A stretch of 64,000 nt of DNA from Alphaproteobacteria bacterium. Lineage in GTDB: Bacteria > Pseudomonadota > Alphaproteobacteria > SP197. The position numbers were made by a program, and so were the translations under genes. The first letter of the stretch is position 1, and every line of letters starts with the position of its first letter. The notes under the pieces were generated by a model. The model searched no databases. It was not told where the DNA came from and saw nothing but the letters and a program-made list of their open reading frames with translations. The stretch lies in assembly GCA_964291415.2 (NCBI GenBank), contig OZ219920.1:1504001-1568000 (forward strand), given 5' to 3'. Of this stretch, positions 1 to 64,000 are shown in pieces.

Positions 1-380
1 ACCACCTCGGTATCCGTGTCCGACTCGAAGCAGCGCCCCCTGGCGCGCATCTCGTCGCGCAGCGCACGATAGTTCTCGATGATGCCGTTGTGAACGACGG
101 CAACCCGTCCGGTCATGTGGGGGTGGGCATTCCTGCGCGTGGGCGCTCCATGGGTCGCCCATCGCGTATGACCTACCCCGGCCTTCCCCGTCACGCCGTT
201 CGAGGTCAATGCGGCCTCGAGATTGGCGATCTTGCCGGCCTCGCGCCGACGCACGATTCCAGCCTGGTTGAGAACCGCGATGCCAGCCGAATCGTAGCCG
301 CGATACTCGAGCCGGCGCAGTCCGTCGAGGAGTACCGGGACCGCCTCGTCGTCGCCCAGATAGCCGATGATCCCGCACAT
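1..380 (-). CDS. glmS: Glutamine--fructose-6-phosphate aminotransferase, N-terminal part (runs off left edge)
   Basis: Manual translation from ATG at 380: MCGIIGYLGDDEAVPVLLDGLRRLEYRGYDSAGIA (Cys1 Ntn motif, EYRGYDS); directly downstream of glmU. Confidence 0.95.
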   Translation of the reverse strand, partial: MCGIIGYLGDDEAVPVLLDGLRRLEYRGYDSAGIAVLNQAGIVRRREAGKIANLEAALTSNGVTGKAGVGHTRWATHGAPTRRNAHPHMTGRVAVVHNGIIENYRALRDEMRARGRCFESDTDTEV

Positions 381-386
381 GGCCTG

Positions 387-1748
387 TCAGCTTCCGCTGC
401 CTGACTTGCTGCGGCGCCACCGGGAGGCCACGCGCTCGCGAACCGTTTGAGGCGCCCGTTCGAGGGCGATGGCGTCATCGCCGACATCCCGGGTAATCGT
501 GCTGCCGGCGCCAACCATCGTGCCGTCCCCAATGGTGAGCGGCGCCACGAGGGAGGCGTTGGACCCGATGAACGCCCCCTCGCCTATCCGCGTCGGATGC
601 TTGGACACTCCGTCGTAATTGCAGATCACGACTCCGGCGCCGAGATTCGTCCCGGCACCGACCTCGGCATCGCCGACGTAGGCCAGGTGGTTCGCCTTCA
701 CGCCCGTCTCCAGCGTCGAGGCCTTGATCTCGACGAAATTGCCGATTCTCGTGTCAGTGCCGAGGCGAGTGCCGGGGCGCAATCGGGCGAAGGGGCCGAT
801 CACGGCGCCGTCACCGACATGACAGTCCTCGAGGTGACTGAAGCTGCGGATGATGGCGCCGTTGCCGATCGTCACACCCGGCCGGATCACCACATCGGGC
901 TCGATCACGACATCGCGCCCGATCACCGTATCCCAGGAGAGCCACACCGTCTCCGGCGCCACCATCGAACAGCCGGCGACCATGGCGGCATGGCGAAGGC
1001 GGCGCTGCATGACCACTTCGAAACGGGCCAGGTCCACACGATCATCGGCGCCGACGGTATCGTCGGGATCCGTGGTCTCGAGAACGGTCGTCGCCAGGCC
1101 CCGGCGCCGGGCAATCGCGACAACGTCGGACAGGTAGAATTCACCCTTGGTGTTGTCGTTGGAAACCTCGTCAAGGAGTTCGAAGAGACGCCCTGCCTCG
1201 ATACTCATCATCCCCGAGTTGCACAGAGTCGAGGCACGCTCGACTTCGCTGGCATCGTGAAACTCGACAATTCTCTCGAGGGAACCGTCGGCACCGACCA
1301 CCAGCCGGCCGTAGCGGTTGGCTGAAGCGACGTGCACGCCCAGGACCGAGGCCACGGCGCCGCTCCTGCGTCGCGCCACGACGAGATCGTGAATGGCGGA
1401 CGCCTGCAGCGTCGGCGCATCGCCGAACAGCACCACGACATCTCCGTCGTCGGCCAGTCCCTGGAGGGCGCGACATGCCGCCTTGACCGCATCGGCCGTG
1501 CCGCGCGGTTCCTGCTGGACGACGACACTGGCGGGCCTGACCGCTTCGGCCGTCTTCTCGTCTCCGGGTCCGGTCACCACGACGACGCGTTCGGGCCCGA
1601 TCGGCTCGGCTGCGGCGATCACGTGATTCACCATGGGCCTGCCGACGACCGTGTGCATGGCCTTGGGCAGGTCCGATTTCATGCGCGTGCCCCGTCCTGC
1701 CGCGAGCACGACCACGGCGACGTCCTTCAGGGCGAGAGCGGAATCCAT
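387..1748 (-). CDS. glmU: Bifunctional UDP-GlcNAc pyrophosphorylase / glucosamine-1-phosphate acetyltransferase
   Basis: LAAGRGTRMKS nucleotidyltransferase motif, hexapeptide repeats, GPFARLRPG, NYDG; start set at MDSALALK. Confidence 0.96.
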   Translation of the reverse strand: MDSALALKDVAVVVLAAGRGTRMKSDLPKAMHTVVGRPMVNHVIAAAEPIGPERVVVVTGPGDEKTAEAVRPASVVVQQEPRGTADAVKAACRALQGLADDGDVVVLFGDAPTLQASAIHDLVVARRRSGAVASVLGVHVASANRYGRLVVGADGSLERIVEFHDASEVERASTLCNSGMMSIEAGRLFELLDEVSNDNTKGEFYLSDVVAIARRRGLATTVLETTDPDDTVGADDRVDLARFEVVMQRRLRHAAMVAGCSMVAPETVWLSWDTVIGRDVVIEPDVVIRPGVTIGNGAIIRSFSHLEDCHVGDGAVIGPFARLRPGTRLGTDTRIGNFVEIKASTLETGVKANHLAYVGDAEVGAGTNLGAGVVICNYDGVSKHPTRIGEGAFIGSNASLVAPLTIGDGTMVGAGSTITRDVGDDAIALERAPQTVRERVASRWRRSKSGSGS

Positions 1749-1873
1749 GCATACCCCTTTCGGTAACCAGCGGTTGGTGCCACACTTGAAAAAGTGACCG
1801 AAGTCAAGAATTGCAACACTCAATGACACGATTCCGCCGCCACAGCGGGCCTCTTCCGCCTGCTGCCATGTGA

Positions 1874-2554
1874 GTGCACGTGGCAAGCGTCCTCAGGCAC
1901 AGGTTTCGCGCGGTCATCTTCGATCTGGACGGTACGCTGATCGACAGCGCGCCGGATATCGCCGATGCCATCAACATGGTGATGGCCGAATACGGGCGCC
2001 AGGCGCTGACCGAACGGGCGGTGCGGGACATGGTGGGCAGCGGCTGGACGGGCCTTCTTGAACGCGCCATGACCCTGACCGGGGGTATGCCCGAAGGGGC
2101 CGCCTCTGCCATCGAGGACAGGTTTCGCCAGTTCTACCTGCCGCGCAGCACGCGCCTCTCAAGCCTCTATCCGGGCGTTGCCGGGACCATCGACGCACTC
2201 CGGCGGGACGGCACGGCGATCGGCGTGTGCACGAACAAGCGGCAGGCCGGCGCCGATCATGTCGTTGCCACATTCGGCCTCGAGCAGGCCGTCGGCGCCG
2301 TGGTTGGCGGCGATACCGGCGTGATGAAACCCGACCCGGCCCATCTGGCCAAGGTGCTCAACCGGCTCGGTGTGGGCGCCGCCGATGCCGTCATGGTGGG
2401 AGACAGCCACGCCGACGTGGCCGCCGCCCACGGCGCCGGCATGCCGTGCGTCGTCGTCAGTTACGGCTATGCCGGTGGAGAGCCCGCTGCGCTGGGCGGC
2501 GACCGCATGATCGACTGCATGAAGGACCTCATCCCGGCACTCACCGGTCTGTGA
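1874..2554 (+). CDS. gph: HAD-family phosphatase, phosphoglycolate phosphatase-like
   Basis: FDLDGTLIDS motif I, TNK, KPDP, MVGDS..D; divergent from glmU. Confidence 0.85.
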   Translation: MHVASVLRHRFRAVIFDLDGTLIDSAPDIADAINMVMAEYGRQALTERAVRDMVGSGWTGLLERAMTLTGGMPEGAASAIEDRFRQFYLPRSTRLSSLYPGVAGTIDALRRDGTAIGVCTNKRQAGADHVVATFGLEQAVGAVVGGDTGVMKPDPAHLAKVLNRLGVGAADAVMVGDSHADVAAAHGAGMPCVVVSYGYAGGEPAALGGDRMIDCMKDLIPALTGL

Positions 2555-2567
2555 GCATGCAATCGGA

Positions 2568-4097
2568 TCAGGTGACCGTATCGGGCAGTTCCGTCTTGCG
2601 GCGGGCTATGAAGTCCTGCAGGGCCTCGTCACGGGCCTGGTCCAGAGGCGGCGGCTCGTAGGCCTCAAGGCGCCGGCGGGCGATGGCCACGGCGCGCTCG
2701 TCATGGGTGAGTTCGCCCTCGGCCTGCCACTGCTCGAAACTGTTGTTGTCGGCGATCTCGGGGATGAAGAATCCTTCGAGGTAGTTCCGCCTGGTATGGG
2801 CACAACCGAGGAAGTGGTTGCCCGGACCGACTTCGCGTATCGCCTCGAGACCGAGGCCATTCTCCGAAAGATCGAGCCGGCGGCAGAAACTCTGCAGCAT
2901 CGCCACCTGTTCGGTATCCATGATGAACTTGCCGTAGCCGGCGGTCAGCCCCGCCTCGAGCCAACCCGCGGCATGGAGCACGAAGTTGGTCCCGGCCAGC
3001 AGCGTTGCCGTCATGGTCTGCATCGACTCATAGGCTGCCTGGGCATCGGCGACCTTGGCGCCATTGAGCATGCCGCCGGATCGCAGCGGGACCCGGTAGC
3101 GGCGGGCGAGCTGTCCCACCGCGTAGATCATCTGCAAAGTCTCCGGTGTTCCCATCATCGGCGCCCCCGACCGCATCGAGACGGTGGCAAGGAAGCTGCC
3201 GTACACCATGGGCACCCCGGGACGGACGATCTGGGCATAGGCGAGACCCGACACCACCTCGGCATTGAGCTGGGCGATGGCGCCGGCGGTCACCACCGGA
3301 GCCATGGCCCCTGCCATGATGAACGGGGTCACGAGTACAGCCTGGTTGTGTTCGGCGTAGTGACGCAATGCGCCAATCATGGAGCCGTCCCAGACGAGGG
3401 GCGAGTTGCAGTTGACGACCGAAGTCATCACCGTGTTCTCGCGAATGGTGTCTGCGCCGAAGAGAATCTCGCACAGGCGGCACGAATCGAGAGCGCGTTC
3501 GGGCGCCGACTGCACGCCCATGAACGGCTTGTCGGAGTACTTCATGTGAGAATAGACGATATCGAGATGGCGCCTGGGCACGGGCACGTCCACCGGTTCG
3601 CAGATGATCCCGCCGGAATGGTGAATCACCGGCGACATGTAGGCGAGCTTGATGAAGTTCTGCAGGTCCTCGAGTGTCGCGTAGCGACGCTGGTTCGAAA
3701 GATCGCGGACGAAGGGCGAACCGAACGTGGGGGCAAAGACCGTGTTGTCGCCGCCGACCACCACGTTGCGCTCAGGGTTGCGCGCCATCTGCACATAGCT
3801 TTCCGGCACCTTTGCAAGGAGATCCTCTATCAGGGCCCGCGGAATCCTCACCCGCTCGCCCGTCACGTCGGCACCCGCCTCCTTCCACTGGCGGCAGGCC
3901 TCGCCATCGCGGAAGTCGATGCCGGTTTCCTCGAGGATCTGCATGGAGGTGTGGTGAAGCAGATCGACTCCCCCCTCGTCGAGGAGCTCGTAGACCGGTA
4001 TCTCGCGCGTGATGTAGCGCTTCTGGACAATGGGCGCACCGATGCGCTCGCGATGGCGTCTGGCCCGTCCCCCGCGCCGGCCACGCGTTTCAGCCAT
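2568..4097 (-). CDS. Trimethylamine methyltransferase (MttB) family protein, non-pyrrolysine type
   Basis: Arg-rich N-terminus RGRRGGRARR, CEPVDVP, SDKPFMG, NCNSPL, HAAGWLE, GPGNHFLG; no in-frame TAG. Confidence 0.9.
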   Translation of the reverse strand: MAETRGRRGGRARRHRERIGAPIVQKRYITREIPVYELLDEGGVDLLHHTSMQILEETGIDFRDGEACRQWKEAGADVTGERVRIPRALIEDLLAKVPESYVQMARNPERNVVVGGDNTVFAPTFGSPFVRDLSNQRRYATLEDLQNFIKLAYMSPVIHHSGGIICEPVDVPVPRRHLDIVYSHMKYSDKPFMGVQSAPERALDSCRLCEILFGADTIRENTVMTSVVNCNSPLVWDGSMIGALRHYAEHNQAVLVTPFIMAGAMAPVVTAGAIAQLNAEVVSGLAYAQIVRPGVPMVYGSFLATVSMRSGAPMMGTPETLQMIYAVGQLARRYRVPLRSGGMLNGAKVADAQAAYESMQTMTATLLAGTNFVLHAAGWLEAGLTAGYGKFIMDTEQVAMLQSFCRRLDLSENGLGLEAIREVGPGNHFLGCAHTRRNYLEGFFIPEIADNNSFEQWQAEGELTHDERAVAIARRRLEAYEPPPLDQARDEALQDFIARRKTELPDTVT

Positions 4098-4148
4098 GTC
4101 TCGTTCCCCCGTTGAGCGCGGCCGCATGTGAAATCAAGGGGCGAGGCA

Positions 4149-4196
4149 AGTCAATCGGGCAAAGCCGATTGACACGCCCGCCACGCCTTATCTAAT
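4149..4196. promoter_or_regulatory. Back-to-back sigma70-like promoters (atp operon on +, mttB on -) within a 9-bp inverted repeat
   Basis: TTGACA (4169-4174)-16 bp-TCTAAT (4191-4196) on +; TTGACT (4154-4149) on -; GTCAATCGG-N6-CCGATTGAC at 4150-4173. Confidence 0.55.
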
Positions 4197-4246
4197 GTGC
4201 GCCGGCATTTTCCGGCGGCCCTTGACTGCCAGGCTGGCGAGACGAC

Positions 4247-4576
4247 ATGGCGGATGATCCGTCCGATCTTGAGACACGAATCGCCGCAGCCCGAAAGAAG
4301 GGCAGGGGTGGCAGGACGACGGGGAAGGCACAGGCATCCGGTTACGGCATGGCCGTCCGCATGGCGGTCGAAATGGTTGCTGCCCTGGCCGTTTCCGTCT
4401 TTCTGGGACTCTGGATCGACGGGGAGCTGGATACCGCGCCGCTGTTCCTGGTGATCTTTCTGGTCATGGGCATGGCGGCCGGTGTCATCAACGTTGTGAG
4501 GGCGGCAGGGATGATGACTCGCGGATCGCAGTGCGGTCCCGTGGACGGCGAAGAGGATCGAACGCGTGGCGACTGA
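4247..4576 (+). CDS. atpI: ATP synthase protein I (AtpZ/AtpI family)
   Basis: Two TM helices, GLWIDGELDTAPLFL...GMAAGVINV; first gene of F0 operon. Confidence 0.88.
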   Translation: MADDPSDLETRIAAARKKGRGGRTTGKAQASGYGMAVRMAVEMVAALAVSVFLGLWIDGELDTAPLFLVIFLVMGMAAGVINVVRAAGMMTRGSQCGPVDGEEDRTRGD

Positions 4577-5315
4577 CTCCGGACACAATCCGCTTGATCA
4601 GTTTGCAGTGTCGCCAATCGTCGAGTTCGGCATCGGCGACCTCGACCTTGCGATTACCAACTCGGTCATCTGGATGATGGCGGCAACTGCACTCGTCATC
4701 GTCTTCACCACCGTGTTCATCGGACGGCGCAGCATGGTCCCGGGACGCATGCAGTCCCTGGTGGAGATCTCCTACGAGTTCATCGCCAACATGCTGGAGG
4801 ACAACGTGGGGGAACAGGGCCGTCCCTTCTTTCCCTTCGTCTTCACCCTCTTCATGTTCATTCTCTTCTGCAACATGCTGGGCATGCTGCCGTACAGCTT
4901 CACGGTCACAAGCCAGATCGTTGTCACCTTCGCACTCGCCCTTGTCGTCTTCATCGGGGTCACGATCGTCGGTTTCGTGAAACATGGGCTGGGCTTCTTC
5001 AGGTTCTTCCTGCCCCACGGTGTCCCGGGCTTTCTTGCTCCCCTTGTGATCCCCATCGAGATCCTGTCCTATCTCATTCGCCCGGTGAGCCTGGGCCTGC
5101 GCCTCTTTGCCAACCTGACGGCTGGCCACACCATGCTGAAGGTGTTCGCCGGCTTCGTGGCGCCGCTGGGGGCCCTGTGGATCCTCCCTGGCGCCGTCCC
5201 CATGGCGGCAGTCATTGGATTGACATTTCTCGAATTCGCCATCGCGTTCCTGCAAGCCTATGTGTTTGCCGTGCTGAGCTGTATCTACCTGCACGACGCG
5301 ATTCACATGCACTGA
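4566..5315 (+). CDS. atpB: F0 ATP synthase subunit a
   Basis: VPGRMQ, RPVSLGLRLFANLTAGH, LQAYVF. Confidence 0.97.
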   Translation: MATDSGHNPLDQFAVSPIVEFGIGDLDLAITNSVIWMMAATALVIVFTTVFIGRRSMVPGRMQSLVEISYEFIANMLEDNVGEQGRPFFPFVFTLFMFILFCNMLGMLPYSFTVTSQIVVTFALALVVFIGVTIVGFVKHGLGFFRFFLPHGVPGFLAPLVIPIEILSYLIRPVSLGLRLFANLTAGHTMLKVFAGFVAPLGALWILPGAVPMAAVIGLTFLEFAIAFLQAYVFAVLSCIYLHDAIHMH

Positions 5316-5366
5316 CGGGTTTCCTCCCGTCCAGGCAAACCCTCCTCGAACTGGAAAGGACCTTTC

Positions 5367-5597
5367 ATGATGGATGCAGAAGCTGCAAAGCTCATTGGCG
5401 CCGGCCTTGCGGTGATCGGACTGGGTGGCGTTGGTGCCGGTATCGGCCATATCTTCGCCTCGATGATCTCCGCGGTCGGACGCAATCCGGCGGCGGCCGG
5501 CAATGTCCAGGGCTTCATGTGGATCGGCTTCGCCCTCGTCGAGGCCGTGGCGCTTTACGCCCTGCTCATCGCCCTGCTTCTCCTCTTCGTCTTCTGA
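5367..5597 (+). CDS. atpE: F0 ATP synthase subunit c
   Basis: GxGxG helix, RNP loop, FALVEA with proton-binding Glu. Confidence 0.97.
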   Translation: MMDAEAAKLIGAGLAVIGLGGVGAGIGHIFASMISAVGRNPAAAGNVQGFMWIGFALVEAVALYALLIALLLLFVF

Positions 5598-5632
5598 TCA
5601 CGCGCGGCGTCTGAGCCGGAGGACAACGATCC

Positions 5633-6118
5633 ATGCCACAGCTGGAATTCTGGCACTTCCTGCCGCAGTTCTTCTGGCTCGCGGTCTGCTTCGTGTTCCT
5701 CTATGTCATCATGGCATTCGTTGCGTTGCCACGAATCGGCCGTGTCCTGACCGACCGCAAGCACAGGATCGAACAGGATCTTGATGGCGCCGAGAAGGCG
5801 AGAGCCGACGCCGAACAGGCGCGTCTCGATTATGAAAGTTCTCTCGAGGAGGCCCGCAACAGGGCGCGATCCATCATCGGCGAGGCCGTTCAGCAGGCGG
5901 CCGACGAGGGGGAACGGCAGTTCGAGGCGCTCGACCGCGAAACCGGTCGCGAACTCGAGGACGCACAACGCGCCATCGACGAAGCCCGGGCCGCAGCCCT
6001 TGCCAATCTCGAAGGCGTGGCCGTGGAAGCGGCGCGCCTGGCAACCCGGCGGCTGACCGGAGCCGACGTCAGCGACGAGGATGCCCTCAGGGCGCTGGCG
6101 GCTGTTCGGGAGAACTGA
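5633..6118 (+). CDS. F0 ATP synthase subunit b'
   Basis: MPQL...QFFWL N-terminal TM, LPRI, coiled-coil; lies between c and b. Confidence 0.92.
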   Translation: MPQLEFWHFLPQFFWLAVCFVFLYVIMAFVALPRIGRVLTDRKHRIEQDLDGAEKARADAEQARLDYESSLEEARNRARSIIGEAVQQAADEGERQFEALDRETGRELEDAQRAIDEARAAALANLEGVAVEAARLATRRLTGADVSDEDALRALAAVREN

Positions 6119-6120
6119 CC

Positions 6121-6612
6121 ATGGAGCATCTGTTCGAGGATCCTTCCTTCTGGGTGGCCGTCGCCTTCGTGGTCGCCGTTGCCATCGCCGCCAGGCCGCT
6201 TTCTTCCTGGATCATATCCGCACTCGACAGGCGCAGCGGGGAGATCGCAAGACGACTCGATGAAGCGAACGCGCTGAACGAGGAGGCAAGGGAACTGCTC
6301 TCTTCCTACCGGCGCAAGCATCGCGAGGCGGAAGCCGAGATCGCCGACATCATGGCGCGGGCGCACGAGGAAGCGGAAACCCTGAAGCGCAATGCGTCCC
6401 GCGAGCTCCAGGCGAGATTGGCCCAACGGCGCCAGGCGGCACAGGAGAGAATCCGTCAGGCCGAGGCCGATGCCGTCAATCAGGTTCGCGAAGCTGCGGT
6501 CGATCTCGCCCTTGGAGCCACGGCACGACTCATCCACGCGCGGCTTGACGACAGCGAACAGTCGCGCCTCGTGGGCGAAGCCATCGACGAGCTCGACCAG
6601 CGCCTCGCCTGA
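6121..6612 (+). CDS. atpF: F0 ATP synthase subunit b
   Basis: FWVAVAF TM, LDRR..I, Ala/Glu/Arg coiled-coil. Confidence 0.92.
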   Translation: MEHLFEDPSFWVAVAFVVAVAIAARPLSSWIISALDRRSGEIARRLDEANALNEEARELLSSYRRKHREAEAEIADIMARAHEEAETLKRNASRELQARLAQRRQAAQERIRQAEADAVNQVREAAVDLALGATARLIHARLDDSEQSRLVGEAIDELDQRLA

Positions 6613-6740
6613 ACAGGCCGCACTCCGACGACGCGGCCCACGGACAGCCAATCAATGCCTGACCGGGTGTCATTCCTGGCTTCGTGAGGTGCGCCGGAAA
6701 GAGGGGCGACGTCTGACAAGGCACCATTCTCTGAGGCGGG

Positions 6741-8222
6741 TCAGTCAGGCGTCCAGGTCAGCACGGGACGGCGGGCAGCCGCCGTTTCGTCCAGCCTCTT
6801 CCAGGGTGCGAAACGCGGCGCGTTGTGGAAGAGGTCCTGATTCCCCTTCCTCGCTTCCTCCGCCAGATGCACCATGACATCGCAGAACCGGTCGATGCTC
6901 TGACGGCTTTCGGTTTCCGTCGGCTCGATGAGCATGGCGCCGTGGACGATGAGCGGGAAATACACGGTCATGGGATGGTATCCCTCGTCGATCATCGCCT
7001 TGGCAATGTCGAGGGTGGAGATCCCCGTATCCTTCAGATTCCCGTCGTCGAACAGGCACTCGTGCATGCATGGTCCCGGAAACGGCGCGTTGTAGGCGTC
7101 GGAAAGACGCGCCAGCACGTAGTTGGCATTCAGCACGGCATCCTCGGCGACCTGGCGCAGCCCGTCGGCGCCATGACTCATCATGTAGGCGAGTGCCCGC
7201 ACAAACATGCCCATCTGCCCGTGGAAACTGCGCAGGCGACCGAACGCCAGTCCGTCGCTGTCGTGCTCGATGAGCCGCCAGTCGTCGCCATCGGCCTCGA
7301 TGCGCGGCAATGGCGCAAAGGGCACCAGCTCTCCGCAAAGAACCACCGGACCACTCCCCGGACCCCCTCCTCCGTGGGGAGTCGAGAAGGTCTTGTGAAG
7401 ATTGATGTGCATCGCGTCCACACCGAGGTCTCCCGGCCTCACCCGGCCGACGATGGCGTTGAAGTTGGCGCCATCGGCATAGAGAAAGGCTCCCGCAGAG
7501 TGCAGCATGTCGGCGATTGTCATGATGTCGGTCTCGAAGAGCCCGCAGGTGTTGGGATTGGTCAACATCAGGGCGGCAACGTCGTCGTCGAGGGCTCGCT
7601 CGAAGGCAGCCAAGTCGACACGTCCTCTGGCGTCGCAGGGCACGGTGTCGACACGGTAGTCGCAGAGCGCTGCCGTCGCCGGGTTCGTGCCGTGGGCCGA
7701 CTCGGGAACGAGGATCCTGCGTCGCGCATCGCCCCTGGCAGTGAGAGCGGCACGAATGCACATCAGGCCGCCAAACTCGCCGTGCGCACCAGCCGCCGGT
7801 GACATGGCCACGCCCTGCATGCCGGTGAGAGTGGTGAGCCAATGCGCCAGAGTGGCCATGAGTTCCAGGCAGCCCTGTACCGTCGCCGGTGGCTGCAAGG
7901 GGTGCGCCATGGCAAATCCCGGCAGACGGGCGACCTTCTCGTTTATCCGGGGATTGTGCTTCATGGTGCACGACCCCAGGGGATAGAGACCCGAATCGAT
8001 CGCGTAGTTCTTCTGCGACAACCGCGTGAAGTGACGGATCACTTCGGGTTCCGAGACCCCTGGCAGGCCGATGGACTGGCGCTTCTTGACGCCGCCCAGC
8101 TTCGGGGCCTTGCCTTCCGGTTCCGGAAGATCGACTCCGCTGTGCCCGCCACTGTCGAGTTCGAACAGCAGCGGTTCGTCCATGACCAAGCCGCGATGGC
8201 CACCCGATGTCACGTCGCTCAT
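6741..8222 (-). CDS. gcvPB: Glycine dehydrogenase (decarboxylating) subunit 2
   Basis: [38 protein letters not shown] (PLP Lys), IEPTETES. Confidence 0.97.
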
Positions 8223-9562
8223 GACAGGATCTCCTGCAGAGCGCCTGCGAGAGCGTCGATCTCCGCGGCCATCGTCATTTCGGTCGCGGCCACCAGCATG
8301 AGGTTCGCCAGCGCGCCATTCGCCGGTTCGAAGCGCGACACCGGAACACCCCCCAGGATGCCCCGCTCGGCGAGCTGGTCGACGACGTCCTGGGCAGGCC
8401 GGGGGAGTTCAAGCGTGAACTCGTTGAAGAATCCGTCGTTCGGCGTGGAAACTCCGTCGATGGCCACGAGCTTTTCCATGGCCCGCTGCGCCGCTTCGTG
8501 GTTGAGGGTGGCCAGTCGGGCAAGGCCCGTTTCCCCGAGCAGCGCAAGATGGATGGTGAAGGCAAGGGCGCACAGACCCGAGTTGGTGCAGATGTTGCTG
8601 GTCGCCTTTTCGCGCCGGATGTGCTGCTCGCGTGTCGACAGGGTGAGAACCCAGCCCCTGCGTCCGTCGGCGTCCACGGTCTCGCCGGCCAGCCGTCCCG
8701 GCATCTGGCGGACATGGCGTTTCCTGGTGGCGAAGAGACCGACATAGGGTCCGCCAAACCCCAAGGAATTGCCCAGTGACTGGCCCTCGCAGACAACGAT
8801 GTCGGCTCCCATCTCGCCAGGCGGGTTGAGAAGGCCGAGCGATACCACTTCGCTCACGGCGACGACCAGAAGAGCCCCCGCGCTGTGGCAGGCTTCGGCC
8901 AGTGCCGAGACGTCATGCAGACGGCCGAAGAAGTCCGGGGTCTGCACGACGACACAGGCCGTCGACCCGTCGATCTGTGATTCGAGGTCAGTCTCGTCAA
9001 CGGCCATGGGCAGCGTCACCACATCAAGGTCGGCATGGCGTACGTACGTGGCAACGGTATCGCGGTAGTGGGGATGAAGCCCGCCCGACACGACGGCCCG
9101 CCGCCGCCTCGTCACGCGGCTTGCCATGAGAACGGCTTCCGCCGCCGCGGAAGCGCCGTCATACATCGAGGCGTTGGCGATCTCCATGCCCGTCAGCATG
9201 GCCACCATGGTCTGGAACTCGAAGAGCATCTGCAGGGTGCCCTGGGAAATCTCCGGCTGGTAGGGCGTGTAGGAGGTGAGAAACTCGCCGCGCTGGATGA
9301 GGGCATCCACGGCTGCCGGCACATGGTGGCGATAGGCGCCGCAACCGAGGAAGAACGGCGCGTTGGCACCGTGCAGATTTCTCTCCGCCATGGCGGAGAG
9401 CGCCCTTTCAACCTCGATTTCTCCCTGATGGAGCGGCAGGTCGAGCAGCTCCTCGCGCCACACGTCCTGGGGCACATCGCCATAGAGATCATCAATGCTG
9501 CGGACTCCGACCACTTCGAGCATGGCGGCGCGGTCGGTATCTGTCAGGGGCAGATAGCGCAT
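8219..9562 (-). CDS. gcvPA: Glycine dehydrogenase (decarboxylating) subunit 1
   Basis: Start MRYLPLT at 9562; [36 protein letters not shown]. Confidence 0.97.
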
Positions 9563-9939
9563 CAGGCAAGCTCCGAGAGGTAGTCCCCGTAGGCGTCCTC
9601 GTCCATCAGTTCGTCGAGTTCGCCGGCGTCCGCGAGCCGGATCCGCACGAACCAGCCCGAACCATAGGGATCGGCATTGACCTCCGCCGGGTCGTCGCCG
9701 AGCGCGTCGTTGACCTCGACGACCTCTCCGGAGACGGGAGCGTAGACTTCGCTGGCCGCCTTGACCGACTCGACAACGCACAGTTCGTCATTGCGCGCCA
9801 CCTTCCCCCCTGTTTCCGGCAACTCCACGAAGACGACATCTCCGAGCTGATCCTGGGCATAGTCGGAGATGCCGACGGTGCCGATGTCATCGTCGACATC
9901 GATCCACTCGTGTTCCTTGCTGTAGAGCCTGTTCCCCAT
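9562..9939 (-). CDS. gcvH: Glycine cleavage system H protein
   Basis: [27 protein letters not shown] lipoyl-Lys motif. Confidence 0.97.
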
Positions 9940-9958
9940 GGTGTCGTCTCCCTTCACG

Positions 9959-11095
9959 TCACCGGTTTCTCGATCGGTGATAGCGGTGTGGCACGAACGG
10001 CAGTGGCCGGATCTCGGCCTCTACCCATGAACTCCGTCTCTCAATCTCGACCACAGTACCGGTTGAGGCCGCCTCGCTCGCCACATAGCCCATGGCGATC
10101 GGCCCTTGTGCCGTCGGACCGAAGGCGCCGCTCGTCACGGCTCCGAGAAGCGCGCCCGATGAGGAGCGAATGGCCGCCCCTTCCCTCACCGGAGCCCGTC
10201 CTTGCGGAACCAGGCCGACCCGGTGCCTTGGCGGGCCGTCGCGCAGCTGCGAGACAATGACGTCGGCGCCGGGAAAACCGCCCTCGAGACGCCGCCGCTT
10301 CTGAATTGACCAGGCGAGGCCCGCCTCGACCGGCGTCGTCGTGGTGTCGATATCGTGGCCGTGAAGGCACAGGCCGGCCTCCAGGCGCAGGCTGTCCCGC
10401 GCGCCAAGCCCGGCCGGCTCGACACCGTCCCCGGCAAGCAGGCGCCGGGCCAGGGACTCGACACCACGGGAGGAGACCGAAACCTCCACGCCGTCCTCGC
10501 CGGTGTAGCCGGAACGGCTGACCAGGAGGGTCTCGCCTTCTTGGGACCACAGTGCCGCCTGCATGAAGGAAAGGCTTTCCGATTCCGGGACCAGCCGTGC
10601 GAAAGCGGCCACGGCTGCCGGCCCCTGCAGGGCGAGGAGAGCCCGTGTCTCGAGGACCTCGATATCGCACTCCTCGCCAATCAGCACGTCCAGGCGCTCG
10701 AAGTCGTCGTGCTTGCGGGCCGCATTCACCACCAGCCACAGGTGATCGCCGAGCGAGGTGACCATCAGGTCGTCAAGTATGCCTCCGGTTCCGTTGGTGA
10801 ACTGGGTGTAGCGCTGCCTTCCGGGATCCAGGCCGACGATATCCGCTGTCACCAGACGCTCGAGGGCGCGGGCCACACTCTCCATGGACGACCCCGGCCT
10901 GGCCGAAAGGCGGACCTGGCCCATGTGGGAGACGTCGAAGAGGCCGGCATATCCGCGCGTATGGCGATGTTCGGCAAGGATGCCGGTCCGGTACTGCAAC
11001 GGCATGGCATAGCCGGCAAAGGGAACCATGCGAGCTCCCAGTTCCCGGTGGAGGACGCCAAGAGGAGTCTCGAGGAGAGTGTCATCAGGGGTCAC
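9959..11095 (-). CDS. gcvT: Glycine cleavage system aminomethyltransferase T
   Basis: FDVSHMG, GGILDD, RSGYTGEDG, GLGARDSLRLEAG; probable GTG start 11095. Confidence 0.96.
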   Translation of the reverse strand: MTPDDTLLETPLGVLHRELGARMVPFAGYAMPLQYRTGILAEHRHTRGYAGLFDVSHMGQVRLSARPGSSMESVARALERLVTADIVGLDPGRQRYTQFTNGTGGILDDLMVTSLGDHLWLVVNAARKHDDFERLDVLIGEECDIEVLETRALLALQGPAAVAAFARLVPESESLSFMQAALWSQEGETLLVSRSGYTGEDGVEVSVSSRGVESLARRLLAGDGVEPAGLGARDSLRLEAGLCLHGHDIDTTTTPVEAGLAWSIQKRRRLEGGFPGADVIVSQLRDGPPRHRVGLVPQGRAPVREGAAIRSSSGALLGAVTSGAFGPTAQGPIAMGYVASEAASTGTVVEIERRSSWVEAEIRPLPFVPHRYHRSRNR

Positions 11096-11142
11096 TGAAC
11101 CTGTTCCGGCCGTTGCAAAGGGGGCGCACACACGTCCGCCTT

Positions 11143-11323
11143 GCCCCCTCTGTCACCGAACCTGAGAGCGTCACCGGAACTCCGGCTTTCCCCTTCGGTG
11201 AGAAGACGCGTCAGCGCCTTCTTCTCTCCAGAGCAGCCATTCACCTGCGGTCCCTTTGCCTGAGAGATTTCGGGACAGATTGCACCTTCGGCGCCGGTCT
11301 CGGGACCGGTCTCTCCCGCAGGT
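11143..11323 (-). ncRNA. Tandem glycine riboswitch (aptamer 1 ~11323-11243, aptamer 2 ~11236-11143)
   Basis: On the minus strand both aptamers show GGAGAG...CCGAAGG...CTCTCAGG with closing stems (CCTGCGG/CCGCAGG; CTCTG/CAGAG); directly upstream of gcvT. Confidence 0.95.
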
Positions 11324-11339
11324 TTCAGCGGCTTCGAAG

Positions 11340-11368
11340 ACTATTGAACCCGCCACCCGCCCTGTCAA
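11340..11368 (-). promoter_or_regulatory. Putative sigma70 promoter of gcv operon
   Basis: TTGACA-17 bp-AATAGT on minus strand just upstream of the riboswitch. Confidence 0.55.
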
Positions 11369-11485
11369 CCTCCAACCGGCAGCCAGAAGGCACACGATCT
11401 TGATTGACCTGCCGGCACTGCACCTGTCGGGGGAGCAAATCGGCGTCACATGGTGGCGCCAAAGCCTGACTGAGTCGGGAGTCCC

Positions 11486-12537
11486 TCACGCGGGAACCTG
11501 CTGGGTGATGCAGCCGAGACCGCCCCCGCCGACGGCCTGCCAGAGGCTGGGGACCGGCACGATCTCGCGACCCGGAAAGGCGTCCTCGAGAATGGACCAA
11601 CCCAGGTCGTCGAGCCGTGAATCCACCTGTGGGGCGATGATGGCCCCGTTGCAGACATAGGCATTCGTGTAGGGAATGACGTAGTGCTCTGAACCGTGTT
11701 GCTGGTAGGGCAGAACCGGCATCTCGACGATGTCCAGGGATCGTCCCTTCGCATCGGTCGCTTGCGTGAGACGCCGCAGGTTTTCCTGCAGGAGCGCATG
11801 GTTGGGGTTGGAACGCTCGGACACGACCTGCACGATGGTTGGGGTTGGAGAACGCGTCCCGGTTCGATGAACTCGACCACGTTGTCGACGTGTCCGTCCG
11901 TTTCCATGTCCTCAACCAGGCCGAGTCCCAGCCAGATCACCCGTGTGATGCCCAGATGGTCGTGAAGCATGGCCTCGATTTGGTCTCTCGACATGCCGCG
12001 GTAGCGGTTGTCGTTCCGCATCACCTGCTCGGTGGTGATCAGTGTCCCCTCCCCGTCCACCGAGATGCCGCCGCCTTCGCAGATGAAGGGTGTCCGGTAG
12101 CAACGAAACCCGAGATGCTCGACGACCTGTCTTGGCATCTCCTGCGTCCTGCCGCAGGGGTAGCGGCCACCCCATCCGTTGAAACCAAAATGGACGCCCG
12201 CGACATCGCCCGTCTCGCTGCGAACGAAGATCGGTCCGTTGTCCCTGAGCCAGCAGTTGTCGACGGGCACCACCAGGAGCTCCGCCTCGTCTCCAAGGCG
12301 ATTGCGGGCGTCATCCTCGTCGCGCGGATCGACGATGAGAGTGACAGGCTCAAAGCGGCTGATGGCCCTGGCCGTTGCCTCCACCTCATCACGAAATCCG
12401 TCGACGTCCGTTCCGACCTCCTCTTCGATCGGCGGCCACGTCAGCAACGTGCGGGCGTGCCGCTCGAAGCGGCCCGGCATGACGTAACCGTCTTCAAACG
12501 GCGTCGCCCGGACCGGCGGCGCATCCTGGTCTGCCAC
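11486..12537 (-). pseudogene. aguA: Agmatine deiminase (peptidyl-arginine deiminase family), frameshifted
   Basis: N-part WLRDNGP, FNGWG, EGGGI, TDGHVD in ORF 11446-12537; C-part Y.NAY..NG, GGGGLGCITQQ in ORF 11486-11833; 14-bp insertion near 11835-11848. Confidence 0.88.
11798..11849. repeat. 15-bp direct repeat ATGGTTGGGGTTGGA (11798-11812, 11835-11849)
   Basis: Exact copies 22 bp apart at the aguA frameshift. Confidence 0.95.
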
Positions 12538-12738
12538 CAGGGTTTCCTCCTGTCATGACAACCTGACCCTGCCACACGATGGTTCATCGGCAAAGCGGAT
12601 TGGCCGCATCGTGTGCCAACCGCCAGGCAGTTGCAGGCGTGCAGCCTTTCCTCACAGGGCCAACCAGAGCCTGGCTCAGTCCGGCGCCCCAGGGTGGACG
12701 ATGGCGGACCGCGTTGCTCCCCCTGCCGGCAGAACGTG

Positions 12739-13488
12739 TCAGGGAGGGGCGACCACTGTCGACAGCGTCGGGCCGATTTCACGGTGGAGGATGAGGTCGG
12801 CGCTCGGATCGTGGTCGGTGGCCTCGCGGTTGAGGATGACGAGGGCGGCACCGTTCTGCTTGGCCAGAAGCGGGAACGAGGCCGCCGGCCAGACCACGAG
12901 CGAGGACCCGATGGCAAGGAAGAGATCGCAGGAAAGCGCTGCCGCGCGTGCCCGTTCCATCGCTTCGGCGGGCATCGGCTGGCCAAAGGAGATGGTTGCC
13001 GTCTTGACGATGCCGCCGCAGGCCCTGCACTGGGGAATTGTGCCGTCCGCGCGGAAGGCCTTCAGGATCGGATCGAGCGCGTGGCGTTCGCCACAGGCAA
13101 GACAGGCGGCATAGGTGCTGTTGCCGTGAAGTTCGATGATCTTCTCTTCGGGAACACCTGACGCCTGGTGCAGTCCGTCGATGTTCTGCGTGATGAGAGC
13201 GCTCACCTTGCCCATGGCCACGAGGTGGGCCACCGCCGCATGACCCGGATTGGGCCTTGCTTCGACCATGTCGCGTTCGATTTCGATCCGGCGGCGCCAC
13301 GACTCGCGCCGTGCCTCGATGGAGGTCATGAAGTCGTCAAACATGATCGGCGTGGTGCGCGACCAGATGCCGCCGGGGCTGCGGAAATCCGGAATTCCCG
13401 ATTCCGTCGAGATTCCTGCGCCCGTGAAGACGACAACACGCCGGGCCTCGGCAAGCATGGTCCGCAACCGGTCGAGATCCCCTGTCAT
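12739..13488 (-). CDS. cobB: NAD-dependent protein deacylase (sirtuin)
   Basis: TGAGISTESGIPDFR, TQNIDGLHQ, ELHG, two CxxC, GSSLVVWPA; start overlaps phzF stop (ATGA). Confidence 0.9.
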   Translation of the reverse strand: MTGDLDRLRTMLAEARRVVVFTGAGISTESGIPDFRSPGGIWSRTTPIMFDDFMTSIEARRESWRRRIEIERDMVEARPNPGHAAVAHLVAMGKVSALITQNIDGLHQASGVPEEKIIELHGNSTYAACLACGERHALDPILKAFRADGTIPQCRACGGIVKTATISFGQPMPAEAMERARAAALSCDLFLAIGSSLVVWPAASFPLLAKQNGAALVILNREATDHDPSADLILHREIGPTLSTVVAPP

Positions 13489-14288
13489 GACGGTATCGAA
13501 GCAACGCCCTTGATGAACGCCACCGCATGGCCGGCGATATCGATCCTGTCGTGTCTCAGCCTGCAATGGAGTTCGCCGCCGCGTTGCGACACCTGAAGGG
13601 CGTGGATGGTTTCAGTTCCCAGGCGACCCGCCCAGTAGGGAACGATCATGCAATGGGCCGAACCGGTGACAGGGTCTTCCGGTATTCCGTGATCAGGAGC
13701 AAAGAACCGGGAAACAACGTCTCCGGCATCACTCGAACAGGGAGCGGTGGCAATCACGCCCCTGCCCCCTCCCTCAAGCGCTGCGCCGAGATCCCTCATG
13801 TCCGGCTCCAGGGACCGGACCTCGGTCTCGCTGGCGTAGACGAAAAGATGATTGCTGCCGCACAAGGTCTCCACCGGTGGCGTGCCAACGGCCGCAACGA
13901 TCTCGCCCGGCGGCTCGCATGGGACCGGAGTCTCTGCCGGAAAGTCGAGGACGAACAGATCGCCCTGGCGGCGTACGCCGAGGCGGCCGCTCGCCGTGAT
14001 GAACCACACCTCGTCTGCCGTCGTGTCGATCTCCGTCATGACGACGAACCCGGACGCAAGCGTGGCGTGACCGCAAAGAGGCACTTCGACAACGGGCGTG
14101 AACCAGCGCAGCTGGTAGTCCCGGTCCGCCTGCCGCACCAGGAAGGCCGTCTCGGAGAGATTGTTTTCTGCCGCAATGGCCTGCAGCGTGGTGTCCGGTA
14201 CCCACCTTTCCAGCACCATCACCGCGGCGGGATTGCCCCTGAACACCTCGCCGGTGAACGCGTCGACCTGGTAGAAGGGACAGCGCAC
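13485..14288 (-). CDS. PhzF family isomerase/epimerase
   Basis: QVDAF...GNPAAV, NNLSETAF, EVPLCGHATLA, EDPVTGSAHC. Confidence 0.92.
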   Translation of the reverse strand: MRCPFYQVDAFTGEVFRGNPAAVMVLERWVPDTTLQAIAAENNLSETAFLVRQADRDYQLRWFTPVVEVPLCGHATLASGFVVMTEIDTTADEVWFITASGRLGVRRQGDLFVLDFPAETPVPCEPPGEIVAAVGTPPVETLCGSNHLFVYASETEVRSLEPDMRDLGAALEGGGRGVIATAPCSSDAGDVVSRFFAPDHGIPEDPVTGSAHCMIVPYWAGRLGTETIHALQVSQRGGELHCRLRHDRIDIAGHAVAFIKGVASIPS

Positions 14289-14296
14289 GACCTTGT

Positions 14297-15646
14297 TCAG
14301 GCGTCGCCGGCTGCCTGGCGGATGGCGCTCTCGAGTTCGCTCACGAGATGTCGCGCAAGACCGCCGTCGGGGTGCTCCACCATGATCCGGATCAACGGCT
14401 CGGTTCCCGATTCGCGCACGACGACACGCCCGTCAGCGGCGAGACGGGCGCGCGACGAAGCCAGGACGGCCTGAACCGCGTCGCTTGCCAGAGACGTTCT
14501 GCCATTGAGACGGACATTGCTCGCCACCTGCGGAACCGCTTCGAACTGGTTGGCGATGTCACTCATCGGCCGCCCGCTCCCGACAAGGACGGCAAGCACC
14601 TGCAGGGCAGCGATGAGTCCGTCCCCGGTCGTCGCGTGATCGCCGAAGACCATGTGACCGGAAGGCTCGCCGCCAAAGTTGCAGCCCCTGTCACGCATGC
14701 GTTCCACGATGTAGCGGTCTCCCACCGGCGTGCGCTCGAAACGAAGACCGCGTTCATGGAGGAAGCGTTCGAGGCCGAGATTCGACATCACGGTGCCGAC
14801 GACGGCGCCGCCAGAAAGTTCGCCCCGCCGGTTGAGCCAGTCGCCGAGCAACGCCACGATCTGATCGCCATCGACGAGTGTCCCGTGTTCATCGGCGAAG
14901 ACGGCGCGGTCCGCGTCCCCGTCGATGGCGATGCCGATGTCTGCGCCATGTTCCCTCACCATGCTCTGCATCGCGCCTGGCGCGGTCGAACCGCAGTTCC
15001 GGTTGATGTTCGTGCCGTCCGGGTCGACACCCAGGGGAACGACATCGGCTCCGAGTTCCCAGAGTGCCTCGGGCACCACCCGGTAGCCCGCACCGTTGGC
15101 CGCATCGATGACGATTTTCAGGCCATCGAGACGCAGGTTTCTCGGAAAGATGTTCTTGCAGAACTCGGAGTAGCGCCCCAGGGCGCCCTGGAGGCGCCGC
15201 ACGCGTCCCAGATGGCCGGCGTCCACCCTGGCAGCCGACAGGTCACCGGCCATGCCGCTTTCTATGGCTGCTTCCACCGTGTCGGAGAGCTTGTAGCCGT
15301 CAGGCCCGAAGAGCTTGATCCCGTTGTCCTCGAAGGCGTTGTGGGATGCCGAGATCATCACCCCGAGGTCGGCGCGCATCGAACGCGTCAGAGTGGCCAC
15401 GCCCGGTGTCGGCACCGGTCCGATGAGCAGGACATCCATGCCAACGCTCACGAATCCCGAGGCCATGGCGTACTCGATCATGTAGCAGGAAAGCCGGGTG
15501 TCCTTGCCGATGACGACACGGTGCGTGTGATCGCCCCTGCGGAAGTGAACTCCGGCCGCCATGCCTGCCCGCGACGCCGTCTCGACGGTCATGGGTTCGC
15601 GATTCGCCCGGCCACGTATGCCGTCGGTTCCGAACAACTGCCTCAT
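14297..15646 (-). CDS. glmM: Phosphoglucosamine mutase
   Basis: [35 protein letters not shown]. Confidence 0.97.
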
Positions 15647-16697
15647 GTCGATACCGGTTCCGCCATGCCTGACCAGACCTTCACCGCCTGCACCGTATCG
15701 GCCACATCATGGACCCGGAGGAGCTGTACGCCCGCCACCACCCCGGCGAGCGCCGCCGCAATGCTTCCGCCAAGGCGTCTCGCCGGCCTCTCCTCGCCCG
15801 TGATCCTGCCAATGAAACTCTTGCGTGACGCGCCCAGAAGAATGGGACAACCCAGAGCGTGAAACAATGCCAGTTGACGGAGCAGGGTCATGTTGTGGGC
15901 AAATGTCTTGCCGAATCCGATCCCTGGGTCAATGGCGATGTTGGCGCGGGCGATGCCGGCTTCAACGCAGGCGTCAATTCTGCTCTCGAGGTAGTCGTGA
16001 ATGTCGAGGCTGACATGATCATAAGACGGCGCATCCTGCATCGTGCGGGGATCACCCTGCGCGTGCATGAGAATGACCGGCACGCCTGCTCCGGCGACGA
16101 CATCCATGGATGAGGGGTCATGGGTGAGCGCGCTGACATCGTTGACAATCGCAGCGCCAGCGGCGAGGGCCGCGCGCATCACATCCGCCTTTCGGCTGTC
16201 AACGGAGACCAGCGCTCCGGCACCTGCAAGGTGGGTGATGACCGGCAGAACTCGAGCCGTTTCGACACGCCAGTCCACCGGTTCGGCCCCGGGGCGGGTC
16301 GATTCCCCGCCAATATCGAGAATGGCGGCCCCCGCCTCGCGCATGACCTCGCCCTGGGCCACGGCATCGTGCGGGTCGAGAGCCCTGCCGGCATCGGAGA
16401 AACTGTCGGGCGTCGTGTTGATGATGCCCATGACCCGGGGTTCGTCGAGATCGAGTCCGGCGAACGAGCGTGGAGGTGAACGAAGACGACCGACGAGAGT
16501 GACAAGACGCCGGGCTGCGGGCTCAGGCAGGCTTTCGGCCCAGTCGTCCACGCTCGCAGTGTCGATCCGTGCCGCAAACAGGCCATCGGACCTGCGGACG
16601 ATGATCTCCATCGATTCCGTTCCCTGCACCGGCCTGACGTAAGGCTTGCAGTCAGAAGTGAAGAGACCGTCTGGGTCGGTGTTGACAATCGGTGAGG

Positions 16698-16701
<4 letters not shown>
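15643..16701 (-). CDS. folP: Dihydropteroate synthase with N-terminal extension
   Basis: [40 protein letters not shown]. Confidence 0.95.
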
Positions 16702-18623
<1,922 letters not shown>

Positions 18624-18653
18624 GAGTGTCCCGATACCCCGATCTGACAGATA

Positions 18654-19886
18654 TTATGGTGACTGGACGAGCGAATTTCCAGTGCCGGCGCGACGTTGCC
18701 ATTCGCCTGGCGCGCCATTCAGGAAGAGCGGGGCCGTGAGGGGCTGGCGGGGCGCAAAGCGGATGGACGGCGCGCCAGGAGACCAGGGCTCGCCCGACAG
18801 TCGTTCGACCACCGGGAAGGAATCTCCGGCCGGGCGGATGCGCCAGGGGCCATCCGGCGCCGTGACGCGAAACCGTCCATCCCAGAGAATCTCTCCTTCC
18901 CCGCCTTGCCCCTCGATGACGGGCAGATTGCGCCTTTCGCGCCTGATGGTCACCTCCCCGCCACCCTGCCACCGGCAACGGCCAAGCGTGGTGGCCACCC
19001 TCGCGTCGGAATGAAGCAGGCGAGCCAGCCGGCCGGTCTTGTGGGTGGCTGGAGGATAGGCGCGCCCACCCACGGTCGTCGCAAGGCGCACCAGAACCAG
19101 ATCGCGCACATCCGCCGGCAGGCGTTGCCAGCCAGGGCGGTCGAGTGCCGCCACACCCCGACCATCAATGTGCGCCACGTGGGGCAGAAGACGGGCCAAC
19201 TCGCGTTCCAGTTCCGTTCGCCTTTCGGAATTGCCGGCGCCGCAGTCCGGCACACCCTGCTGGCGCAGGCGGACGCGGGCGAACCTGGGATCCCGGTTCA
19301 TGGGGTCATCAAGCCAGTGTTCGCCCCTCTCGCGGAGCGTTGCTTTCAGGCGCGCGGGATGAAAGCCAAGAAGAGGCCGGAGGATCCTGAAGGCTGGCCG
19401 TTCGACACAACGGGACATGCCGGCCAGACCCATCGGACCGCTGCCGGCTTCGATGCGCAGGGCGACCGTCTCCAGGTGGTCCTGACGATGGTGTGCCGTG
19501 AGAAGGTGGAGAACGCCGTGGCGCCGGCAGGCGGTCTCAAGAAGACGATAGCGCGCGTGACGCGCCGTCTCTTCAATGGCGGTTGCCGGTTTCGGCCCGC
19601 TCCAGGTGAGAATCCGTGATGCGATGCCCCGCGTGGAGCATCGGCGTGCCACCACCCGCGCCTCGGCCGCAGATCCGTTCCGCAGGCCGTGGTCGACAAT
19701 GAAGGCCACCAGCGTGCCGTCGTGGACCCGCACCCACTCGTCGGCCAGCAGGAGAAGCGCCGTGCTGTCGGGTCCGCCAGAAAGGGCCACGGCCAGTCGG
19801 GGAGAGGTTTCGAAAGGAGCCAGTACCGCCATGGCTTCGGCGAATTCCGCACGCCCCAGAGGCTCGTGGCCGGCCTCAAGCGACAT
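18654..19886 (-). CDS. tilS: tRNA(Ile)-lysidine synthetase
   Basis: SGGPDS PP-loop, DHGLR, ARHARY, AHH..D..ET, RPLL. Confidence 0.93.
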   Translation of the reverse strand: MSLEAGHEPLGRAEFAEAMAVLAPFETSPRLAVALSGGPDSTALLLLADEWVRVHDGTLVAFIVDHGLRNGSAAEARVVARRCSTRGIASRILTWSGPKPATAIEETARHARYRLLETACRRHGVLHLLTAHHRQDHLETVALRIEAGSGPMGLAGMSRCVERPAFRILRPLLGFHPARLKATLRERGEHWLDDPMNRDPRFARVRLRQQGVPDCGAGNSERRTELERELARLLPHVAHIDGRGVAALDRPGWQRLPADVRDLVLVRLATTVGGRAYPPATHKTGRLARLLHSDARVATTLGRCRWQGGGEVTIRRERRNLPVIEGQGGEGEILWDGRFRVTAPDGPWRIRPAGDSFPVVERLSGEPWSPGAPSIRFAPRQPLTAPLFLNGAPGEWQRRAGTGNSLVQSP

Positions 19887-19915
19887 CGCGAAGGATGACC
19901 CAGGCACGACGGATA

Positions 19916-20728
19916 TCAGGTGCACCCGGCGGCGGCTGCCTCCTCGCGCGCCTGGCCGACCAGGGCCTCACCCGAATCGGGAAACCGTTCCATGAACTCG
20001 CGGAACGTCGCACAGGCTTCCCCTTTCTTGCCGAGATGCGCCAGGGACGTGCCGAGCTTCAGCAAACTGCCGGCGGCCTTGGGCCCTTCCGGAGCCTGCT
20101 GATATCCCTTGAGAAAGGCGACGGCCGCCTCGTGAAACCGATCGCGCACAAAATTCATGGATCCGATCCAGTGCCACGCATTGCCGACCAGGTCGCTTTC
20201 CGGGTGTTCGGCAATGAAGGTCGAAAAGGCTTGTTCGGCCGCCTCGTAATCGGCCTTGCGCAGAAGCGAGAAAGCGTGATCGTACTTCTCCATCTCCGTT
20301 CCCGGCGGCAACATCCCGTCCTCGACAGCCTCCCCGGTCTGCGAGTCTCCGGACTGCACGCCCCCTTCCGTCTCTGCGGTGAGGGCCCCGGTGGCGGTGC
20401 GGGCCGCAACATCGGCCTCGAGTGCGGCAAGCTGTTCGCGAATCTGGCGCTGGGCAAACTCCAGACCGTCAATGCGCCCCGCAAGCTGTCGCAGCGATTC
20501 CTGGATCTGTTGCATGTCGGCATGCAACTTGCTGCCATCGAAGGGCGCGCCGGCAATGCTGCCGTTCTCGGGAAAGCTTGCGTTGTAGATGAACGCCTGG
20601 AGATCAATCACATCCCGGCGCAGGCGCTCCAGTTCCTGCGCCAGTTCAGCGGACCCGTCCTGGGCACCGGCCGGAGTGGTTGATGCAATGACAAGAATTG
20701 CCAGAAGGAGTCTTTTCATGGCCACCAT
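19916..20728 (-). CDS. cpoB: Tol-Pal protein CpoB/YbgF
   Basis: Signal peptide, coiled-coil, TPRs (NAWHWIG, P.GPKA..SLLKLG...AC); follows pal. Confidence 0.9.
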   Translation of the reverse strand: MVAMKRLLLAILVIASTTPAGAQDGSAELAQELERLRRDVIDLQAFIYNASFPENGSIAGAPFDGSKLHADMQQIQESLRQLAGRIDGLEFAQRQIREQLAALEADVAARTATGALTAETEGGVQSGDSQTGEAVEDGMLPPGTEMEKYDHAFSLLRKADYEAAEQAFSTFIAEHPESDLVGNAWHWIGSMNFVRDRFHEAAVAFLKGYQQAPEGPKAAGSLLKLGTSLAHLGKKGEACATFREFMERFPDSGEALVGQAREEAAAAGCT

Positions 20729-20802
20729 CCCTCTCCAGGAACGCCGGCGAACATGAGGCCCGACAATCACGCTCTGGTATCTGCAACACCCGTCCGGTTC
20801 AA

Positions 20803-20832
20803 GGAGGGCAGGACGTTCGCGTCCAACCCTCC
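20803..20832. terminator. Stem-loop downstream of pal (terminator or mRNA-stabilising hairpin)
   Basis: GGAGGG-CA-GGACG-TTCG-CGTCC-AA-CCCTCC. Confidence 0.45.
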
Positions 20833-20842
20833 CCTAGCGGGA

Positions 20843-21343
20843 TCAACTCAGGGTCAGATCACCCCGGCGATTCTGTCCCCACGCGGCTTCGGTGTGACCG
20901 AGCACGAGGGGGCGTTCCTTGCCGTAGCTGATTGTCGTGATGCGATTGGGATCGATCCCCAGGACAACGAGGTGATCCTTGACGGCATTGGCACGCCTGT
21001 CGCCGAGCGCCAGGTTGTACTCGCGGGTACCGCGTTCATCGCAGTGGCCCTCAATGATCACATTGACATCGCTGAATTCACTCAGCCAGTCGGCCCAGCG
21101 GCGAATGGTCGACTGCGAGCGCGCATTGAGCACCGAACTGTCAAGAGCGAAGAACACACGCTTGCCGAGGACTTCCTCGATGTAGCGTTCGGACCTTGGA
21201 TCAATGGGATCGACCTCGACCACCATCTCCTCGGTGACTTCGACAGCGCCTGCGCTGTCATCTTCCTCGACGACCTCCGGGGTGGACTCGCACGCGGCCA
21301 CCAGAAGGCCCGCCGCCAGGGCCGCAATCAGTTTGAAACGCAT
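20843..21343 (-). CDS. pal: Peptidoglycan-associated lipoprotein
   Basis: Lipobox VAAC, IEGHCDERGTREYNLALGDRRA, QNRR. Confidence 0.97.
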   Translation of the reverse strand: MRFKLIAALAAGLLVAACESTPEVVEEDDSAGAVEVTEEMVVEVDPIDPRSERYIEEVLGKRVFFALDSSVLNARSQSTIRRWADWLSEFSDVNVIIEGHCDERGTREYNLALGDRRANAVKDHLVVLGIDPNRITTISYGKERPLVLGHTEAAWGQNRRGDLTLS

Positions 21344-21481
21344 GGGAAAGCCCCCTTTCCGGATAGATCGCCAATACACCCCAAGAACAGCGCCACTAAT
21401 GACCGCAAACACCTCCGGCTGTCAACCTCGACATCGGCTGTCCTGTTCACAACGTCCACACATTCTATAGACGACCGGAAG

Positions 21482-22828
21482 TCACGGAATCAAGGGAGAC
21501 CATGCCGGATCGGTGGCAGCGCCCAGCGTGCGGATCGTGCGCTCGACATATCCGGTGAGATCGACGCTCTTGATGACCCTCTCCGTGTCCTCGCCGAAGC
21601 CATAGGTTTCATGGGCAAACATGATGACACGTCCATTCGGCGACCAGGTCGGTCCCTCGACAAGATCGCCGAACGCCAGCAGCCTTTCTCCCTCACCCGG
21701 TTCGGGAGACATCACGCCGATGGCCCAGTCACTGTCAGGAATGTGCTTCGTGAAGGCAATGAGATCACCGCGCGGTGACCACACGGGTGTCGAGTACGAG
21801 GCCCGGTTGTCAAGATCCCAGCTGATGCGATTCTGATTGCTGCCGTCCGCATTCATCACGTAGATCTGTGTCTGGCCCGTGCGATCTGACGTGAAGGCGA
21901 TCCTGGAACCGTCCGGCGAGTAGGACGGTGATGTCTCGATATAGGATCCGTCCGTCAACTGCTTGATGGTGCGGGTTTCGAGATTCATCGCATAGATGTC
22001 CGTGTTGCCGTTGATGGCAAGCGACATGATCACGCTGGATCCGTCGGGCGAGAATCGCGGTGCGAACGTCATGCCCGGGAAGTCGCCCAGTACGTCGCGT
22101 CGCCCCGTCGCCAGGTCCAGCAGGTTGACGCGTGGCGTGGTCTCGTTGAAGTAGGAGAAGTAGGCAATCTTCTGGATCGTCGGCGAAAAGCGCGGTGTCA
22201 GCACCGTATGGTCCCCGGACGTCAGGAACCTGTGGTTTTCCCCGTCGTAGTCCATGATGGCGATGCGCTTGGTGAGTGCCGTCTGCGGACCGTCTTCGTG
22301 GACGTAGGCAATACGCGTGTCGAAGTAGCCGCCCTCGCCGGTAAAGCGGTGGTAGACGGCATCGGAGACCTTGTGAGCGATCCGCCGCCAGATTCCTTCG
22401 CTGCCACGGAAGACGAAACCCACCAGACCCTCTTCGGCAAGGGTGTCGAACAGGCGGAAACTCACCCGGATGCGACCATCACTCTCGGTCGACACCCAGC
22501 CAGTCACGAGCGCCTGTGCGCCGCTCCTGCGCCACAGGTCGAAACGCGGCTGCGCGTCTTCCCCGAGCGAAGCGGGGTCCTGGAGAAAGGCGCCCGGCGG
22601 AATGGCCCGGAAAAGACCGGAAAACTCGAGATCCGCCTTCACCACCGAAGCGATGTCCGCTCCCAGGTCCGCCAGGGGGCCGACGCCATTGAAGTCGGTG
22701 ACAGCGATGGGAACCGGATCGGCACGCCCCTCGGTGACACCGACATCAAGCTGTGCATCGGCCCCGTCCGTGAGCAGGGCTGCACTGACAATCCCAACCA
22801 GAATGAACCTGGTGACACGTGCGATCAT
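21482..22828 (-). CDS. tolB: Tol-Pal beta-propeller protein TolB
   Basis: PIAVTDF, GYFDTRIAY, repeated PRFSP/PSYSP/PTWSP motifs. Confidence 0.95.
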   Translation of the reverse strand: MIARVTRFILVGIVSAALLTDGADAQLDVGVTEGRADPVPIAVTDFNGVGPLADLGADIASVVKADLEFSGLFRAIPPGAFLQDPASLGEDAQPRFDLWRRSGAQALVTGWVSTESDGRIRVSFRLFDTLAEEGLVGFVFRGSEGIWRRIAHKVSDAVYHRFTGEGGYFDTRIAYVHEDGPQTALTKRIAIMDYDGENHRFLTSGDHTVLTPRFSPTIQKIAYFSYFNETTPRVNLLDLATGRRDVLGDFPGMTFAPRFSPDGSSVIMSLAINGNTDIYAMNLETRTIKQLTDGSYIETSPSYSPDGSRIAFTSDRTGQTQIYVMNADGSNQNRISWDLDNRASYSTPVWSPRGDLIAFTKHIPDSDWAIGVMSPEPGEGERLLAFGDLVEGPTWSPNGRVIMFAHETYGFGEDTERVIKSVDLTGYVERTIRTLGAATDPAWSPLIP

Positions 22829-23029
22829 CGATTCTGTCGTCCTGTCTCCGGAACAGCCGGGCCGCAGCCCCCTCAGCGCGTCCCTTGTTGATACCGGCAA
22901 CTGCGAGCGCGAATCAAGCGCCGAATGACGCCTTCGCCCAACCATCCCAAGGGCTGCCTGCCTGTGGACGGCTCGTGTGGCAAAACGGCGGCACACGCGT
23001 GATTGGCGGGACGGCCGGGACGCCGTCGC

Positions 23030-23875
23030 TCAGAACTGGGCGCTGGGATCGAATCGGACAATCAGTTCCTTCCAGATGTCATAGCGGCGCCTGTCCAGAT
23101 TCTCGAAGGGATGATCGCGGAAGAACAGAACCGCCCGCAGGGCCGATTCGGCCGCCACCCGCCGCGTATGGTCACTCTCTCCGCCCTCGACATCGACAAT
23201 CCGGGCGCGCAGCACGCGTGCGTCGATGGACAGCACCACCTCGATGGTGACGATGAGATCCCGGGCATCGATGGCGCCACTCTGGATAATCCATCTCCTG
23301 GTCACCTGATTGGCGATACTGCGGCGCAGAGAAGCCAGTTCGACATCCGAGACCGGCACATCGGGCGCGCCGTCAAGAGCCGATGCGACATCGGCAAAGG
23401 TGGTGGACTGCTCCTCGGGCGCCGGTTCCCTGCGGTCGACCAGGAGACTCTCCCTGACACTGGTGAAAGGCACGTCCTCCTCGGGACGGGACGGGGCCTC
23501 GGGCTTTGCGGCCGGGAGAGGAACCGGAACGGTCTCGCTCACCCGGACCGGCTCGGCAGGCTGTTCTGCGGCCTCCTCGGCGGGCAAGGACTCCTCAGCA
23601 ACGGCGGGCACTTCCGGCGCGGGATTCGGGAGAGCCGGCTCGGGTTCTGGCTCAGGTTCGGGTTCAGGTTCCGGTTCCGGTTCCGGCTCAGGTTCGGGTT
23701 CTGGCTCCACACTCTCCGGCGGCGCTACGCTTTCCTCTGCAACCGTGATGACATCCACGGTGACCGTGTCGGCAATGGGGGGCTGCGTCCGCCACAGTTC
23801 GGGAAGCCCCATCAGGGCAAGCGTGATGACAAGCACATGAAAGACGATCGATCCGGCCCAGCCCACAGGAGACAC
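23030..23875 (-). CDS. tolA: TolA-like cell envelope protein
   Basis: N-terminal TM S..FH, Glu-Pro rich stalk, C-terminal SALRAV...W..L..RFDP. Confidence 0.8.
   Translation of the reverse strand: MSPVGWAGSIVFHVLVITLALMGLPELWRTQPPIADTVTVDVITVAEESVAPPESVEPEPEPEPEPEPEPEPEPEPEPEPALPNPAPEVPAVAEESLPAEEAAEQPAEPVRVSETVPVPLPAAKPEAPSRPEEDVPFTSVRESLLVDRREPAPEEQSTTFADVASALDGAPDVPVSDVELASLRRSIANQVTRRWIIQSGAIDARDLIVTIEVVLSIDARVLRARIVDVEGGESDHTRRVAAESALRAVLFFRDHPFENLDRRRYDIWKELIVRFDPSAQF
23633..23708 (-). repeat. Degenerate 6-bp tandem repeat encoding (EP)n in tolA
   Basis: About 12 GA[AG]CC[N] units giving EPEPEP... Confidence 0.9.
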
Positions 23876-23878
23876 GCT

Positions 23879-24328
23879 TCAGGAGTCTCCTTCAAACCGT
23901 CGCGCCTCCAGCGCCAGGCGCCGGAAACCCGCCTCGGTCAGCGCGCCCATGACGGCCATGACTTCCTCGTAGGCCACCATCCTGTCTCCCCTGATGAAGA
24001 CCCGTACATCGGGATTGTTGTCCGAGATGATGGCAAGACGCGGTCCGAGCTGATCCAGTTCCACCATCGTTTCGCCAAGCCAGATCTCGCCCGCGGCCGT
24101 GATCGTGACCTCGACGGGTTCATCCATGCCTGCCAGATCGCTGACGGCCGCTTCCGGCAGATCGACCTCGACGCCGGAGGTCAGCAGGGGAGCAGTGATC
24201 ATGAACACGACCAGCAGGACGAGCATGACGTCGACCAGGGGCGTGACGTTGATCTCGCTGATCGGCGGACGCCGACGCCCGGCCCGGGCGCTGCGCCTGG
24301 CGCTGGCCGAGGTGAACTGGACCGCCAT
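23879..24328 (-). CDS. tolR: TolR
   Basis: EINVTPLVDVMLVLLVVFMITAP, IRGD. Confidence 0.95.
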   Translation of the reverse strand: MAVQFTSASARRSARAGRRRPPISEINVTPLVDVMLVLLVVFMITAPLLTSGVEVDLPEAAVSDLAGMDEPVEVTITAAGEIWLGETMVELDQLGPRLAIISDNNPDVRVFIRGDRMVAYEEVMAVMGALTEAGFRRLALEARRFEGDS

Positions 24329-25050
24329 CAGCCGCCGTGCTCGTCAAGCTGTCGCGACAGCAACGCGTGGAACTCCGTGGCAAAGTTCTCGAGCCGGCTG
24401 GCGTAGCGATCAAGGTCGCCGGACAGCTTGTTGTAGGCGACCACGGCGGGAATCGCCGCCAGCAGACCGAGTGCGGTGGCAAACAGCGCCTCGGCGATGC
24501 CCGGAGCAACGACGACCAGCGATGTGTTGTGCTGGACCGCGATGGCCGTGAAGGCGTTCATGATGCCCCAGACAGTGCCAAACAATCCGACGAAGGGCGC
24601 TGTGGAGCCCACGGTGGCCAACAGCCCCATGTAACGTTCGAGGCGGTCCATCTCACGGTCGATGCCGATCTGCATCGCCTGGCCGATTCTCTGCTTGAGG
24701 TCGGCACGCAGCCGGCTGTCGGCGATCATCTCCTGGTGACCCATGGCACGCTGCAACTCGTCCATCGCCGCCTTGAACACCGTCGTCATCGGGTGTGGCG
24801 GAGCGCCATCGACGTCCCTGTAGAGTTCGTCCAGCGGCCCGCCCGACCAGAAAGCCTGCTCGAACTCTACCGCCCGCGCACCCAGCTGACGCAGTCTCCT
24901 GACCTTGTCGAAGATGATGGCCCAACACCACACCGAGGCTGCCAGCAGCAGCAGCATGACGAACTTGACCACGGCATCGGCACGCCAGAACAGGCTCCAG
25001 ACGGACATGTCGCCATGGGCCGACACATCTGCGAGTACAGTCGCTTCCAC
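24328..25050 (-). CDS. tolQ: TolQ
   Basis: FEQAFWSG, LATVGSTAPFVGLFGTVWGIM, APGIAEALFATA. Confidence 0.97.
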   Translation of the reverse strand: MEATVLADVSAHGDMSVWSLFWRADAVVKFVMLLLLAASVWCWAIIFDKVRRLRQLGARAVEFEQAFWSGGPLDELYRDVDGAPPHPMTTVFKAAMDELQRAMGHQEMIADSRLRADLKQRIGQAMQIGIDREMDRLERYMGLLATVGSTAPFVGLFGTVWGIMNAFTAIAVQHNTSLVVVAPGIAEALFATALGLLAAIPAVVAYNKLSGDLDRYASRLENFATEFHALLSRQLDEHGG

Positions 25051-25053
25051 GGT

Positions 25054-25473
25054 TCAGTTTCCTTCGCCAGGGTATCGGTCAAATGTCTCCCGGACCGCCG
25101 CGGGAAGGCGCATCGCCCTGCCGCCGGCGCCGAGGAACGCGAGACGCACATCCATCGAGACAAGCGTCCGCCCATCACGCATGACCGTCTGCCGCATGAT
25201 GAGACTGGCGCCCTTCACCTCGACGACCTCCGTCTCGATCTCGACCTCGTCATCAAGCCGGGCAGCCGCTGCATAGTCGATGGCCATGGAACGCACAACG
25301 AAACCGCCTCCTTCCCGCACGCGCAGACTCCGATGGTCGTGTCCCAGGGAGCGCAGCAGTTCCGTGCGGCCCCGTTCGGCAAAACGCAGGTAGGCGGTGT
25401 GGTAGACGATTCCGCCGGCATCGGTGTCTTCATGGTAGATCCTTGTCCTGATCCTGCCAGCCGGTTCAGTCAT
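25054..25473 (-). CDS. ybgC: YbgC acyl-CoA thioesterase
   Basis: [25 protein letters not shown]; precedes tolQ. Confidence 0.92.
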
Positions 25474-26506
25474 GCGCCGGCACGTCCGCGAAGAGATCCG
25501 GGGCATCGTCCGTGGGAACCGGAAGTCCGAGATGGCGCCAGCCGGCCGCGGCGAGGACACGGCCGCTGGGCGTGCGCCTGATGAAGCCCTGTTGCATCAT
25601 GAACGGCTCGATGACGTCCTCGATGGCGTTCCTGTGCTCGGAGAGCGCTGCAGCGAGAGTCTCGACGCCGACCGGACCGCCACCATAGTTGTCGGCGATG
25701 CAGGCGAGATACCTCCTGTCCATGGCATCCATGCCCTTTCCGTCGACGCCGAGCGTCTCCAATGCCTGTCGGGCGAAGGCCGCGTCGATGACATCCACCC
25801 TTTCGAAGGCCTCGTCGCGGACCCGGCGCAGCAGTCTCCCGGCGACCCTTGGGGTTCCGCGCGCCCTGGCCGCCAGCTCCCGCGCACCATCGGCAGCCAG
25901 GGCGACGTTCATGACGCGCGCCAGACGCAGAAGCATCACGGCAAGGTCATCGGCTTCGTAGAAGTCGAGTCGTTGCGGGATCAGGAACCGGTCATAAAGC
26001 GGCTTGGTGATCAGGCCCGCGCGCGTCGTCGCACCGACCAGGGTAAAGCGTTGCAGGTCGATCCTGACCGACCGCGCCGCCGGGCCCTCGCCGATGATGA
26101 GATCCAGCTGAAAGTCTTCCATGGCCGGATACAACACCTCTTCCACGGCAGGATTGAGGCGATGGATCTCGTCGATGAAGAGGACGTCACCTTCGTCGAG
26201 ATTGGTGAGCTGTGCAGCAAGATCGCCGGCGCGCATGATGACCGGGCCCGACGTCTGGTGAAACCTGACACCGAGTTCGTTGGCAATGATCCGCGCAAGG
26301 GTTGTCTTGCCGAGGCCGGGCGGACCATGCAGCAGCACGTGGTCGAGCGCCTCACCACGGCCGCGGGCAGCGCGGATTCCGGTCATCAGGTTCTCGGTCA
26401 CCGCTGTCTGGCCGATGAACTCCGCAAACTTGCGCGGACGCAGTGACGGTGCCTGTTCGTCATCCGCTCCGGTCGCGTCCACCAGGCGCCCGTCTTCGTC
26501 CGTCAT
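25466..26506 (-). CDS. ruvB: Holliday junction helicase RuvB
   Basis: LRP...[25 protein letters not shown]. Confidence 0.97.
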
Positions 26507-27093
26507 CGCGCCAGTTCCTTCAGACTCGCCCGGATGAGCGCGTCGAGACCTGCTCCTGCGGCCTGGCGCACGGAGGTGACCGCACGCCACGCCTCCGAGC
26601 GCGTGTATCCCAGATTGACCAGGGCGGCAATCGCATCCGACTCGACACCGCCGACTGCCGCTTGTCCTCCGGTTCCCGAAGGCGGCGCCATGTCCTCCAG
26701 CCTGTCGGCAAGTTCGGTGATGATGCGCGTGGCCAGCTTCTGACCGACTCCGCTGGCCCGGGCAATTGCGCGCCTGTCGTTCGCTCTCACGGCATCGACC
26801 AGATCGTCCGGACCAAGCACCGAAAGGATGGCAAGGGCGCCACGGGGGCCGACTCCCTGGACGGTGGTCAGCATCGCGAAGGTTGCCTGCTCCGCGGCGT
26901 CGGCAAATCCGTAAAGAACAATGCGATCGTCCCGGATGATCGTTTCGACGAGGAGGCGGGCATCACCCTCCTGCCCTGCCAGTGCACTGATGGTGCGTGA
27001 CGAGCAGGCAAGGCGGTAGCCCACACCCTGGACATCGAGAATCACCCGGTCCTCGGCCACCACATCCAGTCGGCCGGTCAGACGTCCGATCAT
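26503..27093 (-). CDS. ruvA: Holliday junction binding protein RuvA
   Basis: MIGRLTG, DVQGVGY, LYGF, HhH motifs, ALVNLGY. Confidence 0.96.
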
Positions 27094-27590
27094 GCGCGCG
27101 TTCCGGAGCGAATGCGTTCGATGGTTCGCGCGTGATAGGCATGACAGACGGCGACCGCCAGCGCATCTGCGGCATCGTTGCGCGCCGCCTTCGCACCCGG
27201 AAGCAGGATGCCGATCATGGCGGCGATCTGGTGTTTTTCGGCCTTACCCGTTCCGACCACGGTCTTCTTCACCAGTCGCGTGGCATACTCGCTGACCTCG
27301 AGGCCGGTGGCGGCGGCCGCCACGAGGGCCGCACCGCGAGCCAGTCCGAGCTTGAGCGTGCTTTCCGCGTTCAGGCTGACGAAAGTCTCCTCGATGGCCA
27401 CCTGGTCGGGAACCTGCTCCGCCAGCACATCACTGACACCACGATGGATCACTGTCAGCCGTTCGGCCATGGCGAGGGAGGGGCGGGGCGAGATGACACC
27501 GTGCGCGACGTGATGAAGCCGAGAGCCATCTGTCGAGATCACTCCCCAGCCGGTGTTCAGGAGGCCAGGATCCAGTCCCAGAATTCGCAT
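27090..27590 (-). CDS. ruvC: Crossover junction endonuclease RuvC
   Basis: ILGLDPG..TGWG, AIEETF, DAADALAVA. Confidence 0.96.
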   Translation of the reverse strand: MRILGLDPGLLNTGWGVISTDGSRLHHVAHGVISPRPSLAMAERLTVIHRGVSDVLAEQVPDQVAIEETFVSLNAESTLKLGLARGAALVAAAATGLEVSEYATRLVKKTVVGTGKAEKHQIAAMIGILLPGAKAARNDAADALAVAVCHAYHARTIERIRSGTRA

Positions 27591-27598
27591 CCCGGACC

Positions 27599-28348
27599 TC
27601 AGGCAACCAGACGTTCCATCACGTCATCGGCAATCTCGAAATTGGCTGCCACGGACTGGACGTCGTCATTGTCCTCGAGATCCCCGATCAGCCTCAGAAG
27701 GGTTGCTGCCTTGTCTTCGGACACCTCCGTGACCACCGAGGCCTTCCAGACCAGACCAGCCTCGCGGGGATTGCCGAATCGCGCCACCAGCGCATCACTG
27801 GTGGCGCCAAAGTCTTCCGGTGCACACAGAATGGTGTGGCCGTCGTCGTCGGACATCACGTCACCGGCGCCAGCCTCGAGCGCCGCCTCGAACACCTCGT
27901 CCTCGTCGCCAGCCTGTGCCGCAAGGATGACCTGGCCCATGCGTTCGAACATGAACGAAACGCTGCCCGTTTCTCCAAGGCTGCCGCCATTCTTCGAAAA
28001 GGCGGCGCGGATCTCGGCGGCCGTTCTGTTACGATTGTCCGTCAGGGCCTCGACGATGATCGCCACACCGCCCGGGCCATAGCCCTCGTAGCGCATTTCG
28101 ACATAGTCGGCCGCCCCGTCGCCTCCCGTGCTCCGCCTGATGGCCCTGTCGATGGCCTCCCTGGTCATGTTGACCGCCCGGGCGGCCTGAATGGCCGCCC
28201 GCAGACGCGGATTGTGATCGGGATCAGGCAGACCGGACCGGGCAGCAACGGCAATCTCGCGCCCGACCTTGGTGAACTGGCGGGCGCGCTTGGCATCCTG
28301 CGCGCCCTTGCGGTACATGATGTTCTTCCACTTGGAATGCCCGGCCAT
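27599..28348 (-). CDS. yebC: YebC/PmpR family protein
   Basis: [24 protein letters not shown]. Confidence 0.96.
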
Positions 28349-28618
28349 GACGTTTCCGGCAATCTCCCAATCACTACCGAGGCAGCGACCATACCACATC
28401 CATTGTCATCCATTGTCGCAAAGTGTGCACACATCCTGTCGTGATGATGCCTGCATGATGGAGGCCGAGGCATTCGTCCGGTGCGGTAAATCCTTGCGCC
28501 GATCATCGACCAACCGGGGAAATCGGGACTGGGGCAAGGTCCCGGACAGCCCTGTGCCGTCTCGCGGAACGCCCTGGTCTCGCCACACGCGGCACCACGG
28601 GCACACAGGAGAATAGCG

Positions 28619-29608
28619 ATGCCTGCCACCATGAATGCCATCGTGTACGACGGCCACGGCGACTCCGGCGTGGTTCGCATGGTACGTCGCGCCATCCCGC
28701 AGCCCGACGTCGGCGAGGTGCTGGTCAGGGTCCATGCCGCGGGGGTCAACCGGCCGGACATCCTGCAGCGCGCCGGCAACTATCCGCCGCCGCCCGGAGC
28801 GAGTGACATCCCGGGTCTCGAGATCGCCGGAGAAGTGATCGCCAACGGACCGTCGAGCGAGCATCTCGAGCCGGGGCAGAGAATCATGGCACTGGTGTCA
28901 GGGGGTGGCTATGCCGAGTACTGCGTGGTTCCCGTTCCCCAGGCCCTGCCCGTTCCCGACCGCCTCGACGACTCCGAGGCCGCTGGAGTGCCGGAGACCT
29001 TCTTCACCGTGTGGACCAATGTCTTCCAGAGATGCCGGCTCTCGGGTGGCGAGACATTCCTCGTGCACGGTGGTGCAAGCGGCATCGGGACCACCGCCAT
29101 CCAGTTGGCCGAGGCAAGGGGTGCGAGGGTGTTCGCCACGGCCGGAAGTGAATCGAGATGCCGGGCCTGCGAGGCGCTCGGTGCTGAACGGGCCTTCAAC
29201 TATCACCAGGACGACTTCGTCGCTCTCGCGAGGGACCTGACGCAAGGCCGTGGTGTCGACGTCATTCTCGACATGGCGGGAGGAGACACGATACCCCGGA
29301 ACATACGGCTTCTGGCAACCGAAGGCCGCCTGTGCTTCATCGCGTTCCTCTCCGGATCCAGGGCGACGGTCGACTTTGCGCCGATGATGATGAAACGGGC
29401 GACGATCACCGGCTCGACGCTGCGCGCCAGGTCGGTGAACGAAAAGGGGGTCATCGCCGCCGAACTGGAACGCGAGGTTCTGCCCCTGCTCGAGAGCGGC
29501 CGCGTGAAACCGGTCATTCATGCCACCCTTCCCTTCGCCGAGGCCGCCCGCGCCCAGGACATGCTTGACGGCGATCATGTCGGCAAGGTGGTGCTGTCCA
29601 TGAGTTGA
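28619..29608 (+). CDS. NAD(P)H-quinone oxidoreductase (PIG3/zeta-crystallin family)
   Basis: AAGVNRPD..QR.G.YPPP, PGLE, HGGASGIG, GSTLR. Confidence 0.9.
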   Translation: MPATMNAIVYDGHGDSGVVRMVRRAIPQPDVGEVLVRVHAAGVNRPDILQRAGNYPPPPGASDIPGLEIAGEVIANGPSSEHLEPGQRIMALVSGGGYAEYCVVPVPQALPVPDRLDDSEAAGVPETFFTVWTNVFQRCRLSGGETFLVHGGASGIGTTAIQLAEARGARVFATAGSESRCRACEALGAERAFNYHQDDFVALARDLTQGRGVDVILDMAGGDTIPRNIRLLATEGRLCFIAFLSGSRATVDFAPMMMKRATITGSTLRARSVNEKGVIAAELEREVLPLLESGRVKPVIHATLPFAEAARAQDMLDGDHVGKVVLSMS

Positions 29609-29891
29609 AAGCCGGCAGCCTTCCGGCATTCAGGACAATCTTCCCCAGCGCGGGAGATCTTGAGTGTTCCGTGCGTCGACCTCCACGATGTTCAGGGAGA
29701 TCAGCATCCGGGGTTTGGAAAGATGCGGGTACTCAGCCGCCTTCCCAGGCGAATGCCTTGTCACGTCTGTTCCCCGTGTTCTATGGTCTCGGCGAGGCGA
29801 TGCCGTGTCACATGCCATGCTGAGCACGGCTGCAGAAGACCGTTGGACGTCTCGCTGCCGTCTTCCCGAACTGATGGTGTGGAGATGAACC

Positions 29892-30452
29892 ATGTCGCAA
29901 GAGTTGCTGATGCCTCGGGCAACTGCCGTGTGGCTGATCGACAACACGATTCTCACTTTCAGCCAGATTGCCGAGTTCTGCGGCATGCACGAACTGGAAG
30001 TCCAGAACATCGCCGATGGCGAGATCGAAAAGGACCTTATCGGCCAGAATCCCGTTCAGACAGGACAGATCACCAAGGAGGAACTGGATCGCTGCCAGGC
30101 TGACCCATCCGCCACCTTGCAGCTCGCCGAGCGTGGTGAGGACACGCCCCGAAAGACGTCACGCACTCGCTACACACCCATCTCGAAGCGCCGCAACAAG
30201 CCTGATGCCATCGCCTATCTCATCAAGCACTATCCCCAGCTGTCGGCTCGGCAGATCGAAAGACTCATCGGCACCACCAGGAAGACAATCGAGCGAATTC
30301 GTGAAGGGACACACCGCAATTCGAGCATGATCGAGATGAAGGATCCGGTGCTTGCCGGACTGTGCACCGCGGCGGAACTCAACGAGGCGATCGAGAAAGC
30401 CGATGCCAAGCAGGCTCGCGAGAAGGCGATGGCGGACCAGGTCGCTCCCTGA
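29892..30452 (+). CDS. trcR: DUF1013 family transcription factor (TrcR-like)
   Basis: LMPRATAVWLIDNT.LTF.QIA.FC.MH.LEV..IAD, RYTP.SKR, DPV..GLC. Confidence 0.88.
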   Translation: MSQELLMPRATAVWLIDNTILTFSQIAEFCGMHELEVQNIADGEIEKDLIGQNPVQTGQITKEELDRCQADPSATLQLAERGEDTPRKTSRTRYTPISKRRNKPDAIAYLIKHYPQLSARQIERLIGTTRKTIERIREGTHRNSSMIEMKDPVLAGLCTAAELNEAIEKADAKQAREKAMADQVAP

Positions 30453-30587
30453 GGCGCAGCCTGCGGAAACGGGCATGCCGCTCCGCGCTACGGTACGTCC
30501 GGTGCGGTGTCACGGAGACCTTTCTCGCATCACCCGGGGCCCGCGCATGGATCTGGCCCGGCGGCGCCACCACTGAGAGCACGTTCG

Positions 30588-32105
30588 ATGGCAAAGCGCC
30601 CCAACATTCTCTTCATCATGGTCGATCAACTCGCGCCGCAGGTGCTGTCGGCCTATGGCGGGACGGGAGTAGAGACCCCGCATCTCGATCGCCTTGCCGG
30701 GACGGGGGTGGTGTTCGAGAACGCCTACTGCAATTTTCCGCTGTGCGCGCCTGCGCGGTTTTCGATGCTGAGCGGGCGTCTGCCGTCGAGGATCGGCGCG
30801 TTTGACAACGCTGTCGAGTTTCCGGCCTCCACGCCGACCGTCCACCACTACCTTCGCGTTGCCGGCTACCGCACCTGTCTTGCCGGCAAGATGCACTTCG
30901 TCGGCCCCGACCAGCTCCATGGATACGAAGAGCGTGTCACGACCGATGTCTACCCTGCCGACTTCCTTTGGTCGCCGGACTGGAGTCTCGACGACGAGAG
31001 CTGGCTTGAGTGGTACCACAGCATGCACGCGGTCCTCGAAGCCGGACCGCACCGGCGAAGCGTGAACATTGCCTACGACGACGAGGTCGAATTCGAGGCC
31101 ATTCGCTGGCTCCATGAGCATGCCGACAGCGGCGATGAACGCCCCTTTGCACTCACGACCTCCTTCATCTCACCCCATGACCCCTACCTTGCGCCGCCCC
31201 TGTGGTGGGAGAAGTACCGGAATGCCGAAATCGATCCACCCCGGGTTCCGGACATCCCACTCAGTGAGCGCGATCCGCACAGCCGGCGGCACTGGTTTCT
31301 GACCGGGCGGCATCTCACCGAAATCAGCGAGGCGGACGTCATGCGCATGCGGCGCGCCTACTTTGCGGTCACAAGCTATGTTGACGCGAAAGTCGGCAGA
31401 CTGCTGGCGGCGCTGGACGAGATCGGCGCGGCGGACGACACTCTCGTCGTCTTCACCTCCGATCACGGCGATTCGCTCGGCGAGCGCGGTCTGTTCTTCA
31501 AGATGTCGTTCTTCGAATGGTCGGTCCGGGTTCCCCTCATCGTGCACGCACCGTTTGCCTTCGCTCCGCGCCGGGTGGCGACCAACGTTTCCCACATCGA
31601 TCTCCTCCCCACTCTGCTGGACGTGGCGTGCGACGGCGCGCCTCCGGAGTTGGCGACGCCGATTGACGGCCTCTCGCTGGCGCCACTGGCGTCGAACAGT
31701 GGCGATGATGGGCCCGAACTCGTCTGTGCGGAGTACACGGCCGAAGGCGTGCAAGCACCGCTGTTGATGGTGCGCAAGGGGCCCTGGAAGCTGGTCTCGT
31801 GTCCCACCGACCCGCCGCTTCTATTCGACCTCGACGCAGACCCGGACGAACTCTGCAACCTCGCGGAACGCCCTGACCACGCCCACGTGCGCGCCGAACT
31901 GGAAGCGGCCGTCAACAGGACCTGGAACATCCAGGCACTCGACACCGCTGTGCGCCAGAGCCAGTCTGCGCGGCGCCTGGTCGGCGCTGCCCTCGATACC
32001 GGCCGACGAACTCCCTGGGACTTCCAGCCGCTGCGTGATGCGTCCCAGCTCTATTTTCGCGAGGGCGGCGATATCCAGGCTTCGTATTCCGGCACCGTGC
32101 GCTGA
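30588..32105 (+). CDS. betC: Choline-sulfatase-like sulfatase, paralog 1
   Basis: PNILFIMVDQ, CAPAR (FGly motif), GKMHFVGPDQLHG, PHDPY, SDHG, WDFQP. Confidence 0.85.
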   Translation: MAKRPNILFIMVDQLAPQVLSAYGGTGVETPHLDRLAGTGVVFENAYCNFPLCAPARFSMLSGRLPSRIGAFDNAVEFPASTPTVHHYLRVAGYRTCLAGKMHFVGPDQLHGYEERVTTDVYPADFLWSPDWSLDDESWLEWYHSMHAVLEAGPHRRSVNIAYDDEVEFEAIRWLHEHADSGDERPFALTTSFISPHDPYLAPPLWWEKYRNAEIDPPRVPDIPLSERDPHSRRHWFLTGRHLTEISEADVMRMRRAYFAVTSYVDAKVGRLLAALDEIGAADDTLVVFTSDHGDSLGERGLFFKMSFFEWSVRVPLIVHAPFAFAPRRVATNVSHIDLLPTLLDVACDGAPPELATPIDGLSLAPLASNSGDDGPELVCAEYTAEGVQAPLLMVRKGPWKLVSCPTDPPLLFDLDADPDELCNLAERPDHAHVRAELEAAVNRTWNIQALDTAVRQSQSARRLVGAALDTGRRTPWDFQPLRDASQLYFREGGDIQASYSGTVR

Positions 32106-32110
32106 CGCCA

Positions 32111-32683
32111 TCAACCGGGGCTGTCGGGACGGCGGTGACGCATCAGGAAGGGAGTCTGGGCAACGGCGAAGAGCACCGTCAGGCCGAGAATTCCGAACAC
32201 CTTGAAGAACACCCAGGTCTCTTCATCCTGGGTGCGCCAGACGAGTTCGTTGAGACCGGCCATGACCGTGAAGAAGAGCGCGAACCTGATGGACAGGGTG
32301 CGCCAGGCCTCATCGACCAGATCAAAGGCGCCGCCCATGACGAACTTCAGCGGCGAGCGTCCAATGGCGACGCCGCCGGCGAGAAGCGCGGCAAACAGCA
32401 GTTGAACGATCGTCGGTTTCATCTTGATGAAGGTCGCATCCTGCAACGCGAGCGTGAGGCCGCCAAAGATTGAGACCAGAACGGCCGTCACCACCGCCAT
32501 CTTCGGCACGTGACGGGCCACCAAGTATCCCAGGGTGACGGCGCCCAGCGTCGCCAGCACCAGCACCCCTGTCGCCACCATCAGATCAGCCAGCAGGTAG
32601 GCGGCAAGAAACAGGGCCAGCGGCCCGTAGTCGGTTGCCGGCGTCAGCCACCCCGGCTTGTGTCCTTGATGCATTGCCCGCAC
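32111..32683 (-). CDS. yciB: Intracellular septation protein A / YciB
   Basis: DYGPL..F, FGGLTL, FIKMKPT, NELVWR, WV.FKVFG. Confidence 0.93.
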   Translation of the reverse strand: MRAMHQGHKPGWLTPATDYGPLALFLAAYLLADLMVATGVLVLATLGAVTLGYLVARHVPKMAVVTAVLVSIFGGLTLALQDATFIKMKPTIVQLLFAALLAGGVAIGRSPLKFVMGGAFDLVDEAWRTLSIRFALFFTVMAGLNELVWRTQDEETWVFFKVFGILGLTVLFAVAQTPFLMRHRRPDSPG

Positions 32684-32739
32684 TCTTCGACCGGTTTCCC
32701 GCGCACCATGGCAGGGAGACGCATGCGGGGAAAGAGATC

Positions 32740-33369
32740 ATGCTCCACGATGGTATCGACGCAACCTTCGAGCACCTGCGCCAGGAAATCCTGCGTTTCA
32801 TCGCGCATCAGGAGGACGGGGCCTCGGCACGGGCCCGCTCTGTTCTCTCCCGTGAACTCTCGTCTGCCAGGCTGCCGGACCGGATCCAGGAGGCGCGACG
32901 GCTGCCGGGCTGCCGCCATCTCGATGCAGCACTCTCCATGGCCAGGCAGGGGGCCATGGCGGATCTCGCCGACGCCTTCGCCGCCCTGGAACCCTCGCTG
33001 CGCTGGATCCGCAGCGAGCACTATCGCGAGAGCCTTGGCGACGACTACATGAACAACTACTGCTACACCAACATTCTGGGTTTCGAGGCCCTCATTCCCC
33101 ACGACCGTGTCGTCGCCGCCTTCTTCGTGATCGGTCCCGGACGACACTATCCGCGTCACCATCACGAAGCCGAGGAGATCTACTATCCCTTCGGCGGCGA
33201 TACGCTGTGGGGTCAGGATGACGCCCCACCCCGACCGCGCCCGCCGGGGAAACCGGTTCACAACACCCCCTGGCTCCCCCACGAGATGATCACCCGCACC
33301 ACGCCGCTTTTCACGTTCTGTTTCTGGGTGTCGCCGGGACCGATTCAACCCGCCCAGCTGACCGGCTGA
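32740..33369 (+). CDS. Cupin protein of the DddQ/DddL DMSP-lyase family
   Basis: Cupin motif 1 YPRHHHEAEEIYY, motif 2 HNTPWLPHEM, PLF...W; start uncertain (32635 or 32740). Confidence 0.7.
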   Translation: MLHDGIDATFEHLRQEILRFIAHQEDGASARARSVLSRELSSARLPDRIQEARRLPGCRHLDAALSMARQGAMADLADAFAALEPSLRWIRSEHYRESLGDDYMNNYCYTNILGFEALIPHDRVVAAFFVIGPGRHYPRHHHEAEEIYYPFGGDTLWGQDDAPPRPRPPGKPVHNTPWLPHEMITRTTPLFTFCFWVSPGPIQPAQLTG

Positions 33370-33380
33370 AGGAAACCGCC

Positions 33381-34190
33381 ATGGACCATGCCACGTTGAA
33401 GACCGCCGATGTGTCCCTCCACTGGGTCCGTGCGGGAACCGGACCGGATGTTGTCTGGTGTCCGGGCGGGGACCAGACCGGCGAGGAATGGGAGGAACAG
33501 TTCAGCTTCTTTCCGGACTACCGCTGCACGAGCTTTGATCCGCGTGGCGCAGGACGCACCGTCAGCCACCGCCCGCCACCATGGCCGATCGCGACGTACG
33601 CCGATGATGTCGCGGCCCTGATCAGGGAGGCCTGCAATCCTCCGGTCGTGATGGTCGGCCTTTCCATGGGCGCGCTCATCGTCCAGGAGATGCTGCTGGC
33701 CTGGCCGGAACTCGTCCGCCTGGGAATCGCCATGGGAACATCAGGCTCCAAGGGCGGTTTCATAGCGGAATGGGAGGATGCCGAGATCAGGTTCCGGGAA
33801 GCGGGTCACCGGCTGCCTCCCGACTTCGCCCTCGCCCACTATGCCCTGCTGATGTACCCCTCCGAGGTTCTGGGTGACAACGAGATGTGGGAGAGGTGCA
33901 AGCCGGTGGTGGCCGCAGCCTACGCCGAGCGTGACGGCGACATGCTCGCCGCCCAGTGGCAGGCCTGTCTCGACTACTCGGCCATGGACCGGCTCGCCGG
34001 CTGCACCCGACCGCTGCACGTGATCGCCTTCGACCAGGACATGCAGACGCCGCCGGCCCGCGGCCGCCTGGTGGCCGAAGCGGCGGCCGATGGCCACTTC
34101 CACCTTCTCGAGGGCCTGGGGCACTGTTCGCTCTTCCGACACAGGCCCGAAACCGTCGCGGCCAAGATTCGCGAGATCATCGCCAGCTGA
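33381..34190 (+). CDS. Alpha/beta-fold hydrolase
   Basis: DPRGAG, GLSMG nucleophile elbow, D (FDQD), GHCS. Confidence 0.88.
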   Translation: MDHATLKTADVSLHWVRAGTGPDVVWCPGGDQTGEEWEEQFSFFPDYRCTSFDPRGAGRTVSHRPPPWPIATYADDVAALIREACNPPVVMVGLSMGALIVQEMLLAWPELVRLGIAMGTSGSKGGFIAEWEDAEIRFREAGHRLPPDFALAHYALLMYPSEVLGDNEMWERCKPVVAAAYAERDGDMLAAQWQACLDYSAMDRLAGCTRPLHVIAFDQDMQTPPARGRLVAEAAADGHFHLLEGLGHCSLFRHRPETVAAKIREIIAS

Positions 34191-34274
34191 GAATCCGTCA
34201 TGCCTCATCCCGACGCTTGACATCGTCGCCCCGGCGGGAGTGATGATGCGTCGTCCGTATCGGGGATCGCATTC

Positions 34275-35456
34275 GTGCCGGTTCGTCTCGTTCGAATGCT
34301 GAACATCGAGGGTATTCCCCATGCCTTCGAGCTGGCCCTGATACTGGGCCTCATGATCCTGGCCCTGGCCATACCGGTCACCGTCTTTCCGCTGCGGGCA
34401 TTCGAACTGCTGGGCGACACGCAGCAGGTGAGTGTGCTCTTCACGGCCGTCGGAATCATGGGCCTGGGAGGGGCGCTCGCGCTTCCCTACATGCTGGCAC
34501 GCATGGGGCGTCACCGTCTGATGATGCTCGGTTTCACCAGCGTGCTGGTCTCCGCCCTCCTCTTCCCGATGGACAGCGGCCTCGCCTTCTTTCTCGCCGT
34601 CGTTCTCTACACCTGGGGGTTCTTTGCCGTCGACATCATCATCAACATGGTCACCATCGAAAGGGTGGGACGGCGGAGTTTCGCGCGCTTCGAGGCGGTG
34701 CGCATGGCTGTGCTGGGTCTCGCCTTCGCCCTGGGACCGTGGGCCGGTGTCCAGCTTTCATCGCGCGTCGGACTGTGGGCCCCCTTCGCGGCGATGGCGC
34801 TGCTGGCGCTCTCGACGGGTGCCTGGATCCTGTGGCGGCGCTACGTGACACCGTCAACGAGAACGGTCCGTGGCCATTCGAATCCGCTGCGCTTCATTCC
34901 CCGTTTCGCCAGACAGCCCCGCCTGCGCCTCGCCTATGTGCTGGCCCTGGCGCGTTCGGCCTGGTGGTCCGTGTTCTTCATCTACACCCCGATCTACTGC
35001 GTCAACAACGGCTTTACCGCTTCCGACGCCGGCCTCGTCGTTTCTGTCGGCAGCCTCTTTGTCATGCTGGCCCCGTTGTGGGGGCGTCTGGGCGCTTCGC
35101 TTGGCATGCGCCGGCATCTCATCGTCGGCTATCTCGCCACCGCCGTCGTGTCCGTGGCAGCAACGCTGCTCGCCGTCCTGCCCGATGTCGTCATCGGCCT
35201 GATCCTGGGGGCGTGCCTGTGCGCCTCATGGATCGATGCGGTTGGCAATGCGCCGTTCGTGCGCGCGGTCCACCCGCACGAGCGGGCGGAAATGATGTCC
35301 CTCTACACGACCTACAGGGAGTTCGGGCGTATCGTTCCCCAGAGCGTCTTCGCCGTCGTGCTGCTCGTCCTTCCGCTGTCGACGGTCTTTGCCTGGGTCG
35401 GTCTCGGCATGGCGGCGGGAGCCTGGTACGCCCGCTACATCCCGAAACGGTACTGA
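34275..35456 (+). CDS. MFS transporter
   Basis: About 12 hydrophobic segments; ARMGR loop; start uncertain. Confidence 0.8.
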   Translation: MPVRLVRMLNIEGIPHAFELALILGLMILALAIPVTVFPLRAFELLGDTQQVSVLFTAVGIMGLGGALALPYMLARMGRHRLMMLGFTSVLVSALLFPMDSGLAFFLAVVLYTWGFFAVDIIINMVTIERVGRRSFARFEAVRMAVLGLAFALGPWAGVQLSSRVGLWAPFAAMALLALSTGAWILWRRYVTPSTRTVRGHSNPLRFIPRFARQPRLRLAYVLALARSAWWSVFFIYTPIYCVNNGFTASDAGLVVSVGSLFVMLAPLWGRLGASLGMRRHLIVGYLATAVVSVAATLLAVLPDVVIGLILGACLCASWIDAVGNAPFVRAVHPHERAEMMSLYTTYREFGRIVPQSVFAVVLLVLPLSTVFAWVGLGMAAGAWYARYIPKRY

Positions 35457-35462
35457 GGGACC

Positions 35463-36197
35463 TCAGGCGGCATAGTCCGGTTCCCCGGCATCAAGCACAT
35501 CGCGCATGGCACGGAAGAACCGGTCGGAACGCGGTCGTTCACGGGCGTCGCGGCCAATCGCCGCGGCAACGGAGCGAGGGATTTCCTCGAGCGCATGCCC
35601 GTCGCCTGTAGCCAGGATCTGGTACATGCATGCACGCTCAAGCTGGTAGAGATCGACGTAGGCCTGACCCACCGTCCTTCCCGCCACCATGGCGCCATGG
35701 TTGCGCATCATGAGAACACGCTTGCCATCCATGGCGTCGGCCATGCGCCGCCCCTCGTCCTCGTCGACGAGAAGTCCGTCGTAGCTGTCGTAGTAGGCGA
35801 CATCATCGCAGAACTGCGCGGCCTGCTGCGACGACGAGGTGTCGAGACGCACACCCTTGCGCATGGAAAGGGCCGTGATGTAGGGCGCATGGACATGCAT
35901 CAGGCATCGCGCGTCCGGTATCGCCTGGTGCACCGGCATGTGAATGATGAATCCGGCAACGGTCGGGACCGGACCGCCCTCGTTGACGGGCTCGCCATCC
36001 TCGTCGACGGCTGCAAGGTTGCTGGCGTTCACCATGCTCCAGTGGGTATAGCCTGGCGTGATGATCATCACGCCGGGTTCATCGGGAGACATGACCGACA
36101 GGTGGTTCCATGCCCCCTCGTTGAGGCCATCACGCACCGCAAGACGGTGCGCGGCCGCGAGATCGCACCGCACTTCCCGCTCTGCCGCATTCCTCAT
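35463..36197 (-). CDS. Class II aldolase/adducin family protein
   Basis: NHLS, IH..VH, HVH, MRNHG zinc-binding pattern. Confidence 0.88.
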   Translation of the reverse strand: MRNAAEREVRCDLAAAHRLAVRDGLNEGAWNHLSVMSPDEPGVMIITPGYTHWSMVNASNLAAVDEDGEPVNEGGPVPTVAGFIIHMPVHQAIPDARCLMHVHAPYITALSMRKGVRLDTSSSQQAAQFCDDVAYYDSYDGLLVDEDEGRRMADAMDGKRVLMMRNHGAMVAGRTVGQAYVDLYQLERACMYQILATGDGHALEEIPRSVAAAIGRDARERPRSDRFFRAMRDVLDAGEPDYAA

Positions 36198-36272
36198 CGC
36201 CCATCCTCGCGATTGCCCGCTCCGTCAATGTCCCCCGGCGCCCGGTGGCCGTCAACCGGCATAGCGGCGGCC

Positions 36273-38132
36273 TCAGTTCCAAAGACCGTAGTAGAAGGGG
36301 AGTACGACGGAGGCGGTCGCCCATACGAAGAAAACCATGGGCAGACCGGCACGCACGAAGTCCATGAACCGGTAACCGGCAGGCCCCATCACCAGGAGAT
36401 TGGTCGGAAAGCCCATGGGCGTGGCGAACGCGCAGTTGGCAGCGAAGACGACAGCGACGGCAAAGGGCTCGACGGGAGCGCCGACATCCGCTGCCAGAGA
36501 CACGGCGATCGGTGTGAAGAGGACGGCAACCGCCTTGGCACCCACCAGGTTGGAGAGTACCGCAACGAGCAGGAAGAAGGCGGAGAGGACGACCGGTGTC
36601 GGCGCATCAACGAGAAGACTGGCAAGCAGGCCGGAGAGAATCTCGGCGCCGCCGGTTTCCTGCAGCGCCTTGCCCAGGGCCAGGGCAGCGGCGATCATGA
36701 GCACCAGGTCGGCCCCGATGGAACGCCCCGCCTGACGCAGGGTCATCACGCCGATGGCCAGCATGGCGACGGCCCCTGCAAGGGCGCTGATGACGATCGG
36801 CACGATATCGAGCGCCGCCACGCCGATCACGACGGAAAAGATGATGAGCGCCCGCCACGCCTCGGGCGCCGACGGAATGTCGCTCACCGACCACTCGATC
36901 GGCAGGATACCCGGACGTCCCCTCAAGCCTGCCTTGGCCTCTGCGGTCCCCTGGATCAGCAGCACGTCCCCTGCGGAAAGCGGCAGATCGGTAATCGGCC
37001 GCCGTATACGGGCGGTCCGGCGCTGAACGCCAACCACGACGCAGTTGTAGCGATAGCGGAATCCGATCTGTTCCAGCGTGCGGCCGATGAGTTCCGAACC
37101 CGGCGTGATCATGATCTCGCTCAACATCTGGCGGCCGCGCAGCCAGGGAGGCCTGCCGTGGGTTTCATCCTCGCGCGGGATCCAGGCATCACCCAGCGAA
37201 GGGTGCAGGAGATCCATCTGGCCGCGAACCGTCTCGGTGAGCGAGGCCCGTGTCGCACTGACGATAAGGATATCGCCGTGGCGCAACGCCGCGTCGTCCT
37301 CGAAGGGCGGCAGCATACTGGTCTCTGCGCGGCGGATGGCATGGACGGTCACCTCGCCAAGGTCGGGGAAGAAGCCACCCCTCGGCTTGAGGCCGTGGAG
37401 CGGACGGTCCTTCACGACGTCAATCTGGGCAAGGAACTGACGGTCTGACGCCAGGGAGGACTCACCGGTAGTGTCGTGTCCGGGGAGCAGGCGCCTTACC
37501 ACAACAAGGGCGAAGACAAGCCCCGGAATGGCAATCGCGAGCCCGGGCAGCGTGAAGTCGAAGAATCCAAAACCCTGCGTTCCGAGGTCCTGCAGCATGC
37601 CGTCGACCAGGAGGTTGGTGCTGGAGCCGACCAGTGTCGTCATGCCGCCCAGGATGGCGGCATAGCTCAGGATCATCAGGACTCGGCTCGGAGGCGAACC
37701 GGCACGGCTGGCGAAGGCCTGCAGGATGGGAATGAAGATCACGACGACGGGCGTGTTGTTGAGGACGCCGCTGATCAACAGGACGGTCGCGAGAGAAAAG
37801 ACCAGAGCCACGTTGGGACGCCCGCCTGCGGCGCCCAGCAGCACCCTGGCGAGGCGGTCGAGCGCACCGGTCTGGGCCAGGCCCTGGCCGATGACGATGA
37901 GGCCGATCAGAGCGAGCAGGGCCGGACTCGCGAACCCGGCCAGCAGAACGTCGGGACTCAGCCTGTTGCGTCCATCCGCTCCGGATTCAGGGAACACCTG
38001 GAACGCCAGCATCAACAGGCACAGGATGGTGAGCGAGGCCAGTTCCATCGAGGCCCGTGGCGCTGCATAGAGCACCAGCGCCAGAACAATGGACGCAAAG
38101 GCGATGGTTGCGCCGGGATCTACCGGCATCAC
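36273..38132 (-). CDS. SLC13/DASS family permease with TrkA-C domains
   Basis: NNTPVV, GGMTTLVGSSTNLL, two RCK-C regions, TPMGFPTNLL. Confidence 0.9.
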   Translation of the reverse strand: MMPVDPGATIAFASIVLALVLYAAPRASMELASLTILCLLMLAFQVFPESGADGRNRLSPDVLLAGFASPALLALIGLIVIGQGLAQTGALDRLARVLLGAAGGRPNVALVFSLATVLLISGVLNNTPVVVIFIPILQAFASRAGSPPSRVLMILSYAAILGGMTTLVGSSTNLLVDGMLQDLGTQGFGFFDFTLPGLAIAIPGLVFALVVVRRLLPGHDTTGESSLASDRQFLAQIDVVKDRPLHGLKPRGGFFPDLGEVTVHAIRRAETSMLPPFEDDAALRHGDILIVSATRASLTETVRGQMDLLHPSLGDAWIPREDETHGRPPWLRGRQMLSEIMITPGSELIGRTLEQIGFRYRYNCVVVGVQRRTARIRRPITDLPLSAGDVLLIQGTAEAKAGLRGRPGILPIEWSVSDIPSAPEAWRALIIFSVVIGVAALDIVPIVISALAGAVAMLAIGVMTLRQAGRSIGADLVLMIAAALALGKALQETGGAEILSGLLASLLVDAPTPVVLSAFFLLVAVLSNLVGAKAVAVLFTPIAVSLAADVGAPVEPFAVAVVFAANCAFATPMGFPTNLLVMGPAGYRFMDFVRAGLPMVFFVWATASVVLPFYYGLWN

Positions 38133-38417
38133 GACACGCGCTGTGGCCGGCCCGGATCCGTCATCCCGGCCCTACCCCATGGCACCACCGGGAACCGGCG
38201 CGATGACAACGCTGCTGTGTCCCGTGCGGCGGGCATGGCCGCTCTCCGATCCTCACGCCGGACCAATTTCACCCGTCGCCCGCATGGCGTCAACATCGCC
38301 AGGGTGACGATGACGGACCGAAGAATGTCGGCTAGACTTCATGCTGTGCGGTTGGTCCTCCCCGGGGATTTCCCCCGGCCTTCTGTCGTGCCAGGGCCAC
38401 CCGGGACCAGGGAGATT

Positions 38418-38699
38418 GTGTTGTCCGAGGTGCGATTCATCACGACAAGTCTCTTTGTCATCATCACCGTGGTGCTGGCAATTCTCTATTCGTCCCTATC
38501 CATCGGCGGTCTCTGGGCCATGATCGATGCCAACAGTCTCGTTGGATTGCAGGCACTGATCGAAAAGGACGTCGACCCCGACCTGTGGCTCGAAGTCGGC
38601 CTGCCCGTTCTGGGATGTCCCTTGTGGATCATCACGGCCGTCATCAGCGCATTGCTCTTGCTGGTGCGCCGGCGCCGCAGGTCACGTTACCTGACGTAA
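38418..38699 (+). CDS. Small hypothetical membrane protein
   Basis: GGAG RBS then GTG; TM helices, SLVGLQALIEK..DP.LW, basic tail; 3' end of ORF 37476-38699. Confidence 0.6.
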   Translation: MLSEVRFITTSLFVIITVVLAILYSSLSIGGLWAMIDANSLVGLQALIEKDVDPDLWLEVGLPVLGCPLWIITAVISALLLLVRRRRRSRYLT

Positions 38700-38801
38700 T
38701 CCCAGGTGCGGGACCACTGATGACATCGGTACCTCACTACGGGCGTCTCTGAGGCAGAGGTTGATCTGCACGCACTCGATCCAGTTCGCGCCAGGCTGTA
38801 T

Positions 38802-38925
38802 TTGATTGACCAGTCAGATAGTTTGGGCGATCCTCAATGGGTCTGCAATCAGGTGACCCGGACTCTCATGATACCCTGAGCCACCGGTCTCCGGGCCAAT
38901 GGCAATCTGGAGGACCATATCCATC
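38802..38925 (+). promoter_or_regulatory. Duplicated promoter/operator/structured leader, copy A (upstream of amine oxidase)
   Basis: 95/124 ungapped identity to reverse complement of 47538-47661; TTGATTGACCAGTCAGA box; TTGACC-17-GATCCT; CTCCGG/CTGGAG anti-SD stem. Confidence 0.85.
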
Positions 38926-40263
38926 ATGATTCCTGCGCAATCATTCTCTCGCCGGTCGTTTCTGGCTGGCCTCGGGGCGACGGTGGCGTTGCCTTCAAGC
39001 GCCCTTGGCGCTTCCGGCAACCCGGATGTCGTGGTGGTGGGAGCCGGAGCGGCCGGCCTTGCCGCGGCTCGAACCCTGCTGGATGAGGGTTTGTCCGTCC
39101 TCGTCCTCGAGGCTGCGGGACGAACGGGCGGACGGGCATGGACGGAAAGCGACACCTTCGGCGTCCCCTTCGATCACGGGTGTTCCTGGGTCATGGGTCC
39201 GGCGGATCTTCCCTATATCGCCATGGCGCGCGAGTGGGGGTTCACGCTGCACAACCACAACAGCGCCGGAGAATCGATCTTCGTCGGCGATCGCAAGGCG
39301 ACCGGCACGGAAAGGGGCGAGTACGACCGCGCCTGGGACGCCATCAACAGCGCTCTCAACAAGGCGGGGCGCGACGGCCTCGATGTCGCCGCGTCGACGG
39401 TTGTTCCGTCCGACATGCCGTTTTCCGGCGTGTCCCAGACGTGGATGGGAGCCATGGACTTCGCCGTCGACTTCGACGAGCTGTCGACCCTGGACAACTG
39501 GATGTACGGCGATGTCGGCGCCTACTACATGATCCGTGAAGGGTTCGGCACGCTTGTCGCCCGCGATGGTTCCGGTCTTCCCGTCGTGCTGGAAACCCCG
39601 GTCACCGCCATCGACTGGAGTGGCGATGGCGTGGCGGTGGAGACGCCTTCCGGCACCGTGCGGGCGCGGGCCTGCATCGTCACCGTATCCACAGGCGTGC
39701 TGGGCTCCGGAGACATCTCCTTTGCCCCCGCCCTTCCGTTGTGGAAGCAGGAAGCCATCGACCGATTACCAATGGGACTCCTGATGAAGATCGCCCTCAA
39801 GTTCGACGGTGAGCGGTTCGGTCTCGGCGACAACAACTGGCTGACCTATCACGTGGAAAACCTGCTGCCGGCACGCGCATGCTATTTCCTCACCTTCCCC
39901 TTCAGTTTCGATCTCATGATCGGCTTCACGGGAGGGCGTTTCGGCCGCGAACTGGCGGCAGCGGGGTCCGATGCCGCGATCGATTTTGCCCTGAGCGAGC
40001 TTGCCGCAATCTTCGGCAGCGACGTGCACAAGCACTTCGTGAAGGGGCTGGCGACTGACTGGGACAGCAATCCCTGGACGCGCGGCGCCTATGCCGCGGC
40101 CCTCCCCGGCCACCATGGCGCCCGAGCCGAACTCGCCCGGCCGGTCGCCGACAGGATCTACTTTGCCGGCGAGGCTACGGCCGCGCCGTGGTATCAGCTC
40201 GCCGGCGGCGCCTGGCTCAACGGCCGATTCGTCGCCCGGGAGGTTGCCGCCGTTCTGTCATAG
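38926..40263 (+). CDS. Tat-exported flavin monoamine oxidase family protein
   Basis: SRRSFL twin-arginine signal, VVGAGAAG, GGRA, W...PW.RGAY, FAGEA. Confidence 0.88.
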   Translation: MIPAQSFSRRSFLAGLGATVALPSSALGASGNPDVVVVGAGAAGLAAARTLLDEGLSVLVLEAAGRTGGRAWTESDTFGVPFDHGCSWVMGPADLPYIAMAREWGFTLHNHNSAGESIFVGDRKATGTERGEYDRAWDAINSALNKAGRDGLDVAASTVVPSDMPFSGVSQTWMGAMDFAVDFDELSTLDNWMYGDVGAYYMIREGFGTLVARDGSGLPVVLETPVTAIDWSGDGVAVETPSGTVRARACIVTVSTGVLGSGDISFAPALPLWKQEAIDRLPMGLLMKIALKFDGERFGLGDNNWLTYHVENLLPARACYFLTFPFSFDLMIGFTGGRFGRELAAAGSDAAIDFALSELAAIFGSDVHKHFVKGLATDWDSNPWTRGAYAAALPGHHGARAELARPVADRIYFAGEATAAPWYQLAGGAWLNGRFVAREVAAVLS

Positions 40264-40399
40264 AGACTCCGCCGCATTTGGTGAGACAGCTTGCTCAAGC
40301 CACGCTGTGCTCCACCGTCCGGCGGCCGCCCTGCGGAAAACTGCCGCGCCGCCAATGTCGACACCGATATCGGGGAAGGCGCCGCTTGACGCCACGAGT

Positions 40400-40656
40400 C
40401 CATTTCAGCGGATCTCCAGCCGTGATTGATGTCGGCGGGGCACGTGAAGGAGCCGACCCCGGCATCCGTGATGCCAACGCGACACAGGGATGCGGTCAGC
40501 CTCTCGTCGGTGGCGATCCGAAGGAATCCCGTGTCTGGCTGGTCGCCGAGCACGCGCCGCTTTGCCTGCTGTCCAGCAAGGCGGGATTTGTTGGCGCGCC
40601 GGTGGCGGCGGCCAGGTGACATGTGTCAGCGTGCCCCGATCCAGCAGGATCGTCAC
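40400..40656 (-). pseudogene. Possible degenerate VapC/PIN toxin remnant
   Basis: VTILLD.. in one frame, then ..H..A...L...GFLRIATD.R in another; resembles the ILVD..GFLRIAT.P pattern of PIN toxins; heavily decayed. Confidence 0.3.
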
Positions 40657-40916
40657 GTGGCAAAGCTCGAGGTGCTTGTGACCCCGCACCACAATTCGGA
40701 CAGGCAACCCCTGGACGGGTTCACGAGCCTCGTTCCGTGTGCGTGCGTGCATGATCGGTATCCCGGCGGACGTCAATCATTCAGGCCAGTCTCGATTCGC
40801 CGAAGTTGCCGCTGGATGCAGGACCGGACAGAACCGCATGGTGGTGAACGCAAGCGCCGGGGCAAGGGACGTCCACCGGCAGTTGGTACCCGGAAGAGAG
40901 GTGAGCGGGGCAAGAC

Positions 40917-41813
40917 GTGAACGCAACGATCGCATCTCATGATCGTCCGCAGTTGGGAATCGCCCTGATCGTGCTGGCGGTCGGCATCTGGGCGCTGCAC
41001 GACGCGGCCAGCAAGTGGTATGCCGCGACCTACCCTGTCTTCGTCATCCTCTTCTGGCGCAGCCTGTTCGGAATGGCGCCGGTCTTTCTGTTGGCGAGCC
41101 GTCAGGGTGGTTTGCAACGCATGTCCCTGCGGCTTCACATTCTCAGCATGTTGCGCGGTGCGGTCGGATTCTGCGCCTTTGCGAGCTTCGTCTTCGCGCT
41201 GCCGCTGATGCCCCTGGCTGACGCCGTGGCCGTCGGCATGGCGGCACCCATCTTCATCACTGCGGCCTCGGCCTGGATCCTGAAGGAACCGGTCGGTCCG
41301 CATCGCTGGGGCGCAGTGCTGCTGGGATTCGCGGCCGTGCTGTTCGTCGTCCGGCCGGGCGGGCAGATTCCATGGGAAGGTGCGGTGCTGCTGCTTGGCT
41401 CGAACATCATGTTCACCACCGGCATGATGATGACACGGGTGCTGGGTCGCGTGGTCACCACAGCCTCACTTTCGATCTACACCGCGCTGGCTTTCACCGT
41501 CTTCAGCACGATCGCGGTCGCGTTCGTCTGGGTGACACCGGCGTGGGACGACGCTGTCGTCCTGGCAAGCGTCGGCCTCATGGCTGGACTCGCCCAGTAC
41601 GCCATGACGGCGGCCTTCCGCATTGCGCCACCCTCCGTGCTCGCGCCGTTCGAATACACCGGGCTCGTCTGGGGCGTGGTGCTGGGATTCCTGATCTGGG
41701 GCGAGTGGCCAAGCCGGGAAGTGATGATCGGCGCGAGTGTCATCATTGCGGCTGGTCTCTACATCATCCACCGAGAACGCATTGCCGCGCGAAGGAGACG
41801 CAACCACGCGTGA
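40917..41813 (+). CDS. DMT/EamA family transporter
   Basis: Ten TM pattern, PLADA.A...API, LKEPVG..RW, LAPFEY. Confidence 0.9.
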   Translation: MNATIASHDRPQLGIALIVLAVGIWALHDAASKWYAATYPVFVILFWRSLFGMAPVFLLASRQGGLQRMSLRLHILSMLRGAVGFCAFASFVFALPLMPLADAVAVGMAAPIFITAASAWILKEPVGPHRWGAVLLGFAAVLFVVRPGGQIPWEGAVLLLGSNIMFTTGMMMTRVLGRVVTTASLSIYTALAFTVFSTIAVAFVWVTPAWDDAVVLASVGLMAGLAQYAMTAAFRIAPPSVLAPFEYTGLVWGVVLGFLIWGEWPSREVMIGASVIIAAGLYIIHRERIAARRRRNHA

Positions 41814-42126
41814 TCGAGCATTCGTTGAGGCGCCTGGAATGTGTTTCAGGAAGGCGACGACAGGTCATCAGGATAAACGGTGAATTCGGCTGCGATGCCG
41901 TCCTGAAGCGCTTCAGGATTCCAGCCTTTCGTCGCCAAGGTCATCGACCGGTTCGATGTCGGCCGCACGGCCTTCGCCCGGCGTGGTCCGGCTGTGACGC
42001 ATCAGGGAGCACGCCGAAGGCCATGGTCCGTGGCAAAGCTCATGGGGACACTTGGCACCCTTGCCGGCACAGACCCACTGTTGATGGGCGAGAACGCTGT
42101 GGCACCACCGGAGCGAAGCTCGACCC

Positions 42127-42337
42127 ATGAAACAGGCCGCCGTCCGCCTGCCAGAGACGACCTGCAACCGCCTGCAGGTGAACAGGATGCACCGCGACGT
42201 TCTACACTCGCGAAGCGATCGAGCGGCACCTCGAGGACCTGTGTATCGCCGAGCAGGCAGCGATTGAACATCGCAAAGCCGGCGAGCGCACCCTCTCGCT
42301 CGACGAGCTGGACCGCTACCTTGGCCTGGAGAGTTGA
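42127..42337 (+). pseudogene. RelB-like (RHH) antitoxin, frameshifted
   Basis: MKQAAVRLPE..NRL in one frame; TG.TATFYTREAIERHLEDL.IAE...TLSLDELDRYLGLES* in another; shift near 42178-42182. Confidence 0.75.
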
Positions 42338-42596
42338 AATCACCGAAAGCGCGGCCAGACAGATCAGGAAGCCGGGACTGACCGGCACGTTTCGAATCCG
42401 AGACTACCTGCGCGACCGGATTGCCCTGCTCCAGGATCCACGTCAGATCGGAAGGCCGTTGCGAAACTCCGGGTTCGGTGCCTTCTGGCGCTACCGTGTC
42501 GGAGACTGCCGCATCCTCTGCGATCTGCGTGACGACGAGCTGCTGGCGCTCGTGATCAAGGCCGGTCATCGCCGTTCGGTCTATCGGGGACCCTGA
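42321..42596 (+). CDS. RelE/ParE family toxin (possibly degenerate)
   Basis: TTG start overlapping antitoxin end; AWRVEITESA.RQ.RK, DPRQIGRPL, WRYRVGD.RI, GHRRSVY. Confidence 0.8.
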   Translation: MAWRVEITESAARQIRKPGLTGTFRIRDYLRDRIALLQDPRQIGRPLRNSGFGAFWRYRVGDCRILCDLRDDELLALVIKAGHRRSVYRGP

Positions 42597-42819
42597 TCGG
42601 TGGTCCTGCCGGACGACGAGGAAGGCGATACCCCTGCATCTTGTCCACGCATCCACACCTGGAGCATCCGAGACTGTCGCGCGGAATTCAGACGGACGGC
42701 GGCCCAGCCGGCCGGGACATGGACATCGCGGCCAGCAAGTTCAAACTCCCCCGCTTCGACGCAGTCGAGCAACGTCCTGTTGACCAACGCTGCCCGCAGG
42801 CGGTTTCCGCCACCTTCTG

Positions 42820-43578
42820 TCAGTTGGCTCGCCCGTCGGCGTGTTCGAGATCGGCCAGTTGCCGGTCGATGACGTCGAGCATGTGCTGACGGTCCATGAC
42901 ACCGTAGTGGCCCGGGCAGACGCGCTTGACCGGGAGTTCGCGCATGCGCTTCAGGCTGGCGCAGTAGGCAGCCGGTTCGGGGGGCGGCCAGGCGGGCCCG
43001 TGATCGCCGTCGTAGAGCATGTCACTGGTGAAGAGCGTGCCGCTTGCCTCGTCCCAGATCGCAAGACCACCTGGCGAACGCCCCGGCACATGCAGGACAT
43101 CGAGCACGCGGTCGCCCAGATCGAACCGCGATCCATCCTCGACAAGGCGCGTCGGCTCGGCCGGTGTCATGGTGTAACCGCCCACGTCGTAGTGTTCGTG
43201 CGGAAGCGCCCACAGCGTCGTCCGGTTGAGATAGGTTCCCGCACCCACGCTTTCCCGGGTGGGTGCGCGCAGTTCCGGCGCGTCCAGGGGATGACAGGCC
43301 CGGTCGGAGAAACTCGCCCAGCCGCCGGCATGGTCGTAATAGCAGTTGAGGGCAACGGCGGTGACGGGCTTGCCGGCCACGGCCTCGACGAGAGGAGCAG
43401 GCGGCACGATGCCGGTGCCCGTATCGACTGCAAGATCCCGGTCCTGGCCGCGGACAAGCCAGATGTCGCCAACGGCATAGGAATCGATGTGGTCCTCCCG
43501 GAAGCGGATGATGCCGTCATCGAGAGCCTCGATGGCAAACCAGACTTCGGCGATCGGCAGGGTGTCGTCAGCTTCCAT
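42820..43578 (-). CDS. MBL-fold hydrolase with atypical metal site
   Basis: VDTG, NCYYDH (for HxHxDH), PGRSPG (for PGHSPG), LFTSD, PGH. Confidence 0.82.
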   Translation of the reverse strand: MEADDTLPIAEVWFAIEALDDGIIRFREDHIDSYAVGDIWLVRGQDRDLAVDTGTGIVPPAPLVEAVAGKPVTAVALNCYYDHAGGWASFSDRACHPLDAPELRAPTRESVGAGTYLNRTTLWALPHEHYDVGGYTMTPAEPTRLVEDGSRFDLGDRVLDVLHVPGRSPGGLAIWDEASGTLFTSDMLYDGDHGPAWPPPEPAAYCASLKRMRELPVKRVCPGHYGVMDRQHMLDVIDRQLADLEHADGRAN

Positions 43579-45649
43579 GGTCCATCTCCACGTTGACCCG
43601 GTCGTGCCTGAGCGGATTGTCAGGATCGACGTTGGTGTCGAGTTCGCGGGCGTAACGGTGCCCGGCGTACACCGCCGCGGCGATGATGGCCGGCGCATCG
43701 CAGTCGCCGATCCGCCTGAGCGACTTCGGCGCGCCCTTCTCTCCCGCCTCCATGCTCCGGCGAACCGCCTTGTAGAGGGCATCGTCGGGAATGCGTGACG
43801 TGACGAGAACGATGGCGTCCGCGTCGATATCCCGTTCCTCGCCGCTGGCACTGCAGGCCACCCGGGCCCGACGGCCATCGAAGGAGACCAGTTCATGGGC
43901 CACGACGATGCCCACACCGACCTCCATCAACCGTCTGCGGGCCCGCCAGCGGTCCAGGGTCAGTCCGCCCCAGGCCGAGACGACATCTTCCGGTGTCACA
44001 AGAGTGGTCTCGAGACCCTGGCCACGCAGTGTCTCGGCCATGACAGTACCCATGTAGTAGTGGTCATCGTCGTAGACGAGCACACGACCTTCAGGCAGCC
44101 GTCCGGCCATGATGTCATCGGGCGTGAAGAGGCTCTCACGGGGGCCGAGACAGTCGATTCCCGCGCGATTGCTGGTACCGAATCCGTCGGCTCTCCAGTG
44201 CGCCCCTGTCGCCACCGCGACATGGTCCGCCGCCACCTCGAAGACATCTTCCGGACCCAGCCTGCTTTCAGGATAGATTTCCACGTTGGCGAGCCCGTTC
44301 AACTGGGTCACCCGATAGTCGCGCACACGGCGCCACTCAGCCAGACCGGGAAGCATGGATTCCCTCGACACTCGTCCGCCGAGTTCGCGGGCCGCCTCCG
44401 CAAGCATGACGTCGTATCCGCGTCTCCCTAGGGAAAGGGCTGCTTCCAGGCCGGCCGGACCGGCCCCGACGACGAGAACACGTGACGTGGAATGCCGGCT
44501 GGCGATGGTCTCCGGATGCCAGCCGCGGCGCCACTCCTCGCTCATGGTGGGATTCTGGGTGCAGCGGATGGGAGCGCCGCGGGCATCACCCATGTAGCAG
44601 ATGTTGCAGCCGATGCACTCGCGGATGTCCTCGATGCGTCCCTCCTCGATCTTCTTCGGCAGGAAGGGATCGGCGATGGAAGGCCGCGCCGCGCCGATAA
44701 AATCAACCAGCCCCTTCCTCACCCAGGCCGCCATGGTATCCGGAGACGTGAAGCGTCCCACGGACACGATCGGCTTCGTGGTCAGGGGCCGGATGGTCGA
44801 AACGTAGGCCTCCAGGGACCCTTCGCCGACGAACCGCGACAGTCCCATTTCGAGCGAGTAGTCGCTGACATTGATGTCCCAGAGGTCCGGCAGTTCCCCC
44901 AGCAGTCCCAGCATGTCTTCGGTCTCGCCCGGAACCGGCGTGCCGTCGCCGCCCCCGCCACCGCTGGTCTCGGCGGAAAACCTCACCGCGACAGCCATGG
45001 TCGCGCCGACGGCGTCCTTCGTGTCCTCGATGAGTTCGCGTATCAGGCGCACCCGGTTGGCGAGCGATCCGCCATACTCGTCCGAGCGCGTGTTGAGCAC
45101 CGGCGACAGGAATTGCGACAGCAGGTAATCGTGGGTGGCATAGACGTAGACAATGTCGAACCCTGCCTCCCTGGCGCGCAGCGCGCCATTGCGATGCCAT
45201 CGCCTGACTTCGCGGATGTCTTCGCGGTCCATGGCCCGCGTCTGGAAGGGCTCTCCCGTGGCAAGCGGCATGCTGACCACCCCGAGCGGCACCTGGCGGG
45301 TCAGGTGATTGGCCATCCTTGCGCCGCCCAGAACCAGCTCCACGCCGGCAAGCGAACCGTGCCCGTGCACCTGCTCGGTCATCAGGGCGTGCGCCCGGAT
45401 ATCGCGATCATCCCAGAGCGAGGCCATGGGATAGGGGGTATCGTCAATCGACGGATGAGGGGAACAGTACTCCGTGTTGACCACGGCCCAGCCGCCTTCG
45501 GCTTTCATGGCGCGCAGTCCGGCAAGGATGTGCGGGCTCTGCCAGCCGCTCCCGGTGCAATGAGGCACCTGATAGAACCTGTTTCGGGCGGTTACCGGCC
45601 CGATCGCCACCGGTTCGAACAGGATGTCGTGACGCGGGTCCCGGGCCAT
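43568..45649 (-). CDS. Trimethylamine/histamine dehydrogenase family flavo-iron-sulfur protein
   Basis: NRFYQVPHC (Cys for 6-S-cysteinyl-FMN), VYATH, CIGCNIC..CTQNP 4Fe-4S motif, EEWRRGWHPE, GAGPAG. Confidence 0.9.
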   Translation of the reverse strand: MARDPRHDILFEPVAIGPVTARNRFYQVPHCTGSGWQSPHILAGLRAMKAEGGWAVVNTEYCSPHPSIDDTPYPMASLWDDRDIRAHALMTEQVHGHGSLAGVELVLGGARMANHLTRQVPLGVVSMPLATGEPFQTRAMDREDIREVRRWHRNGALRAREAGFDIVYVYATHDYLLSQFLSPVLNTRSDEYGGSLANRVRLIRELIEDTKDAVGATMAVAVRFSAETSGGGGGDGTPVPGETEDMLGLLGELPDLWDINVSDYSLEMGLSRFVGEGSLEAYVSTIRPLTTKPIVSVGRFTSPDTMAAWVRKGLVDFIGAARPSIADPFLPKKIEEGRIEDIRECIGCNICYMGDARGAPIRCTQNPTMSEEWRRGWHPETIASRHSTSRVLVVGAGPAGLEAALSLGRRGYDVMLAEAARELGGRVSRESMLPGLAEWRRVRDYRVTQLNGLANVEIYPESRLGPEDVFEVAADHVAVATGAHWRADGFGTSNRAGIDCLGPRESLFTPDDIMAGRLPEGRVLVYDDDHYYMGTVMAETLRGQGLETTLVTPEDVVSAWGGLTLDRWRARRRLMEVGVGIVVAHELVSFDGRRARVACSASGEERDIDADAIVLVTSRIPDDALYKAVRRSMEAGEKGAPKSLRRIGDCDAPAIIAAAVYAGHRYARELDTNVDPDNPLRHDRVNVEMDHGS

Positions 45650-45653
45650 CGCG

Positions 45654-46340
45654 TCAGGCCTCGCAGCCAGGCGCCGCCGGTCGTTCGAAATGATGTGGAA
45701 AGACCGTGGCAAGATAGGTCAGGCAGTCCGCTCTCGCGGTCTGCCGGCGGATGTCCCGCGGATACATGAGAAGGTTGAGCCACAGGCCGTCGACCAGGGC
45801 CTCGATGCTGCGGGTAATCCCTTCCGCGTCGGCGCCCTCGTAGCGGCCACTTGCCACCAGTTCCCGGCACAGCCGGCAGATCTCGACATACCTCTCGTCA
45901 TCGAAGCGGTGATGGATCTCGAGATAGGCGGGCCGGTACTTCGCCTGGCCCCAGAAGGCGAACCACACCGCAAGTTTCTTGTTGGAGCAGACCCGGCGAT
46001 CGAAATCCGCCTCCAGGATGGCCTGCAGCTGGTTCGCCGGATCCGGACCGGCATTCAGCATGGCGCCGCGCCACAGCTCATAGTGTTCACGCGCCAGGTA
46101 CCCCAGGGTCTCGACGTAGAGATCTTCCTTGGTGCGGAAGTGAAAGTTGACCACGCCATGCGACAGCCTGGCGCCCTTCGTGACCGTTTCCAGGGTGGTG
46201 CCCGAAAATCCGCGCCTGGCGATGGACTCGATGGTGGCGTCGATCAGCTGCTGGCGCCGTGCCTGCCGGGCGGCAAGACGGCGGTCCGCCGTGCCGGTCG
46301 TTTGCGACCCGGTCGAAGCCGGGGATGCGACAGCTGACAT
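45654..46340 (-). CDS. TetR family regulator, BetI-like
   Basis: RRQQLIDAT...G...TT...A.LSHG.VNFHF..KE HTH; W.AFW; ALVDGLWL. Confidence 0.88.
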   Translation of the reverse strand: MSAVASPASTGSQTTGTADRRLAARQARRQQLIDATIESIARRGFSGTTLETVTKGARLSHGVVNFHFRTKEDLYVETLGYLAREHYELWRGAMLNAGPDPANQLQAILEADFDRRVCSNKKLAVWFAFWGQAKYRPAYLEIHHRFDDERYVEICRLCRELVASGRYEGADAEGITRSIEALVDGLWLNLLMYPRDIRRQTARADCLTYLATVFPHHFERPAAPGCEA

Positions 46341-46367
46341 ATCGCGTCACCTGATTGAGAAGGGAAC

Positions 46368-46398
46368 GGGAACCGGGACCGCTCGTGTCCCGGTTCCC
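46368..46398. terminator. 12-bp stem hairpin after SBP gene
   Basis: GGGAACCGGGAC-N7-GTCCCGGTTCCC; no U-tract, so possibly an mRNA stabiliser. Confidence 0.6.
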
Positions 46399-46427
46399 TG
46401 ATGTCGGACGGAAGGTGCGATGTCCGG

Positions 46428-47540
46428 TCAGAAACCGGCGATCATCTCACCCCAGTCACGGTTGATCTTGGTCTCGATCTCTTCGGTCTGCGCTCTCAGG
46501 AAGACACCCTTGTCCAGAATGTCGGCGGGAGTCCTGGAGAGTCCGCGAGCCGCCAGATCGTCATCGCTGACGAGATCAAACGCCGCGGCACTCGCGTGAC
46601 CATAGCCGTTCTCCACGATCACATACTCCCCGACCTCGGGAGCGAGCATCGCGTTGATGAGATCGTGGGCCTTGTCGTAGTGGGGCGCATCGCTGGTCAG
46701 CACCGTGCCGCAGACCCAGGTCAGCGCTCCCTCCTTGACGTCGGCAAACTTCACCGGAATGCCCTGTCTGGTGAGTTCCAGGGGTGAGCTGTTCCAGGTC
46801 ATGGCCGCCACGAGTTCGCCGGAGGCAAGGGCCTGTTCGACCGTCGTCATGTCACTCTGGCGGAACCTCAGGAGGTCGCGCTGCTGCCTCAGGATATCGA
46901 GAACCTCCGCCAGGGATTCATCGGTCAGGTTGTCGGTATCGACGCCGGCGTAGATGGCGGCGCACCACCAGGCATCCTCGGCCGCATCGATGATCGAAAG
47001 CCTGCCGGCATAGCGCTCGTCCCACAGCAGGCCCCAGGACTCCTCCTCACCCTGCCAGTCGACGATGTCCGTGCGGTAGGTGATCGAGGTCTGTCCCCAC
47101 TCGAAGGGGGCGAACCACTGCTCTCCCTCGTGCTGGGCGTCCTTGATGTTGTAGAGCGCCGGAACCACGTCCTTCCAGTTGGGAATCCGTGACGTGTCGA
47201 TGGGCTGGAGAACGCCCGCGTGCCGCCAGCGTGGCACGTTGTTGCTGCATGGATGAATGAGATCCACGACGAAGCCCGCCCTCACCTTGGTGAAGGCCTC
47301 CTCGGCGTCGCCATAGACCGGACAGTCCGGTTCGACGCCATGTTGTTCGACATAGCCTGGCCAGTAAATCGGATCGTCGTAGCCGGCCCACGTGAAATAG
47401 ATCGCCTGTTCGTCCTGGGCCTGGGCCGCCGTCAACGGCATCACCGTCGACACCAGTCCGACCGCAGCCATCGCCTGGCCAAGTTCGCGACGGCTCAGCT
47501 CCCGGTTTTCAAGTCGCTTGATGGTATCTCTGATATCCAT
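46428..47540 (-). CDS. PotD/PotF-like polyamine ABC substrate-binding protein with Tat-like signal
   Basis: SRRELG signal, FTWAGY, PFEWG, SW..LWD, KEGALTW. Confidence 0.85.
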   Translation of the reverse strand: MDIRDTIKRLENRELSRRELGQAMAAVGLVSTVMPLTAAQAQDEQAIYFTWAGYDDPIYWPGYVEQHGVEPDCPVYGDAEEAFTKVRAGFVVDLIHPCSNNVPRWRHAGVLQPIDTSRIPNWKDVVPALYNIKDAQHEGEQWFAPFEWGQTSITYRTDIVDWQGEEESWGLLWDERYAGRLSIIDAAEDAWWCAAIYAGVDTDNLTDESLAEVLDILRQQRDLLRFRQSDMTTVEQALASGELVAAMTWNSSPLELTRQGIPVKFADVKEGALTWVCGTVLTSDAPHYDKAHDLINAMLAPEVGEYVIVENGYGHASAAAFDLVSDDDLAARGLSRTPADILDKGVFLRAQTEEIETKINRDWGEMIAGF

Positions 47541-47661
47541 GGATGTGATCCTCCAGGTTGTCACCCGCCCGGAGCGCTGTGGCCACGGGTCTCATGTGAG
47601 TCCGCACCACCTGGTTGCGGACCCGGGGAGCATCACCCAGATTTTCTGACTGGTCAATCAA
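47538..47661 (-). promoter_or_regulatory. Duplicated promoter/operator/structured leader, copy B (upstream of SBP operon)
   Basis: Homologue of 38802-38925; TTGACC-17-GATGCT; 5' stem GGGTCCGCA/TGCGGACTC; anti-SD stem CTCCGGG/CCTGGAG. Confidence 0.85.
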
Positions 47662-47727
47662 CTTTGAGACCGGCGTAACGTGGCAGGATTGCGTGTAGAC
47701 TGTCCCGGAACAGCGGGAGTGACCGCC

Positions 47728-49753
47728 ATGCGCGTCGTCGACGCACTGCCATCGAAGGTGGAGGTGAGGGAAGAGGGAGTATGGATCCCGCTCAGACGCG
47801 GCGTTCGCCTGGCGGCGCGCATCTGGCTGCCTGAGGATGCGGAACGCAATCCGGTGCCCGCACTTCTCGAGTATCTCCCCTATCGCAAGCGCGACATGAC
47901 ACGGCCGGGAGACGAGCCGAAACACGCATGGTTCGCCGGTCATGGCTACGCCAGCCTGCGCGTCGACCTCGCCGGCGCCGGCGACAGCTTCGGCGTCATG
48001 CGCGACGAGTACGCACCAGGAGCTCGAGGACGGCAAGGAGGTGATCGCCTGGATTGCCAGGCAGCCCTGGTGCACCGGCGACGTCGGCATGTTCGGCATC
48101 TCCTGGGGCGGCTTCAACTCGCTTCAGGTGGCTGCCCTGCAGCCTCCGGAACTCAAGGCCGTGGTCACCTCGTGCTCCACCGACGACCGCTATGGCGACG
48201 ACATGCACTACATGGGTGGCTGTCTTCTCAACGACAACCTCGACTGGGGCACCACTTTCTTCGGCATCCTGCCTCTCCCCGGAGACCCGCTGATCATGGG
48301 AGAGGGCTGGCGAGAAAACTGGCTAGCGCGGCTGGAGGATGTCCCCTGCCCTGTCGAAACGTGGATGCGCCACCAGACGCGTGATGCCTACTGGCGTCAC
48401 GGTTCGGTCTGCGAGGACTATGGCGCCATCCGCTGTCCGGTCTTCGCCGTTGGGGGCTGGCTCGACGGCTACTCCAATGCCATCTTCCGACTGCTTGCCG
48501 GGCTCGACGTCCCGCGCCTCGGCCTTGTCGGTCCCCATGCCCATCAATGGGGCCACATGGAGAACGCTCCCGGGCCCCACTTCGGATTTCTCCAGGAGAT
48601 GCTGCGCTGGTGGGATCACTGGCTGAAGCACGAGGAAACGGGAATCATGGATGAGCCCATGCTGCGCGTCTTCCTGCAGGACGGGGTGCCGCCTCGTTCC
48701 TGGTACCGTGAGTGTCCGGGTCACTGGATCGGCGAAGTCTCGTGGCCCTCGGCGCGAATCCGCAGCCGCCGCTACCACCTGAACCCGGACGGTCTCGGCG
48801 TTGAGCCGGGCCGAGACGAACAGCGATCCGCCGTCACCCCACAGACACTCGGCCTTGCCGGCGGCGAATGGTGTCCCTACGGCACCGGGGGCGACGGACC
48901 GGAGTTCCCCGGCGATCAGCGCCAGGACGACGGCGCGTCGATCACCTTCGAGAGCCCGCCGCTTGACGCGGACGTGGACATTCTGGGCCAGCCGGTGGCG
49001 GAGCTTGACATCGAGGTCGACAGGCCGGTCGCCTACCTCGTCGCCCGCCTCAACGATGTCCACCCCGATGGCGCGGTGTCGCGGGCGACCTTCGGCGTCC
49101 TCAACCTCACCCACCGCCACGGACACGATGCGCCCGAGGCCATGCCCACGGGCAGCCGGACGGCGGTGCGGTTGACGCTCAACGACTGCGCCTACCGCTT
49201 TCGCAAGGGGCACCGCATCCGCGTGGCGCTCTCAACCACCTACTGGCCGATGCTGTTTCCGGCTCCCGAACCCGTGATGCTGACGGTCCATACCGGGACC
49301 AGTCATCTCGACCTTCCGGTGAGGCCTGCCACGGGCGGACCCCCGATCGGTGACTTCGGGGAACCCGAACAGGCGCCGGCGATGGCAAGCACGCAGATTG
49401 CTGCTCCACAATCGCGCAACGAGGTGACGATCGATCAACGATCAGGCCGTCTCGAGGTGACATCGCAGCGGGGCAGCGGCACCTACCGTATCGAGGACCA
49501 TGGCCTCGAGTTCGCCAGGGACACCAGTGAACGCATGAGCATCACGCCCGACGACCCGCTCTCCGCAGAGAGCGAGTTCGTCGTCTCCACCCACATGAAA
49601 CGCGGCGACTTCGAGGTAAACGTGCGCGCCCGCACCCACCTGAGGGCGTCACGCGACCAGTTCCATCTCGCCGCCGACCTCGACATCACGGAAGGCCGTG
49701 ACCGGATCCTGACCCGCCGCTGGTCCGTGCCCATTGACCGGAATCTTGTGTGA
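47728..49753 (+). pseudogene. CocE/NonD family hydrolase (peptidase S15-like), frameshifted
   Basis: LAARIWLP..EYLPYRKRD...DEY in ORF 47680-48384; QELEDG..GISWGG..DDMHY..RHGSVCED in ORF 47942-49753; shift at ~48014-48020. Confidence 0.88.
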
Positions 49754-49768
49754 TACGCGGTGTGGAAA

Positions 49769-50734
49769 CTATCCTCTGGCAGCCTTCGCCTCGGCAATGG
49801 CACCGAGAAACTCCACCATGGTGTGGGCGCCAAGGTAGGACGTCACGCCGGTGCCGACATCGAGCTTGGGGTTGACTTCAACGAAGTCAAATCCGATGAC
49901 CTCCATGTGCCGTGCCGTGGCGCGCAGGATGTCGCGCAGTTCGGCATAGAGCATGCCGTTGGGTTCGGCGGAGATACAGCCAGGCACGAGCGACATGTCG
50001 AGAACATCGACATCAATCGACACGTACATCTTCTCGCCCCGCGGGAAGGTCTCGTGCACGAAGCCCTCGGGACCCAGCCTGCGGACTTCATCCATGGTGA
50101 CGATGTGGCTGCCTTCGGCGCGGGCATCAATGAACTCCTGAAGGGCGCTCCGCAGGCTGCGGATGCCGATCTGCGTCAGCGACAGCACATGGGCCATGGG
50201 CTTGATGTGGCGGAAGGCATGACCGTTCGTGAACCTCAGGTCGTGCACGAATGGCTGATAATCCATGTGGGCGTCAAAGTGCATGACGTGCATGGGTTCA
50301 CTGAACGCCCTCACCACCGGGTAGGTCACCGAGTGATCGCCACCGATGATGACCGGCATGGCGCCGCGCTCTAGGATGCCTGAGACATCGGCGGTGATGT
50401 TGTCGAATGTCCTTTCGACATTGGTCTCCAGGATGTCGCTGTCCCCGACATCGACGATACGCCGGTTTGCCGTTTCCTCGACCAGATAGGACTTGTCCGT
50501 GAGGATGTCGTAGTAGCCGTCCGAACCGAACCTCAGCGAATGCTCGCGGATGGATCGTGGTGCGAAACGCGACCCGCCCATGAAGGGAGATCCCTCGTCG
50601 GTCGGCGTGCCTAGAATGGCGTAGTCGGCATCGAGAGTGGCAATGTCGTCGCAGTAGTCCTGGCGCAGGAACGTCGCGATTCCGCCGTAGGGCGAGTTGT
50701 AGCGGCCTGCCGGCCCCCGCATGTTGATCTGCAT
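49769..50734 (-). CDS. Ureohydrolase (agmatinase/arginase family)
   Basis: GSRFAP..IR, GGDHS, FDAHMD, SIDVDVLD, VEVNP. Confidence 0.9.
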   Translation of the reverse strand: MQINMRGPAGRYNSPYGGIATFLRQDYCDDIATLDADYAILGTPTDEGSPFMGGSRFAPRSIREHSLRFGSDGYYDILTDKSYLVEETANRRIVDVGDSDILETNVERTFDNITADVSGILERGAMPVIIGGDHSVTYPVVRAFSEPMHVMHFDAHMDYQPFVHDLRFTNGHAFRHIKPMAHVLSLTQIGIRSLRSALQEFIDARAEGSHIVTMDEVRRLGPEGFVHETFPRGEKMYVSIDVDVLDMSLVPGCISAEPNGMLYAELRDILRATARHMEVIGFDFVEVNPKLDVGTGVTSYLGAHTMVEFLGAIAEAKAARG

Positions 50735-50749
50735 GTTGCGTAACCCCAG

Positions 50750-51238
50750 CTAGAACCGTCCAAGAACCAGAAACCGCAACCCCGGTTCCCCCGTTGCCGG
50801 AAGCCTGTCCCAGGTCGCTTCCATCTTCAACAGCGCACCGCCCCCGCACAACTCCTCGCAGGCGTCCGCCATCCCGCCTAGAGGCGCCACCGCAAGGGAC
50901 ATCACCCCTCCCGCCCTCAGCAGCCTGACGAGACCGTCAAACACCTCGACAGACGCATCGTCACCGCTGAAAACCCGTGATGCGATGACAGCGTCGTAGC
51001 TGCGATCCGGCAGATCGGCCGGCGATCCGGCGCTGAAGAGCCGGCGGTAGACGCCCCTCCCTCGCGCGCGTGCCAGCATGCCGGACGCGACATCCATGCC
51101 ATCAATGACCCGGTATCCCAGACCGGACAGAACCGCACCGGCCGCTCCGTCTCCGCACCCCCAATCGAGAATTTCCGCCCGGCGATCGTCCAGGTGGCGG
51201 GCAAGGTTATCGCAGCATCCGGCAGCGCCATCACGCAT
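50750..51238 (-). CDS. Class I SAM-dependent methyltransferase, possibly N-terminally truncated
   Basis: ILDWGCGDG motif I, DGMD...ML..AR.RGVY, YDAV; very short region before motif I. Confidence 0.6.
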   Translation of the reverse strand: MRDGAAGCCDNLARHLDDRRAEILDWGCGDGAAGAVLSGLGYRVIDGMDVASGMLARARGRGVYRRLFSAGSPADLPDRSYDAVIASRVFSGDDASVEVFDGLVRLLRAGGVMSLAVAPLGGMADACEELCGGGALLKMEATWDRLPATGEPGLRFLVLGRF

Positions 51239-51280
51239 CGCTTCCCTCCGTCAGTCCGGGTGACGGGCCAAAGACCAGGG

Positions 51281-51868
51281 TCATGGTCTCGCCCGCGTCG
51301 CCAGCGAGGCGATCAGCGCTTCGGCGGCCGCAAGCGCCATGGCGCGGTAGCGAGGCGGTGCTCCGAGGGTCCGCATCGACTGGTGGTCGTTGTAGATGGC
51401 AGCAAGGCCGTGGGCAACGGTCGTGATGGCATCCGGATCCGCATCGGGAAACGAGGCGCGCAAGACATCCTGAAGCGCATCGGCGAAACCCTGCAGCCAG
51501 CTCTCGAGGCGGGCGGCAATTGCCGGGTTGCGGCGGGCGGCGGAGTAAACCGATTCAAGGACTGGCAACGCGTCGTCCGGTGCATCCCAGAACAGGTAGT
51601 GCGGCAGACCGCCGACGCCGGGGTTGGCGATGAACCAGGTTCGCATGTCGTCGTTCTGCCGCTGAAGGTGAACTTCCAGACGATCGAGAAACGCCGCAAC
51701 CAAATTGTCGCGATTGCCGATGTAGTGCCGGATGATCGAGCGGCGGACACCCGCTTCACCGGCCACCTCCTCCAGGGAAACGGCATCCAGCCCCGAACGC
51801 GCCACGCACCGCGAGAACGCATCCAGGATCTGTTCCGATCGTTCGGCACTGAGGTCAGGACGCGCCAT
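51281..51868 (-). CDS. TetR family regulator
   Basis: MARP...R..QILDAF..C....G....SLEEVA..AGV...IIRHY HTH. Confidence 0.9.
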   Translation of the reverse strand: MARPDLSAERSEQILDAFSRCVARSGLDAVSLEEVAGEAGVRRSIIRHYIGNRDNLVAAFLDRLEVHLQRQNDDMRTWFIANPGVGGLPHYLFWDAPDDALPVLESVYSAARRNPAIAARLESWLQGFADALQDVLRASFPDADPDAITTVAHGLAAIYNDHQSMRTLGAPPRYRAMALAAAEALIASLATRARP

Positions 51869-51908
51869 GGATGTCATCCCGGGTTGTGAGTGTCGTGTGG
51901 AGAGTGTT

Positions 51909-51947
51909 GATTGTCACTCTTGACAATCTATACTGGCGAACCATACT
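51909..51947 (+). promoter_or_regulatory. Putative TetR operator overlapping the monooxygenase promoter
   Basis: Perfect inverted repeat GATTGTCA-CTCT-TGACAATC (51909-51928) containing TTGACA (51920-51925), 16 bp before CATACT. Confidence 0.7.
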
Positions 51948-51981
51948 TGTCATCCACGAACACCGAGAGAGGGCTGGTTTC

Positions 51982-53922
51982 ATGCGCTGCCACTACACCG
52001 CCATGCTGTCGCACTTCCTGATCCTTGCCCTCCTGGCATCTCCCTTCGCCATGGCAGCGGCGGATACCGCCAACAGCAGTCACGACTCCTGGAGCGGCCA
52101 GGTGGCCCATGTCTACGGCACCCGCGTGGTCGATCTCGACGGCAATGTTCACCGCATCGGGACCGACGCCGGTGTCCAGCCGGTGGTTCTCCTGTTCATG
52201 AACGCCTTCTGTCCGGTCTCCAGCCGCTACGCTCCCGAATTCAACGAACTTTCCGCGTTTGCCGATGCGCATGGCGCCTCCCTGTACGGTGTCATGTCGG
52301 GGCCCTACCTGACGGTGGGCGAAGCCAGGAACTTCGTGGCTGACCACGGATTCGACTTTCCTGTCATCTTCGATCCCTCCGGTGATCTTGCCCTGCGCCT
52401 CAACCCCCTCGTCACCCCTGAGGCCTTTGTCGTCGATACCAGGGATGATGTCATCTACCGGGGCCGCATCGATGACCGCTTCGAAGCGATCGGCGTCCTG
52501 CGCAACCAGATCACCAGCCACGACCTCAAGGATGCCATCGCGACGGTGGGGGCGGATGGTGACCCGCTGCCCCGTTCCACAACTCCTGTCGGCTGCGTGT
52601 TCGAGGGCTGGGAGGCGGACCGCCTGCCGGAATCCGTGACCTACAACCGGGATATCGCCCCCCTGCTCGCGGCCAACTGCACGGAGTGCCACAGGGACGG
52701 CAGCATCGCCCCCTTCCCTCTCGATACCTATGTCGATGCCAAGCGCCGGGCCCGCATGCTGGCCTTCGTGACCCGCGAGCAGATCATGCCGCCCTGGCGG
52801 GCTGTCGAGGGATTCGGCGCGTTCCGCGACGAACGGCACCTTTCCGGCCGGCAGGTCGCCCTCCTCGCAGCGTGGGCCGAAGCCGGCGCGCCGCTCGGCG
52901 AGGACGTGGAGGCGCTGCCGGAAACGGTGTGGCCGGACCCCACGTGGCGCGTCGGCGAGCCGGATTTGGTGCTCGCCATGGAAGAACCCTTCGCCATTCC
53001 CGCGACCGGTCCCGACATCTACCGGTACTTCGTCATCCCCTTCGAACTCTTCCAGGAACGCGCCATCAGCGCCATCGAGTTCCAGCCCGGCGACGAGCGC
53101 GTCGTTCATCACGCCAACATCTTTGTCGATTACTCGGGCCGGGCGCGCCGCGCCGACGCCAGGGACGACGAACCCGGTTTCTCCGTTTTCGGAACCGGCA
53201 GCTTCTTCGACTACAGCGGCGAAGCGCAAACCTGGGGCATCGGAGGCTGGACGCCCGGCGTCGATCCCTATGCCCTGCCGGACAATCATGCCATGTGGCT
53301 GCCGGCGGGCGCCGGCGACGTCGTGTTCGAGATCCACTATCATCTCAACGGCAAGGCCACCGAGGACCGCAGCCGGATCGGTCTCACGTTCGCCGACGGA
53401 CCCGTCGCCCACTGGGTTGACGGGCTCGTGATCGGCACGCAGCAACTCGCGATTCCTCCGGAGTCGGACACCTACTGGCGCCACGTCCGGATGGAGGTTC
53501 CGGCGCCGTTGACCCTTGTCGACATCATGCCGCACATGCACTACCTGGGCGCCGAGGCGAAGGCGATCGCGACACTCCCGGACGGCACGCAGATACCACT
53601 GGTCCATGTCGAGGAATGGGATCTCAGGTGGCAGAACATCTACTTCTTCCGCGAACCCGTCCGCCTGCCCGCCGGCAGCACGATCGACGGCTGGATACGG
53701 TTCGACAACACGTCGGCCAATCCCTACAACCCGACGCTGCCTCCGAAGACCGTGACGTGGGGCTGGGGATCGGACGAGGAGATGATGGAATTCTGGATCA
53801 GCTTCGTGCTCGACGACTGGCGTGAGCGCGACCGCGTGATCAATGCATCATGGGAAACCTGGTCCGAAAATCCCCGATGGGACGGGCCGGTGCCGGATCT
53901 GGCCGATCTCAACCTGCGCTGA
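51982..53922 (+). CDS. Secreted redoxin + cytochrome c + copper type II (PHM/DBH-like) monooxygenase fusion
   Basis: Signal peptide; FCPVS..TPEAFV..YRGRIDD..GC redoxin; CTECH heme with MPPW; VVHHAN, EIHYH, MPHMH, EEM copper ligands. Confidence 0.8.
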   Translation: MRCHYTAMLSHFLILALLASPFAMAAADTANSSHDSWSGQVAHVYGTRVVDLDGNVHRIGTDAGVQPVVLLFMNAFCPVSSRYAPEFNELSAFADAHGASLYGVMSGPYLTVGEARNFVADHGFDFPVIFDPSGDLALRLNPLVTPEAFVVDTRDDVIYRGRIDDRFEAIGVLRNQITSHDLKDAIATVGADGDPLPRSTTPVGCVFEGWEADRLPESVTYNRDIAPLLAANCTECHRDGSIAPFPLDTYVDAKRRARMLAFVTREQIMPPWRAVEGFGAFRDERHLSGRQVALLAAWAEAGAPLGEDVEALPETVWPDPTWRVGEPDLVLAMEEPFAIPATGPDIYRYFVIPFELFQERAISAIEFQPGDERVVHHANIFVDYSGRARRADARDDEPGFSVFGTGSFFDYSGEAQTWGIGGWTPGVDPYALPDNHAMWLPAGAGDVVFEIHYHLNGKATEDRSRIGLTFADGPVAHWVDGLVIGTQQLAIPPESDTYWRHVRMEVPAPLTLVDIMPHMHYLGAEAKAIATLPDGTQIPLVHVEEWDLRWQNIYFFREPVRLPAGSTIDGWIRFDNTSANPYNPTLPPKTVTWGWGSDEEMMEFWISFVLDDWRERDRVINASWETWSENPRWDGPVPDLADLNLR

Positions 53923-54015
53923 GACGGCGGACCTTCCCCTGGTCCTGGCGAACAAGGGCACGCTCCTTGATTCATGACCTGAGGGCGAAGCAATCCAATG
54001 GGTGAGACCCGGGGA

Positions 54016-55305
54016 TCAGGTCCAGGTCGGCGGCGTCTCCCGCAGATCGAGACGGTCGCGCATGACGCCGGAGACGAGATACCAGGTGAGACCGAACTGG
54101 CGCAGGCCGTGATGGGGGACGAGGTCCAGCGGCTCCACGGGCATGTCGGTCTCCTCGCCAAGAACAAGACGTGTGAGCTGCGTGCCGAACATCGAACTCA
54201 TGGCCACACCGCGCCCGTTGAAACCCAGACCGGCGTGAGCGTTCCGGGCGAGCCGGAAGAGACGCGGCGTGTGGTCGGGCGTCAACGCCACCCGGCCGCC
54301 CCATCGGTGGGTCCAGGCGACGCCTTCGAGCGCCGGGAAGATCGCCGTGGCCATCCTCTGCAGGTGTGTGACCGACCCTGGCTCCGCACCGTTCGTGAAG
54401 TTGCCGCGGCCGCCCATGACGAATCGATCGTCCCGATCGAGCCGGAAGTAGTGAAGCGTGCGGCGGGTCTCCGCGACCGCATGACGACCAGGCAGGATGA
54501 CTGCGCGGCGTGTCTCGTCCAGGGGCTCGGTCGCGGCGATGAAACTGGTGACGGGTACCACGGAGCGCTCGAGTCCGGGCCATAACCGGTCGGTATAGCC
54601 ATTCGTGCAGAGCAGCAGATGCTCGGCCTCGACTTCGCCACCGGCGGCCACCAGTCGCCAGCCGGCGCCGTGTGCATGAACGCTGTGGGCGCGGGTCCGG
54701 CCATGAACGATGGCGCCCTTGGCGACGGCCGCACGCGCCAGACCTCGAGCGTAGGACAGGGGCTGCACGTGACCGCCGCGAGGATCGTGCATGCCCATAT
54801 GGTAGTAGTCCGTTCCGATGAGGTCCGTCAGGGCGGCGCGTTCCAGGCGTTCGACCTTCACGCCCAGTTCGCCCCATTCCCGGGACCACGCCTCGAGGAA
54901 GGCCTTGCCGTGGCGGCCAAGCCCGGCGCTGACCAGACCGGGGCGCTCGTGATCGCAGGTGATGCCGTGGCGGTCAATCAGGTCGAACACGAGATCCGTC
55001 GCCCGGTCGAGCATGGCCAGCACGGCCGGCGTCGCATTGCCGCCATACTTTGCCGCAATCTCCGAGGGCAGCATGCGCCAGCCCGGGTTGACCTGACCGC
55101 CGTTTCGCCCCGAGGCGCCCCAGCCCGGTTCACCGGCTTCCAGCACGATCACCCGTTTGCCGGCCTCGGCAAGGTGGAGTGCCGCCGACAGCCCGGTAAA
55201 GCCGCCACCGACGATGGCGACATCCGCACCGGTCTCTCCGGCAAGGGGTGGCGTGTCGATGGCCGGCGCCGCGCTTGCGGCCCACAGACTCTCCGGCAGC
55301 TTCAT
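54016..55305 (-). CDS. FAD-dependent oxidoreductase (DadA/PuuB-like)
   Basis: SLWAA, GGGFTGLSAA, GASGRNGG, TNGY, WGG, GFNGRG. Confidence 0.88.
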   Translation of the reverse strand: MKLPESLWAASAAPAIDTPPLAGETGADVAIVGGGFTGLSAALHLAEAGKRVIVLEAGEPGWGASGRNGGQVNPGWRMLPSEIAAKYGGNATPAVLAMLDRATDLVFDLIDRHGITCDHERPGLVSAGLGRHGKAFLEAWSREWGELGVKVERLERAALTDLIGTDYYHMGMHDPRGGHVQPLSYARGLARAAVAKGAIVHGRTRAHSVHAHGAGWRLVAAGGEVEAEHLLLCTNGYTDRLWPGLERSVVPVTSFIAATEPLDETRRAVILPGRHAVAETRRTLHYFRLDRDDRFVMGGRGNFTNGAEPGSVTHLQRMATAIFPALEGVAWTHRWGGRVALTPDHTPRLFRLARNAHAGLGFNGRGVAMSSMFGTQLTRLVLGEETDMPVEPLDLVPHHGLRQFGLTWYLVSGVMRDRLDLRETPPTWT

Positions 55306-55382
55306 CACGGATTCCCCCGATCCAAAGGGCAGTCTAGTCTGCACACCGGATCCGGGACCAGACCGACGAACCTGGAGGAACC

Positions 55383-56876
55383 ATGACCACCCCTCCCAAC
55401 ATCCTTCTTGTCATGATGGATCAGCTCGCCCCCCAGGTGCTGAAGCCCTACGGCGGCACGGTGTGCCGGACGCCCAACCTGGAGCGGCTGGCCGGTGAGG
55501 GCGTCGTGTTCGAAAACGCCTACTGCAACTACCCGATCTGTGCGCCGGCCCGTTTCAGCCTCATGTCGGGCCGCATGCCAAGCCGCATCGGAGCATTTGA
55601 CAACGCAACCGAATTTCCATCCGAGATTCCGACCTTCGCACACTATCTTCGCGCAATGGGGTATCACACCTGCCTCGCCGGCAAGATGCACTTCGTCGGC
55701 GCGGACCAGCTTCACGGTTTCGAGGACCGGGTGACGACCGACGTCTATCCCTCCGACTTCTCGTGGACCAGCAACTGGTCGCTGGACCAGACCTTCTGGG
55801 AACCGGGGCTCAATTCGGTCGAGGCCGTGCTCGATGCGGGACCCAGGCGACGCAGCGTCAACACGAACTACGATGAGGAGGCAACCGTCGAGGCCTGCCG
55901 CTGGCTCTACGATCACGCCGACAGGGCCGACGGCCGGCCCTTCTTCCTGACGGCCAGTTTCATCAGTCCGCACGACCCCTACCTGGCGCCGCCCACCCAC
56001 TGGGACCTCTACGCGGACGACGAAATCGACGATCCCAGGGTCGGCGATATCCCACTCGAAGAGCGTGACCCCCACAGCCGCAGACTGTACTACACGATCG
56101 GCCGCCACATGCAGACGATCGGCCCTGCCGATGTCCGCCGGGCGCGACGCGCATACTATGCCGTGATGACCTGGCTCGATGAGCGCATCGGGCGGATTCT
56201 GGAGACCCTCAAGGCCATCGACGCACGCGACAACACGATCGTCGTCGTGACGGCCGATCACGGGGACATGCTTGGCGAACGCGGCCTGTGGTTGAAGATG
56301 AACTTCTTCGAGTGGTCCGTGCGCGTACCGCTGATCGTGCATGCGCCGCAATTCTATGGTGCGCGCCGGGTCACAGAGAACGTGTCCCTGCTGGATCTCT
56401 TCCCGACCTTCCTGGAGTGGGCCGGCGACGGCGAACTGCCGGAACTGTTCGCGCCGATCGACGGCGCCAGCATCGCCGGGCTGGCCGCGGGGCACGGCGA
56501 CGGCTGGCCCGATATCGTCGGCAGCGAGTTCTGCGGCCAGGGCACTTCCTCTCCGGTGCTGATGATTCGCCGCGAACGCTGGAAGTACATCCAATGCGAG
56601 GATGATCCGCCCCTGCTCTTCGACATCGCGCAGGATCCCGATGAACTCGTCAACCTGGCCGGGACACCGGAGGTCAGCGGCATCGAGACCGATCTTGCCA
56701 GCGAAGTCCGTCGCTGGTGGGATCCTGCGACCCTGAAGGATCGCGTGATCGAGAGTCAGAAGCGCAGGAAGTTCCTTCACGCCGCCCTGTCGGTTGGCCG
56801 TCGCACACCCTGGGACTGGCAACCGGTGCGTGATGCCTCGCGTGAGTACGTGCGTGGCGACTATCCCAGGAACTAA
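55383..56876 (+). CDS. betC: Choline-sulfatase-like sulfatase, paralog 2
   Basis: PNILLVMMDQ, CAPAR, GKMHFVGADQLHG, PHDPY, ADHG, WDWQP. Confidence 0.85.
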   Translation: MTTPPNILLVMMDQLAPQVLKPYGGTVCRTPNLERLAGEGVVFENAYCNYPICAPARFSLMSGRMPSRIGAFDNATEFPSEIPTFAHYLRAMGYHTCLAGKMHFVGADQLHGFEDRVTTDVYPSDFSWTSNWSLDQTFWEPGLNSVEAVLDAGPRRRSVNTNYDEEATVEACRWLYDHADRADGRPFFLTASFISPHDPYLAPPTHWDLYADDEIDDPRVGDIPLEERDPHSRRLYYTIGRHMQTIGPADVRRARRAYYAVMTWLDERIGRILETLKAIDARDNTIVVVTADHGDMLGERGLWLKMNFFEWSVRVPLIVHAPQFYGARRVTENVSLLDLFPTFLEWAGDGELPELFAPIDGASIAGLAAGHGDGWPDIVGSEFCGQGTSSPVLMIRRERWKYIQCEDDPPLLFDIAQDPDELVNLAGTPEVSGIETDLASEVRRWWDPATLKDRVIESQKRRKFLHAALSVGRRTPWDWQPVRDASREYVRGDYPRN

Positions 56877-57109
56877 AGCTGCCGGGCGGCGGAAGACACA
56901 CAGCATGATCGCCACCTCGGCCGCACCCATGTCCACGCTGACGGCCGCTGCATCAACATTGCGGCGTGGCGCGTGACCATGTGCCGGTTTCCGCCTGCTC
57001 CCCTGGTGGATCAGGAACGGCCGTCCTTCATGCCGGGTGCCAACTGGCCTGATCGCCTGCGTGCAGGGTAGGCTGAATCGGCGTATCGGATACGAAACAG
57101 GGGCAAGTC

Positions 57110-58072
57110 TTGAAGGCAGACACCGGAACGAACGAATGGCGCCGCAGTCCGCGCCGGGTGCACGTGCACTTCGACGGCATCCGTGTCGCGGACTCCGAGC
57201 GCACCATGTTGCTCCGTCAGCACGGCTTCCTGCCGGTTTACTACTTCCCCGAAGACGACGTGAAGACCGACCTGCTCGTGGCCACCGACTACACGACCAC
57301 GTCGCCCTACAAGGGCACGGCGAACTATTGGCATCTCGACACCGGATCACGGATCGCGCGCTTCGCCGTATGGCGATACCTGCGGCCGAAGGAGGGATCG
57401 CCCGACACCAGAGGTCACTACGGTTTCGACTGGCACAGCATGGATGCCTGGTGGGAGGAGGACGAACGCCTCCACGTGCACGCGCGCGATCCGTTCCTGA
57501 GGGTGGACGCGGTGCAGAGCGCCCGATCCGTCAGGGTCGAGATCGCCGGACGCACCGTTGCGGAGACGCACCACCCGGTGCTGCTGTTCGAGACCGGTCT
57601 GGTGACGCGCTACTACGTCCCCGCAGAGGACGTGCAGTCCGGACTGTTCGAGCCGAGCGCCACCTACACGCTCTGTCCCTACAAGGGCCGTGCGCGCTAT
57701 CACCATGTCCGGATCGACGGCGCACGGCATGGCGATGCGGCCTGGCAGTATGTCCGCCCCCTGCCCGCGGTGGCGGCCATTGCCGGGCACTTCGCATTCT
57801 GGAGTGAACGCGCCGACACAACGATTGTCGTCGACGGGAAACCCCTCGCCGACAGAGGCGTGCGCTCCGCCGGCGAGGGCGGCGAGTGGCTGCAGCCGTG
57901 GCGTGAGTTCTGGGGTGAGCCCCCGCCGGCTGCAATGAAGGGTGCCGGCACCGGAAAACAGTTGGAAGCCGCGCGTCCCAATGGACGGGCCGAGGGTCCG
58001 CCCGACGGCGTCATGGATCTCGACATCGAACGCGCCGGAGGAGGCCCGGAGGACTGGCTGGGACAGGGATGA
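57110..58072 (+). CDS. Tandem DUF427 domain protein
   Basis: Two repeats: PVYYFP..DV...TTSPYKG.A.Y and ETGL..RYYVP..DV...CPYKG.A.Y. Confidence 0.82.
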   Translation: MKADTGTNEWRRSPRRVHVHFDGIRVADSERTMLLRQHGFLPVYYFPEDDVKTDLLVATDYTTTSPYKGTANYWHLDTGSRIARFAVWRYLRPKEGSPDTRGHYGFDWHSMDAWWEEDERLHVHARDPFLRVDAVQSARSVRVEIAGRTVAETHHPVLLFETGLVTRYYVPAEDVQSGLFEPSATYTLCPYKGRARYHHVRIDGARHGDAAWQYVRPLPAVAAIAGHFAFWSERADTTIVVDGKPLADRGVRSAGEGGEWLQPWREFWGEPPPAAMKGAGTGKQLEAARPNGRAEGPPDGVMDLDIERAGGGPEDWLGQG

Positions 58073-58163
58073 GCGGAGGGGTAACTTCTGCCCCCTGACT
58101 GGTACGCCTTGCATGCGTACTCTACGCTGTCGGCGAACCCAGAGCCCGTCAAGGAGCCATGCC

Positions 58164-59960
58164 ATGATCCAGTCACGTCCCGAACTCGTCGGAACCTTCG
58201 GTATGGTGACCACCACTCACTGGCAGGCCAGTGCCGCCGGCATGGCCATGCTGGAACGGGGCGGCAATGCCTTCGATGCGGCGGTGGCGGCCGGCTGTGT
58301 CCTGCATGTGGTCGAACCCGACCAGAACGGCCCTGGCGGCGACGTTCCCCTCATCCTGTGGAGCGAGAAGAGGGGCCGGGTGGACGTCATCTGTGGCCAG
58401 GGGGTGGCGCCGTCGACGATCTCCGGCGAGGCCCTGCGGAACATGGGACTCGATATCATGCCCGGGACCGGACATCTGCCGGTCGTCGTGCCGGGCAGTT
58501 TCGGCGCCTGGATGCTGCTGCTGCGCGACTACGGATGTCTCACGGTCCGCGAGGTTCTCGAACCGGCCATCGCCATCGCCCGAGACGGCTTCCTGCTCAC
58601 GCCGACGGTCGCTTCCGTTCTCCAGGAAGCGCGCGGTTTCATGGAGGAATTCTGGCCGACATCGGCTGAAGCCTACTGTGACGGCACCCTCGAGGCCGGT
58701 GATCTCCATTGCCTGCCCATGCAGGCCCGGACCTGGGAGAGGATCATCGAGGAAGCGGAGGCCGCAGGCGGTGACCGCGAGGCCCAGGTCGAGGCGGCAC
58801 GCAACGCATGGTACGAGGGGTTCGTCGCGGAGGCGATCGACCGGTTCATGCGGGAACCGGTCATGGATTCCAGCGGCGAGGCCCACGCGGGATTTCTCAC
58901 CGGCGACGACCTGGCACGCTGGCGCGCTGCCGTCGAAGATCCGGTGACGCTGGAGTACGGCGATTACACCGTCTGCAAGGCCGGACCCTGGTCGCAGGCC
59001 CCTGTCCTGCTCCAGCAACTCGCCCTCCTCAAGGGCTTCGGCGTGGCGGACATGGACGCGTCGGGACCTGAATTCGTCCACGTGATCCAGGAATGCGCCA
59101 AGCTTGCCCTTGCCGATCGCGAGGCCTTCTACGGCGATCCCGACTTTGTCGACGTGCCGCTTGAACGGCTGCTGTCGGAGGACTACTGCGACGGCCGGCG
59201 CCAGCTCGTCGAGGAAACCGCCAGCATGGAAATGCGCCCCGGGACGATCGACGGATACGGTGGCGCCATCACGCTGAGAGCACTGGGCTCAACCAACATT
59301 GCCCAAGCATCGACCTCTCTCGAGAGCAGCGCCGGATCGAAACCGTGGAGCACTTGGGCCGAATTCGTGGCCCGCCGCCATGGTGATACCTGCCACTTCG
59401 ACATCATCGACCGTCATGGCAACATGATTTCGGGCACGCCTTCGGGCGGCTGGCTCACCGGATCGCCCGCCGTGCCCGGCCTGGGCTTCCCGGTCTCGGT
59501 CAGGGGACAGATGTTCTGGCTCGATGACGCCCATCCCAACAGCCTGCAGCCTGGCAAGCGGCCACGCACCACACTGACCCCGACCCTGGCGCTTCACCAT
59601 GGCGAGCCGCGTCTCGTCTTCGGCACGCCCGGCGGCGACCATCAGGACCAGTGGTCTCTCCATGCCTTCCTGCGCCACGTGGATCACGGCATGACTCTCC
59701 AGGAGTCCCTCGATGCGCCGTCCTTCTATACCGACCACATGCCGAGTTCGTTCTACCCGCGCGAATGGATGCCAGGTCATCTTGCCATCGAGGACCATTT
59801 CCCCCGGTCCACTCTCGAGGATCTTGACCGCAGGGGCCACGATCTCAGGATCTATCCGCGCTGGAGTCACTACAACTCCATGACGATGGCCTCGAAGACA
59901 GGCCGTGTGCTGCGCGCTGCTGCCAGTCCGCGCCGGCAGTGCTACGCCGTCGGCCGCTGA
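58164..59960 (+). CDS. Gamma-glutamyltransferase / Ntn amidohydrolase
   Basis: GGNAFDAAVA, VVEP..NGPGGD, ADRE..YGDP, GDTCH (Thr nucleophile), PGKRPRTTLTP, GTPGGD.Q. Confidence 0.92.
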   Translation: MIQSRPELVGTFGMVTTTHWQASAAGMAMLERGGNAFDAAVAAGCVLHVVEPDQNGPGGDVPLILWSEKRGRVDVICGQGVAPSTISGEALRNMGLDIMPGTGHLPVVVPGSFGAWMLLLRDYGCLTVREVLEPAIAIARDGFLLTPTVASVLQEARGFMEEFWPTSAEAYCDGTLEAGDLHCLPMQARTWERIIEEAEAAGGDREAQVEAARNAWYEGFVAEAIDRFMREPVMDSSGEAHAGFLTGDDLARWRAAVEDPVTLEYGDYTVCKAGPWSQAPVLLQQLALLKGFGVADMDASGPEFVHVIQECAKLALADREAFYGDPDFVDVPLERLLSEDYCDGRRQLVEETASMEMRPGTIDGYGGAITLRALGSTNIAQASTSLESSAGSKPWSTWAEFVARRHGDTCHFDIIDRHGNMISGTPSGGWLTGSPAVPGLGFPVSVRGQMFWLDDAHPNSLQPGKRPRTTLTPTLALHHGEPRLVFGTPGGDHQDQWSLHAFLRHVDHGMTLQESLDAPSFYTDHMPSSFYPREWMPGHLAIEDHFPRSTLEDLDRRGHDLRIYPRWSHYNSMTMASKTGRVLRAAASPRRQCYAVGR

Positions 59961-59966
59961 CCCGTT

Positions 59967-61007
59967 TCAGCAGGGGTTGAGCGGCGGCTCGCCGTCGATG
60001 TAGCGCCGCACTTCCTCCGCCATCCGCGTTGCGGCGTCGCGCACGGTCTTGATGGACGCCCCGGCGATATGCGGAGTCAGGACCACGCCCGGGTGGGAGA
60101 GCAGCGGCCACTCCGCCGGCACGGGCTCGACGGCGAAGGTTTCCAGCATTGCTCCCTTGAGGTGCCCGCTGTCGAGGGCATGTGCGAGAGCATCGTAGTC
60201 CACCAGCGGTCCACGGGCCGTATTGACGAACCATGCTCCCCGCTTCATCCGGGCGAAGGCATCCGTGTTCATCAATCCTTCGGTCTGGGGGGTGACTCGA
60301 GCGTGCAGCGTGACGAGGTCCGACTGTTCGAGGAGCGCATCGACATCCACCTGGCGAACCTTGTCATCCATGTCCCCGGGGGGCACGACCACCAACGGGT
60401 CGGCCACAAGAATGCGGCAGTCGAAGGCGCGCAGCAGGCGAACGACGCTGGCGCCGATGTTCCCGTAGCCGATGACGCCGACAGTCATGTCGCAGAGTTC
60501 CATGCCGGCCTCGTCGGCACGGTAGAGGTCACCCCGCCACACACCCTGGCGCAATGCATCGTGTCCTCGGACGATGTTGCGGGTCAGGGCAAGAATCGCA
60601 CCGATGGTGAATTCCGCCACCGCCGACGCATTGCGTCCCGGCGTGTTGACGACACGGATGCCGCGCGTCCGTGCCGCTGCCATGTCGATGTTGACCGGTC
60701 CACCGCGCGAGACGGCAACACACTTCAGTCCGGGCAATCGTTCCATCATGGAGGCCGAAAGAGGAGCGAGATGGGTCACAAGGATCTCGGCGTCGCCAAT
60801 CCTCGCGACGATGTCGTCGGGATCGCCCATGTATTCCTTGAGACCATCCATTCCCGGAACCCGGTAGCCGTGCTCCATGGGCTCGTCGGGCCACGCCAGT
60901 TCGTGAAGCCTTGTCGCGACATGTCTCCCGCAGGCCTCGCGCAGGGCGTCATCGAACATCCATGGGAGCATGAAGCGGTCACCAATAATCGAGACTTTCC
61001 GGGTCAT
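59967..61007 (-). CDS. D-isomer specific 2-hydroxyacid dehydrogenase (polyol-catabolism type)
   Basis: IIGDRFM, SRGGPVN, NTPGRNA..VAEF, GYGNIG, LHAR, NTARG, TPHIAG. Confidence 0.88.
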   Translation of the reverse strand: MTRKVSIIGDRFMLPWMFDDALREACGRHVATRLHELAWPDEPMEHGYRVPGMDGLKEYMGDPDDIVARIGDAEILVTHLAPLSASMMERLPGLKCVAVSRGGPVNIDMAAARTRGIRVVNTPGRNASAVAEFTIGAILALTRNIVRGHDALRQGVWRGDLYRADEAGMELCDMTVGVIGYGNIGASVVRLLRAFDCRILVADPLVVVPPGDMDDKVRQVDVDALLEQSDLVTLHARVTPQTEGLMNTDAFARMKRGAWFVNTARGPLVDYDALAHALDSGHLKGAMLETFAVEPVPAEWPLLSHPGVVLTPHIAGASIKTVRDAATRMAEEVRRYIDGEPPLNPC

Positions 61008-61168
61008 TGGTTTGCCCCGCGTTTCACGTCGGCGTGCGTACCCCACACGGCAGTCATGTCGCTGTGACATTCGCGCGCCACGTCGATCTCCTTGCCTTCC
61101 AGCGTGAAAGCCACGTCCTTCAACGCCAAGGTGCCGGCATCCATGCCGATGATCACGTCCACATTCAC
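61004..61168 (-). pseudogene. Internally deleted FGGY-family sugar/polyol kinase (EryA-like) remnant
   Basis: 54-aa frame VNVDVIIGMDAGTLALKDVAFTLEGKEIDVARECHSDMTAVWGTHADVKRGANQ*; stop overlaps downstream ATG (ATGA). Confidence 0.7.
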
Positions 61169-61395
61169 AAGCGTACTGCCGCACGGTCAAAGTCCGGGTC
61201 AAGGTATCCGCACCCGGCCGGAAATGCACCAGCACCACATGGTATCATCGTCGCGGGCGATCGAGCCCGGGACCATCGCCCGTCGGAGGCCCCCGACTGC
61301 GGATGGCCGGCGCAATGTCGCTCGGCGACGAGTAAACCGGGATCGCGACGGGCGGTCACATCGGCTACGGTCCTCTGGACGTCTGGGTGTACTGC

Positions 61396-62562
61396 ATGAA
61401 GATCGAACGCATCATCGCCCGTCCGCTCAAGCGGGGATCGCCCCTCGACCGGGCAACGTCGCCACGCGCGTCCATTCCGCCCGGGGGAGATGGCGGCAAC
61501 ACGCTGGCCCGCTACCGCGAGTTTTCCGGACGTGCCCGGGACCCGGGAGGCAGCGGCCCGCCGGCGCTGTGCATGGCCATCGCCAGTGACGGCACCTGGG
61601 GCATGGGGGTCACGGATTTCTCCGGGGCAGTCGTGCCCCTGATCAACGAGTACTTCGCCCCCCTGATCGAAGGCGGCAATGCGCTGGCGACCGAACGGTT
61701 GTGGGACCTCATGTTCCGTCATGCCAGCGTTCCCGGCGTGGGCGGTATCGTGAGCTACGCGATCAGCGCCATTGATCTCGCCTTGTGGGATCTCAAGGGT
61801 AAGATCCTGCAGCGCCCGGTCTATGAACTGCTGGGCGGGCCCGCGCACGCGGAAATCTCCTGCTATGCCACCGGCCACGACGTTGCGTGGCTGCTCGAAT
61901 CGGGTTTCGAGGCGGTCAAGCTGCCATGCTTTCTGGGTGAGGCCCAGGGCATCGTGGCTCTCGAGAGGATCGAGGAGAAGGTGGCGCACGCCAGGGAGAT
62001 GCTCGGACCCGAACGCGAGCTGATGCTCGACTGCTGGGTGGCCGGAGACGTGGAGTTCATGGTGAGGCTTGGCGAACGGTTGCGGCCCTATGGCCTGAAG
62101 TGGCTCGAGGACTATCTCTACCCCGAGGACTTCGCCTCATACGAGGAACTGCGCCGGCGTCTGCCCTGGCAGACGCTGGCTACCGGCGAACGCTGGTTCA
62201 CCCATCTCCCCTTCGGCGAGGCAGCGGCGCGCCGCACCGTCGATATCTTCCAGCCCGACGTCCGTTGGGTCGGAGGTGTGACGGCCTGCATCAAGATCGG
62301 TCACATCGCCGAAGGCGCTGGCCTCCAGGTGGCCCTGCACGGCGGTGTCAACGACTCGTTTGGCCAACACCTGTGCCACGCCATGCCCAGCAACATGTGG
62401 GGGGAACTCTACATTGACTCCGCCCCCGGCATTCCCCTGGCGGAAGGCTGGCGCCCCACACCGGGCATGGCCGTCCCGAAAAACGGTCGCCTCGTTCCAC
62501 CGGCCACGCCCGGATTCGGCATCGAGCTCACCCGCGACGAACTCGAGGCCATGTCCGACTGA
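61396..62562 (+). CDS. Mandelate racemase/enolase superfamily acid-sugar dehydratase (RhmD-like)
   Basis: AISAIDLALWDL.GK....PVY.LLGG, LMLDCW, KWLED, TGER, QPDV, H; PGFG. Confidence 0.85.
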   Translation: MKIERIIARPLKRGSPLDRATSPRASIPPGGDGGNTLARYREFSGRARDPGGSGPPALCMAIASDGTWGMGVTDFSGAVVPLINEYFAPLIEGGNALATERLWDLMFRHASVPGVGGIVSYAISAIDLALWDLKGKILQRPVYELLGGPAHAEISCYATGHDVAWLLESGFEAVKLPCFLGEAQGIVALERIEEKVAHAREMLGPERELMLDCWVAGDVEFMVRLGERLRPYGLKWLEDYLYPEDFASYEELRRRLPWQTLATGERWFTHLPFGEAAARRTVDIFQPDVRWVGGVTACIKIGHIAEGAGLQVALHGGVNDSFGQHLCHAMPSNMWGELYIDSAPGIPLAEGWRPTPGMAVPKNGRLVPPATPGFGIELTRDELEAMSD

Positions 62563-62789
62563 CACATCACGGCACGTCCGCGGCAGCGGGACGGGCACAT
62601 GGAGGAATCCGCACGGCACTGCAAGGGGGGCGCATGATGTCATTTGCGGCGACTTTCGTGATCGTGACGGCTGCGCGGTCCGAGGCGCCACGGAACCGCG
62701 ACATCACTAGCGCGAACGGCGGCACGTTTGCAGGTCGAGGTCATGTGGGCAGCAGCCGGCGCACCTGGAATGACATGGCATCATCCTGC

Positions 62790-62817
62790 TTGACGTCAAT
62801 GGCGACGTTGCTAACCT
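62790..62817 (+). promoter_or_regulatory. Putative promoter for ACP gene with palindrome TTGACGTCAA
   Basis: TTGACG-16 bp-TAACCT about 80 bp upstream of ACP start. Confidence 0.4.
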
Positions 62818-62897
62818 GACACCGAAATGCGGGCGTCTCGCATGAAAGTCCGGCGTCGTCGGACCCAATCGCCTCAACCCTGTTGGAGATCGAACAC

Positions 62898-63128
62898 ATG
62901 GCATCCACCAAAGACCGCATCAGGCAGATCATCGCTGACAATCTCGATGTTGGCCGTGAACCCGACTTCGACGCGAAACTCGTCGACTCCGGCGTTTCGT
63001 CGGTCGACTGCATCGCCTTTTTCAAGATCGTGAACGATGAGTTCGGTCTGGGACTGGTCGCCGAAGAGTGCCGGCAGTTCGAGACCCTGAATCAGCTGGT
63101 TCAGCACATCGATCAGAAGGCGGCGTAA
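62898..63128 (+). CDS. Stand-alone acyl carrier protein (SupB-like)
   Basis: RIRQII..NL, LVDSGVSSVD (Ppant Ser), EFG, F.TL..LV.HID. Confidence 0.82.
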   Translation: MASTKDRIRQIIADNLDVGREPDFDAKLVDSGVSSVDCIAFFKIVNDEFGLGLVAEECRQFETLNQLVQHIDQKAA

Positions 63129-63517
63129 CAACAAACCCGCACCGGCTGCCGGCGGGAAATTGCCGGAAGCGAACCGGGGCCGGCTGACGCCGGCCTCGTC
63201 GTGTTTGTTGGCGGGCTGCAAAGAGGCACGCGGCGCCCTGGGACGTCTTGTCCTGCTGGTTATCGGGATCGACGATTCCGGGTGCCGCGGATGGCCGTGC
63301 ATCGTCCTCAATCGCGCAAATTCCCCTGATCATCCTCGCTGGTTTACGAAGGTCCGCCCATGCACTGGAGCATTGGGACCGTCACCGGACACTCGACGGA
63401 TGAGGCTCCATGGACCGATTTCCCCTGCCGGGAAGGGCGGAGTCGTGCTTCGTGGATTTGAATGAGACCGAGTTTGCACGATAGAGTTCCTCGTCTGCCG
63501 ATCGAGGACTCCCAGCC

Positions 63518-64000
63518 ATGGCCCCGACGGAGAACACATGGTGGACTCCCTGGCGCGAGGTTGATGGCGCGATCGTCCTCCATGTCGATCTGGCGCCGGA
63601 CGCCGAACGCGAAGCGTGTGCCGACTCGGTGCTTGACGACAGCGAGAAGGCGCGCAGCCGCCGCTTTCGCTCCGTGCGCGCCCGACGCGAGTTCGTGCTG
63701 TGCCGGGCGGCGCTTCGAATCAACCTCGCCGAACGCCTGGGTTGCTCCTGGGGACGGCTTTCCTTCGGCTTCCTGGAACACGGCAAGCCTTACGTCAGGC
63801 TCGCCGCCCGATCTGTGGACATCTCGTTCAACGTCAGTCACAGCGGCGGACACGGCCTGATCGCGATCACCAATGAGGCGTGTGTCGGCGTCGACGTGGA
63901 GGAACGCGCGCCGCGGCGCGATCTCGATGGCATCGGCAGCCTGGTGTACGGTCCCGAGGAACGGCGGCTGCTGGGAACTGCGTCGGGTCGCGCGAAGGTG
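63518..64000 (+). CDS. Sfp-type 4'-phosphopantetheinyl transferase (SupC-like), runs off right edge
   Basis: Manual translation from ATG 63518: WWTPW..VLHVDL...E..R..RF...CRAALR...GKP...FNVSHSG...VGVDVEE; absent from ORF track because it has no stop in the window. Confidence 0.9.
   Translation, partial: MAPTENTWWTPWREVDGAIVLHVDLAPDAEREACADSVLDDSEKARSRRFRSVRARREFVLCRAALRINLAERLGCSWGRLSFGFLEHGKPYVRLAARSVDISFNVSHSGGHGLIAITNEACVGVDVEERAPRRDLDGIGSLVYGPEERRLLGTASGRAKV

Follow-up and report, generated by a model that had tools for sequence, protein, structure and literature searches.

One gene in the window (the whole stretch of 64,000 nucleotides of alphaproteobacterial DNA that was analysed here) probably encodes a periplasmic, TetR-repressed monooxygenase of the PHM/DBH, or non-coupled dicopper, type, which would be reduced by periplasmic carriers and not by ascorbate. 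PHM and DBH are the textbook animal enzymes that make amidated hormones and noradrenaline. The target protein (P0002) joins a signal peptide, a redoxin, a c-type heme domain and a PHM/DBH-like domain in one polypeptide, as the first-pass annotation of this DNA had proposed, and all of the motifs listed there are present (Table 1); their conservation in relatives shows that they are no coincidence. The analysis establishes the domains, the fold, the conservation of the ligands, the linkage of heme and copper domains across the family and that of TetR and operator. What we propose beyond this, on occupancy of the heme and copper sites, direction of electron flow, inducer, substrate and a hydroxylase type of chemistry, is inferred from these features.

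Table 1. Features of the target gene, its product and the adjoining regulatory region (positions are those of the window)
Feature	Position	Strand	Basis or remark
Divergent TetR-family regulator	51281..51877	-	Pfam TetR_N E 1.9e-5; 24.8 bits, cut-off 24
Candidate TetR operator, perfect palindrome GATTGTCA-ctct-TGACAATC	51909..51928	.	Extended arms 51903-51934
Sigma-70-like promoter, TTGACA, 16 nt, CATACT (10/12)	51920..51947	+	Consensus scan only
Gene for 646-aa redoxin - cytochrome c - PHM/DBH-like protein (P0002)	51982..53922	+	End includes stop codon
Predicted Sec-type signal peptide, residues 1-25, hydrophobic core, A-M-A before likely cleavage site	51982..52056	+	Read from translation
Thioredoxin-fold redoxin domain, residues ~40-215	52099..52626	+	Pfam, PDB alignments, Foldseek, conservation
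C77 in [D/N]xxCP	codon 52210-52212	+	Redoxin domain; CPVS is C77-S80
Distal G204-C205	C205 codon 52594-52596	+	Redoxin domain
Mono-heme c-type cytochrome domain, residues ~218-305	52633..52896	+	Motifs, weak Pfam, ligand conservation
Heme attachment motif C233-T-E-C236-H237 (CxxCH)	52678-52692	+	Translation
Candidate axial M269 in M269-P-P-W272 (MPPW)	52786-52788	+	Translation; ligand role inferred
PHM/DBH-like double beta-sandwich dicopper domain, residues ~325-625	52954..53856	+	Foldseek, profile against PDB, Pfam in relatives
Predicted CuH ligands H376, H377 and H452	53107-53112 (H376, H377); 53335-53337 (H452)	+	Aligned on PHM ligands
Predicted CuM ligands H518, H520 and M601	53533-53541 (H518, H520); 53782-53784 (M601)	+	Aligned on PHM ligands

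Results

The target gene and its product

The target gene lies in an in-frame open reading frame which, in the list of open reading frames, runs from 51871 to 53922; a start at 51871 was considered and ruled out. The ATG at 51982 is the real start because the product then opens with a hydrophobic signal peptide (MRCHYTAMLSHFLILALLASPFAMA, followed by AAD), because its length of 646 aa is matched by that of the closest relative (91% identity, 100% coverage), because a purine-rich stretch, GAGAGAGGG, stands just 5' of this ATG, and because the promoter-like site falls within the longer frame. The N-terminus is hydrophobic in 30/30 aligned relatives. The AlphaFold2 model of the protein has a mean pLDDT of 84.6 and a pTM of 0.81, with residues 19-35 below a pLDDT of 50. 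An antisense ORF of 559 aa opposite the target gene (51928-53607, minus strand) was treated as an artefact of the 65% G+C content, and a Pfam scan of other ORFs antisense to real genes (51194-51889, plus strand; 55305-57350, minus strand; 45690-46337, plus strand) gave no match.

The dicopper domain

The PHM/DBH-like domain with a complete-looking CuH and CuM set, previously read from the letters, is borne out as a C-terminal double beta-sandwich of PHM/DBH type with the full ligand set by the AlphaFold2 model searched with Foldseek, by profile alignment and by conservation. The best PDB matches of the model were PHM (3mll, E 2.3e-14) and human DBH (4zel, E 3.2e-14) over some 300 aligned columns, and the top ~29 matches were all PHM and DBH chains. 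A family profile compared with the PDB also returned PHM (E 1.3e-6) and DBH (E 1.3e-5); in the profile alignment the HH, ExHY, HxH and EM motifs of the family fall onto VHHM, QVHY, HTHH and DEMC of PHM, with all six ligands matched. Each of the five copper histidines is kept in 120/120 of the closest clusters and M601 in 119/120 (one gap), while among 150 divergent representatives the CuH histidines are found in 145-148, H518 in 149, H520 in 148 and M601 in 143. The target itself is matched by neither PF01082 nor PF03712 of Pfam even at E<=1, and the matches of its relatives are weak (PF03712 in 21/30, best E 2.1e-4; PF01082 in 15/30, best E 2.1e-5). Judged from its sequence, the protein is a remote member of the PHM/DBH superfamily which lies outside these two curated families.

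Like PHM (PDB 1phm, 3mll, 1sdw), the target has two beta-sandwich subdomains (TM-score 0.65, normalised to the Foldseek target), an HH...H CuH site and an HxH...M CuM site, and the HHLG/HYLG and DEM motifs of the two also align. It differs from PHM in that the sequence identity is only 13-17% (Foldseek) and in being a bacterial, predicted periplasmic protein with fused heme c and redoxin domains. Unlike in PHM, ascorbate would not be expected as the donor in the bacterial periplasm. A further difference concerns the peptide-carboxylate clamp of PHM, which we take to be R240, N316 and Y318 and which is replaced in the target and its close relatives by T/S/L/M, Glu and Trp, respectively. The position equivalent to R240 (M516 in the target) is T in 69, S in 20, L in 14, M in 13, F in three and A in one of the 120 close relatives and is never Arg, and the equivalents of N316 and Y318 are E603 (119/120) and W605 (118/120). 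Of the pocket residues, E603, R549 and W605 are fixed among the close relatives but vary in the broad set. DBH, tyramine beta-monooxygenase and MOXD (4zel) share catalytic core and ligands with the target; DBH has an additional N-terminal DOMON domain, a domain which in DBH-related proteins can bind heme, whereas the accessory parts of the target are a predicted cytochrome c of class I and a domain of thioredoxin fold, and it lacks a dimerisation domain.

The cytochrome c domain and the core of the family

Both CxxCH and M269 are kept in 120/120 of the closest clusters, and the cytochrome region is helical in the AlphaFold2 model. The Pfam Cytochrome_CBB3 model matches the target below its cut-off (E 0.044) and, at E<=1, matches 30/30 aligned members, weakly (best E 4.6e-5). 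At E<=1e-3, a phmmer search with residues 215-646 returned 14,163 sequences, each of which represents a cluster at 50% identity, and 2,605 of them also reached E<=1e-30; counts for close relatives given in this work refer to the 120 closest clusters and those for the broad set to the 150 divergent representatives listed. In nearly all of these 150, the exceptions being short fragments, a single match which begins at query residue ~1-10 spans the cytochrome and the copper domain, and the heme CxxCH/Met and the six copper ligands are present in 143-149 of the 150. Cytochrome c and dicopper domain thus appear to form the constant core of the family.

What is attached to this core varies. The redoxin, recognisable by [D]CP[IV]S...Y-x-G-R-I-[DN]...IGC, is N-terminal in the target and C-terminal in P0155 and P0156, ~50 of the 150 lack the N-terminal redoxin Cys, and some members consist of the core alone or of core and TPR repeats. 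Among 40 representatives scanned, TPR arrays were the commonest extension of the core, and one, P0152, carries an FGE-sulfatase domain. At least one homologue that consists of the core alone, P0167, carries RR where the CuH histidine pair would stand, and therefore not all members can work by the path proposed below.

Since the cytochrome c and the dicopper domain occur together throughout the family, it is plausible that the heme is a built-in point of electron entry. A comparable arrangement is that of cellobiose dehydrogenase, whose cytochrome domain reduces lytic polysaccharide monooxygenases: there, too, a heme domain gives single electrons to a copper oxygenase and a small-molecule reductant can be dispensed with. 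The two systems share no homology, and they differ in the heme (b in cellobiose dehydrogenase, c in the target), in the copper site (mononuclear histidine brace as against non-coupled dicopper) and in the partners being separate proteins in the one and fused in the other.

The TetR regulator and its operator

The gene for a TetR-family regulator diverges from the target gene; in the alignment its relatives start at its fourth codon, the ATG at 51868. Its profile matches generic TetR structures alone (Mycobacterium TetR 4g12, TtgR, RcdA, RutR), and NCBIfam gave sub-threshold BetI matches confined to the HTH. When all six-frame ORFs of 80 target loci were counted, a TetR gene was adjacent in 53, namely in 20 as the divergent type of the window, distributed over three phylum-level groups, and in 33 as a second type on the same strand. 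Neither type was found in the remaining 27 loci, at least six of which have insufficient upstream DNA to judge; the loci without TetR have unrelated neighbours. A TetR repressor thus appears to be the only conserved neighbour of the gene.

The candidate operator between the two genes is conserved along with the regulator. TTGTCA-N4-TGACAA, with at most one mismatch, was found in 19 of the 21 intergenic regions of the window's TetR type, records of Planctomycetota and Verrucomicrobiales among them, whereas 337,109 nt from other parts of these loci contain only three such sites. The promoter scan found three sites where 0.5 were expected from shuffles, and the -35 hexamer of the promoter-like site sits within the candidate palindrome. 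Redox sensing by this TetR through its sole invariant Cys was also considered; this Cys falls in the N-terminal DNA-binding region and does not speak for such a role.

Gene neighbourhood

The neighbours of the target gene in the window are a methyltransferase, an agmatinase-family enzyme, a CocE/NonD hydrolase, a pipecolate-oxidase-like DAO, a choline-sulfatase-like gene and a GGT. It was from such neighbours that an amine or amide substrate had been suggested, a suggestion that we do not follow: the amine and osmolyte genes are scattered over the whole 64-kb window and are not conserved beside the gene in other lineages, the neighbour that is conserved is the TetR regulator, and the equivalent of the clamp residue R240 of PHM is never Arg. 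Any deduction of the substrate from the neighbours was rejected, as their synteny is confined to close relatives. Other recurrent genes are ABC_membrane_3 (10 loci) and HlyD/AcrB (3-5 loci), confined to one clade. The window contains two sulfatase genes (30507-32102 and 55383-56876); a sulfatase is adjacent to the target gene only in the window's close relatives and in two other loci.

The redoxin domain and the source of electrons

The redoxin part of the target is matched by Pfam AhpC-TSA (E 1.1e-10, 42.0 bits against a curated cut-off of 26) and Redoxin (E 4.5e-10, 39.9 bits against 26.6), and NCBIfam gave weak ResA/StoA/DsbE-like matches alone, far under their cut-offs. The best matches in both sequence and fold, over residues ~50-215, are the PRX-like1/thioredoxin-like proteins 2cvb of Thermus (E 4.3e-8 by sequence, 5.9e-11 in Foldseek), 2ywi of Geobacillus (E 8.6e-7 by sequence) and 3u5r of Sinorhizobium (SMc02350; E 8.1e-4 by sequence), and we know of no assigned function for these solved proteins. 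The target shares with them the signature Y-[RH]-G-[RQ]-x-[DN]-D, which here reads YRGRIDD, and a C-terminal (I/V)GC. The three are stand-alone proteins with a CNHC motif, whereas the target redoxin is fused and keeps the second Cys alone ([D/N]xxC), with NAFC aligned on the CNHC of 2cvb and 2ywi. C77 is conserved in 117 of the 120 closest clusters, the three gaps being N-truncated sequences, and C205, at the site expected for a resolving Cys, in 119. Residue 74, where the first Cys of the CxxC would stand, is D in 101, N in 11, G in two, S in two and A in one of the 120 (gap in three) and is Cys in none. By sequence, this combination of one motif Cys and one distal Cys is a peroxiredoxin-like layout and not that of a thioredoxin-like reductase. 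The catalytic motif of peroxiredoxins has Thr or Ser in (T/S)xxC, a position which is here Asp or Asn and only in 2/120 close relatives Ser.

When redoxin and core were folded as separate chains the docking score was 0.59, while the best of three controls reached 0.01; contact agreement between runs was at least 93% and the partner pLDDT at least 86. In the calibration 116 of the 157 solved complexes and 2 of the 215 mismatched pairs passed the docking mark, and passing scores of 0.60 or less came from only 18 of these 157 complexes and from both of the mismatched pairs that passed. The modelling thus lends weak support to a redoxin that docks on the heme-copper core.

These data bear on the source of the electrons, which in the first-pass annotation were fed internally by redoxin and heme together. 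Fully stated, the redoxin dithiol would be a two-electron source recharged by a DsbD/CcdA-type system, the heme would split the electron pair, and the enzyme would be a thiol-driven monooxygenase. The near invariance of C77 and C205, the fusion of the redoxin to the N-terminus of the core in some lineages and to its C-terminus in others, and the docking result all speak for this reading, as does a paper on peroxiredoxin-like domains (PMC3091736) in which, for the 2ywi-type fold, the C-terminal Cys is described as a resolving cysteine. We nevertheless consider it unlikely, given that the CNHC of 2cvb and 2ywi is cut down to [D/N]xxC throughout the close relatives and that the many members without a redoxin would need another electron route. 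To our knowledge there is also no close precedent for a one-electron hand-off from a disulfide to a heme without a flavin or metal mediator. Of the earlier proposal the heme part is thus retained as plausible, on account of the constant heme-copper linkage, and the redoxin part is not supported; we think it more likely that the redoxin protects the enzyme than that it is the main source of electrons.

Discussion

The pathway which we propose for a TetR-repressed monooxygenase reduced by periplasmic carriers would begin with a small-molecule inducer that makes the divergent TetR leave its operator, TTGTCA-N4-TGACAA, which overlaps the -35 box. The protein would then be exported by Sec and heme c attached to C233 and C236 by the cytochrome c maturation system. 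The heme, with His237 and Met269 as putative axial ligands, would be reduced, one electron at a time, by soluble c-type cytochromes or by the bc1 complex and would pass these electrons on to CuH (H376, H377, H452), while CuM (H518, H520, M601) would bind O2 and hydroxylate a C-H bond of a substrate other than peptidyl-glycine. The redoxin (C77/C205) would be a single-Cys, peroxiredoxin-like accessory module docked on the core, which might for example clear the peroxide of uncoupled turnover, or hold a thiol or metal site reduced.

A different use of the redoxin, which we regard as quite unlikely, is that its Cys traps a Cys-containing protein or peptide client as a mixed disulfide and that the copper site then oxidises this client, by hydroxylation beside sulfur, as in formylglycine formation, or by thiol oxidation. 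A single-Cys redoxin suits mixed-disulfide chemistry, the partners to which the core is fused elsewhere are protein-binding or thiol-directed (the TPR arrays and the FGE-sulfatase of P0152), and there are sulfatase genes in the window. The FGE fusion is however a single case in the 40 scanned and sulfatase adjacency is restricted in the way described above, and a ligand-sensing TetR, together with the RND/ABC efflux genes of some loci, points to a small molecule.

Very unlikely in our view is a role in oxidant defence or as an oxidase, and not as a hydroxylase, in which the copper and redoxin sites would use electrons from the cytochrome c to reduce O2 or peroxide and the protein would be a periplasmic oxidase/peroxidase, or alternatively a role in copper handling. 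The redoxin is peroxiredoxin-like and its kept Cys occupies the position of the second Cys of CxxC; PRX-like1 proteins keep a Cys at the peroxidatic position, and there are repressors of the TetR family that sense oxidants or copper. Against this stand the conservation of the complete His-His-Met set of CuM and of the PHM-like pocket, the absence of recognisable oxidative-stress or copper-resistance genes among the Pfam matches of the neighbours scanned, and the diversification of E603, R549 and W605 between subfamilies, which fits substrate specialisation better than one shared small oxidant. Hardly credible is a copper-free C-terminal domain, a PNGase F-like or binding beta-sandwich with a coincidental His/Met pattern: PNGase F does share the PHM double beta-sandwich and the Pfam copper-monooxygenase models miss the target, but the leading Foldseek matches are PHM and DBH, PNGase F is absent among the matches listed, and the six aligned ligands are invariant.

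Beyond the single protein, and somewhat short of an even chance in our estimate, the family may be a very large, unstudied class of bacterial enzymes coupled to the respiratory chain, in which a fused cytochrome c replaces ascorbate at a dicopper site of PHM/DBH type and the pockets have diversified across thousands of subfamilies for different periplasmic substrates. In the subfamily of the target, the enzyme with its dedicated TetR and the operator would then be an inducible two-gene module that moves between phyla. If this is true, the enzyme probably modifies or detoxifies a specific small molecule of the environment ahead of its entry into the cell.

Our literature search found no paper on a heme-fused PHM/DBH-like bacterial family, in line with the earlier annotation, which knew of no biochemical characterisation. 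Two matters are debated for PHM and DBH, the passage of two electrons over ~11 A from one uncoupled copper to the other and the recharging of the enzyme, and a soluble bacterial homologue with a built-in donor would offer a tractable system for both questions, in which transfer from heme to CuH to CuM could be watched directly; ascorbate-free biocatalysts for C-H hydroxylation are also possible. The conserved pair of TetR and operator gives an experimental handle on the inducer and thereby on the substrate. Members of the family are named only "redoxin domain-containing" or "cytochrome c domain-containing" in the databases (in the protein atlas by automatic names alone), and as the family that carries these generic names is large, a function assigned to one member would carry over to a large number of genes, in Planctomycetota, Pseudomonadota, Acidobacteriota, Gemmatimonadota and Verrucomicrobiota.

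Gene Product and Proposed Mechanism

The domain assignments establish a putatively exported protein that joins a peroxiredoxin-like redoxin with a single motif Cys, a predicted cytochrome c module (CxxCH and a candidate Met ligand), and a domain of the PHM/DBH type in which both the CuH and the CuM ligand sets are intact. We hold with moderate confidence that it is a heme-fed, ascorbate-free PHM/DBH-like hydroxylase which is switched on by small-molecule release of a TetR repressor. In this scheme a small molecule would release TetR and turn on expression; heme c would be the entry for single electrons from periplasmic cytochromes and would reduce CuH, while CuM would activate O2 and, in the manner of PHM and DBH, hydroxylate a C-H bond, making ascorbate dispensable.

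The open frame spans 51871-53922, and the ATG at 51982 is the real start since the product then opens with MRCHYTAMLSHFLILALLASPFAMA followed by AAD, a typical Sec signal peptide, since the nearest relative is also 646 aa long and aligns end to end (91% identity, 100% coverage), since the purine-rich GAGAGAGGG lies a few bases 5' of the ATG, and since a promoter-like TTGACA-16-CATACT falls within the longer ORF. On these four grounds 51871, where the longer ORF opens, is rejected as the start. The N-terminus is thus a predicted Sec signal peptide and the protein is predicted to be exported. The start evidence agrees with the limits 51982-53922 of the first-pass annotation, and the motifs it listed were all found in place (C77-P-V-S, G204-C205, C233-T-E-C236-H237, M269-P-P-W, H376-H377, H452, H518-M-H520, and M601).

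Features of the window around the target gene
Feature	Position	Strand	Remark
Target gene	51982-53922	+	stands alone
TetR gene	51281-51877		divergent, 5' of target
DAO-family oxidase	54016-55344		convergent, 3' of target
Palindrome	51909-51928		intergenic; arms reach 51903-51934
Promoter-like site	51920-51947		TTGACA-16-CATACT
Second operator site	51945-51963		degenerate, ACTTGTCATCCACGAACAC
Methylated-amine/sulfonium/osmolyte catabolism	2568-4124, 6741-11128, 11446-12534	-
Methylated-amine/sulfonium/osmolyte catabolism	30507-32102, 32635-33366, 38899-40260, 55383-56876	+
OYE/FAD Fe-S flavoenzyme	43568-45712	-
BetI-type TetR	45654-46340	-
Solute-binding protein	46428-47564	-
ORF with two DUF427 (NTP_transf_9) repeats	57110-58072	+	between sulfatase and gamma-glutamyltranspeptidase genes
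Antisense ORF, 559 aa	51928-53607	-	overlaps target gene
Antisense ORF, 681 aa	55305-57350	-	no Pfam match
Antisense ORF, 231 aa	51194-51889	+	no Pfam match
Antisense ORF, 215 aa	45690-46337	+	no Pfam match

Redoxin and Cytochrome c Domains

Residues 52-164 match the Pfam models Redoxin and AhpC-TSA above curated cut-offs. The redoxin group is presumably PRX-like1 of CDD, where the peroxidatic Cys is represented by the second Cys of the motif. The nearest solved proteins, 2cvb (E 4.3e-8), 2ywi (8.6e-7), and 3u5r (8.1e-4), are stand-alone thioredoxin-like proteins whose entry names assign no function; they have in common with the target a Y-[RH]-G-[RQ]-x-[DN]-D signature and a C-terminal (I/V)GC, whereas their CNHC aligns with NAFC in the target, so that the second Cys of the CxxC alone is kept. 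A study of peroxiredoxin-like domains reports the C-terminal Cys of 2ywi to be of the kind that acts as a resolving cysteine (PMC3091736). The first CxxC position in the 120 closest clusters is never Cys (D 101, N 11, G 2, S 2, A 1, gaps 3), while 117 clusters keep C77 (the other three have gaps) and 119 keep C205. These features point to a peroxiredoxin-like single-Cys domain. The C-terminal redoxins of two homologs (P0155 and P0156) carry DCPIS...Y-x-G-R-I-[DN]...IGC, the same features as the N-terminal redoxin, and the fusion of one special redoxin in two orders to the core, i.e., the cytochrome c plus copper domains, speaks for a genuine link in function. When the redoxin (36-215) and the core (216-646) were folded as two chains, the score was 0.59 (best control 0.01), with at least 93% of contacts agreeing between runs and a partner pLDDT of at least 86. 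This lends weak support; the benchmark mark was reached by 116/157 solved complexes and 2/215 mismatched pairs, but at scores of 0.60 or under by 18/157 solved complexes and both passing mismatches. The redoxin is probably tied to the core physically and evolutionarily. This tie would suit the first-pass proposal that the redoxin is the electron source, which we nevertheless consider unlikely because dithiol reductases have a different motif and because a redoxin is absent from many family members; for the same reasons we favor a protective or auxiliary role.

The cytochrome c domain (residues about 218-305) has one CxxCH and an invariant MPPW 32 residues on. The match of the target to Cytochrome_CBB3 (Pfam) is weak (E 0.044), and all 30 aligned relatives match the Pfam cytochrome model at E<=1 (best 4.6e-5). 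None of the 120 closest clusters lacks CxxCH or M269 and, among 150 divergent representatives, C233 is kept in 145, C236 and H237 each in 146, and M269 in 147.

Family Size and Architectures

Residues 215-646, used as a phmmer query on 1.84 billion cluster representatives, gave 14,163 matches at E<=1e-3, 8,329 at <=1e-10, and 2,605 at <=1e-30. Among the 150 matches listed, the match nearly always starts within query residues 1-10, the exceptions being short fragments; the cytochrome and copper domains therefore occur together, and their pairing appears obligatory throughout this very large family. In 40 representatives scanned with Pfam, the arrangements besides the redoxin-core one of the target were a bare core of about 430-450 aa, core-TPR (more frequent in the sample than any other extension), core-redoxin (P0155, P0156), and, in four distant homologs, redoxin-core-FGE-sulfatase (P0152), redoxin-core-G8/CEMIP beta-helix (P0264), a tandem duplicate with EF-hands (P0123), and a double redoxin-core repeat in tandem (P0144). 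The TPR and FGE fusions suggest a protein- or peptide-directed oxidase in which the single Cys would hold clients; we give this only a small chance of being correct.

Database names ("redoxin domain-containing protein," "thiol-disulfide oxidoreductase family protein," "cytochrome c domain-containing protein") show that the architecture is known to annotators, as was noted at first pass, and that the family is annotated by domain yet functionally blank. The first-pass remark that no biochemical characterization is known also stands, as full-text literature searches, judged at the level of titles and abstract openings, found no paper on bacterial PHM/DBH members or on the redoxin-heme-copper fusion; the matches to "DBH-like" were all animal genes.

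The Copper Domain

The Pfam copper-monooxygenase models do not match the target protein even at E<=1, and 30 diverse relatives gave weak matches to Cu2_monoox_C (21) and Cu2_monooxygen (15). In an AlphaFold2 model built on a 30-sequence alignment (mean pLDDT 84.6, pTM 0.81) residues 329-610 are almost entirely beta strand, and the top Foldseek matches in the PDB were PHM (3mll, E 2.3e-14, TM-score normalized to the target 0.65) and human DBH (4zel, E 3.2e-14), with about 29 PHM/DBH chains ranking above any redoxin match. Profile A2, built on the C-terminal domain in 30 loci, found PHM (E 1.3e-6) and DBH (1.3e-5) in the PDB. This aligns vvHHa with TVHHM, levHY with LQVHY, PHmHylG with RVHTHHLG, and dEMaely with SDEMCNLY (family/PHM), and therefore matches all six PHM copper ligands, which we take to be H107/H108/H172 and H242/H244/M314. 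The five His are present in all 120 closest clusters and M601 in 119; the 150 divergent representatives keep H376 in 145, H377 in 148, H452 in 147, H518 in 149, H520 in 148, and M601 in 143. The PHM/DBH-type domain proposed at first pass is thereby borne out, and fold, profile, and ligands place the protein as a predicted remote member of the PHM/DBH superfamily which, we infer by analogy, works like them. An oxidase/peroxidase or copper-handling device, with this same ligand set, seems improbable to us, and a copper-free PNGase F-like domain can be given almost no credence beside the PHM/DBH matches.

The protein is not filed as PHM or DBH because it falls below curated Pfam thresholds and is without the PHM substrate clamp. 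In the 120 close relatives the position of PHM R240 holds T/S/L/M/F/A and never Arg; 119 of them have Glu in place of N316, and 118 have Trp in place of Y318. Pocket positions vary widely in the broad set (at E603, e.g., E 33, L 21, D 17, I 16), which we read as possible substrate diversification. In P0167, a core-only homolog of 433 aa, RR replaces the CuH His pair while H452, HxH, and Met are kept. Arg occupies the H376 position in three and the H377 position in two of the 150 representatives, and a minority of the family may be without the electron-transfer copper.

TetR and Its Candidate Operator

The genome scan found 282 relatives, of which 80 loci were kept; by record titles they come from Alphaproteobacteria, Gammaproteobacteria, Planctomycetota including Candidatus Uabimicrobium, Verrucomicrobiales, Gemmatimonadota/Longimicrobiales, Acidobacteriota, and others. 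All six-frame ORFs were searched with HMMs of two recurrent small neighbors, both of the TetR family. A strong match (E<1e-50) directly adjoins the target in 53/80 loci. Many of the 80 loci are closely related, so that 53 cannot be taken as a tally of separate events; it is more telling that each type turns up in several groups of phylum rank. The divergent type of the window occurs in 20 loci, including Planctomycetota (L027, L031, L074) and Verrucomicrobiales (L040, L044), and the second type in 33, on the same strand immediately upstream, or immediately downstream in four Gemmatimonadota/Longimicrobiales loci. Neither occurs in 27 loci, at least six of which offer under about 1.1 kb of upstream DNA or only part of the gene; in the 20 TetR-less loci examined the neighbors are mutually unrelated. 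One TetR-less locus (L021, 3488-4462, +) has 5' of the target an AraC/GyrI-like (Cass2-type) small-molecule-binding regulator, a different predicted ligand-sensing kind in TetR's position.

The intergenic region of the window holds a perfect palindrome, GATTGTCA-ctct-TGACAATC, overlapping the -35 hexamer of the promoter-like site. TTGTCA-N4-TGACAA (<=1 mismatch) occurs in 19/21 intergenic regions of this TetR type, often twice, as against three sites in the other 337,109 nt of these loci, and in 0/33 regions of the second type. Thus repressor, candidate operator, and target would act as one unit common to several phyla, and TetR and its predicted operator appear dedicated to the target. A second copy lies about 35 nt 3' of the first in L001, L007, L012, L027, L031, and L044. 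The best structural relatives of TetR are generic (4g12, TtgR, RcdA, RutR), and its NCBIfam matches are sub-threshold and confined to the DNA-binding end.

Genomic Neighborhood

Beyond TetR, recurrent genes in the 80 loci are limited to single clades or close synteny: ABC_membrane_3 (10 loci), HlyD and AcrB (3-5), class-III aminotransferase (5), and agmatinase-family and sulfatase genes (10 each, nearly all close relatives). The ABC_membrane_3-bearing loci fall in one alphaproteobacterial/Rhodospirillales clade, three of them adding an amidohydrolase, an HlyD-type adaptor, and an AcrB-type RND pump, which hints at co-regulation of the TetR-target pair with efflux. The ABC_membrane_3 protein lies 3' of that pair in L015, L016, L042 (about 9.8-16.5 kb, locus coordinates), L019, L020, L023, L048, and L067.

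The window carries housekeeping genes (GlmU-like, glycine cleavage, FtsH, TilS, Tol-Pal, RuvAB) and, spread through it, amine/osmolyte genes. The latter encode an MTTB-family methyltransferase, glycine cleavage P and T proteins, an agmatine-deiminase-like protein, two choline-sulfatase-like sulfatases, a DMSP-lyase-like protein, a flavin amine oxidase, and an agmatinase-family protein. The "amine" neighbors thus characterize the region as a whole rather than the target gene, which explains why amine or amide neighbors were seen at first pass; the substrate suggested from them is not supported, as synteny of these neighbors is confined to close relatives. The BetI-type TetR between a flavoenzyme and a solute-binding protein (43568-47564) belongs to what is predicted to be a separate regulated catabolic unit, whose large flavoenzyme gave sub-threshold matches to mycofactocin-system FadH/OYE and related models. 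The four long ORFs antisense to real genes look like artefacts of about 65% G+C.
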